Shown: piece after piece, positions 1-36,275 of the stretch
Numbering within the stretch: position 1 is the stretch's first letter
Layout of the letters: each line of letters opens with the position of its first letter
Assembly (NCBI GenBank): GCA_963607925.1
Contig: CAVDFY010000024.1
Span: 10,082 to 46,356, forward strand
Length of the DNA stretch: 36,275 bases
Origin: a bacterium
GTDB lineage: Bacteria > Bacillota_I > Bacilli_A > RF39 > UBA660
Reading direction: 5' to 3'
Translations under genes and position numbers: made by a program
The notes under the pieces: generated by a model
Database searches by the model: none
What the model was told of the DNA's origin: nothing
What the model saw: only the letters and a program-made list of their open reading frames with translations

Positions 1-1121
1 ATAAAAAAGATGATGTTATATTAAAAATATTACATTATTTTATAACAGAAGAAGATTATAAACCAATAATTATAAATGGATTAGAAAATGAAATATGGCT
101 TGAAAATATGCAAAGTGATCTAAAACTAATTAGAATAAATACTAATTATATACATAATGAAGAACAATTAAAAACAGATATGTATAAAGCACAAAGTATA
201 ATGAAAAGCATAAAAAGAAATACTTTCTCACTAAGAATGAATATGTTAAATTTGCTTTTAGATACAGGCGACAGTGTAAAAGTAATGGACACCAAAAATA
301 TTGAAACAATAAAAGTAGATGAAATTAGTGATTTTAAAAAGAATAAAGTAGTTAAAGAATTCTTTCCAAAAGTAAGTGATGCTGAACTAACTGATCAAGT
401 AGACCCTGTAGAATTCTTTAAATTAACTGAAGACATGAATCAAAAAACAATAAAGAATGAAAAGAAACTTGCTAAAATATTTAGTCAAAAGAAACCAGTT
501 GTTACTTATGCATTAATTGTAATAAATATTATGGTATATTTGTTTATGACATTATACGACTTAGACGGAACATACTTCTATGCACTAGCTAATAATTATG
601 AATTTGTTCAAAATGGTCAAATTTATAGATTGTTAACTTCTATGTTCTTACATGCTGATATTATACATATTGGATGTAACATGTATGCATTATATATTTT
701 AGGACCGCAAGTAGAAAGATACTATGGCAAAACTAAGTTCTTACTTATATATTTATTAAGTGGAATATTAGGAAGTATATTTAGTTGTGCATTTATGAGT
801 GCTGATACTATAAGTATGGGAGCATCAGGAGCAATATTTGGACTTCTTGGAAGCATAGCATACTTTACTTACTATTATAGAGCAACACTTCAAGGCTTAT
901 TAAGAAGCCAAGTACTACCAGCTATATTACTAAACTTAGGAATAGGATTCATGGTACCTGGAATAGATATTTCAGGACACGTAGGTGGCCTAATTGGTGG
1001 AGTTTTAGTATCAATGGCAATTGGAATAGGGGATAAAGGAAGAAAAACAGATCAAATAAACGGAATAATAGTATTCATACTTATGACACTTGCAATGTTA
1101 TATATGGTATATGTTAAATAA
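1..1121 (+). CDS. gluP: Rhomboid-family intramembrane serine protease, GluP/YqgP-like (5' end outside window)
   Basis: The frame of ORF 108..1121 stays open back to nt 3, so the gene is cut by the window edge. The C-terminal half has rhomboid hallmarks (HADIIHIGCNMYALY, catalytic GASGAIFGLLG, GHVGGLIGG) in a multi-TM context. The N-terminal part (NEIWLEN...LKLIRIN) resembles the cytosolic domain of B. subtilis YqgP. Confidence 0.88.
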   Translation, partial: KKDDVILKILHYFITEEDYKPIIINGLENEIWLENMQSDLKLIRINTNYIHNEEQLKTDMYKAQSIMKSIKRNTFSLRMNMLNLLLDTGDSVKVMDTKNIETIKVDEISDFKKNKVVKEFFPKVSDAELTDQVDPVEFFKLTEDMNQKTIKNEKKLAKIFSQKKPVVTYALIVINIMVYLFMTLYDLDGTYFYALANNYEFVQNGQIYRLLTSMFLHADIIHIGCNMYALYILGPQVERYYGKTKFLLIYLLSGILGSIFSCAFMSADTISMGASGAIFGLLGSIAYFTYYYRATLQGLLRSQVLPAILLNLGIGFMVPGIDISGHVGGLIGGVLVSMAIGIGDKGRKTDQINGIIVFILMTLAMLYMVYVK

Positions 1122-1598
1122 ATGTTAGGATACAAAGTATTTTATAAAGGTCTAAAAGATAGTTTTGGAAATGAACATACATTAGGTACAAAGTACAAAC
1201 TAAATGGAGAAATAAAGTGGAGTCAAAATGGATTTCACTTTTGTAAAAGACCTGAAGATACTCTAAGAAATTTCGATGACTTTAATAATGAGTTAGAAAT
1301 AGCACTTATAGAAGCATCAGGAAATATAGTAGAGTATGATGATGAATACTATGGATTTTATGATATGTTTGCTAGTAGTGAATACAAAATAATAAGAGTC
1401 ATGAGTAGAGATGAAATAGTAAAAAAAGTATTAACTTCAAAAAATATACTTAGACAAAAAAGATTACTTGAAAGAATGAGACTAACAGAAAGTCAATTAA
1501 AACATTTTAAAGGATTAAGTACAGAACTAGATGATGTAATTAGTTATTATCAATATCATGACACAGAAGTATATCAAAGAAAATATAAAAAAAGTTGA
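1122..1598 (+). CDS. Hypothetical protein (158 aa), translationally coupled to the rhomboid gene
   Basis: The ATG immediately follows the TAA of the upstream gene (taaATG). The ORF is long for AT-rich DNA. I recognise no catalytic motif. It is followed by a strong terminator. Confidence 0.6.
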   Translation: MLGYKVFYKGLKDSFGNEHTLGTKYKLNGEIKWSQNGFHFCKRPEDTLRNFDDFNNELEIALIEASGNIVEYDDEYYGFYDMFASSEYKIIRVMSRDEIVKKVLTSKNILRQKRLLERMRLTESQLKHFKGLSTELDDVISYYQYHDTEVYQRKYKKS

Positions 1599-1622
1599 CT
1601 TAATAGTCAACTTTATTTTTTT
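1591..1622. terminator. Bidirectional intrinsic terminator between convergent genes
   Basis: Perfect 10-bp stem AAAGTTGACT / AGTCAACTTT with a 4-nt loop. It is flanked by an A-run upstream and a T-run downstream, and overlaps the TGA stop at 1596-1598. Confidence 0.8.
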
Positions 1623-1624
1623 AC

Positions 1625-2242
1625 CTAGATTTTTCTATATAAACCAATAGCTTTACCAAGAATTGTAACATTATTTAAAATAATAGGTTCTAAAAAATCA
1701 TTTTCAGGTTGAAGTCTTATATGATCACTTTCTTTATAAAATCTTTTTAATGTTACTTCATTCTCATCAGTCATAGCTACAACTATTTCACCATTATTAG
1801 CATTACTTTGTTTTTTAACAATTACAATATCTCCATCAAATATTCCAACGTTTATCATAGATTCACCATTGACTTCTAAAGTAAATACATCATGATTCTT
1901 TGGAACAAACTCTCTAGGTAATGAGAAATATTCATTAGGGTTTTCTATAGCTTCGATCGGATTACCAGCAGCTACTTTTCCAAGTAGTGGGACAGATACA
2001 ACTTCTTCATCTTTAACAGCATATTCATTTGGAACATTTAATTCAATAGTTCTAAATTTGCTTTCAGTTTGATTTATATAACCTTTTTTGGTTAAATTTT
2101 TTAAATGTACAAACATAGTAGCAGTACTATTTAAATTACATATTTTGCATAGTTCTCTAATCGTAGGTGCATATCCTTTTTCAGCCATAAATTTTTTAAT
2201 ATTTGTAAGAATTATCTCTTGCTTATTAGTAAGTTTCTCCAT
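1625..2242 (-). CDS. lexA: LexA SOS repressor
   Basis: N-terminal winged HTH (YAPTIRELCKICNLNSTATMFVHLKNLTKKGYI). Ala-Gly self-cleavage site (GKVAAGNPIEA). Catalytic Ser in NGESM and Lys in TLKRF. I place the start at MEKLTNKQ (ATG 2242) because AGGAAGTGA lies 5 nt upstream; the track ORF start at 2275 has no SD. Confidence 0.92.
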   Translation of the reverse strand: MEKLTNKQEIILTNIKKFMAEKGYAPTIRELCKICNLNSTATMFVHLKNLTKKGYINQTESKFRTIELNVPNEYAVKDEEVVSVPLLGKVAAGNPIEAIENPNEYFSLPREFVPKNHDVFTLEVNGESMINVGIFDGDIVIVKKQSNANNGEIVVAMTDENEVTLKRFYKESDHIRLQPENDFLEPIILNNVTILGKAIGLYRKI

Positions 2243-2261
2243 AAAATCACTTCCTAAATAA

Positions 2262-2290
2262 ATAATATCATACAAATATTTGTTTGTAAA
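2262..2290 (-). promoter_or_regulatory. Candidate lexA promoter with a 12-bp perfect palindrome (putative operator) in the spacer
   Basis: On the minus strand: TTTACA (2285-2290), a 17-nt spacer, then TATTAT (2262-2267). The palindrome ACAAATATTTGT (2272-2283) sits inside the spacer. The leader would be very short. Confidence 0.4.
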
Positions 2291-2292
2291 TG

Positions 2293-3045
2293 TTATTTTC
2301 TAAGTTTTCTTATTAAAGTTTCTCTTAAATCTATTAAATCTTTTTCTTCTATATATGGTAAAAACTCGCTTGGATAAATTATCTCATCTGGAAATCCAAA
2401 TATATCATCAACATAATCATAAAGCCCACCTTTAAACACAGAACTAAACAATTCTTTCAATGCTTCCTCAGGTAAAGCCTGGGCAAGTTCCATAATATTC
2501 ATCTTTGCTAAGTAGGATAAAGATAATTGAGATAAAAGTCTATGTGATGCTGCGACTTTAAATTTAAATCCTTCACCTTCATATTCATCCTTAAATCTAA
2601 CAGAGTCCATATCTACTATTTTAATATCACCATTTCTATTAATCATATTGTTATCAGGATGTATATCCCAAAAAACAATTCCATCTTTGCTTAATCTTTC
2701 TATTGCAACAGCAATTTTTCTAGCAAGTATTAGTTTATCTTTATAAGACATGTTTTTACTAAAAATTAGTTTGGTAGATGGTACATAATCTTTCAAATAT
2801 GTCATTCTAAAACCAAGAAAATCATATTGAGGTGTATATATAATACCGTTAGGTATGACACAATCAGGATTATTGTATAAAGACAATCTCTCTACAGTTC
2901 CTTCTCTAGTAAGCCTATTTCCATGCAAAAGAATTTTATATAAATTATCCTCATTTGGAATATATATATTACTCTCATGATGAATTGAACTTCTTAGAGT
3001 AGGATATACACTTAATTCTCTTTCTGTTTTAAATATCTTTTCCAT
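2293..3045 (-). CDS. Protein-kinase-like fold phosphotransferase (atypical, no obvious Gly-loop)
   Basis: Catalytic-loop-like WDIHPDNNMI followed by IKIVDMDS (HxDxxxxN ... D motif arrangement of the kinase-like superfamily). It lies 50 nt upstream of lexA on the same strand. Confidence 0.6.
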   Translation of the reverse strand: MEKIFKTERELSVYPTLRSSIHHESNIYIPNEDNLYKILLHGNRLTREGTVERLSLYNNPDCVIPNGIIYTPQYDFLGFRMTYLKDYVPSTKLIFSKNMSYKDKLILARKIAVAIERLSKDGIVFWDIHPDNNMINRNGDIKIVDMDSVRFKDEYEGEGFKFKVAASHRLLSQLSLSYLAKMNIMELAQALPEEALKELFSSVFKGGLYDYVDDIFGFPDEIIYPSEFLPYIEEKDLIDLRETLIRKLRK

Positions 3046-3147
3046 ACTTTCACCTATAAATAAAAGTATAATACTATATTTAAATTAGAAAATCAATCAT
3101 TAAATTATACATAATAATGTAAAATAAAAAGTTATTAACAAAAAATA

Positions 3148-3175
3148 TTGACGGGGGGGGGGTACATATTATAAT
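3148..3175 (+). promoter_or_regulatory. Sigma-A-type promoter of the large pilin gene, with G10 in the spacer
   Basis: TTGACG (3148-3153), a 16-nt spacer, then TATAAT (3170-3175). SD AGGTGA at 3182-3187 and ATG at 3194. Confidence 0.65.
3153..3162 (+). repeat. Poly(G)10 homopolymer tract
   Basis: Ten consecutive G read directly (acgggggggg gg). It is the only long G/C homopolymer in this very AT-rich window. Confidence 0.95.
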
Positions 3176-3193
3176 TAGAGTAGGTGATAAGAT

Positions 3194-4303
3194 ATGAAAA
3201 ATAAAAAAGGTTTTACATTAGTTGAGTTATTAGCTGTAATAGCAATACTTGCAATACTTGTAGTACTTGCGATTCCAAATATTATAAGTATGGTAGAAAA
3301 ATCAAGAAAAAATATTGCTGAAACGAGTGCAAAAAGTTTGGTTAGCACAGCTAAAAACTATTATATTAAAAGTGAAATGAATGGAAAAACTATTGAAGAA
3401 ATTGATTTAACAGATCCAGATTTTGAATATACAGGAGAAAGAGTTACAAAAGGAAAACTTACAATGAATAAGGATGGAAGTAGTTATGGAAAAATATATA
3501 TCCGTGGTTATTGTGTAAGTATTAAAAGTAGCGGAGACATATCTAGTGAAAAAGTAGATGCGGAAAATTGCAATCTAGCACCAGAAATGATAACTTTTAC
3601 TCTAAATGGTAATTCTTTTAAAGTAGAAGAAGGCACAACATTAGAAAACTTTTTAAAAAATCTTGATGAAAATCAAGGATTGACAGTTATAAAAGATTCA
3701 ATTACACAATACTATTTTGAAGATTATGATGGTGCAATAATAATTGGTGATAACAACACTAATAAAATAATGGACTTAAAGAACAGAAAAATAAGTGCTG
3801 ATGATGCATATACTACATTATTTGTTTCAATAACAAAAAATTTTTTATGGGATGATATAACTAGCGACAATTATGTTCCTATTTTATATCAATATACATA
3901 TGGTAATACAACAAGCAAAACTATGGTAGTAATATGTTCTAAAAATGATACTTTTGCAGATCTAGCAGATGCCGTTTATCCAGTTCAAATACTATACTTT
4001 CTTGGAGTTAATTATGAGTATTCTGATGTAAATAAAGTTTCAAGTTATTCAGGTAGAGAATTAGTTAATGATTATATCATTGGATATAAAGCAGGATTGA
4101 AATATCATAAATCAAATAATAACGCTGGAAGTGATTTTCATGTTTTTGAAGAATTCTTAGATGGTCAAGGAAATACAATTAAGTTATCTGACAAAGTCAC
4201 AACAAAAAGTTCAGGATTAATTACAGGGAAATATCACATTGTATCAAAAGATACATCATTTGAAGATGCAAAGAAAGAAGCTGTTAATAATCTTAGTAAA
4301 TAA
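3194..4303 (+). CDS. Large (369 aa) type IV pilin / pseudopilin-like protein with a C-terminal module of unknown function
   Basis: Class III signal peptide and methylation motif MKNKKGFTLVELLAVIAILAILVVLAIPN (cleavage after G, with E at +5). The remaining ~330 aa have no motif I recognise, and include a Cys pair (GYCVS...AENC). Confidence 0.85.
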   Translation: MKNKKGFTLVELLAVIAILAILVVLAIPNIISMVEKSRKNIAETSAKSLVSTAKNYYIKSEMNGKTIEEIDLTDPDFEYTGERVTKGKLTMNKDGSSYGKIYIRGYCVSIKSSGDISSEKVDAENCNLAPEMITFTLNGNSFKVEEGTTLENFLKNLDENQGLTVIKDSITQYYFEDYDGAIIIGDNNTNKIMDLKNRKISADDAYTTLFVSITKNFLWDDITSDNYVPILYQYTYGNTTSKTMVVICSKNDTFADLADAVYPVQILYFLGVNYEYSDVNKVSSYSGRELVNDYIIGYKAGLKYHKSNNNAGSDFHVFEEFLDGQGNTIKLSDKVTTKSSGLITGKYHIVSKDTSFEDAKKEAVNNLSK

Positions 4304-4319
4304 ACTATAAGCTTATAAT

Positions 4320-6209
4320 TTAATTTAATAAAACTTTAATAATACTTCCTTCTTTAACTCTAGAGTTAACATTTGGAGTAGTATCAATTACTTTATCCCC
4401 ATCACCAACAAATTCAATTTTGAATCCATTAAGAAGCTTACGGGCTTCTTTTTTAGTTTTACCAATCACATCAGGTATCATAACATATTTAATATCATCC
4501 CATCTATATACTTTAGGAAGCCCGCTTGTGTCTTCTTTTAAATCATAAATTGATATTATATCTTTCAGTACATTACGAGCTATTGGAGCACTTACAACAC
4601 CACCATATTGAGTAACACCCTTGGGATGATCAAGCGCTATATATATAACAAACTCAGGATCATCAGCTGGCATAAAACCAATAAAAGAAAGCACGTAGTT
4701 ACCACTCATATATCTTCCATCACTACCAACTTTTTGAGCAGTACCAGTTTTTCCACCAACTCTATAGTTTTCAATATAAGCATTCCGTCCACTTCCATTT
4801 GCAACGACACTTTCAAGAACATATTTAACAACACTACTAGTTTCTTTAGTTATAACATTCTTTCGTTTAACCATCGAAGTTATATTTTTATTTCCAACTT
4901 CACTAACTACATAAGGAACATACAAAGTACCACCATTAACTATAGAACTAACAGCAGTAACTTGCTGAATAGGGGTAACACTAATACCTTGACCAAACGC
5001 ACTAGTTGCAAGTTCAACTGATCCAATTTTATCCATCTTAAATAATATTCCAGTTCCCTCACCATTTAAATCAATTCCTGTCTTCTTTCCAAAACCAAGT
5101 TCAGTAATGTATTTAAATAATAATTCTTTACCAAGTTTTTGTCCTAAAGATACAAACCCAGGGTTACATGAGTTTTCTACTACTTGCACATATGTTTGAT
5201 CTCCATGTCCCTTTCTTTTCCAACAATGCAAAGTAGCATTAGCAACCTTAACTTTTCCTGAATCATAAAAGTGATCTTCAAATATATTAACTTTTCCTTC
5301 ATTAATAGCAGCAGCAAGAGTAACTATTTTAAATGTAGAACCAGGTTCAAAATTAGCCCATATCGCGAGATTTCTATTGATTACTTCAGCACTATATTCT
5401 TTGTAATTAGACGGATCAAAAGAAGGATAGCTACTCATTGCTAAAATTTCCCCAGTTTTAGGATTCATAACTAGTCCAATCGCGCCTTCTGCTTCATACT
5501 TAGTAAATGCATTTGAAAGTTCATTTTCTAAAGATAGTTGTATATCTAAATCTATAGTAAGTTTTATATCATTACCACTTTTAGGTTCACTATATACTTC
5601 AGGCATAGATAGTCTTTTACCTTTACCATCACTATAATACTTAATGCTTCCATTTTTACCAGTTAATTCTTTATCATATAAAAGTTCAAGACCACTGAGT
5701 CCTTGATTATCTATACCAGTATATCCAATAACATGAGAAAGTAAATTCTTATATTTATAATCTCTTTTAGATTCTTTCAAAAGATAAACACCATCATAAT
5801 TATAACTATTTATTTTATCAGCAACCTCAAAATCAAGATTTCTTCCTTCGGGATGTACTCTTTCAATAGAAGTTTTTTTACTTACATGTTTATACATTTC
5901 ATCATAACTTACACCAAGTATATTAGCTAGGGTAGAAGCAACTTCTTTTTTATTAAGTATTTGATTAGGTACAAGATAAAGACCAACTGTCGTAACATTA
6001 TCAACTATTATTTTTCCATTTCTATCAAGTATTTTACCTCTATCAGCTTGAACAGTTAACTCACGACTCCATAACTCACTCGCAAGAGTATTTAACTTCT
6101 TATATTCTATAACCTGTATATAAAATATCTTAACAAGTACAAAGAAAAACACAATTAATGATATAATAAACACAATTCTAATTCTTTTATTTTGAATACT
6201 TTGAAACAT
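4320..6209 (-). CDS. Class B penicillin-binding protein (PBP2B/SpoVD/FtsI-like transpeptidase) with a C-terminal PASTA domain
   Basis: N-terminal TM anchor. SxxK (GSTFK), SxN (NSCNPG) and KTG (GGKTGTAQ) motifs. PASTA-like tail (IPDVIGKTKKEARKLLNGFKIEFVGDG). Confidence 0.92.
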   Translation of the reverse strand: MFQSIQNKRIRIVFIISLIVFFFVLVKIFYIQVIEYKKLNTLASELWSRELTVQADRGKILDRNGKIIVDNVTTVGLYLVPNQILNKKEVASTLANILGVSYDEMYKHVSKKTSIERVHPEGRNLDFEVADKINSYNYDGVYLLKESKRDYKYKNLLSHVIGYTGIDNQGLSGLELLYDKELTGKNGSIKYYSDGKGKRLSMPEVYSEPKSGNDIKLTIDLDIQLSLENELSNAFTKYEAEGAIGLVMNPKTGEILAMSSYPSFDPSNYKEYSAEVINRNLAIWANFEPGSTFKIVTLAAAINEGKVNIFEDHFYDSGKVKVANATLHCWKRKGHGDQTYVQVVENSCNPGFVSLGQKLGKELLFKYITELGFGKKTGIDLNGEGTGILFKMDKIGSVELATSAFGQGISVTPIQQVTAVSSIVNGGTLYVPYVVSEVGNKNITSMVKRKNVITKETSSVVKYVLESVVANGSGRNAYIENYRVGGKTGTAQKVGSDGRYMSGNYVLSFIGFMPADDPEFVIYIALDHPKGVTQYGGVVSAPIARNVLKDIISIYDLKEDTSGLPKVYRWDDIKYVMIPDVIGKTKKEARKLLNGFKIEFVGDGDKVIDTTPNVNSRVKEGSIIKVLLN

Positions 6210-6468
6210 GTAAAATCACCATTAAATTATATTCAAAAGAGTAACTAGATATTAAAATTAAACCAATAGTGTGTGTAAATATCAAATATAAAATGTTATA
6301 TTTATCTTAAGAGAGGTTATTCATGAATCAAATGACTTATACGATAGAACTATAGATTATTTAAGAAATAAAGAATTTAAAAGTAATCCTGATTCATCAA
6401 AAAATGATTTTAATGTATTTTATAGTTATCATAGTTTTGGTATAGAAAAGAAAGGAAACTATAAATAT

Positions 6469-7152
6469 ATGTATATGTGGATTTATAGTGAAAGTGATTA
6501 CTTAGAAAAAAAAGATTCACTTGCTATATCAACATCTAGTTCAACACCAGTAAAAATAACATTAAAAGATAATAAAGTTGTAAACGTAGAATATCCAAAA
6601 GATGGTAATGAATATGCATCATCTATATATAAATTATTTCCAAGAACTATCGCAAAACAGGTATTAAATTTTGATAATGAAAAAAATATAAATAAACTTT
6701 ATAATGAGATGAGTACTAAGAAAAATAAATATTATAATTATTTAAATATGGATATGGGAAAACTTACTATAGATGATATAAGTTATGGGAATCATATATT
6801 TAATATCACTAAAAGAAAAGAATGTATAACATTAAGTTTAGATATATATATAAATAATAAATATAGATTAATTACTGCATATAAAGCATTTAAACCAAAT
6901 CAAATATGTACAATGGAACTAAGATACACTAAATCAGTAGAAGGAACATATAATTATAATATAATGGAAATAATAAAACATAGTAGTGATGCAAATTTAT
7001 TACAATTTAATAGTGATAACATGTCGGTATATGAAATACTTTCAGGAAAAGGTCAATACTTTATAACAGATGATGACAATAAACATTTAAAAGAGTTCTT
7101 AAAAAGTATAAATGTAGATTTAGCTCTTTGTGCAGAACCAGATTATAAGTGA
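6469..7152 (+). CDS. Hypothetical protein; the 5' end is uncertain because the frame is open from 6292
   Basis: ORF of 227 aa from the first ATG. The same frame has 59 further sense codons upstream without an in-frame ATG, while a good SD+ATG at 6311-6325 is in another frame (see findings). Confidence 0.55.
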   Translation: MYMWIYSESDYLEKKDSLAISTSSSTPVKITLKDNKVVNVEYPKDGNEYASSIYKLFPRTIAKQVLNFDNEKNINKLYNEMSTKKNKYYNYLNMDMGKLTIDDISYGNHIFNITKRKECITLSLDIYINNKYRLITAYKAFKPNQICTMELRYTKSVEGTYNYNIMEIIKHSSDANLLQFNSDNMSVYEILSGKGQYFITDDDNKHLKEFLKSINVDLALCAEPDYK

Positions 7153-7182
7153 CAGAAATATCACTTTTTAAATGCATAAAAA

Positions 7183-7200
7183 AAGAAACCGAGGTTTCTT
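7183..7200 (-). terminator. Intrinsic terminator downstream of the pilus ATPase gene
   Basis: Stem AAGAAAC/GTTTCTT with loop CGAG. On the minus strand it is followed by a T-run (the complement of aaaaaaa at 7177-7183). Confidence 0.6.
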
Positions 7201-8623
7201 ATAAATTGAAATATTCTATTTCTCCAGGTTTAACATTATCATGCGGTATCTCATTTTTATGATTATCAGGATCACTTGGAATCAATGCTTCATAATCTAT
7301 ATCAGGTTCATTAGACATAATTTCTAATTTGTCTTCATGATGTTCTGCATTAATTATATCAGGCTTATTATTTTCATTATGATTTTGACTATCATTTATA
7401 CTATTTTGTAAATTATCATCTTCATAATTAGATAAGTCATTATCAAGATCAACAGCTTTAAGTATTTCACTAAATGATGTTTCGCCAAGTAATACTTTTT
7501 CTAAACCATCTTGAAGTAGGGTAATAACATCACTTTTATATACAAGTTTTCTAAGTTCATGTTTAGGCATTGCATTTGTAATAGCATCTCTTATATCTTC
7601 ATTAATTAATAAAACTTCATAAAGACCAATACGTCCAGTATATCCTCTAAAACATTTATCACAACCATCTTTATTAGCATCGAACATTTGATTAACATCT
7701 TTATTCAATACTTTTTTAAATACACTTTTTTCATATGGAGTAGTATCTCTTAATTGTTTACAATGAGGACAAAGACGCCTCGCTAATTTTTGAGATATGA
7801 TTCCAGTAAGAGCTGAACCAAGCAAATAACGTTCTACATCCATATCAGTAAGTCTTTCAATTGTATTAAGTGAGTTATTTGTATGTATTGTTGATAATAC
7901 TTTGTGTCCAGTAATAGAAGCACGAACAGCAATTCTTGCAGTTTCATCGTCACGAATTTCTCCAATCATTATAATATCAGGGTCTTGACGTAAGATACTT
8001 CTTAAAACATTTGCGAATGTAAGACCAATCTCACTTTGAGATTGTACTTGGTTAATACCAACTATATCCATTTCGACTGGGTCTTCAACTGTAATTATAT
8101 TAACATCAGGAGTATTCATCTTTTGAAGAATAGAGTAAACTGTAGTAGATTTACCTGAACCAGTAGCACCAGTTACAAGTATAATACCATTTGGTACTTT
8201 AACCATCTTTTCTATTTTATCTAAACTATCTTCAGAAAATCCTAATGTATCAAGTCCTTGTAAACTCTTTGAATAGTCAAGGATACGAATAACCACTTTT
8301 TCGCCACAATTAGTAGGAAGAGAAGAAACACGAAGGTCTAACATCTTTTTACCAATTCTACTTTTAATCGCACCATCTTGTGGTAAACGAGTTTCCATAA
8401 TATTCATTCCAGCAATCATCTTAATACGAGAAATCATATTTCGTTTATATTTACCAGGTATAATAGAATAGTCTGACAAAATACCATCAATACGAATTCT
8501 AATTTTAACATTTTCTTTAGAAGGATCAAAGTGAATATCACTAACGTTCTTCTTAACAGCGTCCATAATGATTTCATTAACGATTTCAACTATGGGCATT
8601 TTTTCAAAGTCAAATTCCTTCAT
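7199..8623 (-). CDS. Type IV pilus / competence-pseudopilus assembly ATPase (GspE/PilB/ComGA family) with a long acidic C-terminal tail
   Basis: Walker A GATGSGKST, Asp box, Walker B (DPDIIMIGEIRD), His box (GHKVLSTIHTN), and the tetracysteine motif CPHC...CDKC typical of assembly ATPases. The conserved core starts at residue ~11 (no N1 domain). The last ~80 aa are D/E/N-rich and low complexity. Confidence 0.9.
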   Translation of the reverse strand: MKEFDFEKMPIVEIVNEIIMDAVKKNVSDIHFDPSKENVKIRIRIDGILSDYSIIPGKYKRNMISRIKMIAGMNIMETRLPQDGAIKSRIGKKMLDLRVSSLPTNCGEKVVIRILDYSKSLQGLDTLGFSEDSLDKIEKMVKVPNGIILVTGATGSGKSTTVYSILQKMNTPDVNIITVEDPVEMDIVGINQVQSQSEIGLTFANVLRSILRQDPDIIMIGEIRDDETARIAVRASITGHKVLSTIHTNNSLNTIERLTDMDVERYLLGSALTGIISQKLARRLCPHCKQLRDTTPYEKSVFKKVLNKDVNQMFDANKDGCDKCFRGYTGRIGLYEVLLINEDIRDAITNAMPKHELRKLVYKSDVITLLQDGLEKVLLGETSFSEILKAVDLDNDLSNYEDDNLQNSINDSQNHNENNKPDIINAEHHEDKLEIMSNEPDIDYEALIPSDPDNHKNEIPHDNVKPGEIEYFNL

Positions 8624-8650
8624 AACGTACCTCTTTCTATTCTAATATAT

Positions 8651-8679
8651 ATTATATATGAGAATTAATATTATTTCAA
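8651..8679 (-). promoter_or_regulatory. Consensus sigma-A promoter for the ATPase gene
   Basis: Minus strand: TTGAAA (8674-8679), a 17-nt spacer, then TATAAT (8651-8656). SD AAGAGG lies upstream of ATG 8623. Confidence 0.7.
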
Positions 8680-8687
8680 CAAAATTA

Positions 8688-8716
8688 TTGTTATTATTTT
8701 TAAAATTTGTTATACT
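8688..8716 (+). promoter_or_regulatory. Divergent promoter for the small pilin (and proS)
   Basis: TTGTTA (8688-8693), a 17-nt spacer, then TATACT (8711-8716), with TG at the extended -10 position. Confidence 0.55.
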
Positions 8717-8738
8717 TTCTTATAGTAGGAGTGCATGT

Positions 8739-9164
8739 ATGAAGAATAAAAATGGTTTTACAATGATTGAACTTTTAGCAGTATTAGGGATACTTGCATT
8801 ACTAGCAGTAGTAATAGTTCCAAATGTATCATCTTTAAGAAAAAAAACTTTAGAACAAACTTATGAAAATAGAGTAAATCAAGTTAAAATTGCTGCGAGA
8901 GAATGGGGAAGCGACAACCTAATAAGTGTTCCATCTTCAGTTTCAAAAGAATACACAGACCAAAGTACATGTGATAGTGATTGTGTTTGCGTAACAATAC
9001 AAGAATTAATAACAGAAGGATATCTAACTGGAGATAAAAATGAAAAAAAGACTTTAACAAATCCAATAACAAACAAAGAAATGAATAATTTATTAGTATG
9101 TATAAGATATGATACAAATAATATAGAAACAAGAGAGTTAGTTTCATACATTGCAGGTGAGTAA
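8739..9164 (+). CDS. Type IV pilin / ComGC-like pseudopilin (141 aa)
   Basis: MKNKNGFTMIELLAVLGILALLAVVIVPN prepilin motif. SD AGGAG lies 8 nt upstream of ATG 8739; the track start at 8658 adds a non-pilin leader and has no SD. The C-terminal part has a Cys cluster (CDSDCVCV) and the ELITEGYL motif common in Firmicutes pilins. Confidence 0.85.
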   Translation: MKNKNGFTMIELLAVLGILALLAVVIVPNVSSLRKKTLEQTYENRVNQVKIAAREWGSDNLISVPSSVSKEYTDQSTCDSDCVCVTIQELITEGYLTGDKNEKKTLTNPITNKEMNNLLVCIRYDTNNIETRELVSYIAGE

Positions 9165-9165
9165 C

Positions 9166-10866
9166 ATGAGAATGTCTAATAATTTTTTTATAACTCGTAA
9201 AGAATTTCCAAATGATGAAGATTGTATTTCAGCTAAATTATTAATTAAAAGTGGAATGATTTATAAAAATGATAATGGAATTTACTCATACTTACCAATA
9301 GGATTAAAAGTACTAGAAAATATTAAAAATATCATTAGAGAAGAAATGAAAAAAAATAATGCTGACGAAGTATTAATGCCATCTCTAGTTGATAGAAGTG
9401 TTTTTGAACTTACTAATAGAGAAAAAGTATTTGGAAAAGAAATATTTAATATATCAGGTAGAAATAATAAAGAGTATTCTCTTTGTCCAACACACGAAGA
9501 ATTATTTGCTCTACTAGTAAGAAATAAAATTAGAAGTTATAAAGATCTACATTTTACATTATTTCAATTAAGTAATAAGTTTAGAGATGAAGTTCATCCA
9601 GAGTATGGACTTATAAGAAAAAAAGAGTTTTATATGGCTGATGCTTATAGTTTTGATGCTGATGAAAGTGGTCTTGATATAAGCTATGATAAAATGTATC
9701 AAACTTTCAATAATATATTTAGAAGATTAAATATAGATACAATGGTTGTAAGAGCAGATCCTGACTCAATGAAAGGAACTTCTAGTGAAGAATTTCAAGT
9801 AATTTGTGATTATGGTGATAACGAAGTAGTAAAATGCAAAAAATGTAGTTATAGTACAAATATTGAAGACGCTTCATCATACGATTCATATACAAAAGAA
9901 GAACATCAATTAAAAAGTACACCAAATAAAAAAACAATAAAAAGCTTAACTGAGTTCTTACAAGTTCCAGCAAAGAACATTATAAAATCTCTTATAATAA
10001 AAGTAGACGAAACATATAAAATGATATTATTAAGAGCTGATGCTGAATTAAATGTTAATAAATTAAAAAAAGTATTAAAATGTGACAATATAGAAATACC
10101 AAGTGAGTATGAACTTGATAGAATGGGTACAAAAATAGGATATATTGGTCCTGTTAAAACAACAATGACAGTAATTGCAGATAATGAAGTTAAAAGCATG
10201 TATAATGCAATTTGCGGAAGCAATAAAGAAAATTATCATTATAAAAATGTAACCCCAGGTATAGACTTTAAAGTAAATAAATATGCAAATATTAAGTTGT
10301 TTAATGAAAATTCTAAGTGTCCTAGATGTAAAAGTGAATGCGAAATAATAAGAGGAATTGAAGTTGGACATATATTTAAACTTGAAACAAATTATAGTGA
10401 AACATATAATTTAAGATATTTAGATGAAGTAAATGAATTAAATTATGTACATATGGGTTCATATGGAATAGGTCTTGATAGATGCATCTCAGCAATAGTA
10501 GAAAAACATAATGATGAAAAAGGAATAATTTGGCCTATGGAAGTAGCTCCATATAAAGTAGGTATTGTCATAATAAATGTTAATGATAAAGAAACTTATA
10601 AATATGCAAGTAATCTTTATAAAAAATTAGAACAAATTGGTATAGATACAATTCTAGATGACAGAAAAGAAACAGTTGGTATTAAATTCAATGATATGGA
10701 CTTAATGGGTATACCTATTAGAATAACAATAGGAAGAAAACTAGAAGAAGGAATGGTAGAATTCAAATTAAGAGATGAAGAACAAAGCCATGACATAGAT
10801 AGAGATGTAATTATAAAAACAATATTAGATACCATTAATTCAAAAAGTAAAAAATTATATAATTAA
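9166..10866 (+). CDS. proS: Prolyl-tRNA synthetase, bacterial type with INS editing domain (copy 1)
   Basis: N-terminus MRMSNNFFITRKEFPNDEDCISAKLLIKSGMIYKNDNGIYSYLPIGLKVLENI. Motif 2 region FRDEVHPEYGLIRKKEFYMADAYSF. Motif 3 GSYGIGLDRCISAIVE. The central insertion is ~180 aa. ATG 9166 follows SD AGGTGAG, which lies inside the last pilin codons. Confidence 0.9.
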   Translation: MRMSNNFFITRKEFPNDEDCISAKLLIKSGMIYKNDNGIYSYLPIGLKVLENIKNIIREEMKKNNADEVLMPSLVDRSVFELTNREKVFGKEIFNISGRNNKEYSLCPTHEELFALLVRNKIRSYKDLHFTLFQLSNKFRDEVHPEYGLIRKKEFYMADAYSFDADESGLDISYDKMYQTFNNIFRRLNIDTMVVRADPDSMKGTSSEEFQVICDYGDNEVVKCKKCSYSTNIEDASSYDSYTKEEHQLKSTPNKKTIKSLTEFLQVPAKNIIKSLIIKVDETYKMILLRADAELNVNKLKKVLKCDNIEIPSEYELDRMGTKIGYIGPVKTTMTVIADNEVKSMYNAICGSNKENYHYKNVTPGIDFKVNKYANIKLFNENSKCPRCKSECEIIRGIEVGHIFKLETNYSETYNLRYLDEVNELNYVHMGSYGIGLDRCISAIVEKHNDEKGIIWPMEVAPYKVGIVIINVNDKETYKYASNLYKKLEQIGIDTILDDRKETVGIKFNDMDLMGIPIRITIGRKLEEGMVEFKLRDEEQSHDIDRDVIIKTILDTINSKSKKLYN

Positions 10867-10876
10867 TAAAAATAAC

Positions 10877-10918
10877 TTAAAAAAGAAAAAAATAAATCAA
10901 ATATTTTTTCTTTTTTAA
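10877..10918 (+). terminator. AT-rich hairpin / probable terminator after proS
   Basis: Perfect 15-bp inverted repeat TTAAAAAAGAAAAAA / TTTTTTCTTTTTTAA with a 12-nt loop. The 3' arm is itself a T-run, and the stem is thermodynamically weak (a single G:C pair). Confidence 0.45.
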
Positions 10919-10931
10919 TTATCTATTGTTA

Positions 10932-10960
10932 TTGAAAAAAAGTGATTAAAATGTTACTAT
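10932..10960 (+). promoter_or_regulatory. Promoter P2 of surface-protein unit 1
   Basis: TTGAAA, a 17-nt spacer, then TACTAT with an upstream TGT (extended -10). It is homologous to the promoter at 15677-15705. Confidence 0.6.
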
Positions 10961-10984
10961 TAATTAAAGAATAGGTGAATTAAC

Positions 10985-12991
10985 ATGAAAATAAAAAAAC
11001 AATTATTATTTTTGTTATTAATATTGATATTTCCATTAATACTAAATGCAGAAATGTCTGTAGATTATAGTAAAACTATAAAGCATGCAAATAATTACAT
11101 AAAGGATTTTCAATATAATAGACTATATATTGTAAGTGGAACAACAGATTTTTCAGTACCATTTGAATACAAAAACAACGCCCTAACAGTAAATAGTTCA
11201 TTTAAAGCAGGTGGCCTTTTAAATATACAAGAATTTGATATATCAAAGGGTGAAAGTAATAGTTCTTATCTATTCTCAGGAAGAGATTATTTTACTATGA
11301 CTGAATCTGGAAGTGACAGTGTCTATGTAATTGAAAAAGGAGCAAACACTAATTATACTCTTAAACCAAAAACAGAAAAAAGTGGTGTAAGAGTTACAGA
11401 ATATGTAAAAGAAAAAATAAGAGTAACAGGAACAGGTGAATATGTAAATCCTTGGGTATTTATTAAACCTGAATATAAAGTAAATATAACATTAGTAAAT
11501 GCTAATTCAAATGGAGCAACTTCAATAGTAGAAACTCTAGAAGTTGAAGATAAAGAATATCCAATAAGTGCTAATAAAAGTTACTTCAAATATAAAGGAG
11601 ATATGACTTGTAGCGGTTATTATGAAGAAGTAAGCGTTAACGGAAATAAACTTGTAATAAAAGGATTAACAAGCGATTTAAAATGTACAATTAAATATAC
11701 TCCAGATAACTTCAAAGTAACTGTTAATGCAACTAATGCAACAGTAGAAGGAAACGAAAAATCATTCCCAGCTGAAACTAATGGTACAGTAAAAGTAACA
11801 GGAACAGAAGGATATGCTCTAAGTAGCTTATCATGTACAAACTCACAATCTGGAAGCTATAAAGGTGGAAATTTAATTATAACTAACATAACCAATGATA
11901 CTGTTTGTACAATGACTTTCACTAATCCTGGAAAATCTTTCTCATATACAGGTTCAACAGCATCATATACAGTTCCATATACTGGATATTACAAATTAGA
12001 AGCATACGGAGCACAAGGAAATGGTTCAGGTGGAAAAGGTGGATATGCAAGTGAAATAATACTTATGACAAAGAACACTTCATTAACTATAAATGTAGGC
12101 GGACAAAACGGATATAATGGAGGAGGCTCTGGATATTATAATGGTGGAGGAGCTTCAACTATTAAAAAAAGTTCAACTATTATTTTAGCAGGTGCCGGTG
12201 GTGGAGGAGGTAACTCTGGAACTGCTGGTGGAAAAGGTTCAGGATCAGGTGGTGCATCATCAGGTGGAAGCGGAACAAATGGTGGACCGGGTAGTGCTGG
12301 AACAAATGGAGCCGGAGGAGGCTCAGGATATAATTATTCATATCAAACAAACTGTAGTAGTTGTTACTATGGTTCAAATACTTGCACAGGTGGATATGTA
12401 AGTACAAACTGTAGTAGTTGTTATTATGGAAGAAACACATGTAGTTATGGCTGTGATACAGAATGCGCTTGGTGCCAATATGATTGTACTGGCCCATATG
12501 GAAGTAGTTTTACAGTAAATGGATGGTGTCCTTGTACTAATAATGGTGGAAGTGGAAGCTGTAGTAATCTAGGATGCTTAAATAGAAGCGGATATGTAAG
12601 AACATCAACAACTTATAATGGACGAAGTAACTTAAGTTCAGGATGCAGCGCAACAAGTGCAACTAGTATTACCGTTATAGGAATTTGTTCATGGAATGGT
12701 GGCTGCTCATCTGGATACAGTTGTAGTAAATGCGGAACAAATAGAACAAACTGTAGTAGTTGCTATTATGGTTCAAATACATGCAGTTATGGTTGCGATA
12801 GTGTTTGGGATAGTTGTAAAACTGGATCAAATACATGTAGCTATGGTTGTGATACAAAAACAGTTGCATATAAATCAGGTTACGGTGGAACAAATAAATT
12901 TGATTCATCAGCAACAGAAAAACAAAATCTTGAAGGACAAAGAACTGGAAATGGACAAATAAAAATTAGTTTTTACAAAGAAAGTGAATAA
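10985..12991 (+). CDS. Secreted protein (668 aa): shared N-terminal module, two Ig-like/B-repeat-like segments, and a glycine-rich domain interrupted by a Cys-rich repeat region
   Basis: Sec signal peptide MKIKKQLLFLLLILIFPLILNA. Residues ~35-162 align at ~45% identity with the N-termini of the next two large proteins. FSYTGSTASYTVPYTGYYKLEAYGAQGNGSGGKGGYASE...VGGQNGYNGGGSG...AGAGGGGGNSG matches the bacterial glycine-rich-protein pattern. There are 26 Cys in ~210 aa, with the repeated motif NCSSCYYGxNTC(S)YGCD. Confidence 0.85.
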   Translation: MKIKKQLLFLLLILIFPLILNAEMSVDYSKTIKHANNYIKDFQYNRLYIVSGTTDFSVPFEYKNNALTVNSSFKAGGLLNIQEFDISKGESNSSYLFSGRDYFTMTESGSDSVYVIEKGANTNYTLKPKTEKSGVRVTEYVKEKIRVTGTGEYVNPWVFIKPEYKVNITLVNANSNGATSIVETLEVEDKEYPISANKSYFKYKGDMTCSGYYEEVSVNGNKLVIKGLTSDLKCTIKYTPDNFKVTVNATNATVEGNEKSFPAETNGTVKVTGTEGYALSSLSCTNSQSGSYKGGNLIITNITNDTVCTMTFTNPGKSFSYTGSTASYTVPYTGYYKLEAYGAQGNGSGGKGGYASEIILMTKNTSLTINVGGQNGYNGGGSGYYNGGGASTIKKSSTIILAGAGGGGGNSGTAGGKGSGSGGASSGGSGTNGGPGSAGTNGAGGGSGYNYSYQTNCSSCYYGSNTCTGGYVSTNCSSCYYGRNTCSYGCDTECAWCQYDCTGPYGSSFTVNGWCPCTNNGGSGSCSNLGCLNRSGYVRTSTTYNGRSNLSSGCSATSATSITVIGICSWNGGCSSGYSCSKCGTNRTNCSSCYYGSNTCSYGCDSVWDSCKTGSNTCSYGCDTKTVAYKSGYGGTNKFDSSATEKQNLEGQRTGNGQIKISFYKESE

Positions 12992-12995
12992 AAAT

Positions 12996-15635
12996 ATGAA
13001 GAATAAAAAGGAAAAATTATTACTATTATTATTGCTACTGCCATTCAGTATAAATGCTGTGGTAAGAAATAATTATGACATAACAAAAGAAAATACAAAT
13101 CTTTATATTAATGATTTTGATAGAAATGATGTATACATTATAAAAAGTACTTCTTCTCTTAATGTTCCGTTTATATATAACAACGGAACATTGAGCGTAG
13201 ATACATATTTCAAAAATGGTGGTTTATTAAATAGATATGAATTTTTAATATCTAAATCTTTAGAAAATGATACATATTTATTTAATGGAAATAATTATTG
13301 GACATTAACATCAAGTGGAGATAAAGTATATATGATTGATAATTCTGCCACAGATAATATATCTCTTCAAGAAAAAACAGTATTAAGTGGTGGAAGAGTA
13401 ACTGAATACATAAAAGAAGAAACTGGAGTAAGTGGAAGTGGAAAATATACAGACCCATGGGTATTTATTGAAAGATATAAAGTAACAGCAAAAAGTTCAA
13501 ATACATCATATGGAACAGTTACACCAAGTGAAAAGTATGTAAATAAAGGTGAAACACTAACATTTAATCTTTCACCAGCAAGTGAATATGAATATAGCAA
13601 CAATGATTGTGGAGCAACATATTCAAACGGGAAATTAATTCTATCAAATATTCAAGCAGATAAAAATTGTATAGTAAATTTCAAAAAGAAAGTTTACAAA
13701 TTAACTTTCAACAATAATGGTGGAAGCGAATGTACAAGCCAAACAGCAACAAGTGGTAATGAATGGGGAACACTTTGTACACCAAAAAGAACAAATTATA
13801 GTTTCTTAGGCTGGTTTACATCAGCGACTGGCGGAACAGAAGTAACTTCGAAAACAATAGCTACAAAAGACCAAACTGTGTATGCACATTGGGAATATAC
13901 AACATTAAAATTAACCTATGATAATAATGGTGGAAGTGGATGTACAAGCAAGAACTTTGTTAAAAATCAAAAAGTAGGAACTTTATGTGTTCCAACGAAA
14001 GCATCAAATGAGTTTGCAGGATGGTACACATCAGCAACAGGTGGAACAGAAGTAACAAGTGACACTGTATTAAGTGAAGCAACAACAGTATATGCACACT
14101 GGACACCAACATGCTTTGCGTTTACACCATCAACAGGAACAATAACAGATTATTATGATTATAAAGGAAACGATTCTTCAAACGGAAGTTGTTCAAGAAG
14201 CGTTACAATACCAAGTACAATAAGTGGTAAAACTGTATTGAAAATAGGCAATTACTCATTTGAAGAAAAAAATATAACATCAGTAACAATACCAAATACA
14301 GTAACTGAAATAGGGTATGGTGCTTTTGAAAGTAATAAATTAACAACAGTGACAATACCTTCTAGTGTAACTACAATAAAAAGCAGTGCATTTGGATACA
14401 ATAACATTACAACTCTTACATTAAATGAAGGATTAGTAACTATAGGAGACTCAGCATTTACAGAAAATGCAATTAAGGCATTGAAAACACCAAGTACAAT
14501 GGTATCAATAGGATATAGTGCATTCTACAAGAATAAAATTACAAGTCTTACATTAAACGAAGGATTAACTTCAATTGAAGGATATGCCTTTTATAATAAT
14601 AGCATTCCAAGTGTAAAAGCGCCTAGCACTCTAGTATCAATAGGGTACTCAGCATTTGAAGAAAATAATATATCTTCATTAACTTTAAATAGTGGCTTAA
14701 AAACTATAAATGATTTTGCATTTTTTAAAAACAAAATACCAAGTGTTACAATACCTACATCTGTAACATATTTAGGAAATGCATCATTTAATGATAATAA
14801 ACTTCCGGATAGTACAGCAACTCTTTATAAAAGAAACAGTGATGGAAGTGAAGATAAAACAACAGTAGTTAGTTATGGTGGTTCTAAAAGATCAGGAGTT
14901 GTTGTGCCATCAACTGTAAAAACAATAGATAATTATGCATATTATTATAATAATATAACTAGTATAACAATACCAACAAGTGTTACAAAAGTTGGTAATC
15001 ATGGAGTGGCATTTAATAATTTAAGTACAATAAACATTCCAAGTTCAGTTACATATATAGACTATAGAGGATTTGCAAATAACTGGGCTAGCACAATAAA
15101 TTATACATCAAGTAACTTAACATATTTAGGAAATGCAGCATTTAATGGTAATTCAACAAGCACAACAAATGCATTAAAATATAAGAAAAATGCAGATGGA
15201 ACAGATGACACATCAGTAGTAGTCAGCTATTCAGCAAATAGAACAAATGTTACATTACCAAGTACTGTAAAAGAAATAGCAGATAGTGCATTCTTTAATG
15301 CATTTATATATAGTATTACGATTCCTGAGGGAGTAACATATATAGGTTCAGGAGCATTTAGATGGTGCTACTTATCTAATGTAACAATTCCAAGTACAGT
15401 AACTGAAATAGGATATGATGCATTTGAAAAATATTATGACAGTAGTTGGAGTGAAAATTTAAACCCACTTACTAAAATAATAAATAAAACAGGTAAATCA
15501 TTTAAATGGCATACAATAATAAATGGTGAATATTACTATGATTCTAGTTTAAGTGATGATTACTACTATAAAGATTATGAATTTGAAACAGGTACGGTTA
15601 AAAATCCTAGAGGAAACATAACTGTAACAAAATAA
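12996..15635 (+). CDS. Secreted protein (paralog A): shared N-terminal module, InlB-type B-repeats (Listeria-Bacteroides repeat) and BspA-type leucine-rich repeats
   Basis: Signal peptide MKNKKEKLLLLLLLLPFSINA (the alternative GTG start at 12984 overlaps the upstream stop). Two copies of Y(K/T)LT(F/Y)xNNGGS(E/G)CTS...GW(F/Y)TSATGGTEVTS...VYAHW. There are about 20 repeats of the type IPxSVTxIGxxAFxxNxIT. I see no LPXTG, SLH, choline-binding or C-terminal TM anchor. Confidence 0.88.
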   Translation: MKNKKEKLLLLLLLLPFSINAVVRNNYDITKENTNLYINDFDRNDVYIIKSTSSLNVPFIYNNGTLSVDTYFKNGGLLNRYEFLISKSLENDTYLFNGNNYWTLTSSGDKVYMIDNSATDNISLQEKTVLSGGRVTEYIKEETGVSGSGKYTDPWVFIERYKVTAKSSNTSYGTVTPSEKYVNKGETLTFNLSPASEYEYSNNDCGATYSNGKLILSNIQADKNCIVNFKKKVYKLTFNNNGGSECTSQTATSGNEWGTLCTPKRTNYSFLGWFTSATGGTEVTSKTIATKDQTVYAHWEYTTLKLTYDNNGGSGCTSKNFVKNQKVGTLCVPTKASNEFAGWYTSATGGTEVTSDTVLSEATTVYAHWTPTCFAFTPSTGTITDYYDYKGNDSSNGSCSRSVTIPSTISGKTVLKIGNYSFEEKNITSVTIPNTVTEIGYGAFESNKLTTVTIPSSVTTIKSSAFGYNNITTLTLNEGLVTIGDSAFTENAIKALKTPSTMVSIGYSAFYKNKITSLTLNEGLTSIEGYAFYNNSIPSVKAPSTLVSIGYSAFEENNISSLTLNSGLKTINDFAFFKNKIPSVTIPTSVTYLGNASFNDNKLPDSTATLYKRNSDGSEDKTTVVSYGGSKRSGVVVPSTVKTIDNYAYYYNNITSITIPTSVTKVGNHGVAFNNLSTINIPSSVTYIDYRGFANNWASTINYTSSNLTYLGNAAFNGNSTSTTNALKYKKNADGTDDTSVVVSYSANRTNVTLPSTVKEIADSAFFNAFIYSITIPEGVTYIGSGAFRWCYLSNVTIPSTVTEIGYDAFEKYYDSSWSENLNPLTKIINKTGKSFKWHTIINGEYYYDSSLSDDYYYKDYEFETGTVKNPRGNITVTK
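13173..14284 (+). repeat. Copy 1 of a 1112-bp perfect direct repeat
   Basis: A line-by-line comparison with 16295-17406 (offset 3122) found no mismatch. The first mismatches are at 13172/16294 and 14285/17407. Confidence 0.9.
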
Positions 15636-15664
15636 GAAATCAGTATTGATTTCTTATTTTTATT
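15634..15664 (+). terminator. Intrinsic terminator of unit 1
   Basis: AAGAAATCA gtat TGATTTCTT followed by ATTTTTATT. Confidence 0.8.
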
Positions 15665-15676
15665 AATAAAACAATA

Positions 15677-15705
15677 TTGAAAAATAATAATTAAAATGTT
15701 ACTAT
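15677..15705 (+). promoter_or_regulatory. Promoter P3 of surface-protein unit 2 (duplicate of P2)
   Basis: TTGAAA, a 17-nt spacer, then TACTAT. The block ATTAAAATGTTACTATTAA is identical to that in P2. Confidence 0.6.
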
Positions 15706-15727
15706 TAAATAGATAATAGGAGGATAT

Positions 15728-16102
15728 ATGAAAAAAGGATTAACTGTTTTTTTAATTTTATTTTTATTAGTAGGATGTAATAAGGAAACAACAAAGACAA
15801 ATGAAAAACCAGAAGAAACAAAATATTTAACTAAGATGGAAATGAATGAAAAATTATTTGGCTATGCAACTGAGATTTATAATGCTAAAACATATACAAA
15901 AGTTGAAAAGACTGATGGAGAATACTTTATATCATTAAAAAACCTAAAAGAAAAATATAACTATGATATATCAATGTTTTTAAATCCAACTACTTACGAT
16001 AAATGTGATCAAGAGAAGACTGGTGTATCATTTGATATAGATAATGTTAGAAATTTAGAATATAAAGATGCTCCTATATTAATAATGATATACTGCGATT
16101 AG
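15728..16102 (+). CDS. Small lipoprotein (124 aa), first cistron of unit 2
   Basis: Lipobox LLVGC (MKKGLTVFLILFLLVGCNKE). Strong SD AGGAGG. It lies 12 nt upstream of paralog B. Confidence 0.8.
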   Translation: MKKGLTVFLILFLLVGCNKETTKTNEKPEETKYLTKMEMNEKLFGYATEIYNAKTYTKVEKTDGEYFISLKNLKEKYNYDISMFLNPTTYDKCDQEKTGVSFDIDNVRNLEYKDAPILIMIYCD

Positions 16103-16114
16103 GAGAAAAATATT

Positions 16115-18886
16115 ATGAAGAAAAATAAATTGTTGATAACATTAATAACCATATTATTTTTACCATTTAGTATAAATGCTGTGGTAAGAAATAATTATGA
16201 TATAACAAAAGAAAACACAAATCTTTATATTAATGATTTTAGTAGAAATAATATATATATTATTAAAAGTACTTCTTCATTTAACGTACCATTCATATAT
16301 AACAACGGAACATTGAGCGTAGATACATATTTCAAAAATGGTGGTTTATTAAATAGATATGAATTTTTAATATCTAAATCTTTAGAAAATGATACATATT
16401 TATTTAATGGAAATAATTATTGGACATTAACATCAAGTGGAGATAAAGTATATATGATTGATAATTCTGCCACAGATAATATATCTCTTCAAGAAAAAAC
16501 AGTATTAAGTGGTGGAAGAGTAACTGAATACATAAAAGAAGAAACTGGAGTAAGTGGAAGTGGAAAATATACAGACCCATGGGTATTTATTGAAAGATAT
16601 AAAGTAACAGCAAAAAGTTCAAATACATCATATGGAACAGTTACACCAAGTGAAAAGTATGTAAATAAAGGTGAAACACTAACATTTAATCTTTCACCAG
16701 CAAGTGAATATGAATATAGCAACAATGATTGTGGAGCAACATATTCAAACGGGAAATTAATTCTATCAAATATTCAAGCAGATAAAAATTGTATAGTAAA
16801 TTTCAAAAAGAAAGTTTACAAATTAACTTTCAACAATAATGGTGGAAGCGAATGTACAAGCCAAACAGCAACAAGTGGTAATGAATGGGGAACACTTTGT
16901 ACACCAAAAAGAACAAATTATAGTTTCTTAGGCTGGTTTACATCAGCGACTGGCGGAACAGAAGTAACTTCGAAAACAATAGCTACAAAAGACCAAACTG
17001 TGTATGCACATTGGGAATATACAACATTAAAATTAACCTATGATAATAATGGTGGAAGTGGATGTACAAGCAAGAACTTTGTTAAAAATCAAAAAGTAGG
17101 AACTTTATGTGTTCCAACGAAAGCATCAAATGAGTTTGCAGGATGGTACACATCAGCAACAGGTGGAACAGAAGTAACAAGTGACACTGTATTAAGTGAA
17201 GCAACAACAGTATATGCACACTGGACACCAACATGCTTTGCGTTTACACCATCAACAGGAACAATAACAGATTATTATGATTATAAAGGAAACGATTCTT
17301 CAAACGGAAGTTGTTCAAGAAGCGTTACAATACCAAGTACAATAAGTGGTAAAACTGTATTGAAAATAGGCAATTACTCATTTGAAGAAAAAAATATAAC
17401 ATCAGTGACAATACCAAATACAGTAACTGAAATAGGATATAATGCATTTTATAAAAATAGTATAACATCATTAATTATTCCATCAAGTGTTAAGCAAATT
17501 AATATTTCAGCATTCTATCAAAATAATATATCTACATTAACATTAAATGAAGGCTTAACATATATTGGAAGCAGTGCATTTTATCAAAATAAACTAACAA
17601 CGCTTAAAACACCAAGTACATTAACTGAAATAGGAGATTCAGCATTTTCAGAAAATAGTATAGCAACATTAACATTAAATGAAGGCTTAACATATATTGG
17701 AGGCAGTGCTTTTTACAAAAATAAGTTAACAACACTAAAGACACCAAGCACATTAACTAAGATATATTATTCAGCATTTGAAAAAAATAATATAGCAACA
17801 TTAACATTAAATGAAGGCTTAACATATATTGGAGGCAGTGCTTTCTCTTATAATAAGTTAACAACAGTAAAAACTCCTTCAACGTTAACAGAATTAGGTT
17901 CATACGCTTTCTCTAACAATCAAATAACTTCACTAACTTTAAATGATAAATTAACCACAATAGGAGACTTTGCATTTTACTACAACAAAATTCCAACAGT
18001 TACAATACCAAAATCAGTTACAAGTTTAGGAAATGCATCATTCAATAACAATCAGCTTCCAGACAGCATAGCTACATTCTATAAAAGAAATAGCGACGGA
18101 AGTGAAGATAAAACAACTGTTGTAAGTTATGGAGGTTCAAATAGAACTGACGTTATTGTGCCAAGCACAACTAAAACAATAAATCCTTATGCATATTATA
18201 GTAATTATATAAGTAAAATTACTCTTCCAGAAGGATTAACTAAAATTGATTCAGATGGTATAGCATTTAATAGTTTAAGCGAGATAACATTACCATCAAC
18301 TGTTAATTATCTTGGAGGATGGGCATTATATGCAAATGATATTAGAAATATAGATTATAATAATACTGTAATAACATATATTGGAACAGCTGCAATGAAT
18401 GCAAATAATTTAGATGATTCTCAAGCATTTGTATATGCTAAAAATTCTGATGGAACAGATGATAAAACAAAATTAATAAGTTATGGTGGAGCAAAAACGA
18501 CTGGTGTTGTAGTACCAAATAGTGTTAAAGAAATAGGTGTTTATGCATTCTTTTCAGACTGGATAAGGTCTATAGTATTCCCAGAAGGACTAGAAACAAT
18601 TGGCTATTCAGCATTTCGCGCATGCAGTTTAAGTGGAAGTATAACAATTCCATCAACTGTAACATCCATTGACAGTAGTGCATTTATAAAAACAACAAGA
18701 GATAGTTACTACAATACTGGATTAACAGAAATAGTAAATAAAACTGGCAAATCATTTAAATGGCATACAATAATTAATAATGATTATTACTATTACAAAG
18801 ATTACCCAACAGTATACCAAAAAACATTTGAATTTGAGACTGGTACTGTAGTAAATCCAGTAGGAGACGTCACTATTTCAAAATAA
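16115..18886 (+). CDS. Secreted protein (paralog B): shared N-terminal module, InlB-type B-repeats and an expanded BspA-type LRR region
   Basis: Signal peptide MKKNKLLITLITILFLPFSINA. Residues ~60-430 are identical to paralog A. The LRR half is diverged and contains three tandem 44-aa units. The C-terminal block NKTGKSFKWHTIIN...FE(F)ETGTV is shared with A. Confidence 0.88.
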   Translation: MKKNKLLITLITILFLPFSINAVVRNNYDITKENTNLYINDFSRNNIYIIKSTSSFNVPFIYNNGTLSVDTYFKNGGLLNRYEFLISKSLENDTYLFNGNNYWTLTSSGDKVYMIDNSATDNISLQEKTVLSGGRVTEYIKEETGVSGSGKYTDPWVFIERYKVTAKSSNTSYGTVTPSEKYVNKGETLTFNLSPASEYEYSNNDCGATYSNGKLILSNIQADKNCIVNFKKKVYKLTFNNNGGSECTSQTATSGNEWGTLCTPKRTNYSFLGWFTSATGGTEVTSKTIATKDQTVYAHWEYTTLKLTYDNNGGSGCTSKNFVKNQKVGTLCVPTKASNEFAGWYTSATGGTEVTSDTVLSEATTVYAHWTPTCFAFTPSTGTITDYYDYKGNDSSNGSCSRSVTIPSTISGKTVLKIGNYSFEEKNITSVTIPNTVTEIGYNAFYKNSITSLIIPSSVKQINISAFYQNNISTLTLNEGLTYIGSSAFYQNKLTTLKTPSTLTEIGDSAFSENSIATLTLNEGLTYIGGSAFYKNKLTTLKTPSTLTKIYYSAFEKNNIATLTLNEGLTYIGGSAFSYNKLTTVKTPSTLTELGSYAFSNNQITSLTLNDKLTTIGDFAFYYNKIPTVTIPKSVTSLGNASFNNNQLPDSIATFYKRNSDGSEDKTTVVSYGGSNRTDVIVPSTTKTINPYAYYSNYISKITLPEGLTKIDSDGIAFNSLSEITLPSTVNYLGGWALYANDIRNIDYNNTVITYIGTAAMNANNLDDSQAFVYAKNSDGTDDKTKLISYGGAKTTGVVVPNSVKEIGVYAFFSDWIRSIVFPEGLETIGYSAFRACSLSGSITIPSTVTSIDSSAFIKTTRDSYYNTGLTEIVNKTGKSFKWHTIINNDYYYYKDYPTVYQKTFEFETGTVVNPVGDVTISK
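16295..17406 (+). repeat. Copy 2 of the 1112-bp perfect direct repeat
   Basis: See 13173-14284. Confidence 0.9.
17534..17929 (+). repeat. Three tandem in-frame 132-bp units (two LRRs each)
   Basis: Units start at 17534, 17666 and 17798 with ACATTAACATTAAATGAAGGCTTAACATATATTGGA. The 36-nt unit starts are identical and the remainder of each unit is diverged. Confidence 0.85.
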
Positions 18887-18918
18887 AGAAATTAACTAAA
18901 AATTAATTTCTTTTTTAT
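18886..18918 (+). terminator. Intrinsic terminator of unit 2
   Basis: AAGAAATTAA / TTAATTTCTT 10-bp stem, 7-nt loop and a T-run. Confidence 0.8.
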
Positions 18919-18993
18919 TTATTTAAAAATCATTTACTTAAAAATTTTACTTTGATATAATAAAAGAGAAAATAGATAATAAAGGAGAGTTGA

Positions 18994-20229
18994 ATGAAAC
19001 CAATAAATGTAACAAGTGAGATAAATCCACTAAAAAAAGTATTAGTTCATAGACCTGGTAGAGAATTATTGAATCTTACACCGGATAGTCTTGGTAGATT
19101 ACTATTTGATGATATTCCATACTTACCAGTTGCCCAAGAAGAACATGATGAATTCGTAAGAATCTTAAAAGATAATGGAGTAGAAGTAGTATATTTAGAA
19201 GATTTGATGACTGAAGTACTAGATTTAGATCCTGAAATTAGAGAAAGATTTATTACTCAATTTATCTATGAAGCAGGTATTCGTACTCCAAAATATAGAG
19301 GACTTGTATATGAATACTTATCATCAATAGAGAATAATAGACTTCTAGTTTTAAAAACTATGGAAGGAATTATTAATAATGAAGTAATTAAAGCTAAAGC
19401 TAAAAAAGGTAAAAGTTTAGTAGACTCAATCAAAGAAGATACTCAATTTGTAGTGGATCCTATGCCAAACTTATACTTTACTCGTGACCCATTTGCATCA
19501 ATCGGAAATGGTGTATCACTAAATAGAATGTACTCAGTTACTCGTAATAGAGAAACAATATATGCTGAATATATATTTGAGTATCATCCAGATTATAAAG
19601 GACAAGTAGATAAGTATTTTGATAGATACAGTGCTTATCATATTGAAGGTGGAGATGTTCTTAATTTAAATGAACATATCTTAGCAATAGGAATTAGTCA
19701 AAGAACATGTGCTGATGCTATAGAAGAATTAGCATATAAAGTATTTGCTGATAAAGATGCTAAAATTGATACTATCTTAGCATTTACTATTCCAGAATGT
19801 CGTGCCTTCATGCATTTAGACACTGTATTTACTCAAATAGATGTAGATAAATTTACTTATCATCCAGGAATTATGGGAACACTTAAAGTATTTGAAATAA
19901 CTAGTGATGGTGAAGGAGGACTTAATGTTAAAGAAAGAAATGCTTCACTTGAAAAGATATTAGAAGATTATCTTCATAGAAAAATAACTTTAATACCATG
20001 TGCTGGTGGAGATAAGATTGGCGCTGAACGTGAGCAATGGAATGATGGAAGCAATACATTGTGTATAGCTCCAGGAGTAGTTATTGTTTATGATAGAAAT
20101 AATATCACTAATGAATTATTAAGAGACAATGGAATTAAAGTTCTTGAAATGCATAGTGCAGAGTTATCTAGAGGTAGAGGTGGTCCAAGATGTATGTCAA
20201 TGCCTTTAGTAAGAGCTGACAAGCCTTGA
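18994..20229 (+). CDS. arcA: Arginine deiminase
   Basis: MKPINVTSEINPLKKVLVHRPGRELLNLTP N-terminus, FTRDPF, HLDTVFT, and the catalytic Cys in GGPRCMSMPL. Confidence 0.93.
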   Translation: MKPINVTSEINPLKKVLVHRPGRELLNLTPDSLGRLLFDDIPYLPVAQEEHDEFVRILKDNGVEVVYLEDLMTEVLDLDPEIRERFITQFIYEAGIRTPKYRGLVYEYLSSIENNRLLVLKTMEGIINNEVIKAKAKKGKSLVDSIKEDTQFVVDPMPNLYFTRDPFASIGNGVSLNRMYSVTRNRETIYAEYIFEYHPDYKGQVDKYFDRYSAYHIEGGDVLNLNEHILAIGISQRTCADAIEELAYKVFADKDAKIDTILAFTIPECRAFMHLDTVFTQIDVDKFTYHPGIMGTLKVFEITSDGEGGLNVKERNASLEKILEDYLHRKITLIPCAGGDKIGAEREQWNDGSNTLCIAPGVVIVYDRNNITNELLRDNGIKVLEMHSAELSRGRGGPRCMSMPLVRADKP

Positions 20230-22613
20230 AAAAAAATAGAAGTATTGTTGTAGCTTTAGGTGGAAATGCTCTTGGGAATAATCCTGAAGAGCAACTAAAG
20301 CTAGTTAAGAACACTGCTAAATCAATCGTAGATTTAGTTAGTGAAGGATATAATGTAGTTGTAAGCCACGGAAATGGACCTCAAGTGGGAATGATTAACC
20401 TAGCATTTGAGGAATCTAAAGACACACCAAATATGCCATTCGCAGAATGTGGTGCGATGAGTCAAGGATACATAGGTTATCACTTACAACAAGCAATTCA
20501 AACTGAATTGAAAGCAAGGGATATCAATAAAGGATGTGCATCAGTAGTTACACAAGTACTTGTTGATAAAAAAGACCCAGCTTTTAATAAACCAGATAAA
20601 CCTGTTGGTTCGTTTTATACCAAAAAAGAAGCAGATAAAATTGCTTCTGAAAGAGGTTATACGTTCACAGAAGATGCTGGAAGAGGCTATAGGAGAGTTG
20701 TACCTTCTCCTAAACCTATAGAAATAGTAGAACTTGATTTAATTAAAGACCTTTTAGATCAAGGAAATATTGTTATAGTATCAGGAGGAGGAGGAATACC
20801 AGTTGTTAAGGAAGGTGGTTCTTTAAAAGGAGTAGCAGCTGTTATTGATAAAGATAGATCTAGCTCACTTTTAGCAAGAAAACTAGATGCAGATATCTTA
20901 TTAATACTTACTACTGTAGAAAAAGTTTCACTTAAATATAACACAGTCGACCAAATTAATATTCATAATTTAGAAGTATCTGAAGCAAAAAAATACATCA
21001 AATCTGGTGAGTTCGCTAAAGGAAGTATGCTTCCAAAAGTAGAATCATGTATAGATTTTTGTGAATACAAAGAAGGTGGCGTTGGTATTATCACATCACT
21101 TGATTGTGCCAAAGAGGCTATCAATGAAGAAACAGGTACAATAATTAGAAATATGAAAAAGGGAGGCAAAAAAATGGCTAAAACAAGAAAAAAAGAAAGA
21201 ATGTCAGCCTTTACAATTATCTTCCTACTTATTATTGCTCTTGCATTAATTACTTTAATTCTTCCAAATGCTGCATTTGATGAAGCAGGAACAATAATTA
21301 ATGGTAGTGGAGTAGTTAAAGCAAAAATATCAGATGTTTTACTATCACCAATACTAGGTTTTGGAAGTGCTGTAGACGTATGTGTATTCGTTCTTATACT
21401 TGGAGGATTCTTACAAGTAGTAACTAAATCAGGGGCTCTAGAAAATGGAATTAAGGTCTTAGTTAAAAAATTAAAAGGAAATGAATTAGTATTAATTCCA
21501 ATACTAATGATAATATTCTCAATAGGTGGAACAACCTATGGAATGTTAGAAGAAACAGTTGGTTTCTATGCATTACTTGCATTTACAATGGTAGCTGCAG
21601 GTATGGATACAATCGTTGCATCAGCAACTGTATTATTAGGTGCTGGTAGTGGTGTTTTAGGTTCAACTATTAACCCATTTGCAACAGGAGCAGCTGTAGC
21701 AGCTTTACCAGAGGGAATGACTGTTAATCAAGGCGTTATTATAGCTTTAGGTACAGTACTTTGGTTAGTATCTTTAGGAATTTCAATGTTCTTTGTAATG
21801 AGATATGCTAAAAAAGTAAAAGCTGACAAAGGTTCGACTTTCTTATCATTACAAGAGCAAAAGAAGATGGAAAAATTCAAAGAAAAAGATGAATCAAAAG
21901 AAGTTACTCTTACTGGAAGACAAAAGGTTACCTTATGGATTTTCGGTATAACATTCTTAATTATGATTATTGGATTTATTCCATGGGAAGAATTTGGTAT
22001 TACATTCTTTAAGTCATGGACTGGCTGGTTAACAGGAACACCTCTTGGTGAGTGGTACTTTAATGAATCAGCAGCATGGTTCTTCATAATGGCAATTATT
22101 ATTGGTATTATTAATGGATTCAGTGCTAATCAAATTATAGATGAATTTATTGCAGGTGCAAGAGATATTTTATCAGTTGTACTTATCGTTGCAGTAGCAC
22201 GTGGTGTTTACTCATTAATGAGTCAAACATATTTAGATAACTACATTATTTATAATGTTGCAGATATGTTAAAAGGAACTCCAGTTGCATTATTTACTCC
22301 TTGTAACTATCTATTACATATAGTACTTTCAGTACTTGTACCATCTAGTTCAGGACTTGCAACTATTTCAACACCAATTATGGCTCCACTTGCAGCACAA
22401 CTTGGTTATAGTGTAGAAACAACAATTATGACTTTCGTTGCAGCAAATGGACTTGTAAACTTAATTACTCCAACATGTGGAGCAATTATGGGTGGTTTAG
22501 CTCTTGCTAAAGTTAATTACACAACTTGGGTTAAATGGGCTACTAAAGTTATAGTAACTATCGGTTTAGCTTCAATGGTAATCTTAACATTCGCATCAGT
22601 TATACTTTCTTAA
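20226..22613 (+). CDS. arcC: Carbamate kinase fused in frame to a YfcC/ArcD-type (DcuC-like) membrane transporter
   Basis: The TTG start overlaps the arcA stop (TTGA). Residues 1-308 are carbamate kinase (IVVALGGNAL, SHGNGPQVG, VSGGGGIP, GSMLPKV). There is no stop codon after the kinase domain. SD AAGGGAGG and ATG 21174 precede MAKTRKKERMSAFTIIFLLII... and ~11 predicted TM segments typical of the putative arginine/ornithine antiporter family. Confidence 0.85.
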   Translation: MKKNRSIVVALGGNALGNNPEEQLKLVKNTAKSIVDLVSEGYNVVVSHGNGPQVGMINLAFEESKDTPNMPFAECGAMSQGYIGYHLQQAIQTELKARDINKGCASVVTQVLVDKKDPAFNKPDKPVGSFYTKKEADKIASERGYTFTEDAGRGYRRVVPSPKPIEIVELDLIKDLLDQGNIVIVSGGGGIPVVKEGGSLKGVAAVIDKDRSSSLLARKLDADILLILTTVEKVSLKYNTVDQINIHNLEVSEAKKYIKSGEFAKGSMLPKVESCIDFCEYKEGGVGIITSLDCAKEAINEETGTIIRNMKKGGKKMAKTRKKERMSAFTIIFLLIIALALITLILPNAAFDEAGTIINGSGVVKAKISDVLLSPILGFGSAVDVCVFVLILGGFLQVVTKSGALENGIKVLVKKLKGNELVLIPILMIIFSIGGTTYGMLEETVGFYALLAFTMVAAGMDTIVASATVLLGAGSGVLGSTINPFATGAAVAALPEGMTVNQGVIIALGTVLWLVSLGISMFFVMRYAKKVKADKGSTFLSLQEQKKMEKFKEKDESKEVTLTGRQKVTLWIFGITFLIMIIGFIPWEEFGITFFKSWTGWLTGTPLGEWYFNESAAWFFIMAIIIGIINGFSANQIIDEFIAGARDILSVVLIVAVARGVYSLMSQTYLDNYIIYNVADMLKGTPVALFTPCNYLLHIVLSVLVPSSSGLATISTPIMAPLAAQLGYSVETTIMTFVAANGLVNLITPTCGAIMGGLALAKVNYTTWVKWATKVIVTIGLASMVILTFASVILS

Positions 22614-22624
22614 TAAAAAGAAAC

Positions 22625-22654
22625 AAAAAACTCCAACAGGAGTTTTTTTATTTT
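22625..22654. terminator. Bidirectional intrinsic terminator
   Basis: AAAAAACTCC aaca GGAGTTTTTT with flanking A- and T-runs, between convergent genes. Confidence 0.85.
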
Positions 22655-22661
22655 GAAAAAA

Positions 22662-22931
22662 TTATATCATATACAAATTACTATCATTAACTTCAAGTGA
22701 AGCAGATTCTAACTTTTGAAGTCTAGTATCCAAATTTCTAACTTGTCTTTCAAGTTTATTAATTCTACTTTCAAACTCATCGTTACTTGTATATCCCATT
22801 TGTTCAGGGATAACATTAGGTCCATAAGCTTGATATTGACTATTAATATTATAACCACTTGGTGGTATAAAACCTCCAGGATTACTATAACCTTGATTTA
22901 AATTTTGATAAAACATATCTCTATTATTCAT
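22662..22931 (-). CDS. Hypothetical small protein (89 aa) with a Y/G/N/P-rich N-terminal half and a C-terminal coiled coil
   Basis: SD AGGTGA lies upstream of ATG 22931 (MNNRDMFYQN). The heptad-like segment is ESRINKLERQVRNLDTRLQKLES. Confidence 0.6.
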   Translation of the reverse strand: MNNRDMFYQNLNQGYSNPGGFIPPSGYNINSQYQAYGPNVIPEQMGYTSNDEFESRINKLERQVRNLDTRLQKLESASLEVNDSNLYMI

Positions 22932-23000
22932 ACACTCACCTATAATAATATATGACAAAAGATTACTCTTAGTGTATAATATTAATGCGAGGTGAGTATT

Positions 23001-23618
23001 TTGCGATTAAAACATATAAAAAACGCAGAAGAAATAATATCAAAATCAAAATATTTAGAACAAAATCCAAGAGAAAATAAAGGTAAATGGAATAAAGCAT
23101 TTAATAATGATAATAATATAGAAATAGAAATTGGAATGGGCAAGGGAAAATTCATAATTGAGAAGGCAATACAAAATCCAAATATTAATTTTATAGGTAT
23201 TGAAAAATATGATAGTCCTTTAGTAAGTGCAGTTAAAAAACTTGATGAGCTTGAACTTAATAATTTAAAATTAGTTTGCATAGATGCACTTGGAATAGAA
23301 GAAGTATTTGATCATGAGATTGATAAAATATACTTGAATTTTAGTGATCCATGGCCTAAAAAAAGACATGCCAAGAGAAGATTAACATCAAGTGTATTCT
23401 TAAATAAATATGAAAGTTTATTTAAAAACGAAAAACGCATTGAAATGAAAACAGATAATGATGACTTATATGATTACTCTTGTGAGTCATTCATAGAAAA
23501 TGGATATGATATAGTAAAAACAGACACTAATTATTTAGATACCATAAGAACTGAGTATGAAGATAAATTCATTGGTTTAGGTAAAAACATAAATTATATT
23601 AGTGTTGTTAAAAAATAA
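23001..23618 (+). CDS. trmB: tRNA (guanine46-N7)-methyltransferase
   Basis: EIGMGKGKFIIEKAIQNPNINFIGIE (SAM-binding site), YLNFSDPWPKKRHAKRRLT and KTDN. I prefer the TTG 23001 start (MRLKHIK, cf. B. subtilis MRMRHKP) because the SD GAGGTGA overlaps the alternative GTG at 22992. Confidence 0.9.
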   Translation: MRLKHIKNAEEIISKSKYLEQNPRENKGKWNKAFNNDNNIEIEIGMGKGKFIIEKAIQNPNINFIGIEKYDSPLVSAVKKLDELELNNLKLVCIDALGIEEVFDHEIDKIYLNFSDPWPKKRHAKRRLTSSVFLNKYESLFKNEKRIEMKTDNDDLYDYSCESFIENGYDIVKTDTNYLDTIRTEYEDKFIGLGKNINYISVVKK

Positions 23619-23656
23619 ATTATTTGCTATAATTTTAATGTAGTAGGAGATAAGAA

Positions 23657-24271
23657 ATGTATAAGAAAATTATAATTGTATTATGTTTATTTCTTTTTAC
23701 TGGATGTACAAGAACTTACTATATGAATAGTCTTTCTTATGAAGAAATATTAAATTATGCAACAATAGAAGAAAATGACTTACATAATACAAATAATAAA
23801 GGATTTAAATATTATTTACCAACTGGATTTAGTGTAACTAAAGATGACGGATTCAATCAAACACTTACATCACATAATAATATCTATTATTTAAATATTG
23901 ATATAGTTAGTTATTATTATAAAAAGGGAACTGAAGAAACAAAAGAATTAGATGATTATTACTTCTATAAATTCAATAAAAATAGTAAAGATGGATACTT
24001 AAGAATAAGAAAAAATAATGATAAATTTTTTGTTGAGTTGTGTTATAATTATGCTATAATAGAAGTAGAGGTAGAAGAAAGTGAGATAAAGTATGCAGTT
24101 TCAAGAGGAATCACTATTCTAAACTCAGTAAAATATAATGATACTGTAATAGAAAAGAAGCTAAATGATAAGGATTTAGAATCAAAAGAAACAGCATATA
24201 AAATTCCAGAGCCTAAAGAAAAAAATGAAACAAAAAATGTTCTTGAATACATAAATGAGAATGAAGAATAG
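23657..24271 (+). CDS. Lipoprotein of unknown function (204 aa)
   Basis: Lipobox LFTGC in MYKKIIIVLCLFLFTGCTRT. SD AGGAGA. Confidence 0.75.
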   Translation: MYKKIIIVLCLFLFTGCTRTYYMNSLSYEEILNYATIEENDLHNTNNKGFKYYLPTGFSVTKDDGFNQTLTSHNNIYYLNIDIVSYYYKKGTEETKELDDYYFYKFNKNSKDGYLRIRKNNDKFFVELCYNYAIIEVEVEESEIKYAVSRGITILNSVKYNDTVIEKKLNDKDLESKETAYKIPEPKEKNETKNVLEYINENEE

Positions 24272-24288
24272 AAGAAAGAGGTGCGATT

Positions 24289-25128
24289 GTGGGAGTTTTT
24301 AGTAAACTAAAAAATATATTCTATGATGAAGAATATGTAGACGAACCAGAAGCAGAAATTAAAAAAGTAGATAAAGTTGTAAAAAAAGAAGTTGAAGAAG
24401 CAAAACCTAGGGTTGAAGAAATAAAAATCACTAGAGAAGAACCAAAACGTGAAGAAGTAAAAAGAGTTGTAGAAGAACCAAAACTAAGTAATGACTTTAG
24501 TGAAAGAGAATTATTTAGAAGTGAAAGAACATTCAATTTTACAGAATTTGATGATGATGAAGAGTTACCACCAAGAAGAAATGTTTTGAGTCCTGAACCA
24601 AAAGTAACTAAGAGAACAGAAGTTCAAAAGCCAGCTATACCAGAACAACCAAAAATCTTTAAACCAAGTCCAATAATTTCACCAATTTATGGAATTTTAG
24701 ACAAGGATTATAAAAAAGATGAAGTTGTATCTAAACCAGTTAGAGAAGAAAAAACTGTAATAAAAGATTCAGCTACAACATATGATACTGTTAGAAGAAA
24801 AGCATATGGTACGCTTGAAGATGAACTTGAAGACACATTAAATTCTATGAATAAATTAACTCCAGAAGCAATTAGCAACGAAGTAAATAAAATAGATAAG
24901 TCAGTAGATGAACTTGATAAGAAAACAAACAAAATAGAAGACTTAATCAGTAAAATTGAAAGTACTACATCAGATGTATCAGTAGGAGAGTTAGAGGATA
25001 AAATGGAACTTGAACACTTCGATGATGAAGATGATGAACCAGTTAGTGATAAAACAATGACAAATAGTACTTTAGAGCACGATCTATTTAATTTAATAGA
25101 TTCAATGTATGATGATAAGGAGGATTAA
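24289..25128 (+). CDS. Highly charged E/K/D-rich protein (279 aa), unknown function
   Basis: GTG start 5 nt after AAGAGGTG. N-terminus MGVFSKLKNIFYDEE. Long low-complexity charged regions. Confidence 0.65.
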   Translation: MGVFSKLKNIFYDEEYVDEPEAEIKKVDKVVKKEVEEAKPRVEEIKITREEPKREEVKRVVEEPKLSNDFSERELFRSERTFNFTEFDDDEELPPRRNVLSPEPKVTKRTEVQKPAIPEQPKIFKPSPIISPIYGILDKDYKKDEVVSKPVREEKTVIKDSATTYDTVRRKAYGTLEDELEDTLNSMNKLTPEAISNEVNKIDKSVDELDKKTNKIEDLISKIESTTSDVSVGELEDKMELEHFDDEDDEPVSDKTMTNSTLEHDLFNLIDSMYDDKED

Positions 25129-25130
25129 AA

Positions 25131-25427
25131 ATGGAATTTCTAAGTGAAGCACTACCTATAGTAATATACTTATTATTAATTGTATTATTAGTAGTAGCAA
25201 TAATTATTGGCATTAGATTAATACTTACAATGAATAAAGTAGATGATATATTAGAAGATTTATCAGATAAAGCAAAATCGTTAGATAAACTATTTAATAT
25301 CATAGACTTTGCAACTGATAGAGTATCAATGGTAAGCGATACAGTTATAAATTTCGTATCAGGTGCAATTAATAAAATATTTAAAAAAAGAAATTTAAAG
25401 AAAGTAGAGGATGATGACGATGAGTAG
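25131..25427 (+). CDS. DUF948-like membrane-anchored protein
   Basis: A single N-terminal TM segment (LPIVIYLLLIVLLVVAIIIGI) followed by a helical region. Its position directly upstream of a YtxH-like gene mirrors the Bacillus ytxG-ytxH arrangement. Confidence 0.6.
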   Translation: MEFLSEALPIVIYLLLIVLLVVAIIIGIRLILTMNKVDDILEDLSDKAKSLDKLFNIIDFATDRVSMVSDTVINFVSGAINKIFKKRNLKKVEDDDDE

Positions 25428-25851
25428 AGAAAATAAAGGTGGATTTGGAAAATTCATAGGTGGCTTAGCTATCGGAGCAGGACTTGGATTATTATTTGCT
25501 CCAGACAAAGGAACTAATACGAGAAAAGTATTAAAAAAGAAAGTTGATGAACTTCTTGATAGATTAAGAGAAGTAGACTTAGACGAAGTTAAAGATGAAT
25601 TGTTATTCAAAGCTGAAACACTTCAGGCAGAACTAGCTACTTTAGATAAAGAAAAAGCAAAAAATTTAGCTTTAGAACAAGCTCAAAACATTAGAGCAAA
25701 AGCTGAAGAACTTTATAAATATGCTATCGAAAAAAGTACTCCAGTAGTAGAAAAAGCTGCTGATGAAGTTAGAAAACAAGCATTAAAAGTAGTTAAAGAA
25801 ATTCAAGCAAGATTAGAAGAAGATAATAAAGCTTCTAAAAAAAATAAATAA
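25420..25851 (+). CDS. YtxH-like general-stress protein
   Basis: GGFGKFIGGLAIGAGLGLLFAPDKGTNTRKVLKKK is the YtxH signature. It is followed by an amphipathic coiled coil. ATG 25420 lies behind GAGGA. Confidence 0.72.
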   Translation: MSRENKGGFGKFIGGLAIGAGLGLLFAPDKGTNTRKVLKKKVDELLDRLREVDLDEVKDELLFKAETLQAELATLDKEKAKNLALEQAQNIRAKAEELYKYAIEKSTPVVEKAADEVRKQALKVVKEIQARLEEDNKASKKNK

Positions 25852-25860
25852 TCAAAATAA

Positions 25861-25887
25861 AAATATTGCGTTAAGCAATATTTTTTT
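25861..25887. terminator. Bidirectional intrinsic terminator
   Basis: AAATATTGC gttaa GCAATATTT followed by TTTT; an A-run on the other side. Confidence 0.8.
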
Positions 25888-26764
25888 ATTCTGCAGAATA
25901 TAGTTTAATTTTACCATTATTAACTGAATTAAGTACTTGATTCCAAATTTCATTTTCTACATTGCGAACCTTTTTAGGGTGTACTAAAAATCTAATAGTA
26001 AGTAAAACATAATTATCAATTATCTCTGTATAAACAATTGGATCTAACTTATTATAATAAATTCTATATTCACCAGCAGCATTATCAAGTTGTCTTTCCA
26101 TTTTATTTGGAATAGAAGAAACAACTTGGTTACTTCTAATAATTTTATATAACTCTTTTTTTACTTTAGCAACATTACTATCGATAGGAACTTTTATAGA
26201 CATCTCTTTCCATACGTATTTAAATGCTTTAGAATAGTTTTTTAAATATTCAGTAAATATTTTAGATGCAGGTACTTGAATAATGATACCAGTACTTTGT
26301 TCTGCATTTTCTTCTCCTCTTACTTCTAATATTTCAAAAGATAAAATACTAATATTAATAACATCTCCAATATAGTTACCAATAGAAATTCTATCTTCAA
26401 CTTTAAAAGGCTTAGCAACCTTTATATAAACACCAGAGAAAAAGTTTACAACAATATCTCTTACTGCTAAAGTTAAAGCGGCACTTACAACACTAATTAA
26501 AGTTAATAAATCCTTAAAATAATCTTGCCATACTAAAATCAAACAAAAAATCATGATAATACTACATATTAATCTAACTCTTTTATTAAGAATATATTTA
26601 TTCTTATCATCAGTATTAAATTTATTATTCAATATTTCAAAAGATTTAGATAGTGCTTTTATTATGAAAACTACTATTAATGATTGGCATATTGACAAGA
26701 TATATTTGTTACTTAGAGAAGTAAAATTTGATAAATATAAGACTAATTTATCTAGATATTTCAT
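25886..26764 (-). CDS. Small-conductance mechanosensitive channel (MscS family)
   Basis: Three N-terminal TM segments, then VRDIVVNFFSGVYIKVAKPFKVEDRISIGNYIGDVINISILSFEI, typical of the MscS pore/beta domain. Confidence 0.85.
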   Translation of the reverse strand: MKYLDKLVLYLSNFTSLSNKYILSICQSLIVVFIIKALSKSFEILNNKFNTDDKNKYILNKRVRLICSIIMIFCLILVWQDYFKDLLTLISVVSAALTLAVRDIVVNFFSGVYIKVAKPFKVEDRISIGNYIGDVINISILSFEILEVRGEENAEQSTGIIIQVPASKIFTEYLKNYSKAFKYVWKEMSIKVPIDSNVAKVKKELYKIIRSNQVVSSIPNKMERQLDNAAGEYRIYYNKLDPIVYTEIIDNYVLLTIRFLVHPKKVRNVENEIWNQVLNSVNNGKIKLYSAE

Positions 26765-26885
26765 ATTATCATCCTTTCCACCTGAAAAAAGAGCAGGTTT
26801 AATTAATATAACATATATGAAAGTTAACTTTAAGGAATTAAAAGAGTTTTTTTGAAATTTTACATATATTGTGTAAACAAATCAA

Positions 26886-26914
26886 TTGATTATTAAAATA
26901 ATTTGTGTTATAAT
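26886..26914 (+). promoter_or_regulatory. Promoter of the T-box leader
   Basis: TTGATT, a 17-nt spacer, then TATAAT with an upstream TGTG. Confidence 0.7.
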
Positions 26915-27110
26915 CTTCTCATGAATTTGCAAGAGGAATGTTGTTAAATCCCTTTTTACAGTGATTCTAGGATAGTGGAAACTAGATAATATATTTAATT
27001 ACTCCTACCTCTAATATATGCAAAATCGGCTTAAAAAGTCGTTAAAAAAGAAAGATAAATAAAGGATGGTACCGTCTAATAGACTCCTTAGTTACCATCC
27101 TTTTTATTTT
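26915..27110 (+). promoter_or_regulatory. T-box riboswitch leader (proline specifier) with terminator/antiterminator
   Basis: T-box sequence AAAGGATGGTACCGTC (27061-27076). Terminator AAAGGATGGTA...TACCATCCTTT plus a T-run (27061-27110). Stem I distal region TCTAGGATAGTGGAAACTAGA. The candidate specifier CCU followed by A is at 27004-27007. UGGU would pair with the ACCA end of the tRNA. Confidence 0.8.
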
Positions 27111-27123
27111 AGGGAGGAATGAA

Positions 27124-28545
27124 ATGAAAAACGAAAAAATAACTGAAAGAAGTAAAGACTTCGCAGCATGGTATACTGATGTAGTAGCTGCTGCTCATTT
27201 AGCAAGATATTCAAATGTTAAAGGATTTATTATATTTGAACCAAATGGATATGCTATATGGGAAAATATCAAAAAAGAAATGGATGCAATGTTCAAAGAA
27301 TATGGACATCAAAATGTATACTTACCAGTTATGATACCTGAAAACTTACTTAAAAAAGAAGGAGAACTTGTAGAAGGATTTGCTCCTGAAGTAGCATGGA
27401 TAACAGAAGGTGGAAGCAATAAATTAGAAGAAAGATTAGCATTCCGACCAACTAGTGAATCTTTATTCTGCGATTATTATAAGAATATTGTAAAAACATA
27501 TAGAGACTTACCAAAATTATATAATCAATGGTGTAGTGTTATAAGATGGGAAAAAGAAACAAGACCATTTTTAAGAAGCAGAGAATTCTTATGGCAAGAA
27601 GGACATACAGTTCATGCTACTGAAAAGGAAGCTATGGAAGAAACTGATAGAATGCTAAATGTGTATAAAAGATTCTTTGAAGAATATTTAGCTATACCAG
27701 TAGTTACAGGAAGAAAAACAGAAAAAGAAAAATTTGCAGGAGCTGAATACACTCTAACAGTAGAAGCAATGATGCAAAATGGAGTATGCCTTCAATCAGC
27801 AACAAGTCACTATTTTGGACAAAAATTTTCTAAGGCATATGACGTTAAATTTGTAAATAAAGATAATAAATTTGATTATTGTTATCAAACATCATGGGGA
27901 GCAAGTACTAGAATGATAGGTGCTATTATAATGGCTCATGGAGATGATAAAGGGTTAGTATTGCCACCAAGAATAGCTCCAAATCAAGTATGTATTGTTC
28001 CAATTAAAATGAATGATGAATTACTTAGTGTATGTAACAAAATAAATGATGAATTACGTAAAAATAATATTTCTTCTTACATAGATGCATCTGATAAGAG
28101 TGCGGGATTCAAATTTGCTGAAGCAGAAGTTAATGGTATTCCAGTAAGAATAGAAGTTGGACCAAGAGACTTAGAAAATAATAAAGTAACATTAGTAAGA
28201 AGAGACACAAGTGAAAAAGAACTAGTAGATGTAGATGAAGTACTTAAGAATGTTCAAAAATTATTAACTGATATACAAGAAAATTTATATAATAAAGCAC
28301 TTGAAAATATGAAAAACAGAACATACGAAGCTAAAACATTAAAAGATGTGGAAGAAATCATGAATACACATCCAGGATTTGTAAAAGCACATTGGTGTGG
28401 AGACTTAGACTGCGAACTTAAAATGAAAGAAATAAAAGGCACTAAATCTAGATGCATAATAGAAACAAAAGACTATGAAGATGAAGTATGCGTAGTATGC
28501 GGTAAGAAAGCAAAACATAAAGTAGTTTGGGGTATACAATACTAA
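27124..28545 (+). CDS. proS: Prolyl-tRNA synthetase, archaeal/eukaryote-like architecture (copy 2; no INS domain, C-terminal Zn-binding domain)
   Basis: FRPTSESLF, RWEKETRPFLRSREFLWQEGHTVH (motif 2), SWGASTRMIGAIIMAHGDDKGLVLPP (motif 3), a Cys cluster CGDLDC...CVVCG, and a terminal Tyr. Confidence 0.92.
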   Translation: MKNEKITERSKDFAAWYTDVVAAAHLARYSNVKGFIIFEPNGYAIWENIKKEMDAMFKEYGHQNVYLPVMIPENLLKKEGELVEGFAPEVAWITEGGSNKLEERLAFRPTSESLFCDYYKNIVKTYRDLPKLYNQWCSVIRWEKETRPFLRSREFLWQEGHTVHATEKEAMEETDRMLNVYKRFFEEYLAIPVVTGRKTEKEKFAGAEYTLTVEAMMQNGVCLQSATSHYFGQKFSKAYDVKFVNKDNKFDYCYQTSWGASTRMIGAIIMAHGDDKGLVLPPRIAPNQVCIVPIKMNDELLSVCNKINDELRKNNISSYIDASDKSAGFKFAEAEVNGIPVRIEVGPRDLENNKVTLVRRDTSEKELVDVDEVLKNVQKLLTDIQENLYNKALENMKNRTYEAKTLKDVEEIMNTHPGFVKAHWCGDLDCELKMKEIKGTKSRCIIETKDYEDEVCVVCGKKAKHKVVWGIQY

Positions 28546-28665
28546 TTGTAAAGTTACAAAGTTTTAATATTAATTACACCTAATTTTCACAATTCACAAA
28601 TATAATGGATATATAAGGTAGGTGGTAAGTATAGACTAAAAACTGTTAACGATTACGATGTTAAT

Positions 28666-28689
28666 AAGCACCTTTATGGTGCTTTTTTT
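28666..28689 (+). terminator. Intrinsic terminator of proS copy 2
   Basis: AAGCACC tttat GGTGCTT followed by TTTTTT. Confidence 0.8.
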
Positions 28690-28761
28690 AGTAAAAATCT
28701 CTTTATTATAATTAAAACAATGTATTTTATATCCTAAATATCACAAAATAATAATAATTTC

Positions 28762-28790
28762 TTGACAAAATAATAATATTAATATATAAT
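28762..28790 (+). promoter_or_regulatory. Promoter of the infC-rpmI-rplT operon
   Basis: TTGACA, a 17-nt spacer, then TATAAT (both consensus). Confidence 0.8.
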
Positions 28791-28909
28791 CAACATTGTT
28801 GAAAAAGAAAGAAAGAGAGCCACTCTTCACCAGATGTATAGATACATTGGTACAAAAGCTTATTTGTAAGAATACGTTTTTAAAGTGGACTCTCATGTCC
28901 ACTTTTTTT
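28791..28909 (+). promoter_or_regulatory. Leader with intrinsic terminator (probable L20-responsive attenuator)
   Basis: The hairpin AAAGTGGAC tctcat GTCCACTTT plus T7 (28882-28909) lies between the promoter and the infC SD. This position is the same as the L20 leader of Firmicutes. Confidence 0.6.
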
Positions 28910-28935
28910 CAAAAAATAATATGGAGGTGTTAGCA

Positions 28936-29457
28936 ATAGCTAAGCAAAACGAAGTTCAAATTAATGAACAAATAACTTTTCAAAACGTTATGGTAATTGG
29001 ACCTAATGGAGAAAAAATGGGTATCAAAAATATTAGTGATGCCATGACACTTGCTAAATATGCTGGCCTTGATTTAGTTTTATTAAATAACGATCCTAAA
29101 AATCCAGTTTGTAAAATAATTGATTATAATAAGTATCGTTATGAAAAACAAAAAAGAGAAAAGGAAGCAAAGAAAAAGCAAAGAGAACAAAATCTTGAAA
29201 CTAAAGAGTATCGTTTAAGCGTAACTATCGATGTTGGAGATTTTGAAACAAAATTAAGAAATGCAAAAGCCTATATTGAAAAAGGTCATAAGATTAAAGT
29301 TGCAGTAAGATTCAAAGGAAGACAAATGGCTCATCCAGAATTAGGACGCGACGTAATAATGAAGTTTGCAGAAAAATTAAATGATGTTGCAGACATAGAA
29401 CAAATGCCAAAAATGGAAGGTAGAAGTATGCAACTATTCTTAACACCAAAAAAGTAG
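28936..29457 (+). CDS. infC: Translation initiation factor IF-3
   Basis: INEQITFQNVMVIGPNGEKMGI, KIIDYNKYRYEKQK and KGRQMAHPELG. I propose the start at ATA 28936, 6 nt after GGAGGTG. The in-frame ATG at 28921 overlaps the SD, and the track GTG at 28885 lies inside the attenuator hairpin. Confidence 0.88.
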   Translation: MAKQNEVQINEQITFQNVMVIGPNGEKMGIKNISDAMTLAKYAGLDLVLLNNDPKNPVCKIIDYNKYRYEKQKREKEAKKKQREQNLETKEYRLSVTIDVGDFETKLRNAKAYIEKGHKIKVAVRFKGRQMAHPELGRDVIMKFAEKLNDVADIEQMPKMEGRSMQLFLTPKK

Positions 29458-29473
29458 AAAGGAAGAATTAAAT

Positions 29474-29665
29474 ATGCCAAAGATGAAATCACACGGTGGA
29501 ATCAGTAAAAAAATCAAAGTAAGAAACTCTGGTTCAACAAAAATCGGACATGTAGGAGCTAATCACAATAGTGGAAAGAAATCAACAGATTTCAATAGAA
29601 AATCAAGAAAGGGTTCTGTATTAAGTAGCGGAGATGCTAAAAGATATAGAGGACTTGTTAAGTAA
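29474..29665 (+). CDS. rpmI: 50S ribosomal protein L35
   Basis: MPKMKSHGG...GDAKRYRGLV; conserved operon position. Confidence 0.93.
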   Translation: MPKMKSHGGISKKIKVRNSGSTKIGHVGANHNSGKKSTDFNRKSRKGSVLSSGDAKRYRGLVK

Positions 29666-29678
29666 GGAGGGGTTATAA

Positions 29679-30212
29679 ATGGCAAGAGTTAAAGGCGGAA
29701 ATGTTTCTAAGAATAGAAGAAGAAAAGTATTAAAAAGAGCTAAAGGATATTTTGGAAGTAAACATAGATTATACAAGACTGCTCAAGAACAATTATTCCA
29801 TAGTGGAGCTTACAGCTTTAATGATAGAAAGAAAAGAGCTAACGACTTCAGAAAATTATGGATTACAAGAATTAACGCAGCTTGTAGAGCTAACGATATA
29901 GTATATTCTAAATTCATTAATGGACTTAAGAAAGCTAATATCGAAATCAACAGAAAAATGTTAAGTGAACTTGCTATATTCGCTCCAGAAGAATTCACTA
30001 AATTAGTTAAACTTTCTAAAGATGCTTTAGAAGGTAAAGCACCAAAAAAAGAAGCTAAAGAGGTAGAAGCAAAAGTTGAAAAAACTGTAGAAGCTAAAAC
30101 TGATTACTCTAAGTTAACAGTAGCTGAATTAAAAGCTGCATGTGCTGAAAAAGGAATCGAAGTAACTACTTCAATGAAAAAAGCTGATTTAGTAGCTGCT
30201 TTAAATAAGTAA
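29679..30212 (+). CDS. rplT: 50S ribosomal protein L20 with a ~60-aa C-terminal extension
   Basis: [26 protein letters not shown]...[10 protein letters not shown] is the canonical L20 core (~117 aa). It is followed by a K/E-rich linker and [32 protein letters not shown]. Confidence 0.92.
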
Positions 30213-30258
30213 TTTATTTAAAAATATAAATAAGTGTCCGTTAAGGATGCTTTTTTAA

Positions 30259-30287
30259 TTGTAATTGATGAACAATTGCTTTATAAT
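30259..30287 (+). promoter_or_regulatory. Promoter upstream of the Smr-rsmE-mtaB genes
   Basis: TTGTAA, a 17-nt spacer, then TATAAT. Confidence 0.55.
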
Positions 30288-30312
30288 ATAGGTGAAAAAA
30301 GAGGAAAAGAAA

Positions 30313-30576
30313 ATGATAAAAAGGATAGATCCATTCTTATATAATGCTCCTTCATTAGATATACATGGTTTTGATAGATATGGTGGAGTTGCAATGATAA
30401 AAAACTTCATAGACAATGAATCAAGAATAGGTACTAAGAAACTAATAGTGGTTCATGGAAAAGGCGAAGGAATACTAAGACAAGCAACACATGAATATTT
30501 AAAAACTGATAAAAGAGTACTAGAATACAAATTAAACATATTTAATGATGGAGAAACAATAATAATACTTAAATAG
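30313..30576 (+). CDS. Small Smr-domain protein
   Basis: LDIHGFDRYGGVAMIKNFI...LIVVHGKGEGILRQATHEYL matches the Smr pattern (LDLHG...HGxGxG). I prefer ATG 30313 behind AGAGGAAAAG; GTG 30292 lies at or before the predicted transcription start site. Confidence 0.75.
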   Translation: MIKRIDPFLYNAPSLDIHGFDRYGGVAMIKNFIDNESRIGTKKLIVVHGKGEGILRQATHEYLKTDKRVLEYKLNIFNDGETIIILK

Positions 30577-30587
30577 GAGGAAATAAT

Positions 30588-31313
30588 ATGCAACAATACT
30601 TTGGTAAAGAAAAACGTGATAATATAATATACTTAAATAGTGAAGACTTAAATCATATAAAAAATGTAATGAGAATGAAAGAAAACGACGAAGTAATAGT
30701 TGCATATGAAAATAAGAGTTATATTTGTTCATTAAACAAAGATTTATTATCAGTAAATATCAAAGAAGTATTTAAAGAAAATACAAATGAAACAAGAATA
30801 AAATTATATATGCCACTCTTATCAGAAGAAAAAATGAGCTTTATATTACAACATGGAACAGAACTTGATATTACAGATTACGTGGTAGTAATGTATAGTC
30901 ATTGTAAATATAAACTTAAATCAAAAGATTTCGATAAAAAACTTCAAAGATGGGCTAAAATACTTAAAGAAGCGACGGAACAATGCTATAGAATCAATAA
31001 ACCAAGTATAAATAAAATTATCGAAGTTAAAGACATCGAAGCAAGCGAAAGTGTAAACATAATGTGTTCACTTGACAAACAAGATGTAAATAATATAGTA
31101 AAGGTATTAACACTTGATAATTGTAATGATACAATTAGTATAGTATTTGGACCGGAAGGTGGTCTATCAAAGAGTGAAGAAGAAGAACTTACTAAAAAAG
31201 GCTTCATTAAAACTTCACTTGGAAGTGATGTACTAAGAACTGAAACAGTACCACTAATGATAGCATCTATCCTAAAATACTTGAAGGAATGTGGTAATAA
31301 TGGAAAACTTTGA
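30588..31313 (+). CDS. rsmE: 16S rRNA (uracil1498-N3)-methyltransferase
   Basis: MQQYF... N-terminal PUA-like region, IVFGPEGGLSKSEEEEL and LGSDVLRTETVPL. It lies upstream of mtaB, as in B. subtilis yqeU-yqeV. Confidence 0.88.
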   Translation: MQQYFGKEKRDNIIYLNSEDLNHIKNVMRMKENDEVIVAYENKSYICSLNKDLLSVNIKEVFKENTNETRIKLYMPLLSEEKMSFILQHGTELDITDYVVVMYSHCKYKLKSKDFDKKLQRWAKILKEATEQCYRINKPSINKIIEVKDIEASESVNIMCSLDKQDVNNIVKVLTLDNCNDTISIVFGPEGGLSKSEEEELTKKGFIKTSLGSDVLRTETVPLMIASILKYLKECGNNGKL

Positions 31314-32016
31314 TAAATTTTTAGAAACTTTTATGACTGGAGACTTTTTTCTAATATTTTTAATATTAATGTTAATTATATTATTAGTTCTAGTTTTAGC
31401 ACTTGTTAAAACTAGAACAGAATATTTAGAAATGGTTAGAAGAGAACAAGAAAAAATAGACTTAGAAAGTAAATTTAAAAAGCAAGTACAAGTAGAAGAG
31501 CCTAAAACTATTACTGAAGTTAAGAAGGAAGAAAAGGTTATTGAAGAAGAACCAGACTTACTAGATGAACTAAATAAGTTAATGGCCACATCTAAAGAAG
31601 ATATGATAGATGAAAATAAACCTCTAGTAAAACAAATAGATGTACCAAATGTTAAAACTTATGACAATATTATTGAAGACTATGAAAATGGTGAAGAAGA
31701 AAATGCAGTAATATCAACAGAAGAATTAGAAAAGGTTACAAGACAAAGAATGGAAGCACTCGGTATGAATGATAACCAAGTAGCTATTCAAAAATACGAA
31801 GAAGAGCAAGAAAAGAAAGCAATAATTAGTTATGAACAACTACTTAAAAATGCTTCTAATATTACTCTAACATATAAAGAAGAAGCAAATAAAAAGGGTG
31901 CCCCAAAAGTGAATAAAATAGAAGTACAAGAAAAGGAAGTAACTCAAGCAGTAAGTTATGTAGCAGAAGAAGAATACTTAAAAATACTTAAAGAGTTCAG
32001 GTTATCGCTAGAATGA
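31300..32016 (+). CDS. Membrane-anchored, E/K-rich protein of unknown function
   Basis: One TM segment (FFLIFLILMLIILLVLVLALV) followed by charged helices. It overlaps the rsmE stop, and its own stop overlaps the mtaB start (ATGA). Confidence 0.65.
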   Translation: MENFDKFLETFMTGDFFLIFLILMLIILLVLVLALVKTRTEYLEMVRREQEKIDLESKFKKQVQVEEPKTITEVKKEEKVIEEEPDLLDELNKLMATSKEDMIDENKPLVKQIDVPNVKTYDNIIEDYENGEEENAVISTEELEKVTRQRMEALGMNDNQVAIQKYEEEQEKKAIISYEQLLKNASNITLTYKEEANKKGAPKVNKIEVQEKEVTQAVSYVAEEEYLKILKEFRLSLE

Positions 32017-33278
32017 AAACATTTTTAATAAAAACATTAGGTTGCAAAGTTAATTCTTACGAAAGTGAATTCGTAAGAAATTTGCTTTTAAATGAAAACT
32101 ATAAAGAAGTAGAAGAAAATGCTGATATATGTTTAGTAAATACATGTACTGTAACAAATACAGCAGACAATAAAAGTAAACAAGTTATTAATAACATAAG
32201 AAAAAACAATCCAAATGCAATAGTAGTAGCATTCGGATGTTTTTGTGAGTTTAGAAAAGATAATATTAATGATTTAATAGATGCAGAAATAATACTAGGA
32301 ACTAAAAATAAAACTAAAGTATTAAAATGCATTAAAGATTATGAAAAGAATCATGAAAGAATTATACTATTTGATGATTCAAAAGAAGATGTCTTTGAAG
32401 ATATGGAAATAAAAAAATATGAACATCATCATAGAGCATTCATTAAAATAGAAGATGGATGTAATAACTTTTGTAGTTATTGTATAATTCCATATGTAAG
32501 AGGAAGAGTAAGAAGCAAAGACTTTAATAAATGCATTATCGAAGTAAATGATTTAGCTCTTTCAGGACATAAAGAAATAGTATTATCTGGTATTCACACT
32601 GGACAATATAATTCTGATAATAAGAGACTTGCAGATTTAATAAATGAAATAAGTAAAGTTGAACAAATAAAAAGAATTAGACTTTCATCAGTAGAAATAG
32701 TAGAACTAGATGATAAAATGATGGATATAATAAAAAATAATAAAAAATTTGTATCTCACTTACATATTCCACTTCAAGCTGGATGTGATAAAACATTAAA
32801 AGCAATGAATAGAAGATATGATTTAGAATACTTCACTGATAAAGTGAATACTATTAGAAGCCTAAGACCAAATATATCTCTAACTACAGATGTAATCGTA
32901 GGATTCCCAGGAGAGACCGAAGAAGACTTTGAAGACACACTAAACTATTGTAAACAAATAGGATTCGCTAAAATACATGTCTTCCCATATTCAGATAGAA
33001 ATGGTACAGTCGCATCAAGAATGCCAAATCATATACCAAGAACTATAGTGAAAGAAAGAGCAAGAAGACTTATAGAACTTTCTGATTCACTAGAAAAAGA
33101 ATACTTCAAAAAGTTTATTAATACTGAAGAAGAAGTATTAGTAGAAGAATTCAAAAATGATTATTATCATGGATTTACAGAAAACTATATACCAGTTAAA
33201 CTAAAAGAAGCAACACCAAATGAAATAGTTAAAGTAAAACTAACAAAAGAAAATATAAATTACAATTTAGAAGATTAA
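32013..33278 (+). CDS. mtaB: tRNA t6A37 methylthiotransferase (radical SAM, MtaB/YqeV type)
   Basis: N-terminal Cys triad (GCKVNSYES, NTCTVT, GCF). Radical SAM motif CNNFCSYCIIPYVRG. TRAM-like C-terminus. Confidence 0.88.
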   Translation: MKTFLIKTLGCKVNSYESEFVRNLLLNENYKEVEENADICLVNTCTVTNTADNKSKQVINNIRKNNPNAIVVAFGCFCEFRKDNINDLIDAEIILGTKNKTKVLKCIKDYEKNHERIILFDDSKEDVFEDMEIKKYEHHHRAFIKIEDGCNNFCSYCIIPYVRGRVRSKDFNKCIIEVNDLALSGHKEIVLSGIHTGQYNSDNKRLADLINEISKVEQIKRIRLSSVEIVELDDKMMDIIKNNKKFVSHLHIPLQAGCDKTLKAMNRRYDLEYFTDKVNTIRSLRPNISLTTDVIVGFPGETEEDFEDTLNYCKQIGFAKIHVFPYSDRNGTVASRMPNHIPRTIVKERARRLIELSDSLEKEYFKKFINTEEEVLVEEFKNDYYHGFTENYIPVKLKEATPNEIVKVKLTKENINYNLED

Positions 33279-33304
33279 AATTCAAGAAAGGTAATATTAA
33301 AAAA

Positions 33305-33850
33305 ATGAGAAGAGGAAAAAAAGATAATGGACTAGTAAGTATAAATGTTAAAAATCTTACGATTTTAACAATAATTGTAGTTATAATTACTGTTTTTTTT
33401 GGAATTTATTGCTTAAAAACGCATGATTACAATAGAGAAAACATTCTAAAAAATAATTATTTAATTACAAAGGATGGAGATTATAGAAAGTATACCGCAG
33501 GCTCACTAGATGATGAATATGACCAAGATAAGATGCCATACAGAGTAGAATATATTACAATTAAAAATGATTATTCAAAAATTTCTAGGCACATGGTATG
33601 GAGGGTTGATAATGAAGATACATATATTAATCAATTTTATGATTATGAGTACACTCCATCATCAAACATTGCAAAAGGAAGCTTTAATAATATATTAAAA
33701 GATGGAACTTTTAATTTCTATTCGGTATCATATGACTTTAATAATGGAAAATTTATTTGTGATGCAGAAGAGTATGAATGTAACATGTACGTTCAAGATT
33801 TAATGGATTTAAAAGAAGAATATTATTCATTGATAAAAGATAGTAAATAG
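33305..33850 (+). CDS. Membrane-anchored hypothetical protein (181 aa)
   Basis: N-terminal TM segment LTILTIIVVIITVFFGIYCL. No recognisable motif. Confidence 0.6.
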   Translation: MRRGKKDNGLVSINVKNLTILTIIVVIITVFFGIYCLKTHDYNRENILKNNYLITKDGDYRKYTAGSLDDEYDQDKMPYRVEYITIKNDYSKISRHMVWRVDNEDTYINQFYDYEYTPSSNIAKGSFNNILKDGTFNFYSVSYDFNNGKFICDAEEYECNMYVQDLMDLKEEYYSLIKDSK

Positions 33851-33883
33851 TTTAATAATTATTTACTTTTTTTATAAATAAAA

Positions 33884-33903
33884 AACTACTCATAAGAGTA
33901 GTT
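33884..33903 (-). terminator. Terminator downstream of tRNA-Met
   Basis: AACTACTC ataa GAGTAGTT. On the minus strand it is followed by TTTTTTATTTAT. Confidence 0.7.
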
Positions 33904-33912
33904 AATAACTTA

Positions 33913-33989
33913 TGGTAGCGACGGAGGGATTCGAACCCACGACCCCCTGGGTATGAACCAGATGCTCTAGCCAACTGAGCTACATCGCC
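33913..33989 (-). tRNA. tRNA-Met (CAU), elongator type, CCA encoded
   Basis: The reverse complement GGCGATGTAGCTCAGTTGGCTAGAGCATCTGGTTCATACCCAGGGGGTCGTGGGTTCGAATCCCTCCGTCGCTACCA folds as a cloverleaf. The anticodon loop is UUCAUAC. It closely resembles B. subtilis elongator tRNA-Met. A lysidine-modified tRNA-Ile2 cannot be strictly excluded. Confidence 0.88.
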
Positions 33990-34016
33990 ATGATAATAAT
34001 TTTCACAAGTGAATTA

Positions 34017-34045
34017 ATTATATCAAATAAAATTCTTATAATCAA
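34017..34045 (-). promoter_or_regulatory. Promoter of tRNA-Met
   Basis: Minus strand: TTGATT, a 17-nt spacer, then TATAAT, ending ~28 nt upstream of the mature 5' end. Confidence 0.7.
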
Positions 34046-34120
34046 GTATTTAAACTTAAAAAATCGAAAAATATTGTAAAAAATTTAATATAAGATATAA
34101 TTTAATTAAGGAGTACACTT

Positions 34121-34738
34121 ATGAAGAAAAATATAGTAACAATAGTATTTAAATATATTAATAAAAAACATAATAATGAAGAATTATTAAAAGACTTAAA
34201 TGAATTAATAGAGTTATATCCAAAAGATGAAAAGATAATAACTGAATTCATAACTGAAATTCATAAAATAACAGCTTCATCACTATTAGATATAGAAAGA
34301 GATTCTAAAATAGAAGAACTTTTATTAAAAAGTGAATATTATATTTCTACAGCAAAATCTATGAGTCCAATGGATGTAGCAAACATGATAGGAGGTTTGT
34401 TTTATCTTGAATGCCTTCCTGCCATAGATCAAGAATTTTTTGACGAAATGGTTGATGCTTGCATAGAAAATGGTGAAAAAGAATATGCATGGAGACTAGC
34501 ATTAAATTATGACAGAAAGTTTGACATGGATAAAATAGAAACATACTTTATAGATATTAAAGATTCATACTATTTAGCAGAATTAATTAGTATTCAAGAT
34601 AATCCAAATTACAGCAGAATAATAGCTAAATTAATAAATTCTAAAGATAAAGAATTAATTGAAAAAATATTGTCAAAAGAATATGTTGAATTTCCTGATG
34701 CATTAAAAACAAAATTAGAAAAATACATAAAAGACTAG
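34121..34738 (+). CDS. Hypothetical protein (205 aa), predicted all-helical
   Basis: SD AAGGAG. No signal peptide or TM segment, and no recognised motif. Confidence 0.6.
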   Translation: MKKNIVTIVFKYINKKHNNEELLKDLNELIELYPKDEKIITEFITEIHKITASSLLDIERDSKIEELLLKSEYYISTAKSMSPMDVANMIGGLFYLECLPAIDQEFFDEMVDACIENGEKEYAWRLALNYDRKFDMDKIETYFIDIKDSYYLAELISIQDNPNYSRIIAKLINSKDKELIEKILSKEYVEFPDALKTKLEKYIKD

Positions 34739-34789
34739 AAAAAAATAATATTTAATATATAATATATTATACAAAGGAGGATATATATA

Positions 34790-35521
34790 ATGAAGATTAT
34801 AAGTAATGATGATGTATATATTCAAGGAAACGATTTAGAACAATTATTACAAAATGATAAGACATTCCCACTAGATATGTATTATGCAGCAACTAAAGGA
34901 ATGCCACACGTAAAAAGTTTAACAAAATTTATTAAGATTGAAGGAAAACAAGCAAAAAAACTTATTAGAAAGAGTACAATAATTCCGGATTTTGCTGAAC
35001 TATATACATATACTATTGAAGAATTAGAACAGATGATTGAAAGATTGAAAAGAGAAGAATGGGATATGATATGTTCAGATGATACTCTGGGAAGACATCA
35101 AACAGCCGAAGAGAGAATAGAAAGCTATAAAAGAAAGAAAAAAATAGATTATCTATTAGCTCAAATAAGAGAAATGGTAGCATACAAAAGAGGAAAATCA
35201 ATGCTAGACTATCCAAATATACCTAATCCAGGACATAGAGTATTTGAAATAGGTGAACTAAGAGCAACATTATCATTACAAGATGGTAAGATAATATGTT
35301 ATCCTAAGACTGGAAAAACATTAAATGATATTCCATCACTAGCATTCGAAGTTGCAATCGAAGATTTAAAAACTGATATGAGAGATTATAACGATGATTT
35401 AGTTTATGATATAGATAGTAGAAGAACTGAAGATGGTAGATATTTTATAACTAGTTTTGAAGCAATAGACGAAAAAACTAATAAAGAAGAATTTCAAAGA
35501 AGATTTAAAAAGAAATGTTAA
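34790..35521 (+). CDS. Hypothetical protein (243 aa)
   Basis: SD AAGGAGG. Cytoplasmic and charged. No recognised motif. Confidence 0.6.
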   Translation: MKIISNDDVYIQGNDLEQLLQNDKTFPLDMYYAATKGMPHVKSLTKFIKIEGKQAKKLIRKSTIIPDFAELYTYTIEELEQMIERLKREEWDMICSDDTLGRHQTAEERIESYKRKKKIDYLLAQIREMVAYKRGKSMLDYPNIPNPGHRVFEIGELRATLSLQDGKIICYPKTGKTLNDIPSLAFEVAIEDLKTDMRDYNDDLVYDIDSRRTEDGRYFITSFEAIDEKTNKEEFQRRFKKKC

Positions 35522-35544
35522 GATTAAACTCTTAACATTTTTTA
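35514..35544 (+). terminator. Intrinsic terminator
   Basis: AATGTTAAG (8-nt loop) CTTAACATT followed by TTTTT. It overlaps the stop codon. Confidence 0.75.
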
Positions 35545-35609
35545 TATATTACAATTAAAAGTACTACAAAAACTAAATTAAATGTGTTAAAATGTATAAG
35601 GAGGATAGT

Positions 35610-36275
35610 ATGAATAAGACAACAATTATTATAGCGTTTATTTTTATTTTTTTAATTATACTTTTATATATATTAACATTAATTATTAAGAATAAAAGGA
35701 AAAAGGACATACTATCAAATATAGATAGATTAACAACTGAAAAAAATCTTATAATGTCTTCTTCTTTAATAACAGAGTTAGCTAAAGCAAGCAAACTAAC
35801 AAATAATAAAAAAATAGAAGAAGAAGTAGAAGATTGGAAAAAAAGATTAGACAAAATTGAAAAAGTTGATATGCCAAAACTAACAGATGAATTAGTAGAG
35901 GTAGAAACTTTGTGCATGAATAAAGAATATGCTGAAGCAAATGAAAAAATAGGTACTGTTGAAAAACATATATTTCATGTTAAAGCTAAATCAATTAAAT
36001 TATTATCTGAAATTAAGGATTTAACTGAAAGTGAAGAAAGAAATAGAGAAGCTATAACTAAATTAAAAAGTATTTATAGAGAAGTTATATTTAAATATAA
36101 CAAGAATAAAGACGATTACAAAGAAGTTGCTTCTCCAATAGAATTACAATTTGAAAATATTGATAAATTATTTAGTGCATTCGAAGTATCAATTCAAAAT
36201 CATGAATATGAAGAGTTAGGTAAAATTGTAAAAGCGCTTGATGATATGATACATAATATTAGCATTGTTATTGAA
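35610..36275 (+). CDS. ezrA: Septation ring formation regulator EzrA (3' end outside window)
   Basis: This ORF is not in the track because no stop falls inside the window. SD AAGGAGG lies upstream of ATG 35610, and the 222 codons are open to the window end. The N-terminal TM segment plus coiled coil is colinear with B. subtilis EzrA (IDRL..., MPK..., SEE(R/K)NRE..I..L...Y). Confidence 0.85.
   Translation, partial: MNKTTIIIAFIFIFLIILLYILTLIIKNKRKKDILSNIDRLTTEKNLIMSSSLITELAKASKLTNNKKIEEEVEDWKKRLDKIEKVDMPKLTDELVEVETLCMNKEYAEANEKIGTVEKHIFHVKAKSIKLLSEIKDLTESEERNREAITKLKSIYREVIFKYNKNKDDYKEVASPIELQFENIDKLFSAFEVSIQNHEYEELGKIVKALDDMIHNISIVIE

Follow-up and report, generated by a model that had tools for sequence, protein, structure and literature searches.

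A poly-G tract in the promoter spacer of a modular type IV pilin gene, a candidate homopolymer switch in an uncultured human-gut Bacillota

The window analysed here is a stretch of 36,275 nt of bacterial DNA with 28% GC and 15.8% G, in which a gene for a modular type IV pilin-like protein is preceded by a run of ten G residues. The pilin gene lies between one divergent and one convergent gene and is monocistronic. Type IV filament machinery is encoded nearby, in the form of an assembly ATPase and a second, smaller pilin, while no platform protein or prepilin peptidase was seen within the window. The genes around the tract, in window coordinates, are as follows.

2293-3045, reverse strand: divergent kinase-like gene, upstream of the pilin gene (gene map)
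3194-4303, forward strand: modular type IV pilin-like protein, 369 aa, monocistronic (Pfam N_methyl and AlphaFold model)
4320-6209, reverse strand: convergent PBP gene, downstream of the pilin gene (gene map)
7199-8623, reverse strand: PilB/GspE-type assembly ATPase (Pfam T2SSE, E 1.8e-124)
8658-9164, forward strand: small pilin-like gene without an upstream G tract (Pfam N_methyl and homopolymer census)

The product of the large pilin gene combines a class III signal peptide, a pilin helix and head, and further C-terminal modules. Its N-terminus, MKNKKG/FTLVELLAV (also given as MKNKKG/FTLVELLAVIAILAIL), has the features expected of a class III signal peptide, namely a short basic leader up to a G, F or M at position +1, E at +5, and a hydrophobic helix. 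A preliminary description, made from the letters of the window, had claimed a type IV pilin of 369 aa downstream of the tract, and the claim held. Pfam N_methyl (PF07963) matches the open reading frame with an E-value of 1.3e-8, and the AlphaFold model (pLDDT 77) has a pilin helix (residues 9-62), then a beta-sheet head and additional modules toward the C-terminus, with low-confidence loops at residues 269-281 and 301-312. Foldseek searches with the C-terminal part returned only weak matches to tandem beta-grasp folds (di-ubiquitin/ISG15-like) with low TM-scores, and one member of the pilin cluster is labelled by NCBI as a 'GspH family protein'. Together, the pilin signature and the structure model predict that the regulated product is surface-exposed. 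Between lineages the pilin differs by 10-45%, and its neighbouring proteins are far more conserved.

Several other features of the region are recorded here in their own right. The PBP gene of the window is intact, and in three other contigs, L118 (8102-14230), L120, and L122, the neighbouring SpoVD-like gene is split into parts of 341 and 307 aa by an insert of ~5 kb. This insert encodes a 576-aa large serine recombinase, a desulfoferrodoxin, a short-chain dehydrogenase, a flavin reductase/rubredoxin protein, and an ArsC-like protein, and it is reminiscent of the intervening elements that recombinases excise from sporulation genes. Further along the window are two prolyl-tRNA synthetase genes of different types (9151-10866 and 27124-28545), one bacterial with an editing domain and the other archaeal/eukaryote-like with a ProRS-C_1 domain. 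Two paralogous surface proteins (12984-15635 and 16115-18886) carry BspA-type leucine-rich repeats and Listeria-Bacteroides repeats, and the second contains a 132-nt tandem repeat at 17506-17874 (2.8 copies, 85% matches). At 18994-22613, an arginine deiminase gene is followed by a 795-aa open reading frame that fuses a carbamate-kinase-like (AA_kinase) part to a DcuC-type transporter, which suggests arginine fermentation for energy, as in Mollicutes.

Upstream of the pilin gene, the G tract occupies most of the spacer of a promoter-like sequence. Read directly, positions 3148-3200 are TTGACGGGGGGGGGGTACATATTATAATTAGAGTAGGTGATAAGATATGAAAA, which divides into TTGACG GGGGGGGGG TACATAT TATAAT TAGAGT AGGTGA TAAGAT ATG. 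The elements of this region, together with the promoter-like site of the divergent gene, are listed below.

3068-3096, reverse strand: promoter-like site of the divergent kinase-like gene, TTGATT-17-TATTAT (consensus scan and conserved 5' block of the alignment)
3148-3153, forward strand: -35 hexamer TTGACG, its sixth base being the first G of the tract (sequence and consensus scan)
3153-3162, forward strand: G10 homopolymer, the proposed slipped-strand mutable element (homopolymer census and orthologous length variation)
3154-3169, forward strand: promoter spacer of 16 nt, G9 plus TACATAT (sequence and consensus scan)
3170-3175, forward strand: -10 hexamer TATAAT, within the invariant block ATATTATAAT (alignment of 12 alleles)
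3182-3187, forward strand: Shine-Dalgarno sequence AGGTGA, 6 nt before the ATG (direct reading)

On re-reading, the layout claimed in the preliminary description (TTGACG, a 16-nt spacer, TATAAT) proved correct in all coordinates and counts, and so did its claim that the G run ends 32 nt upstream of the start codon: the last G lies 32 nt before the A of the ATG at 3194. The description had also stated that the window holds no comparable G/C homopolymer and that a chance origin was unlikely. Our census agrees, as the G10 run is the sole G/C run of at least 6 nt in 36,275 nt, the next longest in the whole window being a C5 within a tRNA at 33943. Runs of ten or more G's are expected about 5e-4 times in such a window (~3e-4 under an order 0 model and ~6e-4 under order 1). 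The length of G10 in the window strain comes from one complete contig in one assembly. At this length the run lies in the range in which uninterrupted homopolymers are able to slip (~7-8 nt or more), and at the level of sequence it is placed between the -35 and -10 elements of the gene that it would regulate. The divergent promoter-like site does not overlap it.

In the consensus scan, TTGACG-16-TATAAT scored 11 out of 12, joint best in the region 2000-9500, but the scan found 60 promoter-like sites overall compared with 56.2 in shuffled sequences, which is no enrichment, so the score alone proves nothing. If these hexamers are used, transcription is predicted to start at about 3181-3183, which would give a leader of only ~12 nt, unusually short, with the Shine-Dalgarno sequence at its extreme 5' end.

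We searched with the pilin protein and read the upstream regions of the contigs found. Full-length pilin relatives came solely from gut metagenome assemblies. Relatives of proteins encoded in the window carry the names Mollicutes bacterium, Bacilli bacterium, and Clostridium sp. CAG:524, from which we take the host to be an uncultured low-GC Bacillota of the human gut. Twelve distinct alleles (pilin identity 74-100%) could be aligned, and in these TTG.C and ATATTATAAT are invariant, the latter being the longest invariant run of the intergenic alignment. The hexamers named in the preliminary description are thus conserved islands of the intergenic region, and the -35 stays near consensus (TTGACG/C/A/T). 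All indels between TTG.C and ATATTATAAT are confined to the G-rich block. At this place in the promoter, homologous G-rich tracts are present in over 40 contigs that were assembled independently. Scans of genome and metagenome contigs for the exact flanks around a variable tract returned no match, a relaxed flank pattern gave one chance match (L103), upstream of a gene in a GC-rich organism, and exact look-up of the divergent kinase-like protein found no further contigs on record. The alleles are listed by lineage.

Window allele: TTGACG, G9 TACATAT, spacer 16 nt
P0122, the commonest lineage (5 contigs shown, 19 collapsed): TTGACC, AAGGGGGGAG TACATAT, spacer 17 nt
P0001: TTGACC, GGGGAGGGGG TATATAT, spacer 17 nt
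L023, the GTDB representative: interrupted G-rich block AGGGGAGGGGG, spacer 18 nt
P0124, two subgroups: GGGGAGGGGGG TATATAT, spacer 18 nt, and GGGGAGGGGG AATATAT, spacer 17 nt
P0124, subgroup of L119 and L123: A-G8 and A-G9, respectively, then TATGTAT, spacers 16 and 17 nt
P0003, 4 samples (L017-L020): TTGACA, GGGGGAGTGGGG TATGTAT, spacer 19 nt
P0005, 7 samples: TTGCCC, GCGGGGGAGGG TAAATAT, spacer 18 nt
P0004: C-G8-TACATAT, spacer 15 nt
P0136, 5 samples: C-G7/9/9/10/9-ACATAT, spacer 13-16 nt
P0002: A-rich, without a G tract, spacer 17 nt
P0007 group, 57% identity: without a G tract, spacer 17 nt

Across all alleles the spacer measured 13 nt in one contig, 15 nt in four, 16 nt in three, 17 nt in eleven, 18 nt in thirteen, and 19 nt in four. 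The values center on the 17-18 nt optimum, and those on the short side come from pure G tracts of at least 7 nt. The preliminary description had calculated that G11 would restore an optimal 17-nt spacer, an arithmetic that agrees with the 17-18 nt spacers of the stable alleles. In one lineage (L016) the G block is replaced by an A-rich spacer of 17 nt, and both hexamers are retained.

Comparison of near-identical contigs showed that tract length is unusually variable in sister lineages. The five contigs of lineage P0136 encode a 100% identical pilin, have the same flanks around the tract, and carry tracts of G9, G7, G9, G10, and G9, and the tract supplies the only indel columns in their 2.6-kb alignment. 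Relative to L109, contig L113 is identical over 3.0 kb (G9 in both), L112 differs by one SNP and a one-G tract indel over 3.2 kb, and L110 differs by 15 SNPs and a single 2-nt gap, again the tract, over 15.7 kb. A close relative of this lineage, L021, has G8. The same pattern was seen in lineage P0124, where L119 has G8 and L123 has G9; the tract contains the only internal indel columns among 10 contigs over 3 kb, and its 50-nt block has 8 variable sites compared with a mean of 0.9. Overall, stretches of 3-16 kb that are otherwise 99.9-100% identical have no indel outside the tract. Such differences between assemblies could partly reflect homopolymer consensus calling, but those of 2-3 nt exceed the usual Illumina error.

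Variation was also related to the purity of the tract. Pure tracts of at least 7 nt vary within the lineage in both lineages available, whereas interrupted or G6 tracts showed no within-lineage variation (7, 4, 5, 3, 3, and 2 contigs), although the look-up displays similar places only once and may hide variation in the G6 lineage. Examples of stable tracts are GCGGGGGAGGG in 7 samples, AGGGGGAGTGGGG in 4, and AAGGGGGGAG in 5 contigs shown. This dependence on length is what slipped-strand mispairing predicts. The preliminary description had proposed slippage of the tract and had held that an invariant length across isolates would speak against it. Sister lineages instead contain G7/G9/G9/G9/G10 and G8/G9, and the slipped-strand reading is supported by the orthologous loci as far as comparative sequence reaches. 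Only one other contig contains the exact pilin of the window (L001, 1.6 kb, Logan SRR13434521). It ends inside the tract, beginning with GGGGG at positions 1-5, which is not where a clean de Bruijn branch between G10 and G11 would break, so this break is a weak sign of tract heterogeneity.

Similar tracts were found at pilin genes of other species. A pilin-alignment scan, with one genome per species, gave 80 loci, mostly from metagenome-assembled genomes (MAGs) of uncultured gut Bacilli/'Tenericutes'. The 563 kb of low-GC loci contained only ten G/C runs of at least 7 nt, and five of these fell within 150 nt upstream of a pilin-like open reading frame, a zone covering 2.8% of the sequence (binomial probability ~4e-6). 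The ten runs are listed below, beginning with the five upstream of pilins.

L093, run 3572-3583: TTGACA-AAAGTT-G12-TATACT, before a 468-aa pilin with DUF6273
L057, run 3952-3962: TTGACA-AAAGTCAT-G11-CATAAT, before a 593-aa pilin
L095, run 3837-3843: TTGAAA-N11-G7-TATAAT, before a pilin whose open reading frame runs off the contig
L067, run 3935-3944: TGTAAAC-G10-TAA..., before a 358-aa coiled-coil pilin
L102, run 1864-1873: TGTAAAC-G10-TAA..., before a 371-aa coiled-coil pilin
L091, 7109-7118: TTGACAAAAGCCCT-G10, contig end directly after a TTGAC motif
L035, 4150-4161: TTGACTA-G10, contig end directly after a TTGAC motif
L099: G9 near a contig end, without a TTGAC motif
L027, 1555-1562: G8 in a promoter-like context (TTGTCG...TATTAT), 30 nt upstream of a 504-aa protein
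L033, 5537-5544: G8 inside a long open reading frame for a repeat-rich protein (GGIAG-type repeats)

Three of the five pilin-upstream runs (L093, L057, and L095) lie within spacers of the TTGACA/TTGAAA...TATAAT type, and the other two (L067 and L102) share the motif TGTAAAC-G10-TAA and are located farther upstream of the start codon. In these pilin-upstream runs the sense strand always carries the G's. The tract adjoins the -35 in the lineage of the window and the -10 in L057, L093, and L095, and this change of position between loci is easier to reconcile with a device that works by length than with a fixed site for a protein. Three contigs from three assemblies (L001, L035, and L091) end inside such tracts, which indicates that the tracts break short-read assemblies, through either heterogeneity or poor sequencing of poly-G. 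The 504-aa protein of L027 has a camelysin-like N-terminus and DUF285 repeats, and would be a non-pilin surface protein bearing the same promoter device; the G8 within the coding region of L033 is a possible frameshift switch.

Given this recurrence, the modular type IV pilin genes of uncultured gut Bacilli appear to use the poly-G spacer device across the clade. A bolder and more tentative reading, to which we give somewhat worse than even odds, is a clade-wide pilin 'phasome', in which the spacer poly-G would be tied specifically to large modular pilins across uncultured gut Bacilli with reduced genomes, and occasionally to other surface proteins (DUF285). The records of the hosts bear the names Mollicutes, Tenericutes, and Clostridium sp. 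CAG, and the C-terminal modules of the pilins include DUF6273, coiled-coil, beta-helix-like, and beta-grasp-like types. If this were the case, the pilus adhesin modules on each cell would be a stochastically chosen subset, and the system would be a Gram-positive counterpart of Mycoplasma vlp, built on pili, that could be read directly from metagenomic reads.

Our preferred interpretation, to which we assign a probability of about two in three, is that the G10 run is a slipped-strand mutable element in the spacer of a housekeeping-sigma (sigma-70/SigA-type) promoter and sets the level of pilin transcription. In this scheme, replication slippage would add or remove G's, and the G count would set the distance between -35 and -10: G10 gives 16 nt, G11 would give 17 nt, and G9 or fewer would give 15 nt or less. 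The spacing would in turn set how well RNA polymerase contacts both hexamers. Within a clonal population, pilin transcription may then be high in some cells and reduced or absent in others, as expected of a contingency locus or rheostat. We regard the locus as a probable contingency promoter in the manner of porA, fim, and vlp. The compared contigs themselves show the tract, the conserved hexamers on either side of it, the hypermutability of the tract in sister lineages, and the recurrence of such tracts at other pilin promoters. Use of this promoter, an effect of tract length on transcription, frequent and reversible switching in the window strain, and any selective benefit are what we infer; the ON, intermediate, and OFF states would be expected by analogy with porA.

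Two lineages fit the simple model poorly. It would call P0003, which has an interrupted tract and a stable 19-nt spacer, OFF, and it would call P0136, which has mostly G9 and thus a 15-nt spacer, mostly OFF. Such populations would have to be largely OFF in the gut, unless the promoter accepts a wider range of spacers than expected. The same spacers, 19 nt in L017-L020 and predominantly 15 nt in L109, L111, and L113, occur in apparently successful lineages and are what would be expected if the tract were a neutral mutational hotspot that slips with little effect on pilin expression, its variation being tolerated noise. The promoter scan, with no enrichment over shuffles, is also compatible with neutrality. 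We nevertheless consider a neutral hotspot unlikely, because, despite a genomic GC content of 28%, a G-rich tract has been kept at one position among lineages whose pilins share 74-100% identity, and like tracts recur at the pilin promoters of other species. Neutral decay should erase such tracts, as has happened in L016 and the P0007 group, and the hexamers on either side of the tract are the most conserved elements of the intergenic region.

The G-rich block could instead be a sequence-specific element, such as a regulator site or a structural spacer motif, in which case its length variation would be incidental. We regard this as quite improbable. Interrupted runs do retain their G-richness (GGGGAGGGGG, GCGGGGGAGGG, and GGGGGAGTGGGG), and the constant orientation of the run, with G on the sense strand, would suit such an element. 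However, the blocks have no motif in common beyond 'G's', as they range in length from 6 to 13 and are interrupted at differing places, and no operator-like inverted or direct repeat was found at the site. The A-rich 17-nt spacer of L016, which stands in place of the block between retained hexamers, and the different placement of the tract within the spacer in other species also argue against a fixed binding sequence.

Remoter still is the idea that the tract lies in the 5' untranslated region of a transcript that starts farther upstream, where its effect would be on the structure, stability, or translation of the mRNA instead of on promoter spacing. The very short leader predicted from the TATAAT promoter would be explained in this way, and a weak 9/12 site (TAGAAA-18-CATAAT at 3086-3115) could serve as the upstream promoter. 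Yet the upstream region is poorly conserved between lineages compared with the invariant TTG.C and TATTATAAT, the G run has no C-rich pairing partner (no C run of at least 6 nt occurs in the window), and Rfam finds nothing at the promoter region. An assembly or sequencing artefact, from two-color chemistry poly-G or a mis-polished homopolymer, is barely credible despite the contigs L001, L035, and L091 that end in such tracts, since the tract is internal to the 36-kb window with normal synteny on both sides and, contrary to a worry raised in the preliminary description, its existence is upheld by homologous tracts in the 40 and more contigs, which come from independent studies and several assemblers (MEGAHIT, SPAdes, and Logan) and always have the tract between the same hexamers.

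Other candidate mechanisms were rejected. An invertible promoter was set aside because the inverted matches around 3148-3175 are all AT-rich and of low quality (70-88% complementary) and no recombinase is adjacent. A riboswitch or leader RNA is excluded by the shortness of the leader and by Rfam, which finds only a tRNA in the window. By eye, the spacing does not fit sporulation-sigma (SigE/SigK-like) promoter motifs, and no CGAAC...GTTCG-like motif of a LexA box is visible in 3100-3194, although lexA is located two genes away. An activator-dependent promoter of the Bordetella fim type was judged unlikely, though less firmly, since the near-consensus -35 is conserved and no upstream repeat or operator-like element was found. 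The TANB77 pilins (PMC11680825) are 143-236 aa long and form a different cluster, with no link to the gene or taxon of the window established.

We conclude that the locus is a well-documented candidate for a homopolymer promoter switch in an uncultured, low-GC Bacillota of the human gut. Most known homopolymer promoter switches belong to mucosal pathogens, and for gut commensals the phase variation described so far consists largely of DNA inversions in Bacteroidales. Our literature search turned up no description of poly-G tracts in the promoters of type IV pilin genes from gut Bacillota, and judging from the sequences compared here, what is new is very probably the occurrence of a known type of switch in a new lineage and gene class. 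The gene that it would control encodes a type IV pilus subunit, which probably serves in adhesion or host contact. As the tracts are short (7-12 nt), the ON/OFF state would be readable from ordinary metagenomic reads, and the pilus states of an organism that cannot be cultivated could be compared between hosts, over time, and with phage or immune pressure. The same tracts break assemblies, and the consensus of a MAG freezes one arbitrary state.

Repeat-based switching of promoters is an experimentally established class, with porA, hifA/B, fim2/3/X, and vlp as members (PMC3899988, PMC1891110). The closest parallel in architecture is porA of Neisseria meningitidis, with poly-G between the -35 and -10 (van der Ende et al. 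1995, as summarised in PMC3899988). There, as at the window pilin, the poly-G is found in the sigma-70-type spacer of a single surface-protein gene. Gain or loss of one G in porA reportedly changes the transcript level, with G11 giving 17 nt, G10 intermediate, and G9 poor expression, and this arithmetic by G count equals that of the window. The two differ in that porA encodes an outer-membrane porin of a Gram-negative pathogen and its switch is experimentally proven, whereas the window concerns a type IV pilin of a gut Bacillota and the evidence is comparative.

Three further systems share other elements. In Bordetella pertussis, the promoters of the major fimbrial subunits fim2, fim3, and fimX contain C-stretches whose length differences between strains track transcript level, and sister species of Bordetella carry the interrupted tracts C6TC3 and C9TC8 (PMC1891110). 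Like the pilin loci, this system combines G/C homopolymers at pilus-subunit promoters, several paralogues, and interrupted tracts in relatives. However, the fim genes depend on the activator BvgA, the tract spaces the activator site from the -10, and the fimbriae are of the chaperone-usher type; the window promoter has a consensus -35 and no known activator site. In Haemophilus influenzae, the hifA/hifB fimbrial promoter contains TA repeats in its spacer (PMC3899988), again a -35/-10 spacer repeat that controls a pilus subunit gene. That repeat is a dinucleotide and switches overlapping divergent promoters together, whereas the divergent promoter of the window (3068-3096) is separate. For vlp of Mycoplasma hyorhinis, a poly-A tract in the promoter spacer is cited in PMC3899988. 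The likeness here extends to the host, which is low in GC, has a reduced genome, and is Bacillota/Mollicutes-like, and to the presence of a spacer homopolymer at several paralogous surface-protein genes; combinatorial surface variation by vlp matches the clade-wide pilin pattern. It differs in its poly-A tract, in its lipoprotein products, and in having several switchable genes per genome, while the pilin pattern was compiled across species.

In habitat, the nearest comparison is Bifidobacterium breve, for which PMC9187656 describes a replication-slippage ON/OFF switch that governs sortase-dependent pili in a gut commensal. As described there, B. breve and the window organism would have in common a human gut commensal lifestyle and pilus expression governed by slippage, and would differ in the pili, which are sortase-dependent in B. 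breve rather than built from a type IV pilin. The B. breve switch is said to act through a frameshift in the coding region rather than through promoter spacing.

Follow-up and report, generated by a model that had tools for sequence, protein, structure and literature searches.

The three large secreted proteins encoded downstream of proS in this window (the whole 36,275-nt stretch of DNA that was analysed) begin with the same domain, a genuine uncatalogued family of constant N-terminal modules that is followed by very different C-terminal parts. The reading we favor, with a probability of roughly 45%, is that the locus constitutes an island of three Sec-exported, adhesin-like proteins devoid of known anchors, in which the constant module retains the protein at the envelope and the payload binds outward. 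The host lineage appears to be an uncultured, wall-bearing, low-GC gut Bacillota; databases label such genomes "Mollicutes/Tenericutes/Bacilli bacterium". Gut "Mollicutes-like" Bacilli are common and uncultured, and we know of no account of how they attach to their host or to other microbes.

Organization of the locus

The island occupies the slot between proS and arcA, and its genes translate without interruption under genetic code 11. An earlier reading, made from the sequence alone, had described three ORFs, each with a Sec signal peptide followed by a common module, arranged in two transcription units and starting about 120 nt past the pilin-proS unit. This description holds: the proteins (P1, P2 and P4) measure 668, 883 and 923 residues, and the gap between proS and the P1 gene is 118 nt. 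The features are as follows.

10880-10916, + strand: AT-rich hairpin and T run after proS (inverted repeat I7, 15-nt arms, 87% complementary), likely terminator of the pilin-proS unit
10905-10980, + strand: promoter-like element, copy 1, upstream of P1 (direct repeat D11 and consensus scan); TTGAAA at 10932-10937, 17-nt spacer with TG, TACTAT at 10955-10960
10985-12991, + strand: P1, 668 aa (ORF listing, alignments, profile matches); signal peptide aa 1-22, module aa 23-166, B-repeat-like beta domains aa ~167-305, ALK/LTK-like Gly-rich part aa ~306-450, Cys-rich repeats aa ~451-640, C-terminal beta strand
11051-11482, + strand: N-terminal module of P1 (HMM match aa 24-166, E 8.5e-46; alignments A1 and A4)
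12984-15635, + strand: P2, 883 aa; GTG start at 12984 overlapping the P1 stop; signal peptide, module, beta domain, two Flg_new, about 18-20 BspA-type LRRs, C-terminal cap
13065-13484, + strand: N-terminal module of P2 (HMM match aa 28-167, E 6e-45)
13173-14284, + strand: 1,112-nt tract identical to 16295-17406 in P4; identity falls off on both sides
15629-15660, + strand: hairpin and T run after P2 (inverted repeat I3, perfect 14 nt, 100% complementary), likely terminator
15650-15725, + strand: promoter-like element, copy 2, upstream of the lipoprotein-P4 unit; TTGAAA at 15677, TACTAT ending at 15705
15728-16102, + strand: 124-aa lipoprotein, 12 nt upstream of P4; lipobox LVGC, Cys17
16115-18886, + strand: P4, 923 aa (ORF listing, Pfam matches); signal peptide, module aa 22-164, beta domain, two Flg_new aa 235-369, about 20 BspA-type LRRs, C-terminal cap
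16178-16606, + strand: N-terminal module of P4, the sequence used for the AlphaFold2 model
17336-18724, + strand: hypervariable LRR array of P4 (repeat families D1 and D2; 66-nt and 132-nt periodicity)
18882-18916, + strand: hairpin and T run after P4 (inverted repeat I4, 93% complementary), likely terminator

The signal peptides of P1, P2 and P4 are of the K-rich/hydrophobic/xNA type, and the module follows each of them directly. For P2, the ATG at 12996 is a likelier start than the GTG; in relatives L003 and L007 the gene starts 5 nt past the P1 stop. The two 76-nt promoter-like copies are 75% identical to each other and may have promoter activity; together with the hairpins and T runs after proS, P2 and P4 they fit the two-unit layout.

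The N-terminal module and its payloads

The module of P1 is 49-50% identical to those of P2 and P4 over 144 aa, and an alignment over 251 aa still shows 40% identity (E 1e-42); the similarity therefore continues into the ~70-aa beta domain past the module. The shared module had been recognized correctly, but the similarity reaches further than the ~130 aa first given for it. The module, alpha/beta, Cys-free and about 140 aa long, is covered by no model in Pfam or NCBIfam in profile searches. Its family comprises 346 clusters at 50% identity, 202 of them at E<1e-10. Of 132 full-length matches, 127 have a module that begins between residues 16 and 30, and in nearly all family representatives it spans residues ~20-160. 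It offers a new domain model for annotation pipelines. P1 belongs to a 90%-identity cluster of 106 members, all listed ones being 668 aa long, and P4 stands alone in its own. With 106 near-identical database members for P1, the family seems to be among the main large secreted-protein sets of these Bacilli. A 146-aa ORF in locus L042 probably stems from a P1-type gene that has been split.

The module is followed by more than 20 types of Pfam payload, confirming the early view that payloads are interchangeable: in related proteins, very different tails come after the same head. Among 147 relatives these include Flg_new (71), Ephrin_rec_like (19), NCD3G (11) and Gly_rich_2 (8) and, more rarely, ALK_LTK_GRD (6), VWA (4), PT-HINT (3) and LRR_5 (2). 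The family carries eukaryote-like binding modules, with none of the known anchoring signals that were searched for. In the window, the InlB-type B-repeats and approximately 20 BspA-type LRRs ascribed to two of the proteins are indeed present in P2 and P4. Each has two copies of Flg_new (PF09479; E ~4e-24, 84.7 and 85.2 bits against a gathering cutoff of 27 bits), with a TIGR02543 match (Listeria-Bacteroides repeat/InlB B-repeat) of 42 bits against a cutoff of 20.95. LRR_5 (PF13306) matches P2 in four stretches (E 9.9e-73) and P4 in five (E 9.1e-101), and the Pfam search returned no LRR_5 match in P1.

The tail of P1 contains 30 Cys and a Gly-rich tract, as originally described. Its assignment to the Pfam family "Gly_rich", which we take to be ALK_LTK_GRD (PF12810), was not reproduced: hmmscan gave no Pfam match for this tail even at E<=10. 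A profile of P1-type tails does match the Pfam-certified ALK_LTK_GRD of a protein in locus L012 at E 2e-20, with a high bias term (73.6). The motifs common to the two (YxLExxGAQGG, GGxGGY, VGGxG, GYNGGG, GGGAT and AGGGGG) are clear in their non-Gly positions.

P2 and P4 resemble the BspA/LrrA-type proteins and internalin B in having LRR_5 arrays, two B-repeat (Flg_new) domains, Sec export, an adhesin-like character and a variable number of repeats. Listeria internalin B combines LRRs, a B-repeat and a GW anchor. In P2 and P4, however, the domain order is reversed, the module coming first and the LRRs being distal, and there is no GW, LPXTG, Por/T9SS or other known anchor module; the described BspA, LrrA and internalin members lack the N-terminal module. 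A parallel expansion of secreted Flg_new proteins is seen in the archaeal methanogens of the gut, likewise host-associated and genome-reduced, whose "adhesin-like proteins" are rich in Flg_new (PMC9723798).

Possible retention at the envelope and the neighboring genes

No classical anchor turned up, as had been noted at the outset. No LPXTG-like motif occurs in the last 60 residues of P1, P2 and P4, and a scan of 105 family members at least 400 aa long, the close relatives P0005 and P0006 among them, flagged neither LPXTG nor a C-terminal TM segment (the TM scan covered these family relatives). The class of sortase-anchored surface proteins is thereby set aside. Pfam searches returned no SLH or choline-binding match in the three proteins, and no wall-binding module (SLH, choline-binding, LysM, GW, WxL or other) in them or in the 147 relatives. 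In concept the arrangement recalls SLH-domain S-layer and surface proteins, where a conserved N-terminal non-covalent anchor carries diverse C-termini; here the anchoring is one that we infer, and no sequence or Pfam relationship links SLH-type proteins to the module.

In the reading that we favor, signal-peptidase I cleavage, as predicted, would make the module the mature N-terminus, followed by a B-repeat-type stalk and by the interchangeable C-terminal payload (in the window, BspA-type LRRs or the ALK/LTK-like Gly-rich plus Cys-rich domain). The module could then serve as a base that tethers each protein to the envelope of the cell producing it. There would be two possible routes: the module may bind a glycopolymer of the envelope in the manner of a lectin, or it may dock onto a membrane-tethered protein encoded alongside, the 124-aa lipoprotein being one candidate. 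The distal payload would recognize ligands of the host or of microbes. The proteins could also be released into the medium. The isoelectric point of the module ranges from 4.8 to 9.1 across the family, which argues against a uniform electrostatic anchor. In locus L040 the module is encoded alone, as a 156-aa ORF, which is hard to reconcile with an anchor, as there is no cargo to hold.

The second route draws attention to the small genes nearby. The N-terminus of the 124-aa ORF, MKKGLTVFLILFLLVGC, is a signal peptide ending in a lipobox that agrees with the bacterial lipoprotein pattern L-x-[GAS]-C and whose Cys is invariant in seven homologues; past the signal peptide the predicted lipoprotein has no Pfam or PDB match. 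It is one of a family of small lipoproteins, uncatalogued and repeatedly found next to module genes, with homologues in L020 and, fourfold, in L042. Lipoproteins, homologous or other, adjoin module genes in several independent lineages: the gene for a membrane-tethered small protein is separated from a module gene by 0-15 nt in L011, L020, L042 (twice), L044 (twice) and L046, and a partner lipoprotein follows after a 63-nt gap in L045. Downstream lipoproteins are enriched, occurring in 6 of 25 clusters compared with 15 of 216 in the background (p=0.013). The partner lipoproteins fall into several unrelated families, and over half of the lineages have no such partner; both points argue against one conserved docking partner. 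One may tentatively envision that module and membrane-tethered small protein form an undescribed two-component display system presenting swappable, recombining payloads, or else a new, Sec-dependent class of polymorphic effectors with lipoprotein immunity. As a display system it would concern genome-reduced gut Bacillota lacking sortase motifs, with LRR, glycine-rich, ephrin-receptor-like, VWA and HINT payloads. The constant domain, possibly with a cognate lipoprotein, provides a concrete starting point for testing how these organisms display proteins on their surface or antagonize other bacteria.

The effector-immunity alternative, in which the module would be a trafficking or receptor-binding head, the C-terminus the active part and the small neighbor an immunity protein, strikes us as unlikely. 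A constant N-terminus with swapped C-termini is the defining architecture of polymorphic toxin systems, and PT-HINT is present in at least four members (three of the 147 relatives, plus L016 and L045). The effector-then-small-partner order with 0-15-nt spacing, the tandem cassettes of L042 and L044, the variation of partner families with payload, and the deletion remnants and truncated ORFs reminiscent of orphan cassettes all point the same way. However, the Pfam search of the window proteins revealed neither a toxin domain nor PT-HINT, and most members likewise lack a recognized toxin domain, their payloads being of adhesin type (LRR_5, Flg_new, VWA, Cys-rich). Moreover, one and the same lipoprotein family accompanies LRR, Gly-rich and Flg_new payloads alike. 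P1 is without a partner gene, and the lipoprotein gene of the window is upstream of P4, within the same predicted transcription unit, rather than downstream.

The predicted fold bears on the first route and on a further alternative. In the structure prediction that the sequence-only reading had suggested, AlphaFold2 with alignment A4 (46 sequences) gave a confident model of the P4 module (pLDDT 93.5, pTM 0.83). Its top PDB match in Foldseek is the C-type-lectin-like domain of Legionella Lcl (8q4e; E 0.4, probability 0.75), followed by langerin, CD23 and snaclec, with C-type-lectin-like domains at TM 0.25-0.33; BFVD matches include a C-type lectin (probability 0.69) and a DUF6273 protein (TMq 0.50). 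None of these structural matches reaches E<=0.001 (E>=0.4, TM 0.3-0.5). [quoted passage not shown] Yet the TM of this pair is about 0.3, and in Lcl the domain sits C-terminally, as a trimeric head carried by a collagen stalk, whereas the module is N-terminal. The Lcl fragment was discarded as a homologue, its HMM score of 5.1 bits falling within the shuffled range (maximum 7.3). So was DUF1566 (PF07603), with no Pfam match at E<=10 among 46 modules by hmmscan and an hhalign probability of 0.1 for A4 against a 39-sequence DUF1566 alignment.

In the further alternative, the proteins might be freely secreted or loosely attached, the module acting as a lectin-like head for host or dietary glycans and the tails adding avidity or further specificities. 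Lcl binds glycosaminoglycans, and the best structural neighbors (Lcl, langerin, viral C-type lectins) are binding heads; module-only proteins exist, the family has no anchor that we could find, and the module is rich in aromatic residues (15% F/W/Y). We doubt this scenario, however: the fold assignment is not significant, hhalign is negative, and the adjacent lipoprotein genes are left unexplained. In addition, the module evolves slowly, whereas host-facing tips are usually the most variable part.

Adjacency to lipoprotein genes, which the sequence-only reading had touched on in an aside about the 124-aa lipoprotein, is a stronger lead than the link with pilus genes that had been proposed initially. 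The idea that the module docks the proteins onto a type IV or Com-type pilus, in the manner of PilY1-type non-pilin adhesins, draws on the proximity of pilin-proS, a T2SSE ATPase and a second prepilin in the window, and on module genes lying behind pilC and pilD in L008 (12-nt gaps) and behind pilD in L012. These two are the only lineages with nearby type IV pilus genes among 15 distant loci, the window's syntenic group apart; none were found in the other 13 or in four further contexts (L044-L047), so the association is not general. The window, L036 and L040 form one syntenic group in the same proS-arcA slot, and their adjacency to pilus genes, being inherited, counts once. A PilY1/PilC-type adhesin class was rejected on this limited linkage and on the Pfam matches, which include no PilY1-type domain. 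As pilus genes are interspersed among housekeeping genes in these compact genomes, several paralogues per locus would serve one pilus, and the leader is of Sec rather than prepilin type, pilus docking is very improbable.

Variation of the locus

The locus evolves fast, and the comparison between strains shows the LRR payload to be its fast-evolving part. The module and constant part are 91-97% identical between strains, against 62-70% aa identity to orthologues for the LRR array of P4, which also differs by indels of 44-88 residues; flanking housekeeping genes have 92-95% nucleotide identity. Sister strains carry a deletion remnant of P2 and an IS element at the locus. Within the window, the 1,112-nt tract common to P2 and P4 runs from the last part of the module through the beta domain and the two B-repeats, up to and including the first LRR; it reflects recent gene conversion or duplication, so that P2 and P4 are not independent of each other. 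The LRR paralogues thus diversify by repeat gain and loss, deletion and gene conversion, and this rapid LRR turnover, with the conversion between paralogues, makes the locus a candidate marker of strain-level variation.

Locus layout and the three secreted proteins

Four co-directional genes make up the region, in a window of ~28% GC whose genes are read through with genetic code 11:

10985-12991, P1, secreted protein of 668 aa
12984-15635, P2, secreted protein of 883 aa from a GTG start
15728-16102, lipoprotein of 124 aa, N-terminus MKKGLTVFLILFLLVGC
16115-18886, P4, secreted protein of 923 aa

An alternative ATG for P2 at 12996, 5 nt past the P1 stop codon, is the likelier start because relatives begin the gene there. 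Upstream lie genes for a prepilin (8658-9164), ProS, a T2SSE-type ATPase, a PBP with a PASTA domain and a second prepilin-like ORF; arginine deiminase is encoded downstream. Near-identical contigs carry the MAG labels "Mollicutes bacterium" or "Bacilli bacterium". The sequence-only reading had divided the locus into two transcription units. This layout gains sequence-level support from a promoter-like 76-nt element present in duplicate, ahead of P1 and ahead of the lipoprotein gene, and from AT-rich hairpins and T runs 3' of proS, P2 and P4, which a GC-based terminator scan did not pick up.

The same reading had described three proteins with one shared N-terminal module and swapped payloads; the observation is correct and the central inference holds. 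P1 and P4 are 40% identical over 251 aligned residues (E 1e-42) and the module alone (144 aa) reaches 49-50%, so that the shared part comprises signal peptide, module and the next ~70-aa beta domain. P2 and P4 each contain a pair of Flg_new (InlB B-repeat) domains and a long array of LRR_5 (BspA-type) repeats. P1 has a Gly-rich tract and 30 Cys and matches nothing in Pfam up to E<=10. The "Gly_rich" label once attached to it is not reproduced by hmmscan; it is probably right in substance, since a profile built from P1-type tails aligns to the Pfam-certified ALK_LTK_GRD domain of a relative (E 2e-20), with non-glycine motifs in common. The proposed lack of a classical anchor was borne out: P1, P2 and P4 have no LPXTG-like motif within their last 60 residues and no SLH or choline-binding match, and not one of 105 relatives of at least 400 aa has an LPXTG-like motif or a TM segment, the C-terminal TM scan having covered family relatives only.

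The module as a new sequence family

The three proteins belong to a modular, Sec-dependent, anchor-less family in which a constant, strictly N-terminal domain precedes swapped, fast-diversifying tails. Word-index homologue searches with the module or its alignment gave only 4-7 matches, mostly chimeric assembly fragments, so an exhaustive profile search was needed; it recovered 346 representatives at 50% clustering, and 202 reached E<1e-10. Family proteins range from ~150 to 1,850 aa. Of 132 full-length matches, 127 have the module start at residues 16-30, directly behind a classical signal peptide whose last residue is A or G, and the tails vary widely.

Tail domains detected by Pfam scans among 147 relatives
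Flg_new, 71/147
Ephrin_rec_like, 19/147
NCD3G, 11/147
Flg_new_2, 11/147
Gly_rich_2, 8/147
ALK_LTK_GRD, 6/147
VWA, 4/147
PT-HINT, 3/147
LRR_5, 2/147
TNFR, TSP1, Big_2 and cadherin, also present

The module is not a known, characterised domain, and the view of it as undescribed is not refuted: no Pfam or NCBIfam model matched any of 46 diverse modules to E<=10, a PDB sequence search of the module returned no match, and we found no description of it in the literature. Weak matches to hemopexin and vitronectin were dismissed as motif noise. Source annotations are limited to "hypothetical protein", "leucine-rich repeat protein" and "InlB B-repeat-containing protein". Some members occur in spore-former contexts (GerA, CotE, SpoIIIAH), which shows that the family reaches beyond the "Mollicutes-like" group. 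Several module-matching database "proteins" (P0001-P0004) are assembly fragments, chimeric or frameshifted, whose breaks fall within the P2/P4 repeat; they are a caution for metagenome assemblies of the locus.

AlphaFold2, given a 46-sequence alignment, modelled the module at pLDDT 93.5 and pTM 0.83 as an N-terminal helix followed by a beta-alpha-beta core with hairpins; a single-sequence model of full-length P1 was unusable (pLDDT 35). The top Foldseek match in the PDB was the C-terminal domain (DUF1566) of Legionella Lcl (E 0.4, probability 0.75), described by its authors as C-type-lectin-like. Langerin, CD23 and snaclec domains came next (TM 0.25-0.33), and a viral library yielded a C-type lectin (probability 0.69) and a DUF6273 protein (TMq 0.50); none of these matches is significant. 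Motif resemblance and the top match had made the module a candidate DUF1566 member. This was rejected: against real DUF1566 proteins, gathered with a consensus-like probe serving as bait only and then aligned (A7), hhalign gave probabilities of at most 0.13 in four modes, and the module HMM scored an Lcl fragment at 5.1 bits, not significant and within the shuffled range. The DUF1566 likeness is thus tentatively taken as a resemblance of fold only. The module is a new sequence family that may have a C-type-lectin-like fold.

A second, C-terminal domain (aa 526-619) of a protein in L022 (9893-11755) is also matched by the module HMM. The C-terminal domains of this protein and of family members P0029 and P0032 display module/DUF1566-like motifs (LPTxxEL, FWTMT, GLRPVV, SVRC) and have no Pfam or PDB support. 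Such sequence likenesses suggest that the module may be part of a wider, poorly catalogued domain superfamily.

Proposed surface retention, candidate tethered partners and pilus genes

The most likely reading, with a probability of roughly 0.45, is that the constant module holds the protein at the surface of its producer, either through lectin-like binding of an envelope polymer or via a co-encoded membrane-tethered protein, and that the tail would be the part that binds external ligands. A simple anchor model should be treated with caution, given that module-only ORFs exist and module charge varies; electrostatic anchoring was rejected because the pI is not consistently basic. It is rather unlikely that these are lectin-headed proteins released to bind the host. 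As a kind of system this is not categorically new: otherwise familiar adhesin-type architectures are headed by a new domain family.

The 124-aa lipoprotein is one of an uncatalogued family whose members combine a lipobox with a low-complexity linker and a domain of ~80 aa containing two conserved Cys; searches of Pfam and PDB matched the signal peptide only. A homologue in L020 directly adjoins a module gene, overlapping its stop codon. L042 has four homologues among module genes, in the order lipoprotein, module protein with P1-type tail, lipoprotein, module protein, lipoprotein, lipoprotein, split P1-type gene. In this array (817-7368) the four small lipoproteins alternate with three module proteins, the split gene consists of a 146-aa module ORF and a 211-aa Gly-rich ORF, and a DUF6273 protein is encoded 3 kb downstream. 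Unrelated lipoproteins or TM-anchored small proteins lie 0-15 nt behind module genes in L011, L044 (two tandem cassettes) and L046, and L045 has a lipoprotein 63 nt behind its second module gene. A downstream lipoprotein occurs in 6 of 25 module-gene clusters vs 15 of 216 background clusters (Fisher p=0.013, a rough test whose regular expression overlooked two more cases), making the pairing recurrent, not universal. Because partners are heterogeneous across loci, a payload-matched partner (immunity-like, chaperone or tether) fits about as well as a tether to which the module docks. Partnership with the lipoprotein is promising but unproven. In L045, moreover, a sortase gene (12827-13450) follows a module protein at a distance of ~1.7 kb. 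Sortases are thus present in at least some genomes that encode the family, though family members are without LPXTG motifs.

Could the tails be effectors? TM-anchored small proteins lie downstream of PT-HINT-ending members in L016 (1516-4766) and L045 (4427-7900), where the module proteins stop exactly at PT-HINT and a ~190-aa TM-anchored protein follows each; the pairs may reflect an organisation akin to that of toxin and immunity genes, or else a split gene. A Sec-dependent polymorphic effector-immunity system would account for PT-HINT domains, cassette organisation and remnants, but toxin domains are lacking and one lipoprotein family serves different tails, so we consider it improbable.

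Docking to the neighbouring pilus, raised by the sequence-only reading, fares worst and is very unlikely. The pilin/proS adjacency of the window recurs in L036 and L040, was inherited with the slot between proS and arcA, and is to be scored a single time. Of 15 loci at greater distance, pilus genes lie nearby only in L008 (pilin, pilC, pilD, module gene; gaps of 12-13 nt) and L012 (pilD, module gene), and they are absent from another five contexts (L035, L044-L047). The link therefore arises now and then and does not define the family. Membrane-tethered partners are the better lead. The prepilin ORF (8658-9164) overlaps the start of proS (9151), which places both in one transcription unit; listed at 168 aa, it probably begins at an inner Met (relatives have 141 aa). 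Within NCBIfam it is most similar to ComGC and ComGE, which suggests that the "pilus" may be a competence pseudopilus. A 369-aa prepilin-like protein with an N_methyl motif (3194-4303) is missing from the otherwise syntenic L003.

Evolution of the locus and neighbouring genes

P2 and P4 share a tract of 1,112 nt without a single difference (13173-14284 and 16295-17406), and identity drops off on both sides. Since housekeeping orthologues in sister strains diverge by 5-8%, this tract points to recent gene conversion or duplication. Two short-read contigs (L003, L007) end ~140 nt inside it, as expected of a true repeat; the order P1-P2-lipoprotein-P4 across this 1.1-kb perfect repeat is as assembled. 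The sister lineage (L025-L034) has proS, an IS3-family transposase pair (HTH_28 and rve), P1, 368 bp, the lipoprotein gene and an LRR protein (835-879 aa). The 368 bp are a P2 remnant in which the 5' 108 nt directly adjoin the 3' 277 nt, so an internal deletion of ~2.4 kb is implied. These strains also have a serine recombinase beside a shortened PBP (318 aa vs 629 aa). Between strains the LRR protein is 91-97% identical in module and stalk and only 62-70% in the LRR array, with indels of 2-4 repeats, and P1 evolves at background rate; at 90% clustering P1 has 106 members and P4 only itself. No homopolymer or dinucleotide tracts of at least 8 that could indicate phase variation, and no obvious invertible-promoter repeats, occur at the locus.

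In more distant relatives the slot between proS and arcA persists and is filled differently: P1 (666 aa), lipoprotein and LRR protein (836 aa) in L038; a 541-aa module-Flg_new protein and three DUF285 proteins in L036; and in L040 a 156-aa protein consisting of signal peptide and module only. The DUF285 proteins (L036, 11673-17466; ~620 aa each) are without the module and have TasA/SipW-like "AWFS" N-termini or TM anchors.

Elsewhere in the window, a 227-aa ORF without Pfam match (6469-7152) equals just part of a 400-aa ORF in L003 and L007 and, by this comparison, may be truncated or frameshifted. A 795-aa ORF (20226-22613) fuses carbamate kinase (AA_kinase) to a DcuC-type anaerobic C4-dicarboxylate carrier; L026 has the two as separate genes (255 and 528 aa), and other relatives retain the fusion. 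Two prolyl-tRNA synthetase genes of differing type (9151-10866, 27124-28545), one with a bacterial editing domain and the other of ProRS-C_1 type, are both conserved in relatives.

Follow-up and report, generated by a model that had tools for sequence, protein, structure and literature searches.

Genes A and B, two adjacent surface-protein genes of an uncultured gut bacterium, are very probably old tandem paralogues whose heads evolve in concert through recurrent, non-reciprocal gene conversion, with the gene order left unchanged. They lie between proS and arcA in a 36,275-nt stretch of DNA (the window) from a 27%-GC gut 'Mollicutes/Bacilli' lineage, in the order X-A-lipo-B, where X is a third paralogue and lipo a lipoprotein gene (Table 1). 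Each protein consists of a signal peptide, an unknown N-terminal module, a beta-sandwich, two Listeria-Bacteroides (Flg_new) repeats and BspA-type leucine-rich repeats (LRRs). An earlier note on this DNA, made from the sequence, had correctly described LRR paralogues with B-repeats and an intervening lipoprotein gene.

Table 1. Features of the A/B locus and its surroundings, in window coordinates.
Feature	Position	Strand	Description
Gene X	10985..12991	+	668 aa; third paralogue, Gly/Cys-rich tail; only the N-module shared
Gene A	12996..15635	+	879 aa from ATG (alternative GTG at 12984); secreted, Flg_new x2 and BspA-type LRRs
Lipoprotein gene between A and B	15728..16102	+	124 aa, lipobox LLVGC
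Gene B	16115..18886	+	923 aa; head as in A; LRR tail longer and divergent
Identical tract, gene A copy	13173..14284	+	codons 60-430; 0 mismatches in 1112 nt against 16295-17406
Identical tract, gene B copy	16295..17406	+	codons 61-431; A-type alleles in 14114-14284 (gene-A coordinates)
5' zone in A resembling older or partial homogenisation	13047..13172	+	88% identical to 16169-16294
3' edge of tract	14285..14314	+	single mismatch at 14285, 29 identical nt, then LRR-level divergence
Tandem LRR array in B tail	17506..17874	+	132-nt unit, 2.8 copies, 85% matches
Promoter-like intergenic repeat 5' of X	10905..10980	+	75% identical to 15650-15725
Promoter-like intergenic repeat, second copy, 5' of lipoprotein gene	15650..15725	+	TTGAAA-17-TACTAT, TG extension in both copies

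Ungapped comparison of the two genes at an offset of 3122 nt, with which a self-BLAST agrees, identified an uninterrupted identical run of 1112 nt, precisely where the earlier note had reported it. This repeat, in frame within both genes, covers most of the N-module, the beta-sandwich, both Flg_new repeats, a linker and the first half LRR. The homogenised head thus includes the B-repeats, as had been proposed, and not just the end of the N-module to which the proposal had limited it. The 132 nt immediately upstream (13041-13172), where about 15 differences had been estimated, contain exactly 15 (13046, 13079, 13094, 13119, 13120, 13128, 13131, 13136, 13142, 13157, 13158, 13163, 13166, 13169 and 13172), and farther 5', across the signal-peptide region and intergenic DNA, A/B identity is only ~25-60%. 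The partially similar zone bordering the tract looks like an older tract; it holds identical A/B runs of 32 and 24 nt, which could act as anchors for recombination, and its equivalent in a related genome, L001, falls within the identical tract of that genome. At the other end similarity collapses within the ~40 nt described before, reaching 52-76% per 50 nt, the level of the LRR family, from 14315 onwards. In 10,000 permutations of the 494 mismatches found in 2631 aligned A/B columns, the longest identical run never exceeded 69 nt (mean 32) against the 1112 nt observed, which excludes chance.

We identified the X-A-lipo-B order, collinear with the window, on a 516-kb ENA scaffold (L001, with its orthologue of A at 6879-9518), which carries an exact repeat of its own of 1058 nt (6939-7996 = 10064-11121, equivalent to window positions 13056-14113). 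The A and B tracts are 100% identical inside the window and inside L001, and ~93% identical between the two genomes (7.1% differing); the longest exact match of the window tract in any other genome is 71-103 nt. When the A and B copies of both genomes were compared as a quartet, 67 informative sites in tract positions 13173-14113 paired the paralogues and none the orthologues. In the 5' flank (12896-13055), 63 sites paired orthologues and none paralogues, and in the tails (14601-15695) the orthologues were paired by 206 of 211 sites and the paralogues by five. The A tail and lipo are 92-94% identical between genomes. Since the flanks follow orthology, the duplication is older than the split between the genomes. 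Comparison of the locus across strains, as the earlier note had advised, additionally revealed tract edges in at least two other genomes that do not coincide with those of the window; this, together with identity within genomes, indicates that homogenisation was independent and recent in each lineage, bearing out the gene conversion that the note had read from the step-like profile. Assuming a uniform substitution rate in the tract, the last event dates from roughly the most recent 4% of the time since the lineages diverged (0/1112 nt, with a 95% bound of 3/1112, against 7.1% between lineages), and the same applies to L001.

Between genomes, the dS of the tract (0.22) is similar to the background (0.25 for proS; 0.32 for the A tail), whereas between A and B inside the window it is 0 over the 370 codons of the tract, against 0.83 in the tails and 0.76 in the first 59 codons. 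It is thus exceedingly improbable that the copies have been kept identical by strong purifying selection, whether the target is the protein or a DNA or RNA element embedded in the tract: the head dN/dS of 0.18 between genomes would fit such constraint, but protein-level selection cannot account for synonymous sites that are identical within a genome and diverged between genomes, and this contrast effectively refutes the explanation. Rfam finds no family at the tract; its one match in the window, a tRNA, lies outside it. A mobile-element origin of the tract was also rejected: comparison with phage and plasmid DNA gave no match, the tract sits within the reading frame of both genes, and in L002, L006 and L007 the single-copy gene has a head orthologous to it.

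The warning that a repeat of this length would trouble assembly was justified, as three independent short-read assemblies break at it. In one genome, HGM10772, the k119 contigs stop at 13310, exactly 119 nt past the final A/B mismatch at 13191, and begin exactly 119 nt before 14114, implying an identical tract of 13192-14113. A 2.2-kb Logan contig carrying X, 100% identical to window 10921-13076, stops at the first 32-nt run common to A and B. Contigs that run into the repeat for exactly k bases and then stop show that it is real, with a few collapsed SNPs possible. We therefore consider it very improbable that the heads truly differ and that one collapsed consensus was used for both copies. 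The 1.1-kb repeat is longer than any short-read k-mer and metagenome assemblers pop bubbles, which could mask a few real SNPs, so that the literal 100% identity hinges on the window's assembly. However, collapse needs near-identical copies, and the ~10%-different 126 nt next to the tract were resolved in the window and L001, as were mismatches only 41 nt apart, and the breaks at exactly k = 119 in HGM10772 show that its reads hold the shared sequence at both positions. Two independent assemblies, moreover, differ in both the edges and the sequence of their tracts. At most, if the window and L001 copies derive from short-read assembly, scattered SNPs could be collapsed and 'identical' would become about 99% or more, and the step profile and the grouping of paralogues would remain. 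Both heads lie on a single contig in only two genomes; a fourth genome, JABLTL01, combines two contigs (L014 and L019) that possibly come from different strains.

Allele patterns within the tracts record transfer in both directions. At 14114, 14177, 14240 and 14255, positions at which five of five B orthologues share their allele with the single-copy outgroup, window B has the A-type allele, a sign that in the window lineage A was the donor and B the recipient at the 3' end. Similarly, B-type alleles are present in the A copies of the L001 lineage at 13119, 13120, 13128 and 13131, where window A matches the outgroup, a sign that there B was the donor and A the recipient at the 5' end. A one-off event in the window genome alone, either a recent partial duplication or a horizontal replacement of the head, would be enough for the window taken by itself. 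It is nonetheless highly unlikely, given that both directions are recorded, that the adjoining 88%-identical zone resembles the trace of an earlier event, and that L001 and HGM10772 have identical tracts too, whose boundaries and sequence are not those of the window; if such events were rare, a recently converted state in every two-gene genome would be improbable.

Under recurrent gene conversion, homologous recombination, presumably dependent on RecA, would repeatedly copy the ~0.9-1.1 kb head of one gene onto the other. The starting point is an old duplication (tail dS ~0.8, with A and B each having orthologues elsewhere), and the heads are identical within a genome and ~7% apart between genomes, with end points that differ from genome to genome. 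Tracts would end where identity is too low for strand exchange, on one side in the signal-peptide region and on the other where the LRRs begin, so that the process would sustain itself in the head and be excluded from the tails. The outcome would be two proteins with a common head and differing LRR tails, the latter presumably being the ligand-binding part. The locus has the hallmarks of concerted evolution: paralogues closer than orthologues in the tract with orthology outside it, homogenised synonymous sites, and non-reciprocal transfer that leaves gene number and order, lipo and the tails as they were.

Direct repeats 3.1 kb apart are also a substrate for unequal crossing-over, and the locus is structurally plastic. 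Cycles of deletion to a chimera and re-duplication could thereby homogenise the heads, and are very unlikely to have done so here, since they would homogenise or replace a tail and lipo too, and orthology between genomes holds for both tails and for lipo, with the tail sites of the quartet as described above. No chimera or three-copy array occurs in any related locus with these genes, and the suggestion that the repeat might delete or duplicate the 3.1 kb and create an A-head/B-tail gene thus found no example among all the related loci examined. We identified other rearrangements instead, namely internal deletion of A, change in LRR copy number, replacement of a tail and IS insertion. L004 and L013 lost gene A through an internal deletion that joins ~13100 to ~15465 and in which the 1.1-kb repeat was not used. 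The B gene of L001 is shorter by about 540 nt at the tandem LRR array of its tail, and in another strain, L011, the gene in the place of B is a mosaic whose first ~470 nt are of B type and whose tail is unrelated and without LRRs.

Both proteins contain BspA-type LRRs (PF13306 LRR_5; 242.5 bits for A and 333.1 for B, cut-off 27.7), and their closest solved structures are the LRR 'cell surface proteins' 4gt6 and 4h09 of gut bacteria. Each also contains two copies of the Listeria-Bacteroides repeat (PF09479, ~85 bits; TIGR02543, 42 bits, cut-off 20.95). Neither is a class 1 internalin, the NCBIfam models for InlA and InlH/InlC2 giving 42-55 bits (cut-off 1600) and 22 bits (cut-off 1050); the domains come in the opposite order, and the translations show no LPXTG motif. 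We also rejected the LRR adhesin HupY/LrrG (NF047961 equivalog, 164-199 bits, cut-off 1250), the likeness to which is only at the level of the LRR domain. AlphaFold2, run on residues 1-240 of B with a 22-sequence alignment, was confident only for the beta-sandwich (aa 160-235), with pLDDT <50 for the N-module (aa 20-155).

Gene X, whose N-module has 37-39% amino acid identity with those of A and B, takes no part in the conversion. The 124-aa lipoprotein, read by eye from the sequence, has an N-terminal signal peptide ending in a lipobox of the form [LVI][ASTVI][GAS]C (MKKGLTVFLILFLLVGC), and its gene is kept at 94-95% in L001, L004, L005, L008, L013 and L014. Neither X nor the lipoprotein has a family match in Pfam or NCBIfam, and exact-protein look-ups returned X alone, with no record for A, B or the lipoprotein. 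The promoter-like repeats suggest that X-A and lipo-B may be two paralogous transcription units. LexA is encoded in the window, consistent with an organism proficient in RecA and SOS functions; recA and other recombination machinery are absent from the window. Pseudopilin and T2SSE genes adjoin the locus and may be competence genes.

Gene conversion between duplicated bacterial genes is well known, for example in tufA/tufB and the rRNA operons (surveyed in PMC6053082), and the A/B locus is a clean new instance of it, not a new mechanism. As in those genes, paralogues within a genome are closer than orthologues, transfer is non-reciprocal with order kept, and synonymous sites are homogenised. 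A and B differ from them in being homogenised only in part, with a sharp step at each edge, in being fast-evolving surface proteins and not core machinery, and in evolving in concert only among close genomes (~92% DNA identity). [quoted passage not shown] These are likewise tandem LRR and B-repeat surface-protein paralogues of a Firmicute that recombine between similar parts; in contrast to A and B, their recorded outcome is a deletion chimera, and where their LRRs are internalin-type, those of A and B are BspA-type and preceded by the B-repeats, with no LPXTG.

Among systems of surface variation, A and B, which are putative adhesins, resemble two full-length adhesin paralogues that exchange segments, babA/babB of Helicobacter pylori. 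There, and in sabA/sabB, RecA-type conversion between full-length, expressed adhesin genes yields mosaics with sharp breakpoints, and the bab chimeras alter binding phenotype. The bab loci are dispersed, whereas A and B are in tandem and conversion homogenises their non-LRR head. In Neisseria pilE/pilS, Borrelia vlsE and Mycoplasma genitalium mgpB/MgPar, silent, truncated donors diversify an expression site by one-way transfer. A and B share with these the alteration of surface-protein genes by non-reciprocal recombination from nearby homologous sequence, but each is an intact ORF that includes a signal peptide, and transfer runs both ways and homogenises; we thus rejected programmed antigenic variation of the cassette type.

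We found no earlier report in the literature of this locus, or of gene conversion in bacterial BspA-type LRR genes. In this genome-reduced gut lineage, the locus provides a clean, quantified case of ongoing two-way conversion that affects only one half of each of two tandem surface-protein genes, and the repeat systematically fragments or mis-joins putative adhesin genes in public short-read MAGs. In these bacteria the proS-arcA interval stands out as a hypervariable island of surface-protein genes. It is conceivable, although we hold it to be rather unlikely, that the head serves there as a recombination 'handle' through which whole C-terminal tails would be swapped between paralogues or strains; hints of this are the L011 mosaic, the LRR copy-number change, the gene-A remnant, the IS insertions and the adjacent pseudopilin and T2SSE genes. 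Such a cassette system would need no recombinase, and adhesin diversity would then arise within populations at appreciable frequency.

The repeat shared by the heads of A and B, two tandem paralogous surface-protein genes lying between proS and arcA, forms a single unbroken identical run of 1112 nt at an offset of 3122, both in an ungapped self-comparison of the window and in self-BLAST, bearing out in every detail the step-like profile described in the earlier note. There are exactly 15 mismatches in the 132 nt on its 5' side, where about 15 had been noted, and A/B identity is 25-60% in the signal-peptide codons and intergenic DNA farther 5'. At the 3' edge, where similarity had been said to collapse within about 40 nt, a mismatch at 14285 is followed by 29 identical bases and then by 52-76% identity. 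When the 494 mismatches in 2631 aligned A-B columns were permuted 10,000 times, the longest identical run was at most 69 nt. The tract spans codons 60-430, comprising nearly the whole non-LRR head and half of the first LRR. Its ends sit where A/B identity drops to about 55-75%, positions that would fit homology-limited strand exchange, and the zone at 13047-13172, which is 88% identical, looks like an older conversion tract.

The interval holds four same-strand genes (Table). A and B have in common a signal peptide, an N-module, a beta-sandwich (aa 160-235, predicted with confidence by a structure model), two Listeria-Bacteroides repeats (PF09479/TIGR02543), a Cys-containing linker and BspA-type LRRs (PF13306; 242 bits in A, 333 bits in B). 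The N-module (~140 aa) matched no family. Scores far under the NCBIfam cut-offs led us to reject an internalin or HupY/LrrG identity for either protein, so that membership holds at domain level only. X has the N-module alone in common with A/B (37-39% aa identity); its C-terminal half is Gly-rich and then Cys-rich, with repeated NCSSCYYG.NTC units and a local GC of 0.38 versus about 0.27 elsewhere in the window, and this part had no Pfam or NCBIfam match. Copies of a 76-nt intergenic repeat (75% identity) each hold a TG-extended, promoter-like TTGAAA-17-TACTAT, which suggests that X-A and lipo-B are two paralogous operons. Around the interval lies ordinary chromosomal DNA (GC about 27%), which also encodes LexA, a PBP, pseudopilin/T2SSE genes, IF3, L20 (with a C-terminal SAP/HeH-like extension, aa 142-177) and a second ProRS. 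The two prolyl-tRNA synthetase genes, 16 kb apart, differ in type: one is a bacterial form that includes an editing domain, and its counterpart has a ProRS-C_1 C-terminus. Directly 3' of the arginine deiminase gene, a carbamate-kinase-type AA_kinase domain and a DcuC-type membrane carrier are combined in one ORF, and all related loci keep this fusion.

Features of the window, conversion tracts, informative-site segments and related loci
Feature	Position	Details
proS	9151-10866	5' border of interval
76-nt repeat	10905-10980	5' of X
X	10985-12991	668 aa; same strand as A, lipoprotein gene, B
X, Gly/Cys-rich part	12344-12854
A	12996-15635	879 aa, from ATG used by relatives
76-nt repeat	15650-15725	5' of lipoprotein gene
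Lipoprotein gene (lipo)	15728-16102	124 aa; lipobox LLVGC
B	16115-18886	923 aa
arcA	18994-20229	3' border of interval
AA_kinase-DcuC ORF	20226-22613	795 aa
Second ProRS gene	27124-28545
L20	29679-30212
Window tract	13173-14284 (= 16295-17406)	direct
L001 tract	13056-14113 (gene-A coordinates)	direct
HGM10772 tract	13192-14113 (gene-A coordinates)	inferred from contig breaks
JABLTL01 tract	about 13268-14113 (gene-A coordinates)	weaker; two contigs may be different strains
Sites, 5' flank	12896-13055 (gene-A coordinates)	paralog-grouping 0, ortholog-grouping 63
Sites, tract	13173-14113 (gene-A coordinates)	paralog-grouping 67, ortholog-grouping 0
Sites, tails	14601-15695 (gene-A coordinates)	paralog-grouping 5, ortholog-grouping 206
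L001 (516-kb ENA scaffold)		X-A-lipo-B, as in window
HGM10772 (L009 + L008)		X-A-lipo-B; contigs broken within heads
JABLTL01 (L019 + L014)		X-A-lipo-B; contigs broken within heads
L005		begins inside A tail
L004, L013		X, A remnant, lipo, B
L002/L003, L006, L007, L015		single gene between proS and arcA
L011, L016		different kind of gene at B position

Syntenic loci were gathered by protein search and contig look-ups, and the closest genomes are labelled as gut-derived 'Mollicutes bacterium' or 'Bacilli bacterium' MAGs. Scaffold L001, about 92% identical in DNA to the window across the locus, has its own exact head repeat of 1058 nt (6939-7996 and 10064-11121), and the longest exact match of the window tract to any other genome is just 71-103 nt. 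At informative sites in the quartet of window and L001 copies of A and B, the tract groups paralogs, and the flank and tails follow orthology. Between genomes, tract dS is 0.22, similar to proS (0.25) and the A tail (0.32); between A and B of the window it is 0 in the tract (370 codons), versus 0.83 in the tails and 0.76 in the first 59 codons. Purifying selection, which might have kept A and B identical, is ruled out by these dS and site-pattern contrasts. The pattern is, at the level of sequence comparison, the textbook signature of concerted evolution, apparently via gene conversion over an old duplication, and the recent conversion proposed earlier is thus well supported. With zero differences in 1112 nt, the 95% bound is 0.27%, compared with 7.1% between lineages, which places the last conversion roughly within the most recent ~4% of divergence time, given a uniform tract substitution rate; the same dating holds independently for L001.

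As had been cautioned, the repeat upsets assembly: HGM10772, JABLTL01 and L010, a Logan contig that matches window 10921-13076 at 100% identity, all break k bases into it. Short-read contigs L008/L009, L014/L019 and L010 start or end exactly k bases within the repeat (119 nt in the case of k119 MEGAHIT contigs). These breaks show that reads of independent samples hold the shared sequence at both positions, and that A/B genes are fragmented in public MAGs. The step profile and paralog grouping are robust, and a literal 100% could hide a handful of collapsed SNPs in the window or L001. In HGM10772, both k119 contigs stop exactly 119 nt past the last A/B mismatch (13191 to 13310), and the A-tail contig begins exactly 119 nt ahead of 14114.

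Allele tables show transfer in both directions. The shared sequence of the window is A-type at 14114, 14177, 14240 and 14255, positions at which the single-copy outgroup and the five B orthologs all share one state, indicating A-to-B transfer within 14114-14284 in the window lineage. At 13119, 13120, 13128 and 13131, the window A alone matches the outgroup and all other copies, including A of the L001 lineage, have the B state, indicating B-to-A transfer at these sites.

The predicted deletion or duplication of the 3.1-kb interval left no product in the related loci examined, which contained neither an A-head/B-tail chimera nor a three-copy array. The locus is plastic nonetheless. L004 (9243-9523) and L013 (between 8236 and 8608) retain an A remnant in which the first ~100 nt of the gene run directly into the last ~165 nt (window-equivalent about 13100 to about 15465), with the start codon lost (ATG to ATA); A was thus lost by an internal 2.4-kb deletion, without use of the 1.1-kb repeat. 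The window B tail contains a 132-nt tandem LRR array (17506-17874; 2.8 copies, 85% matches), and B of L001 lacks, around 11304, ~540 nt of the LRR region, equivalent to window 17418-17959, so that genomes differ in their number of LRRs. In L002 (12352-13586) and L004 (5831-6649), an IS element (rve integrase) is inserted at different places in the proS-arcA locus, and in L002 a serine recombinase lies upstream as well. L011, from another strain, carries a mosaic gene (247-1893, protein P0015) at the B position, between the lipoprotein gene and arcA. B-type sequence (93% identical) makes up its first ~470 nt and an unrelated Flg_new-rich non-LRR tail the remainder, with the breakpoint where the N-module ends. 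It seems improbable that the conserved head is used as a handle to swap tails between paralogs and between strains.

A cassette-type antigenic-variation system was rejected, since A and B are both complete genes and transfer is two-way. Conversion between them resembles that of the H. pylori bab genes, which undergo gene conversion. It works like the interlocus gene conversion described for duplicated bacterial genes (PMC6053082), and the locus is similar to the tandem internalin clusters of Listeria, which are prone to recombination and whose inlH is an inlC2/inlD recombinant (PMC3977354). In a literature search, no previous account was found of this locus or of conversion in BspA-type LRR genes of bacteria. 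The repeat is real and its interpretation as gene conversion is correct and well supported, representing a known mechanism in a new instance, from an unstudied gut lineage.
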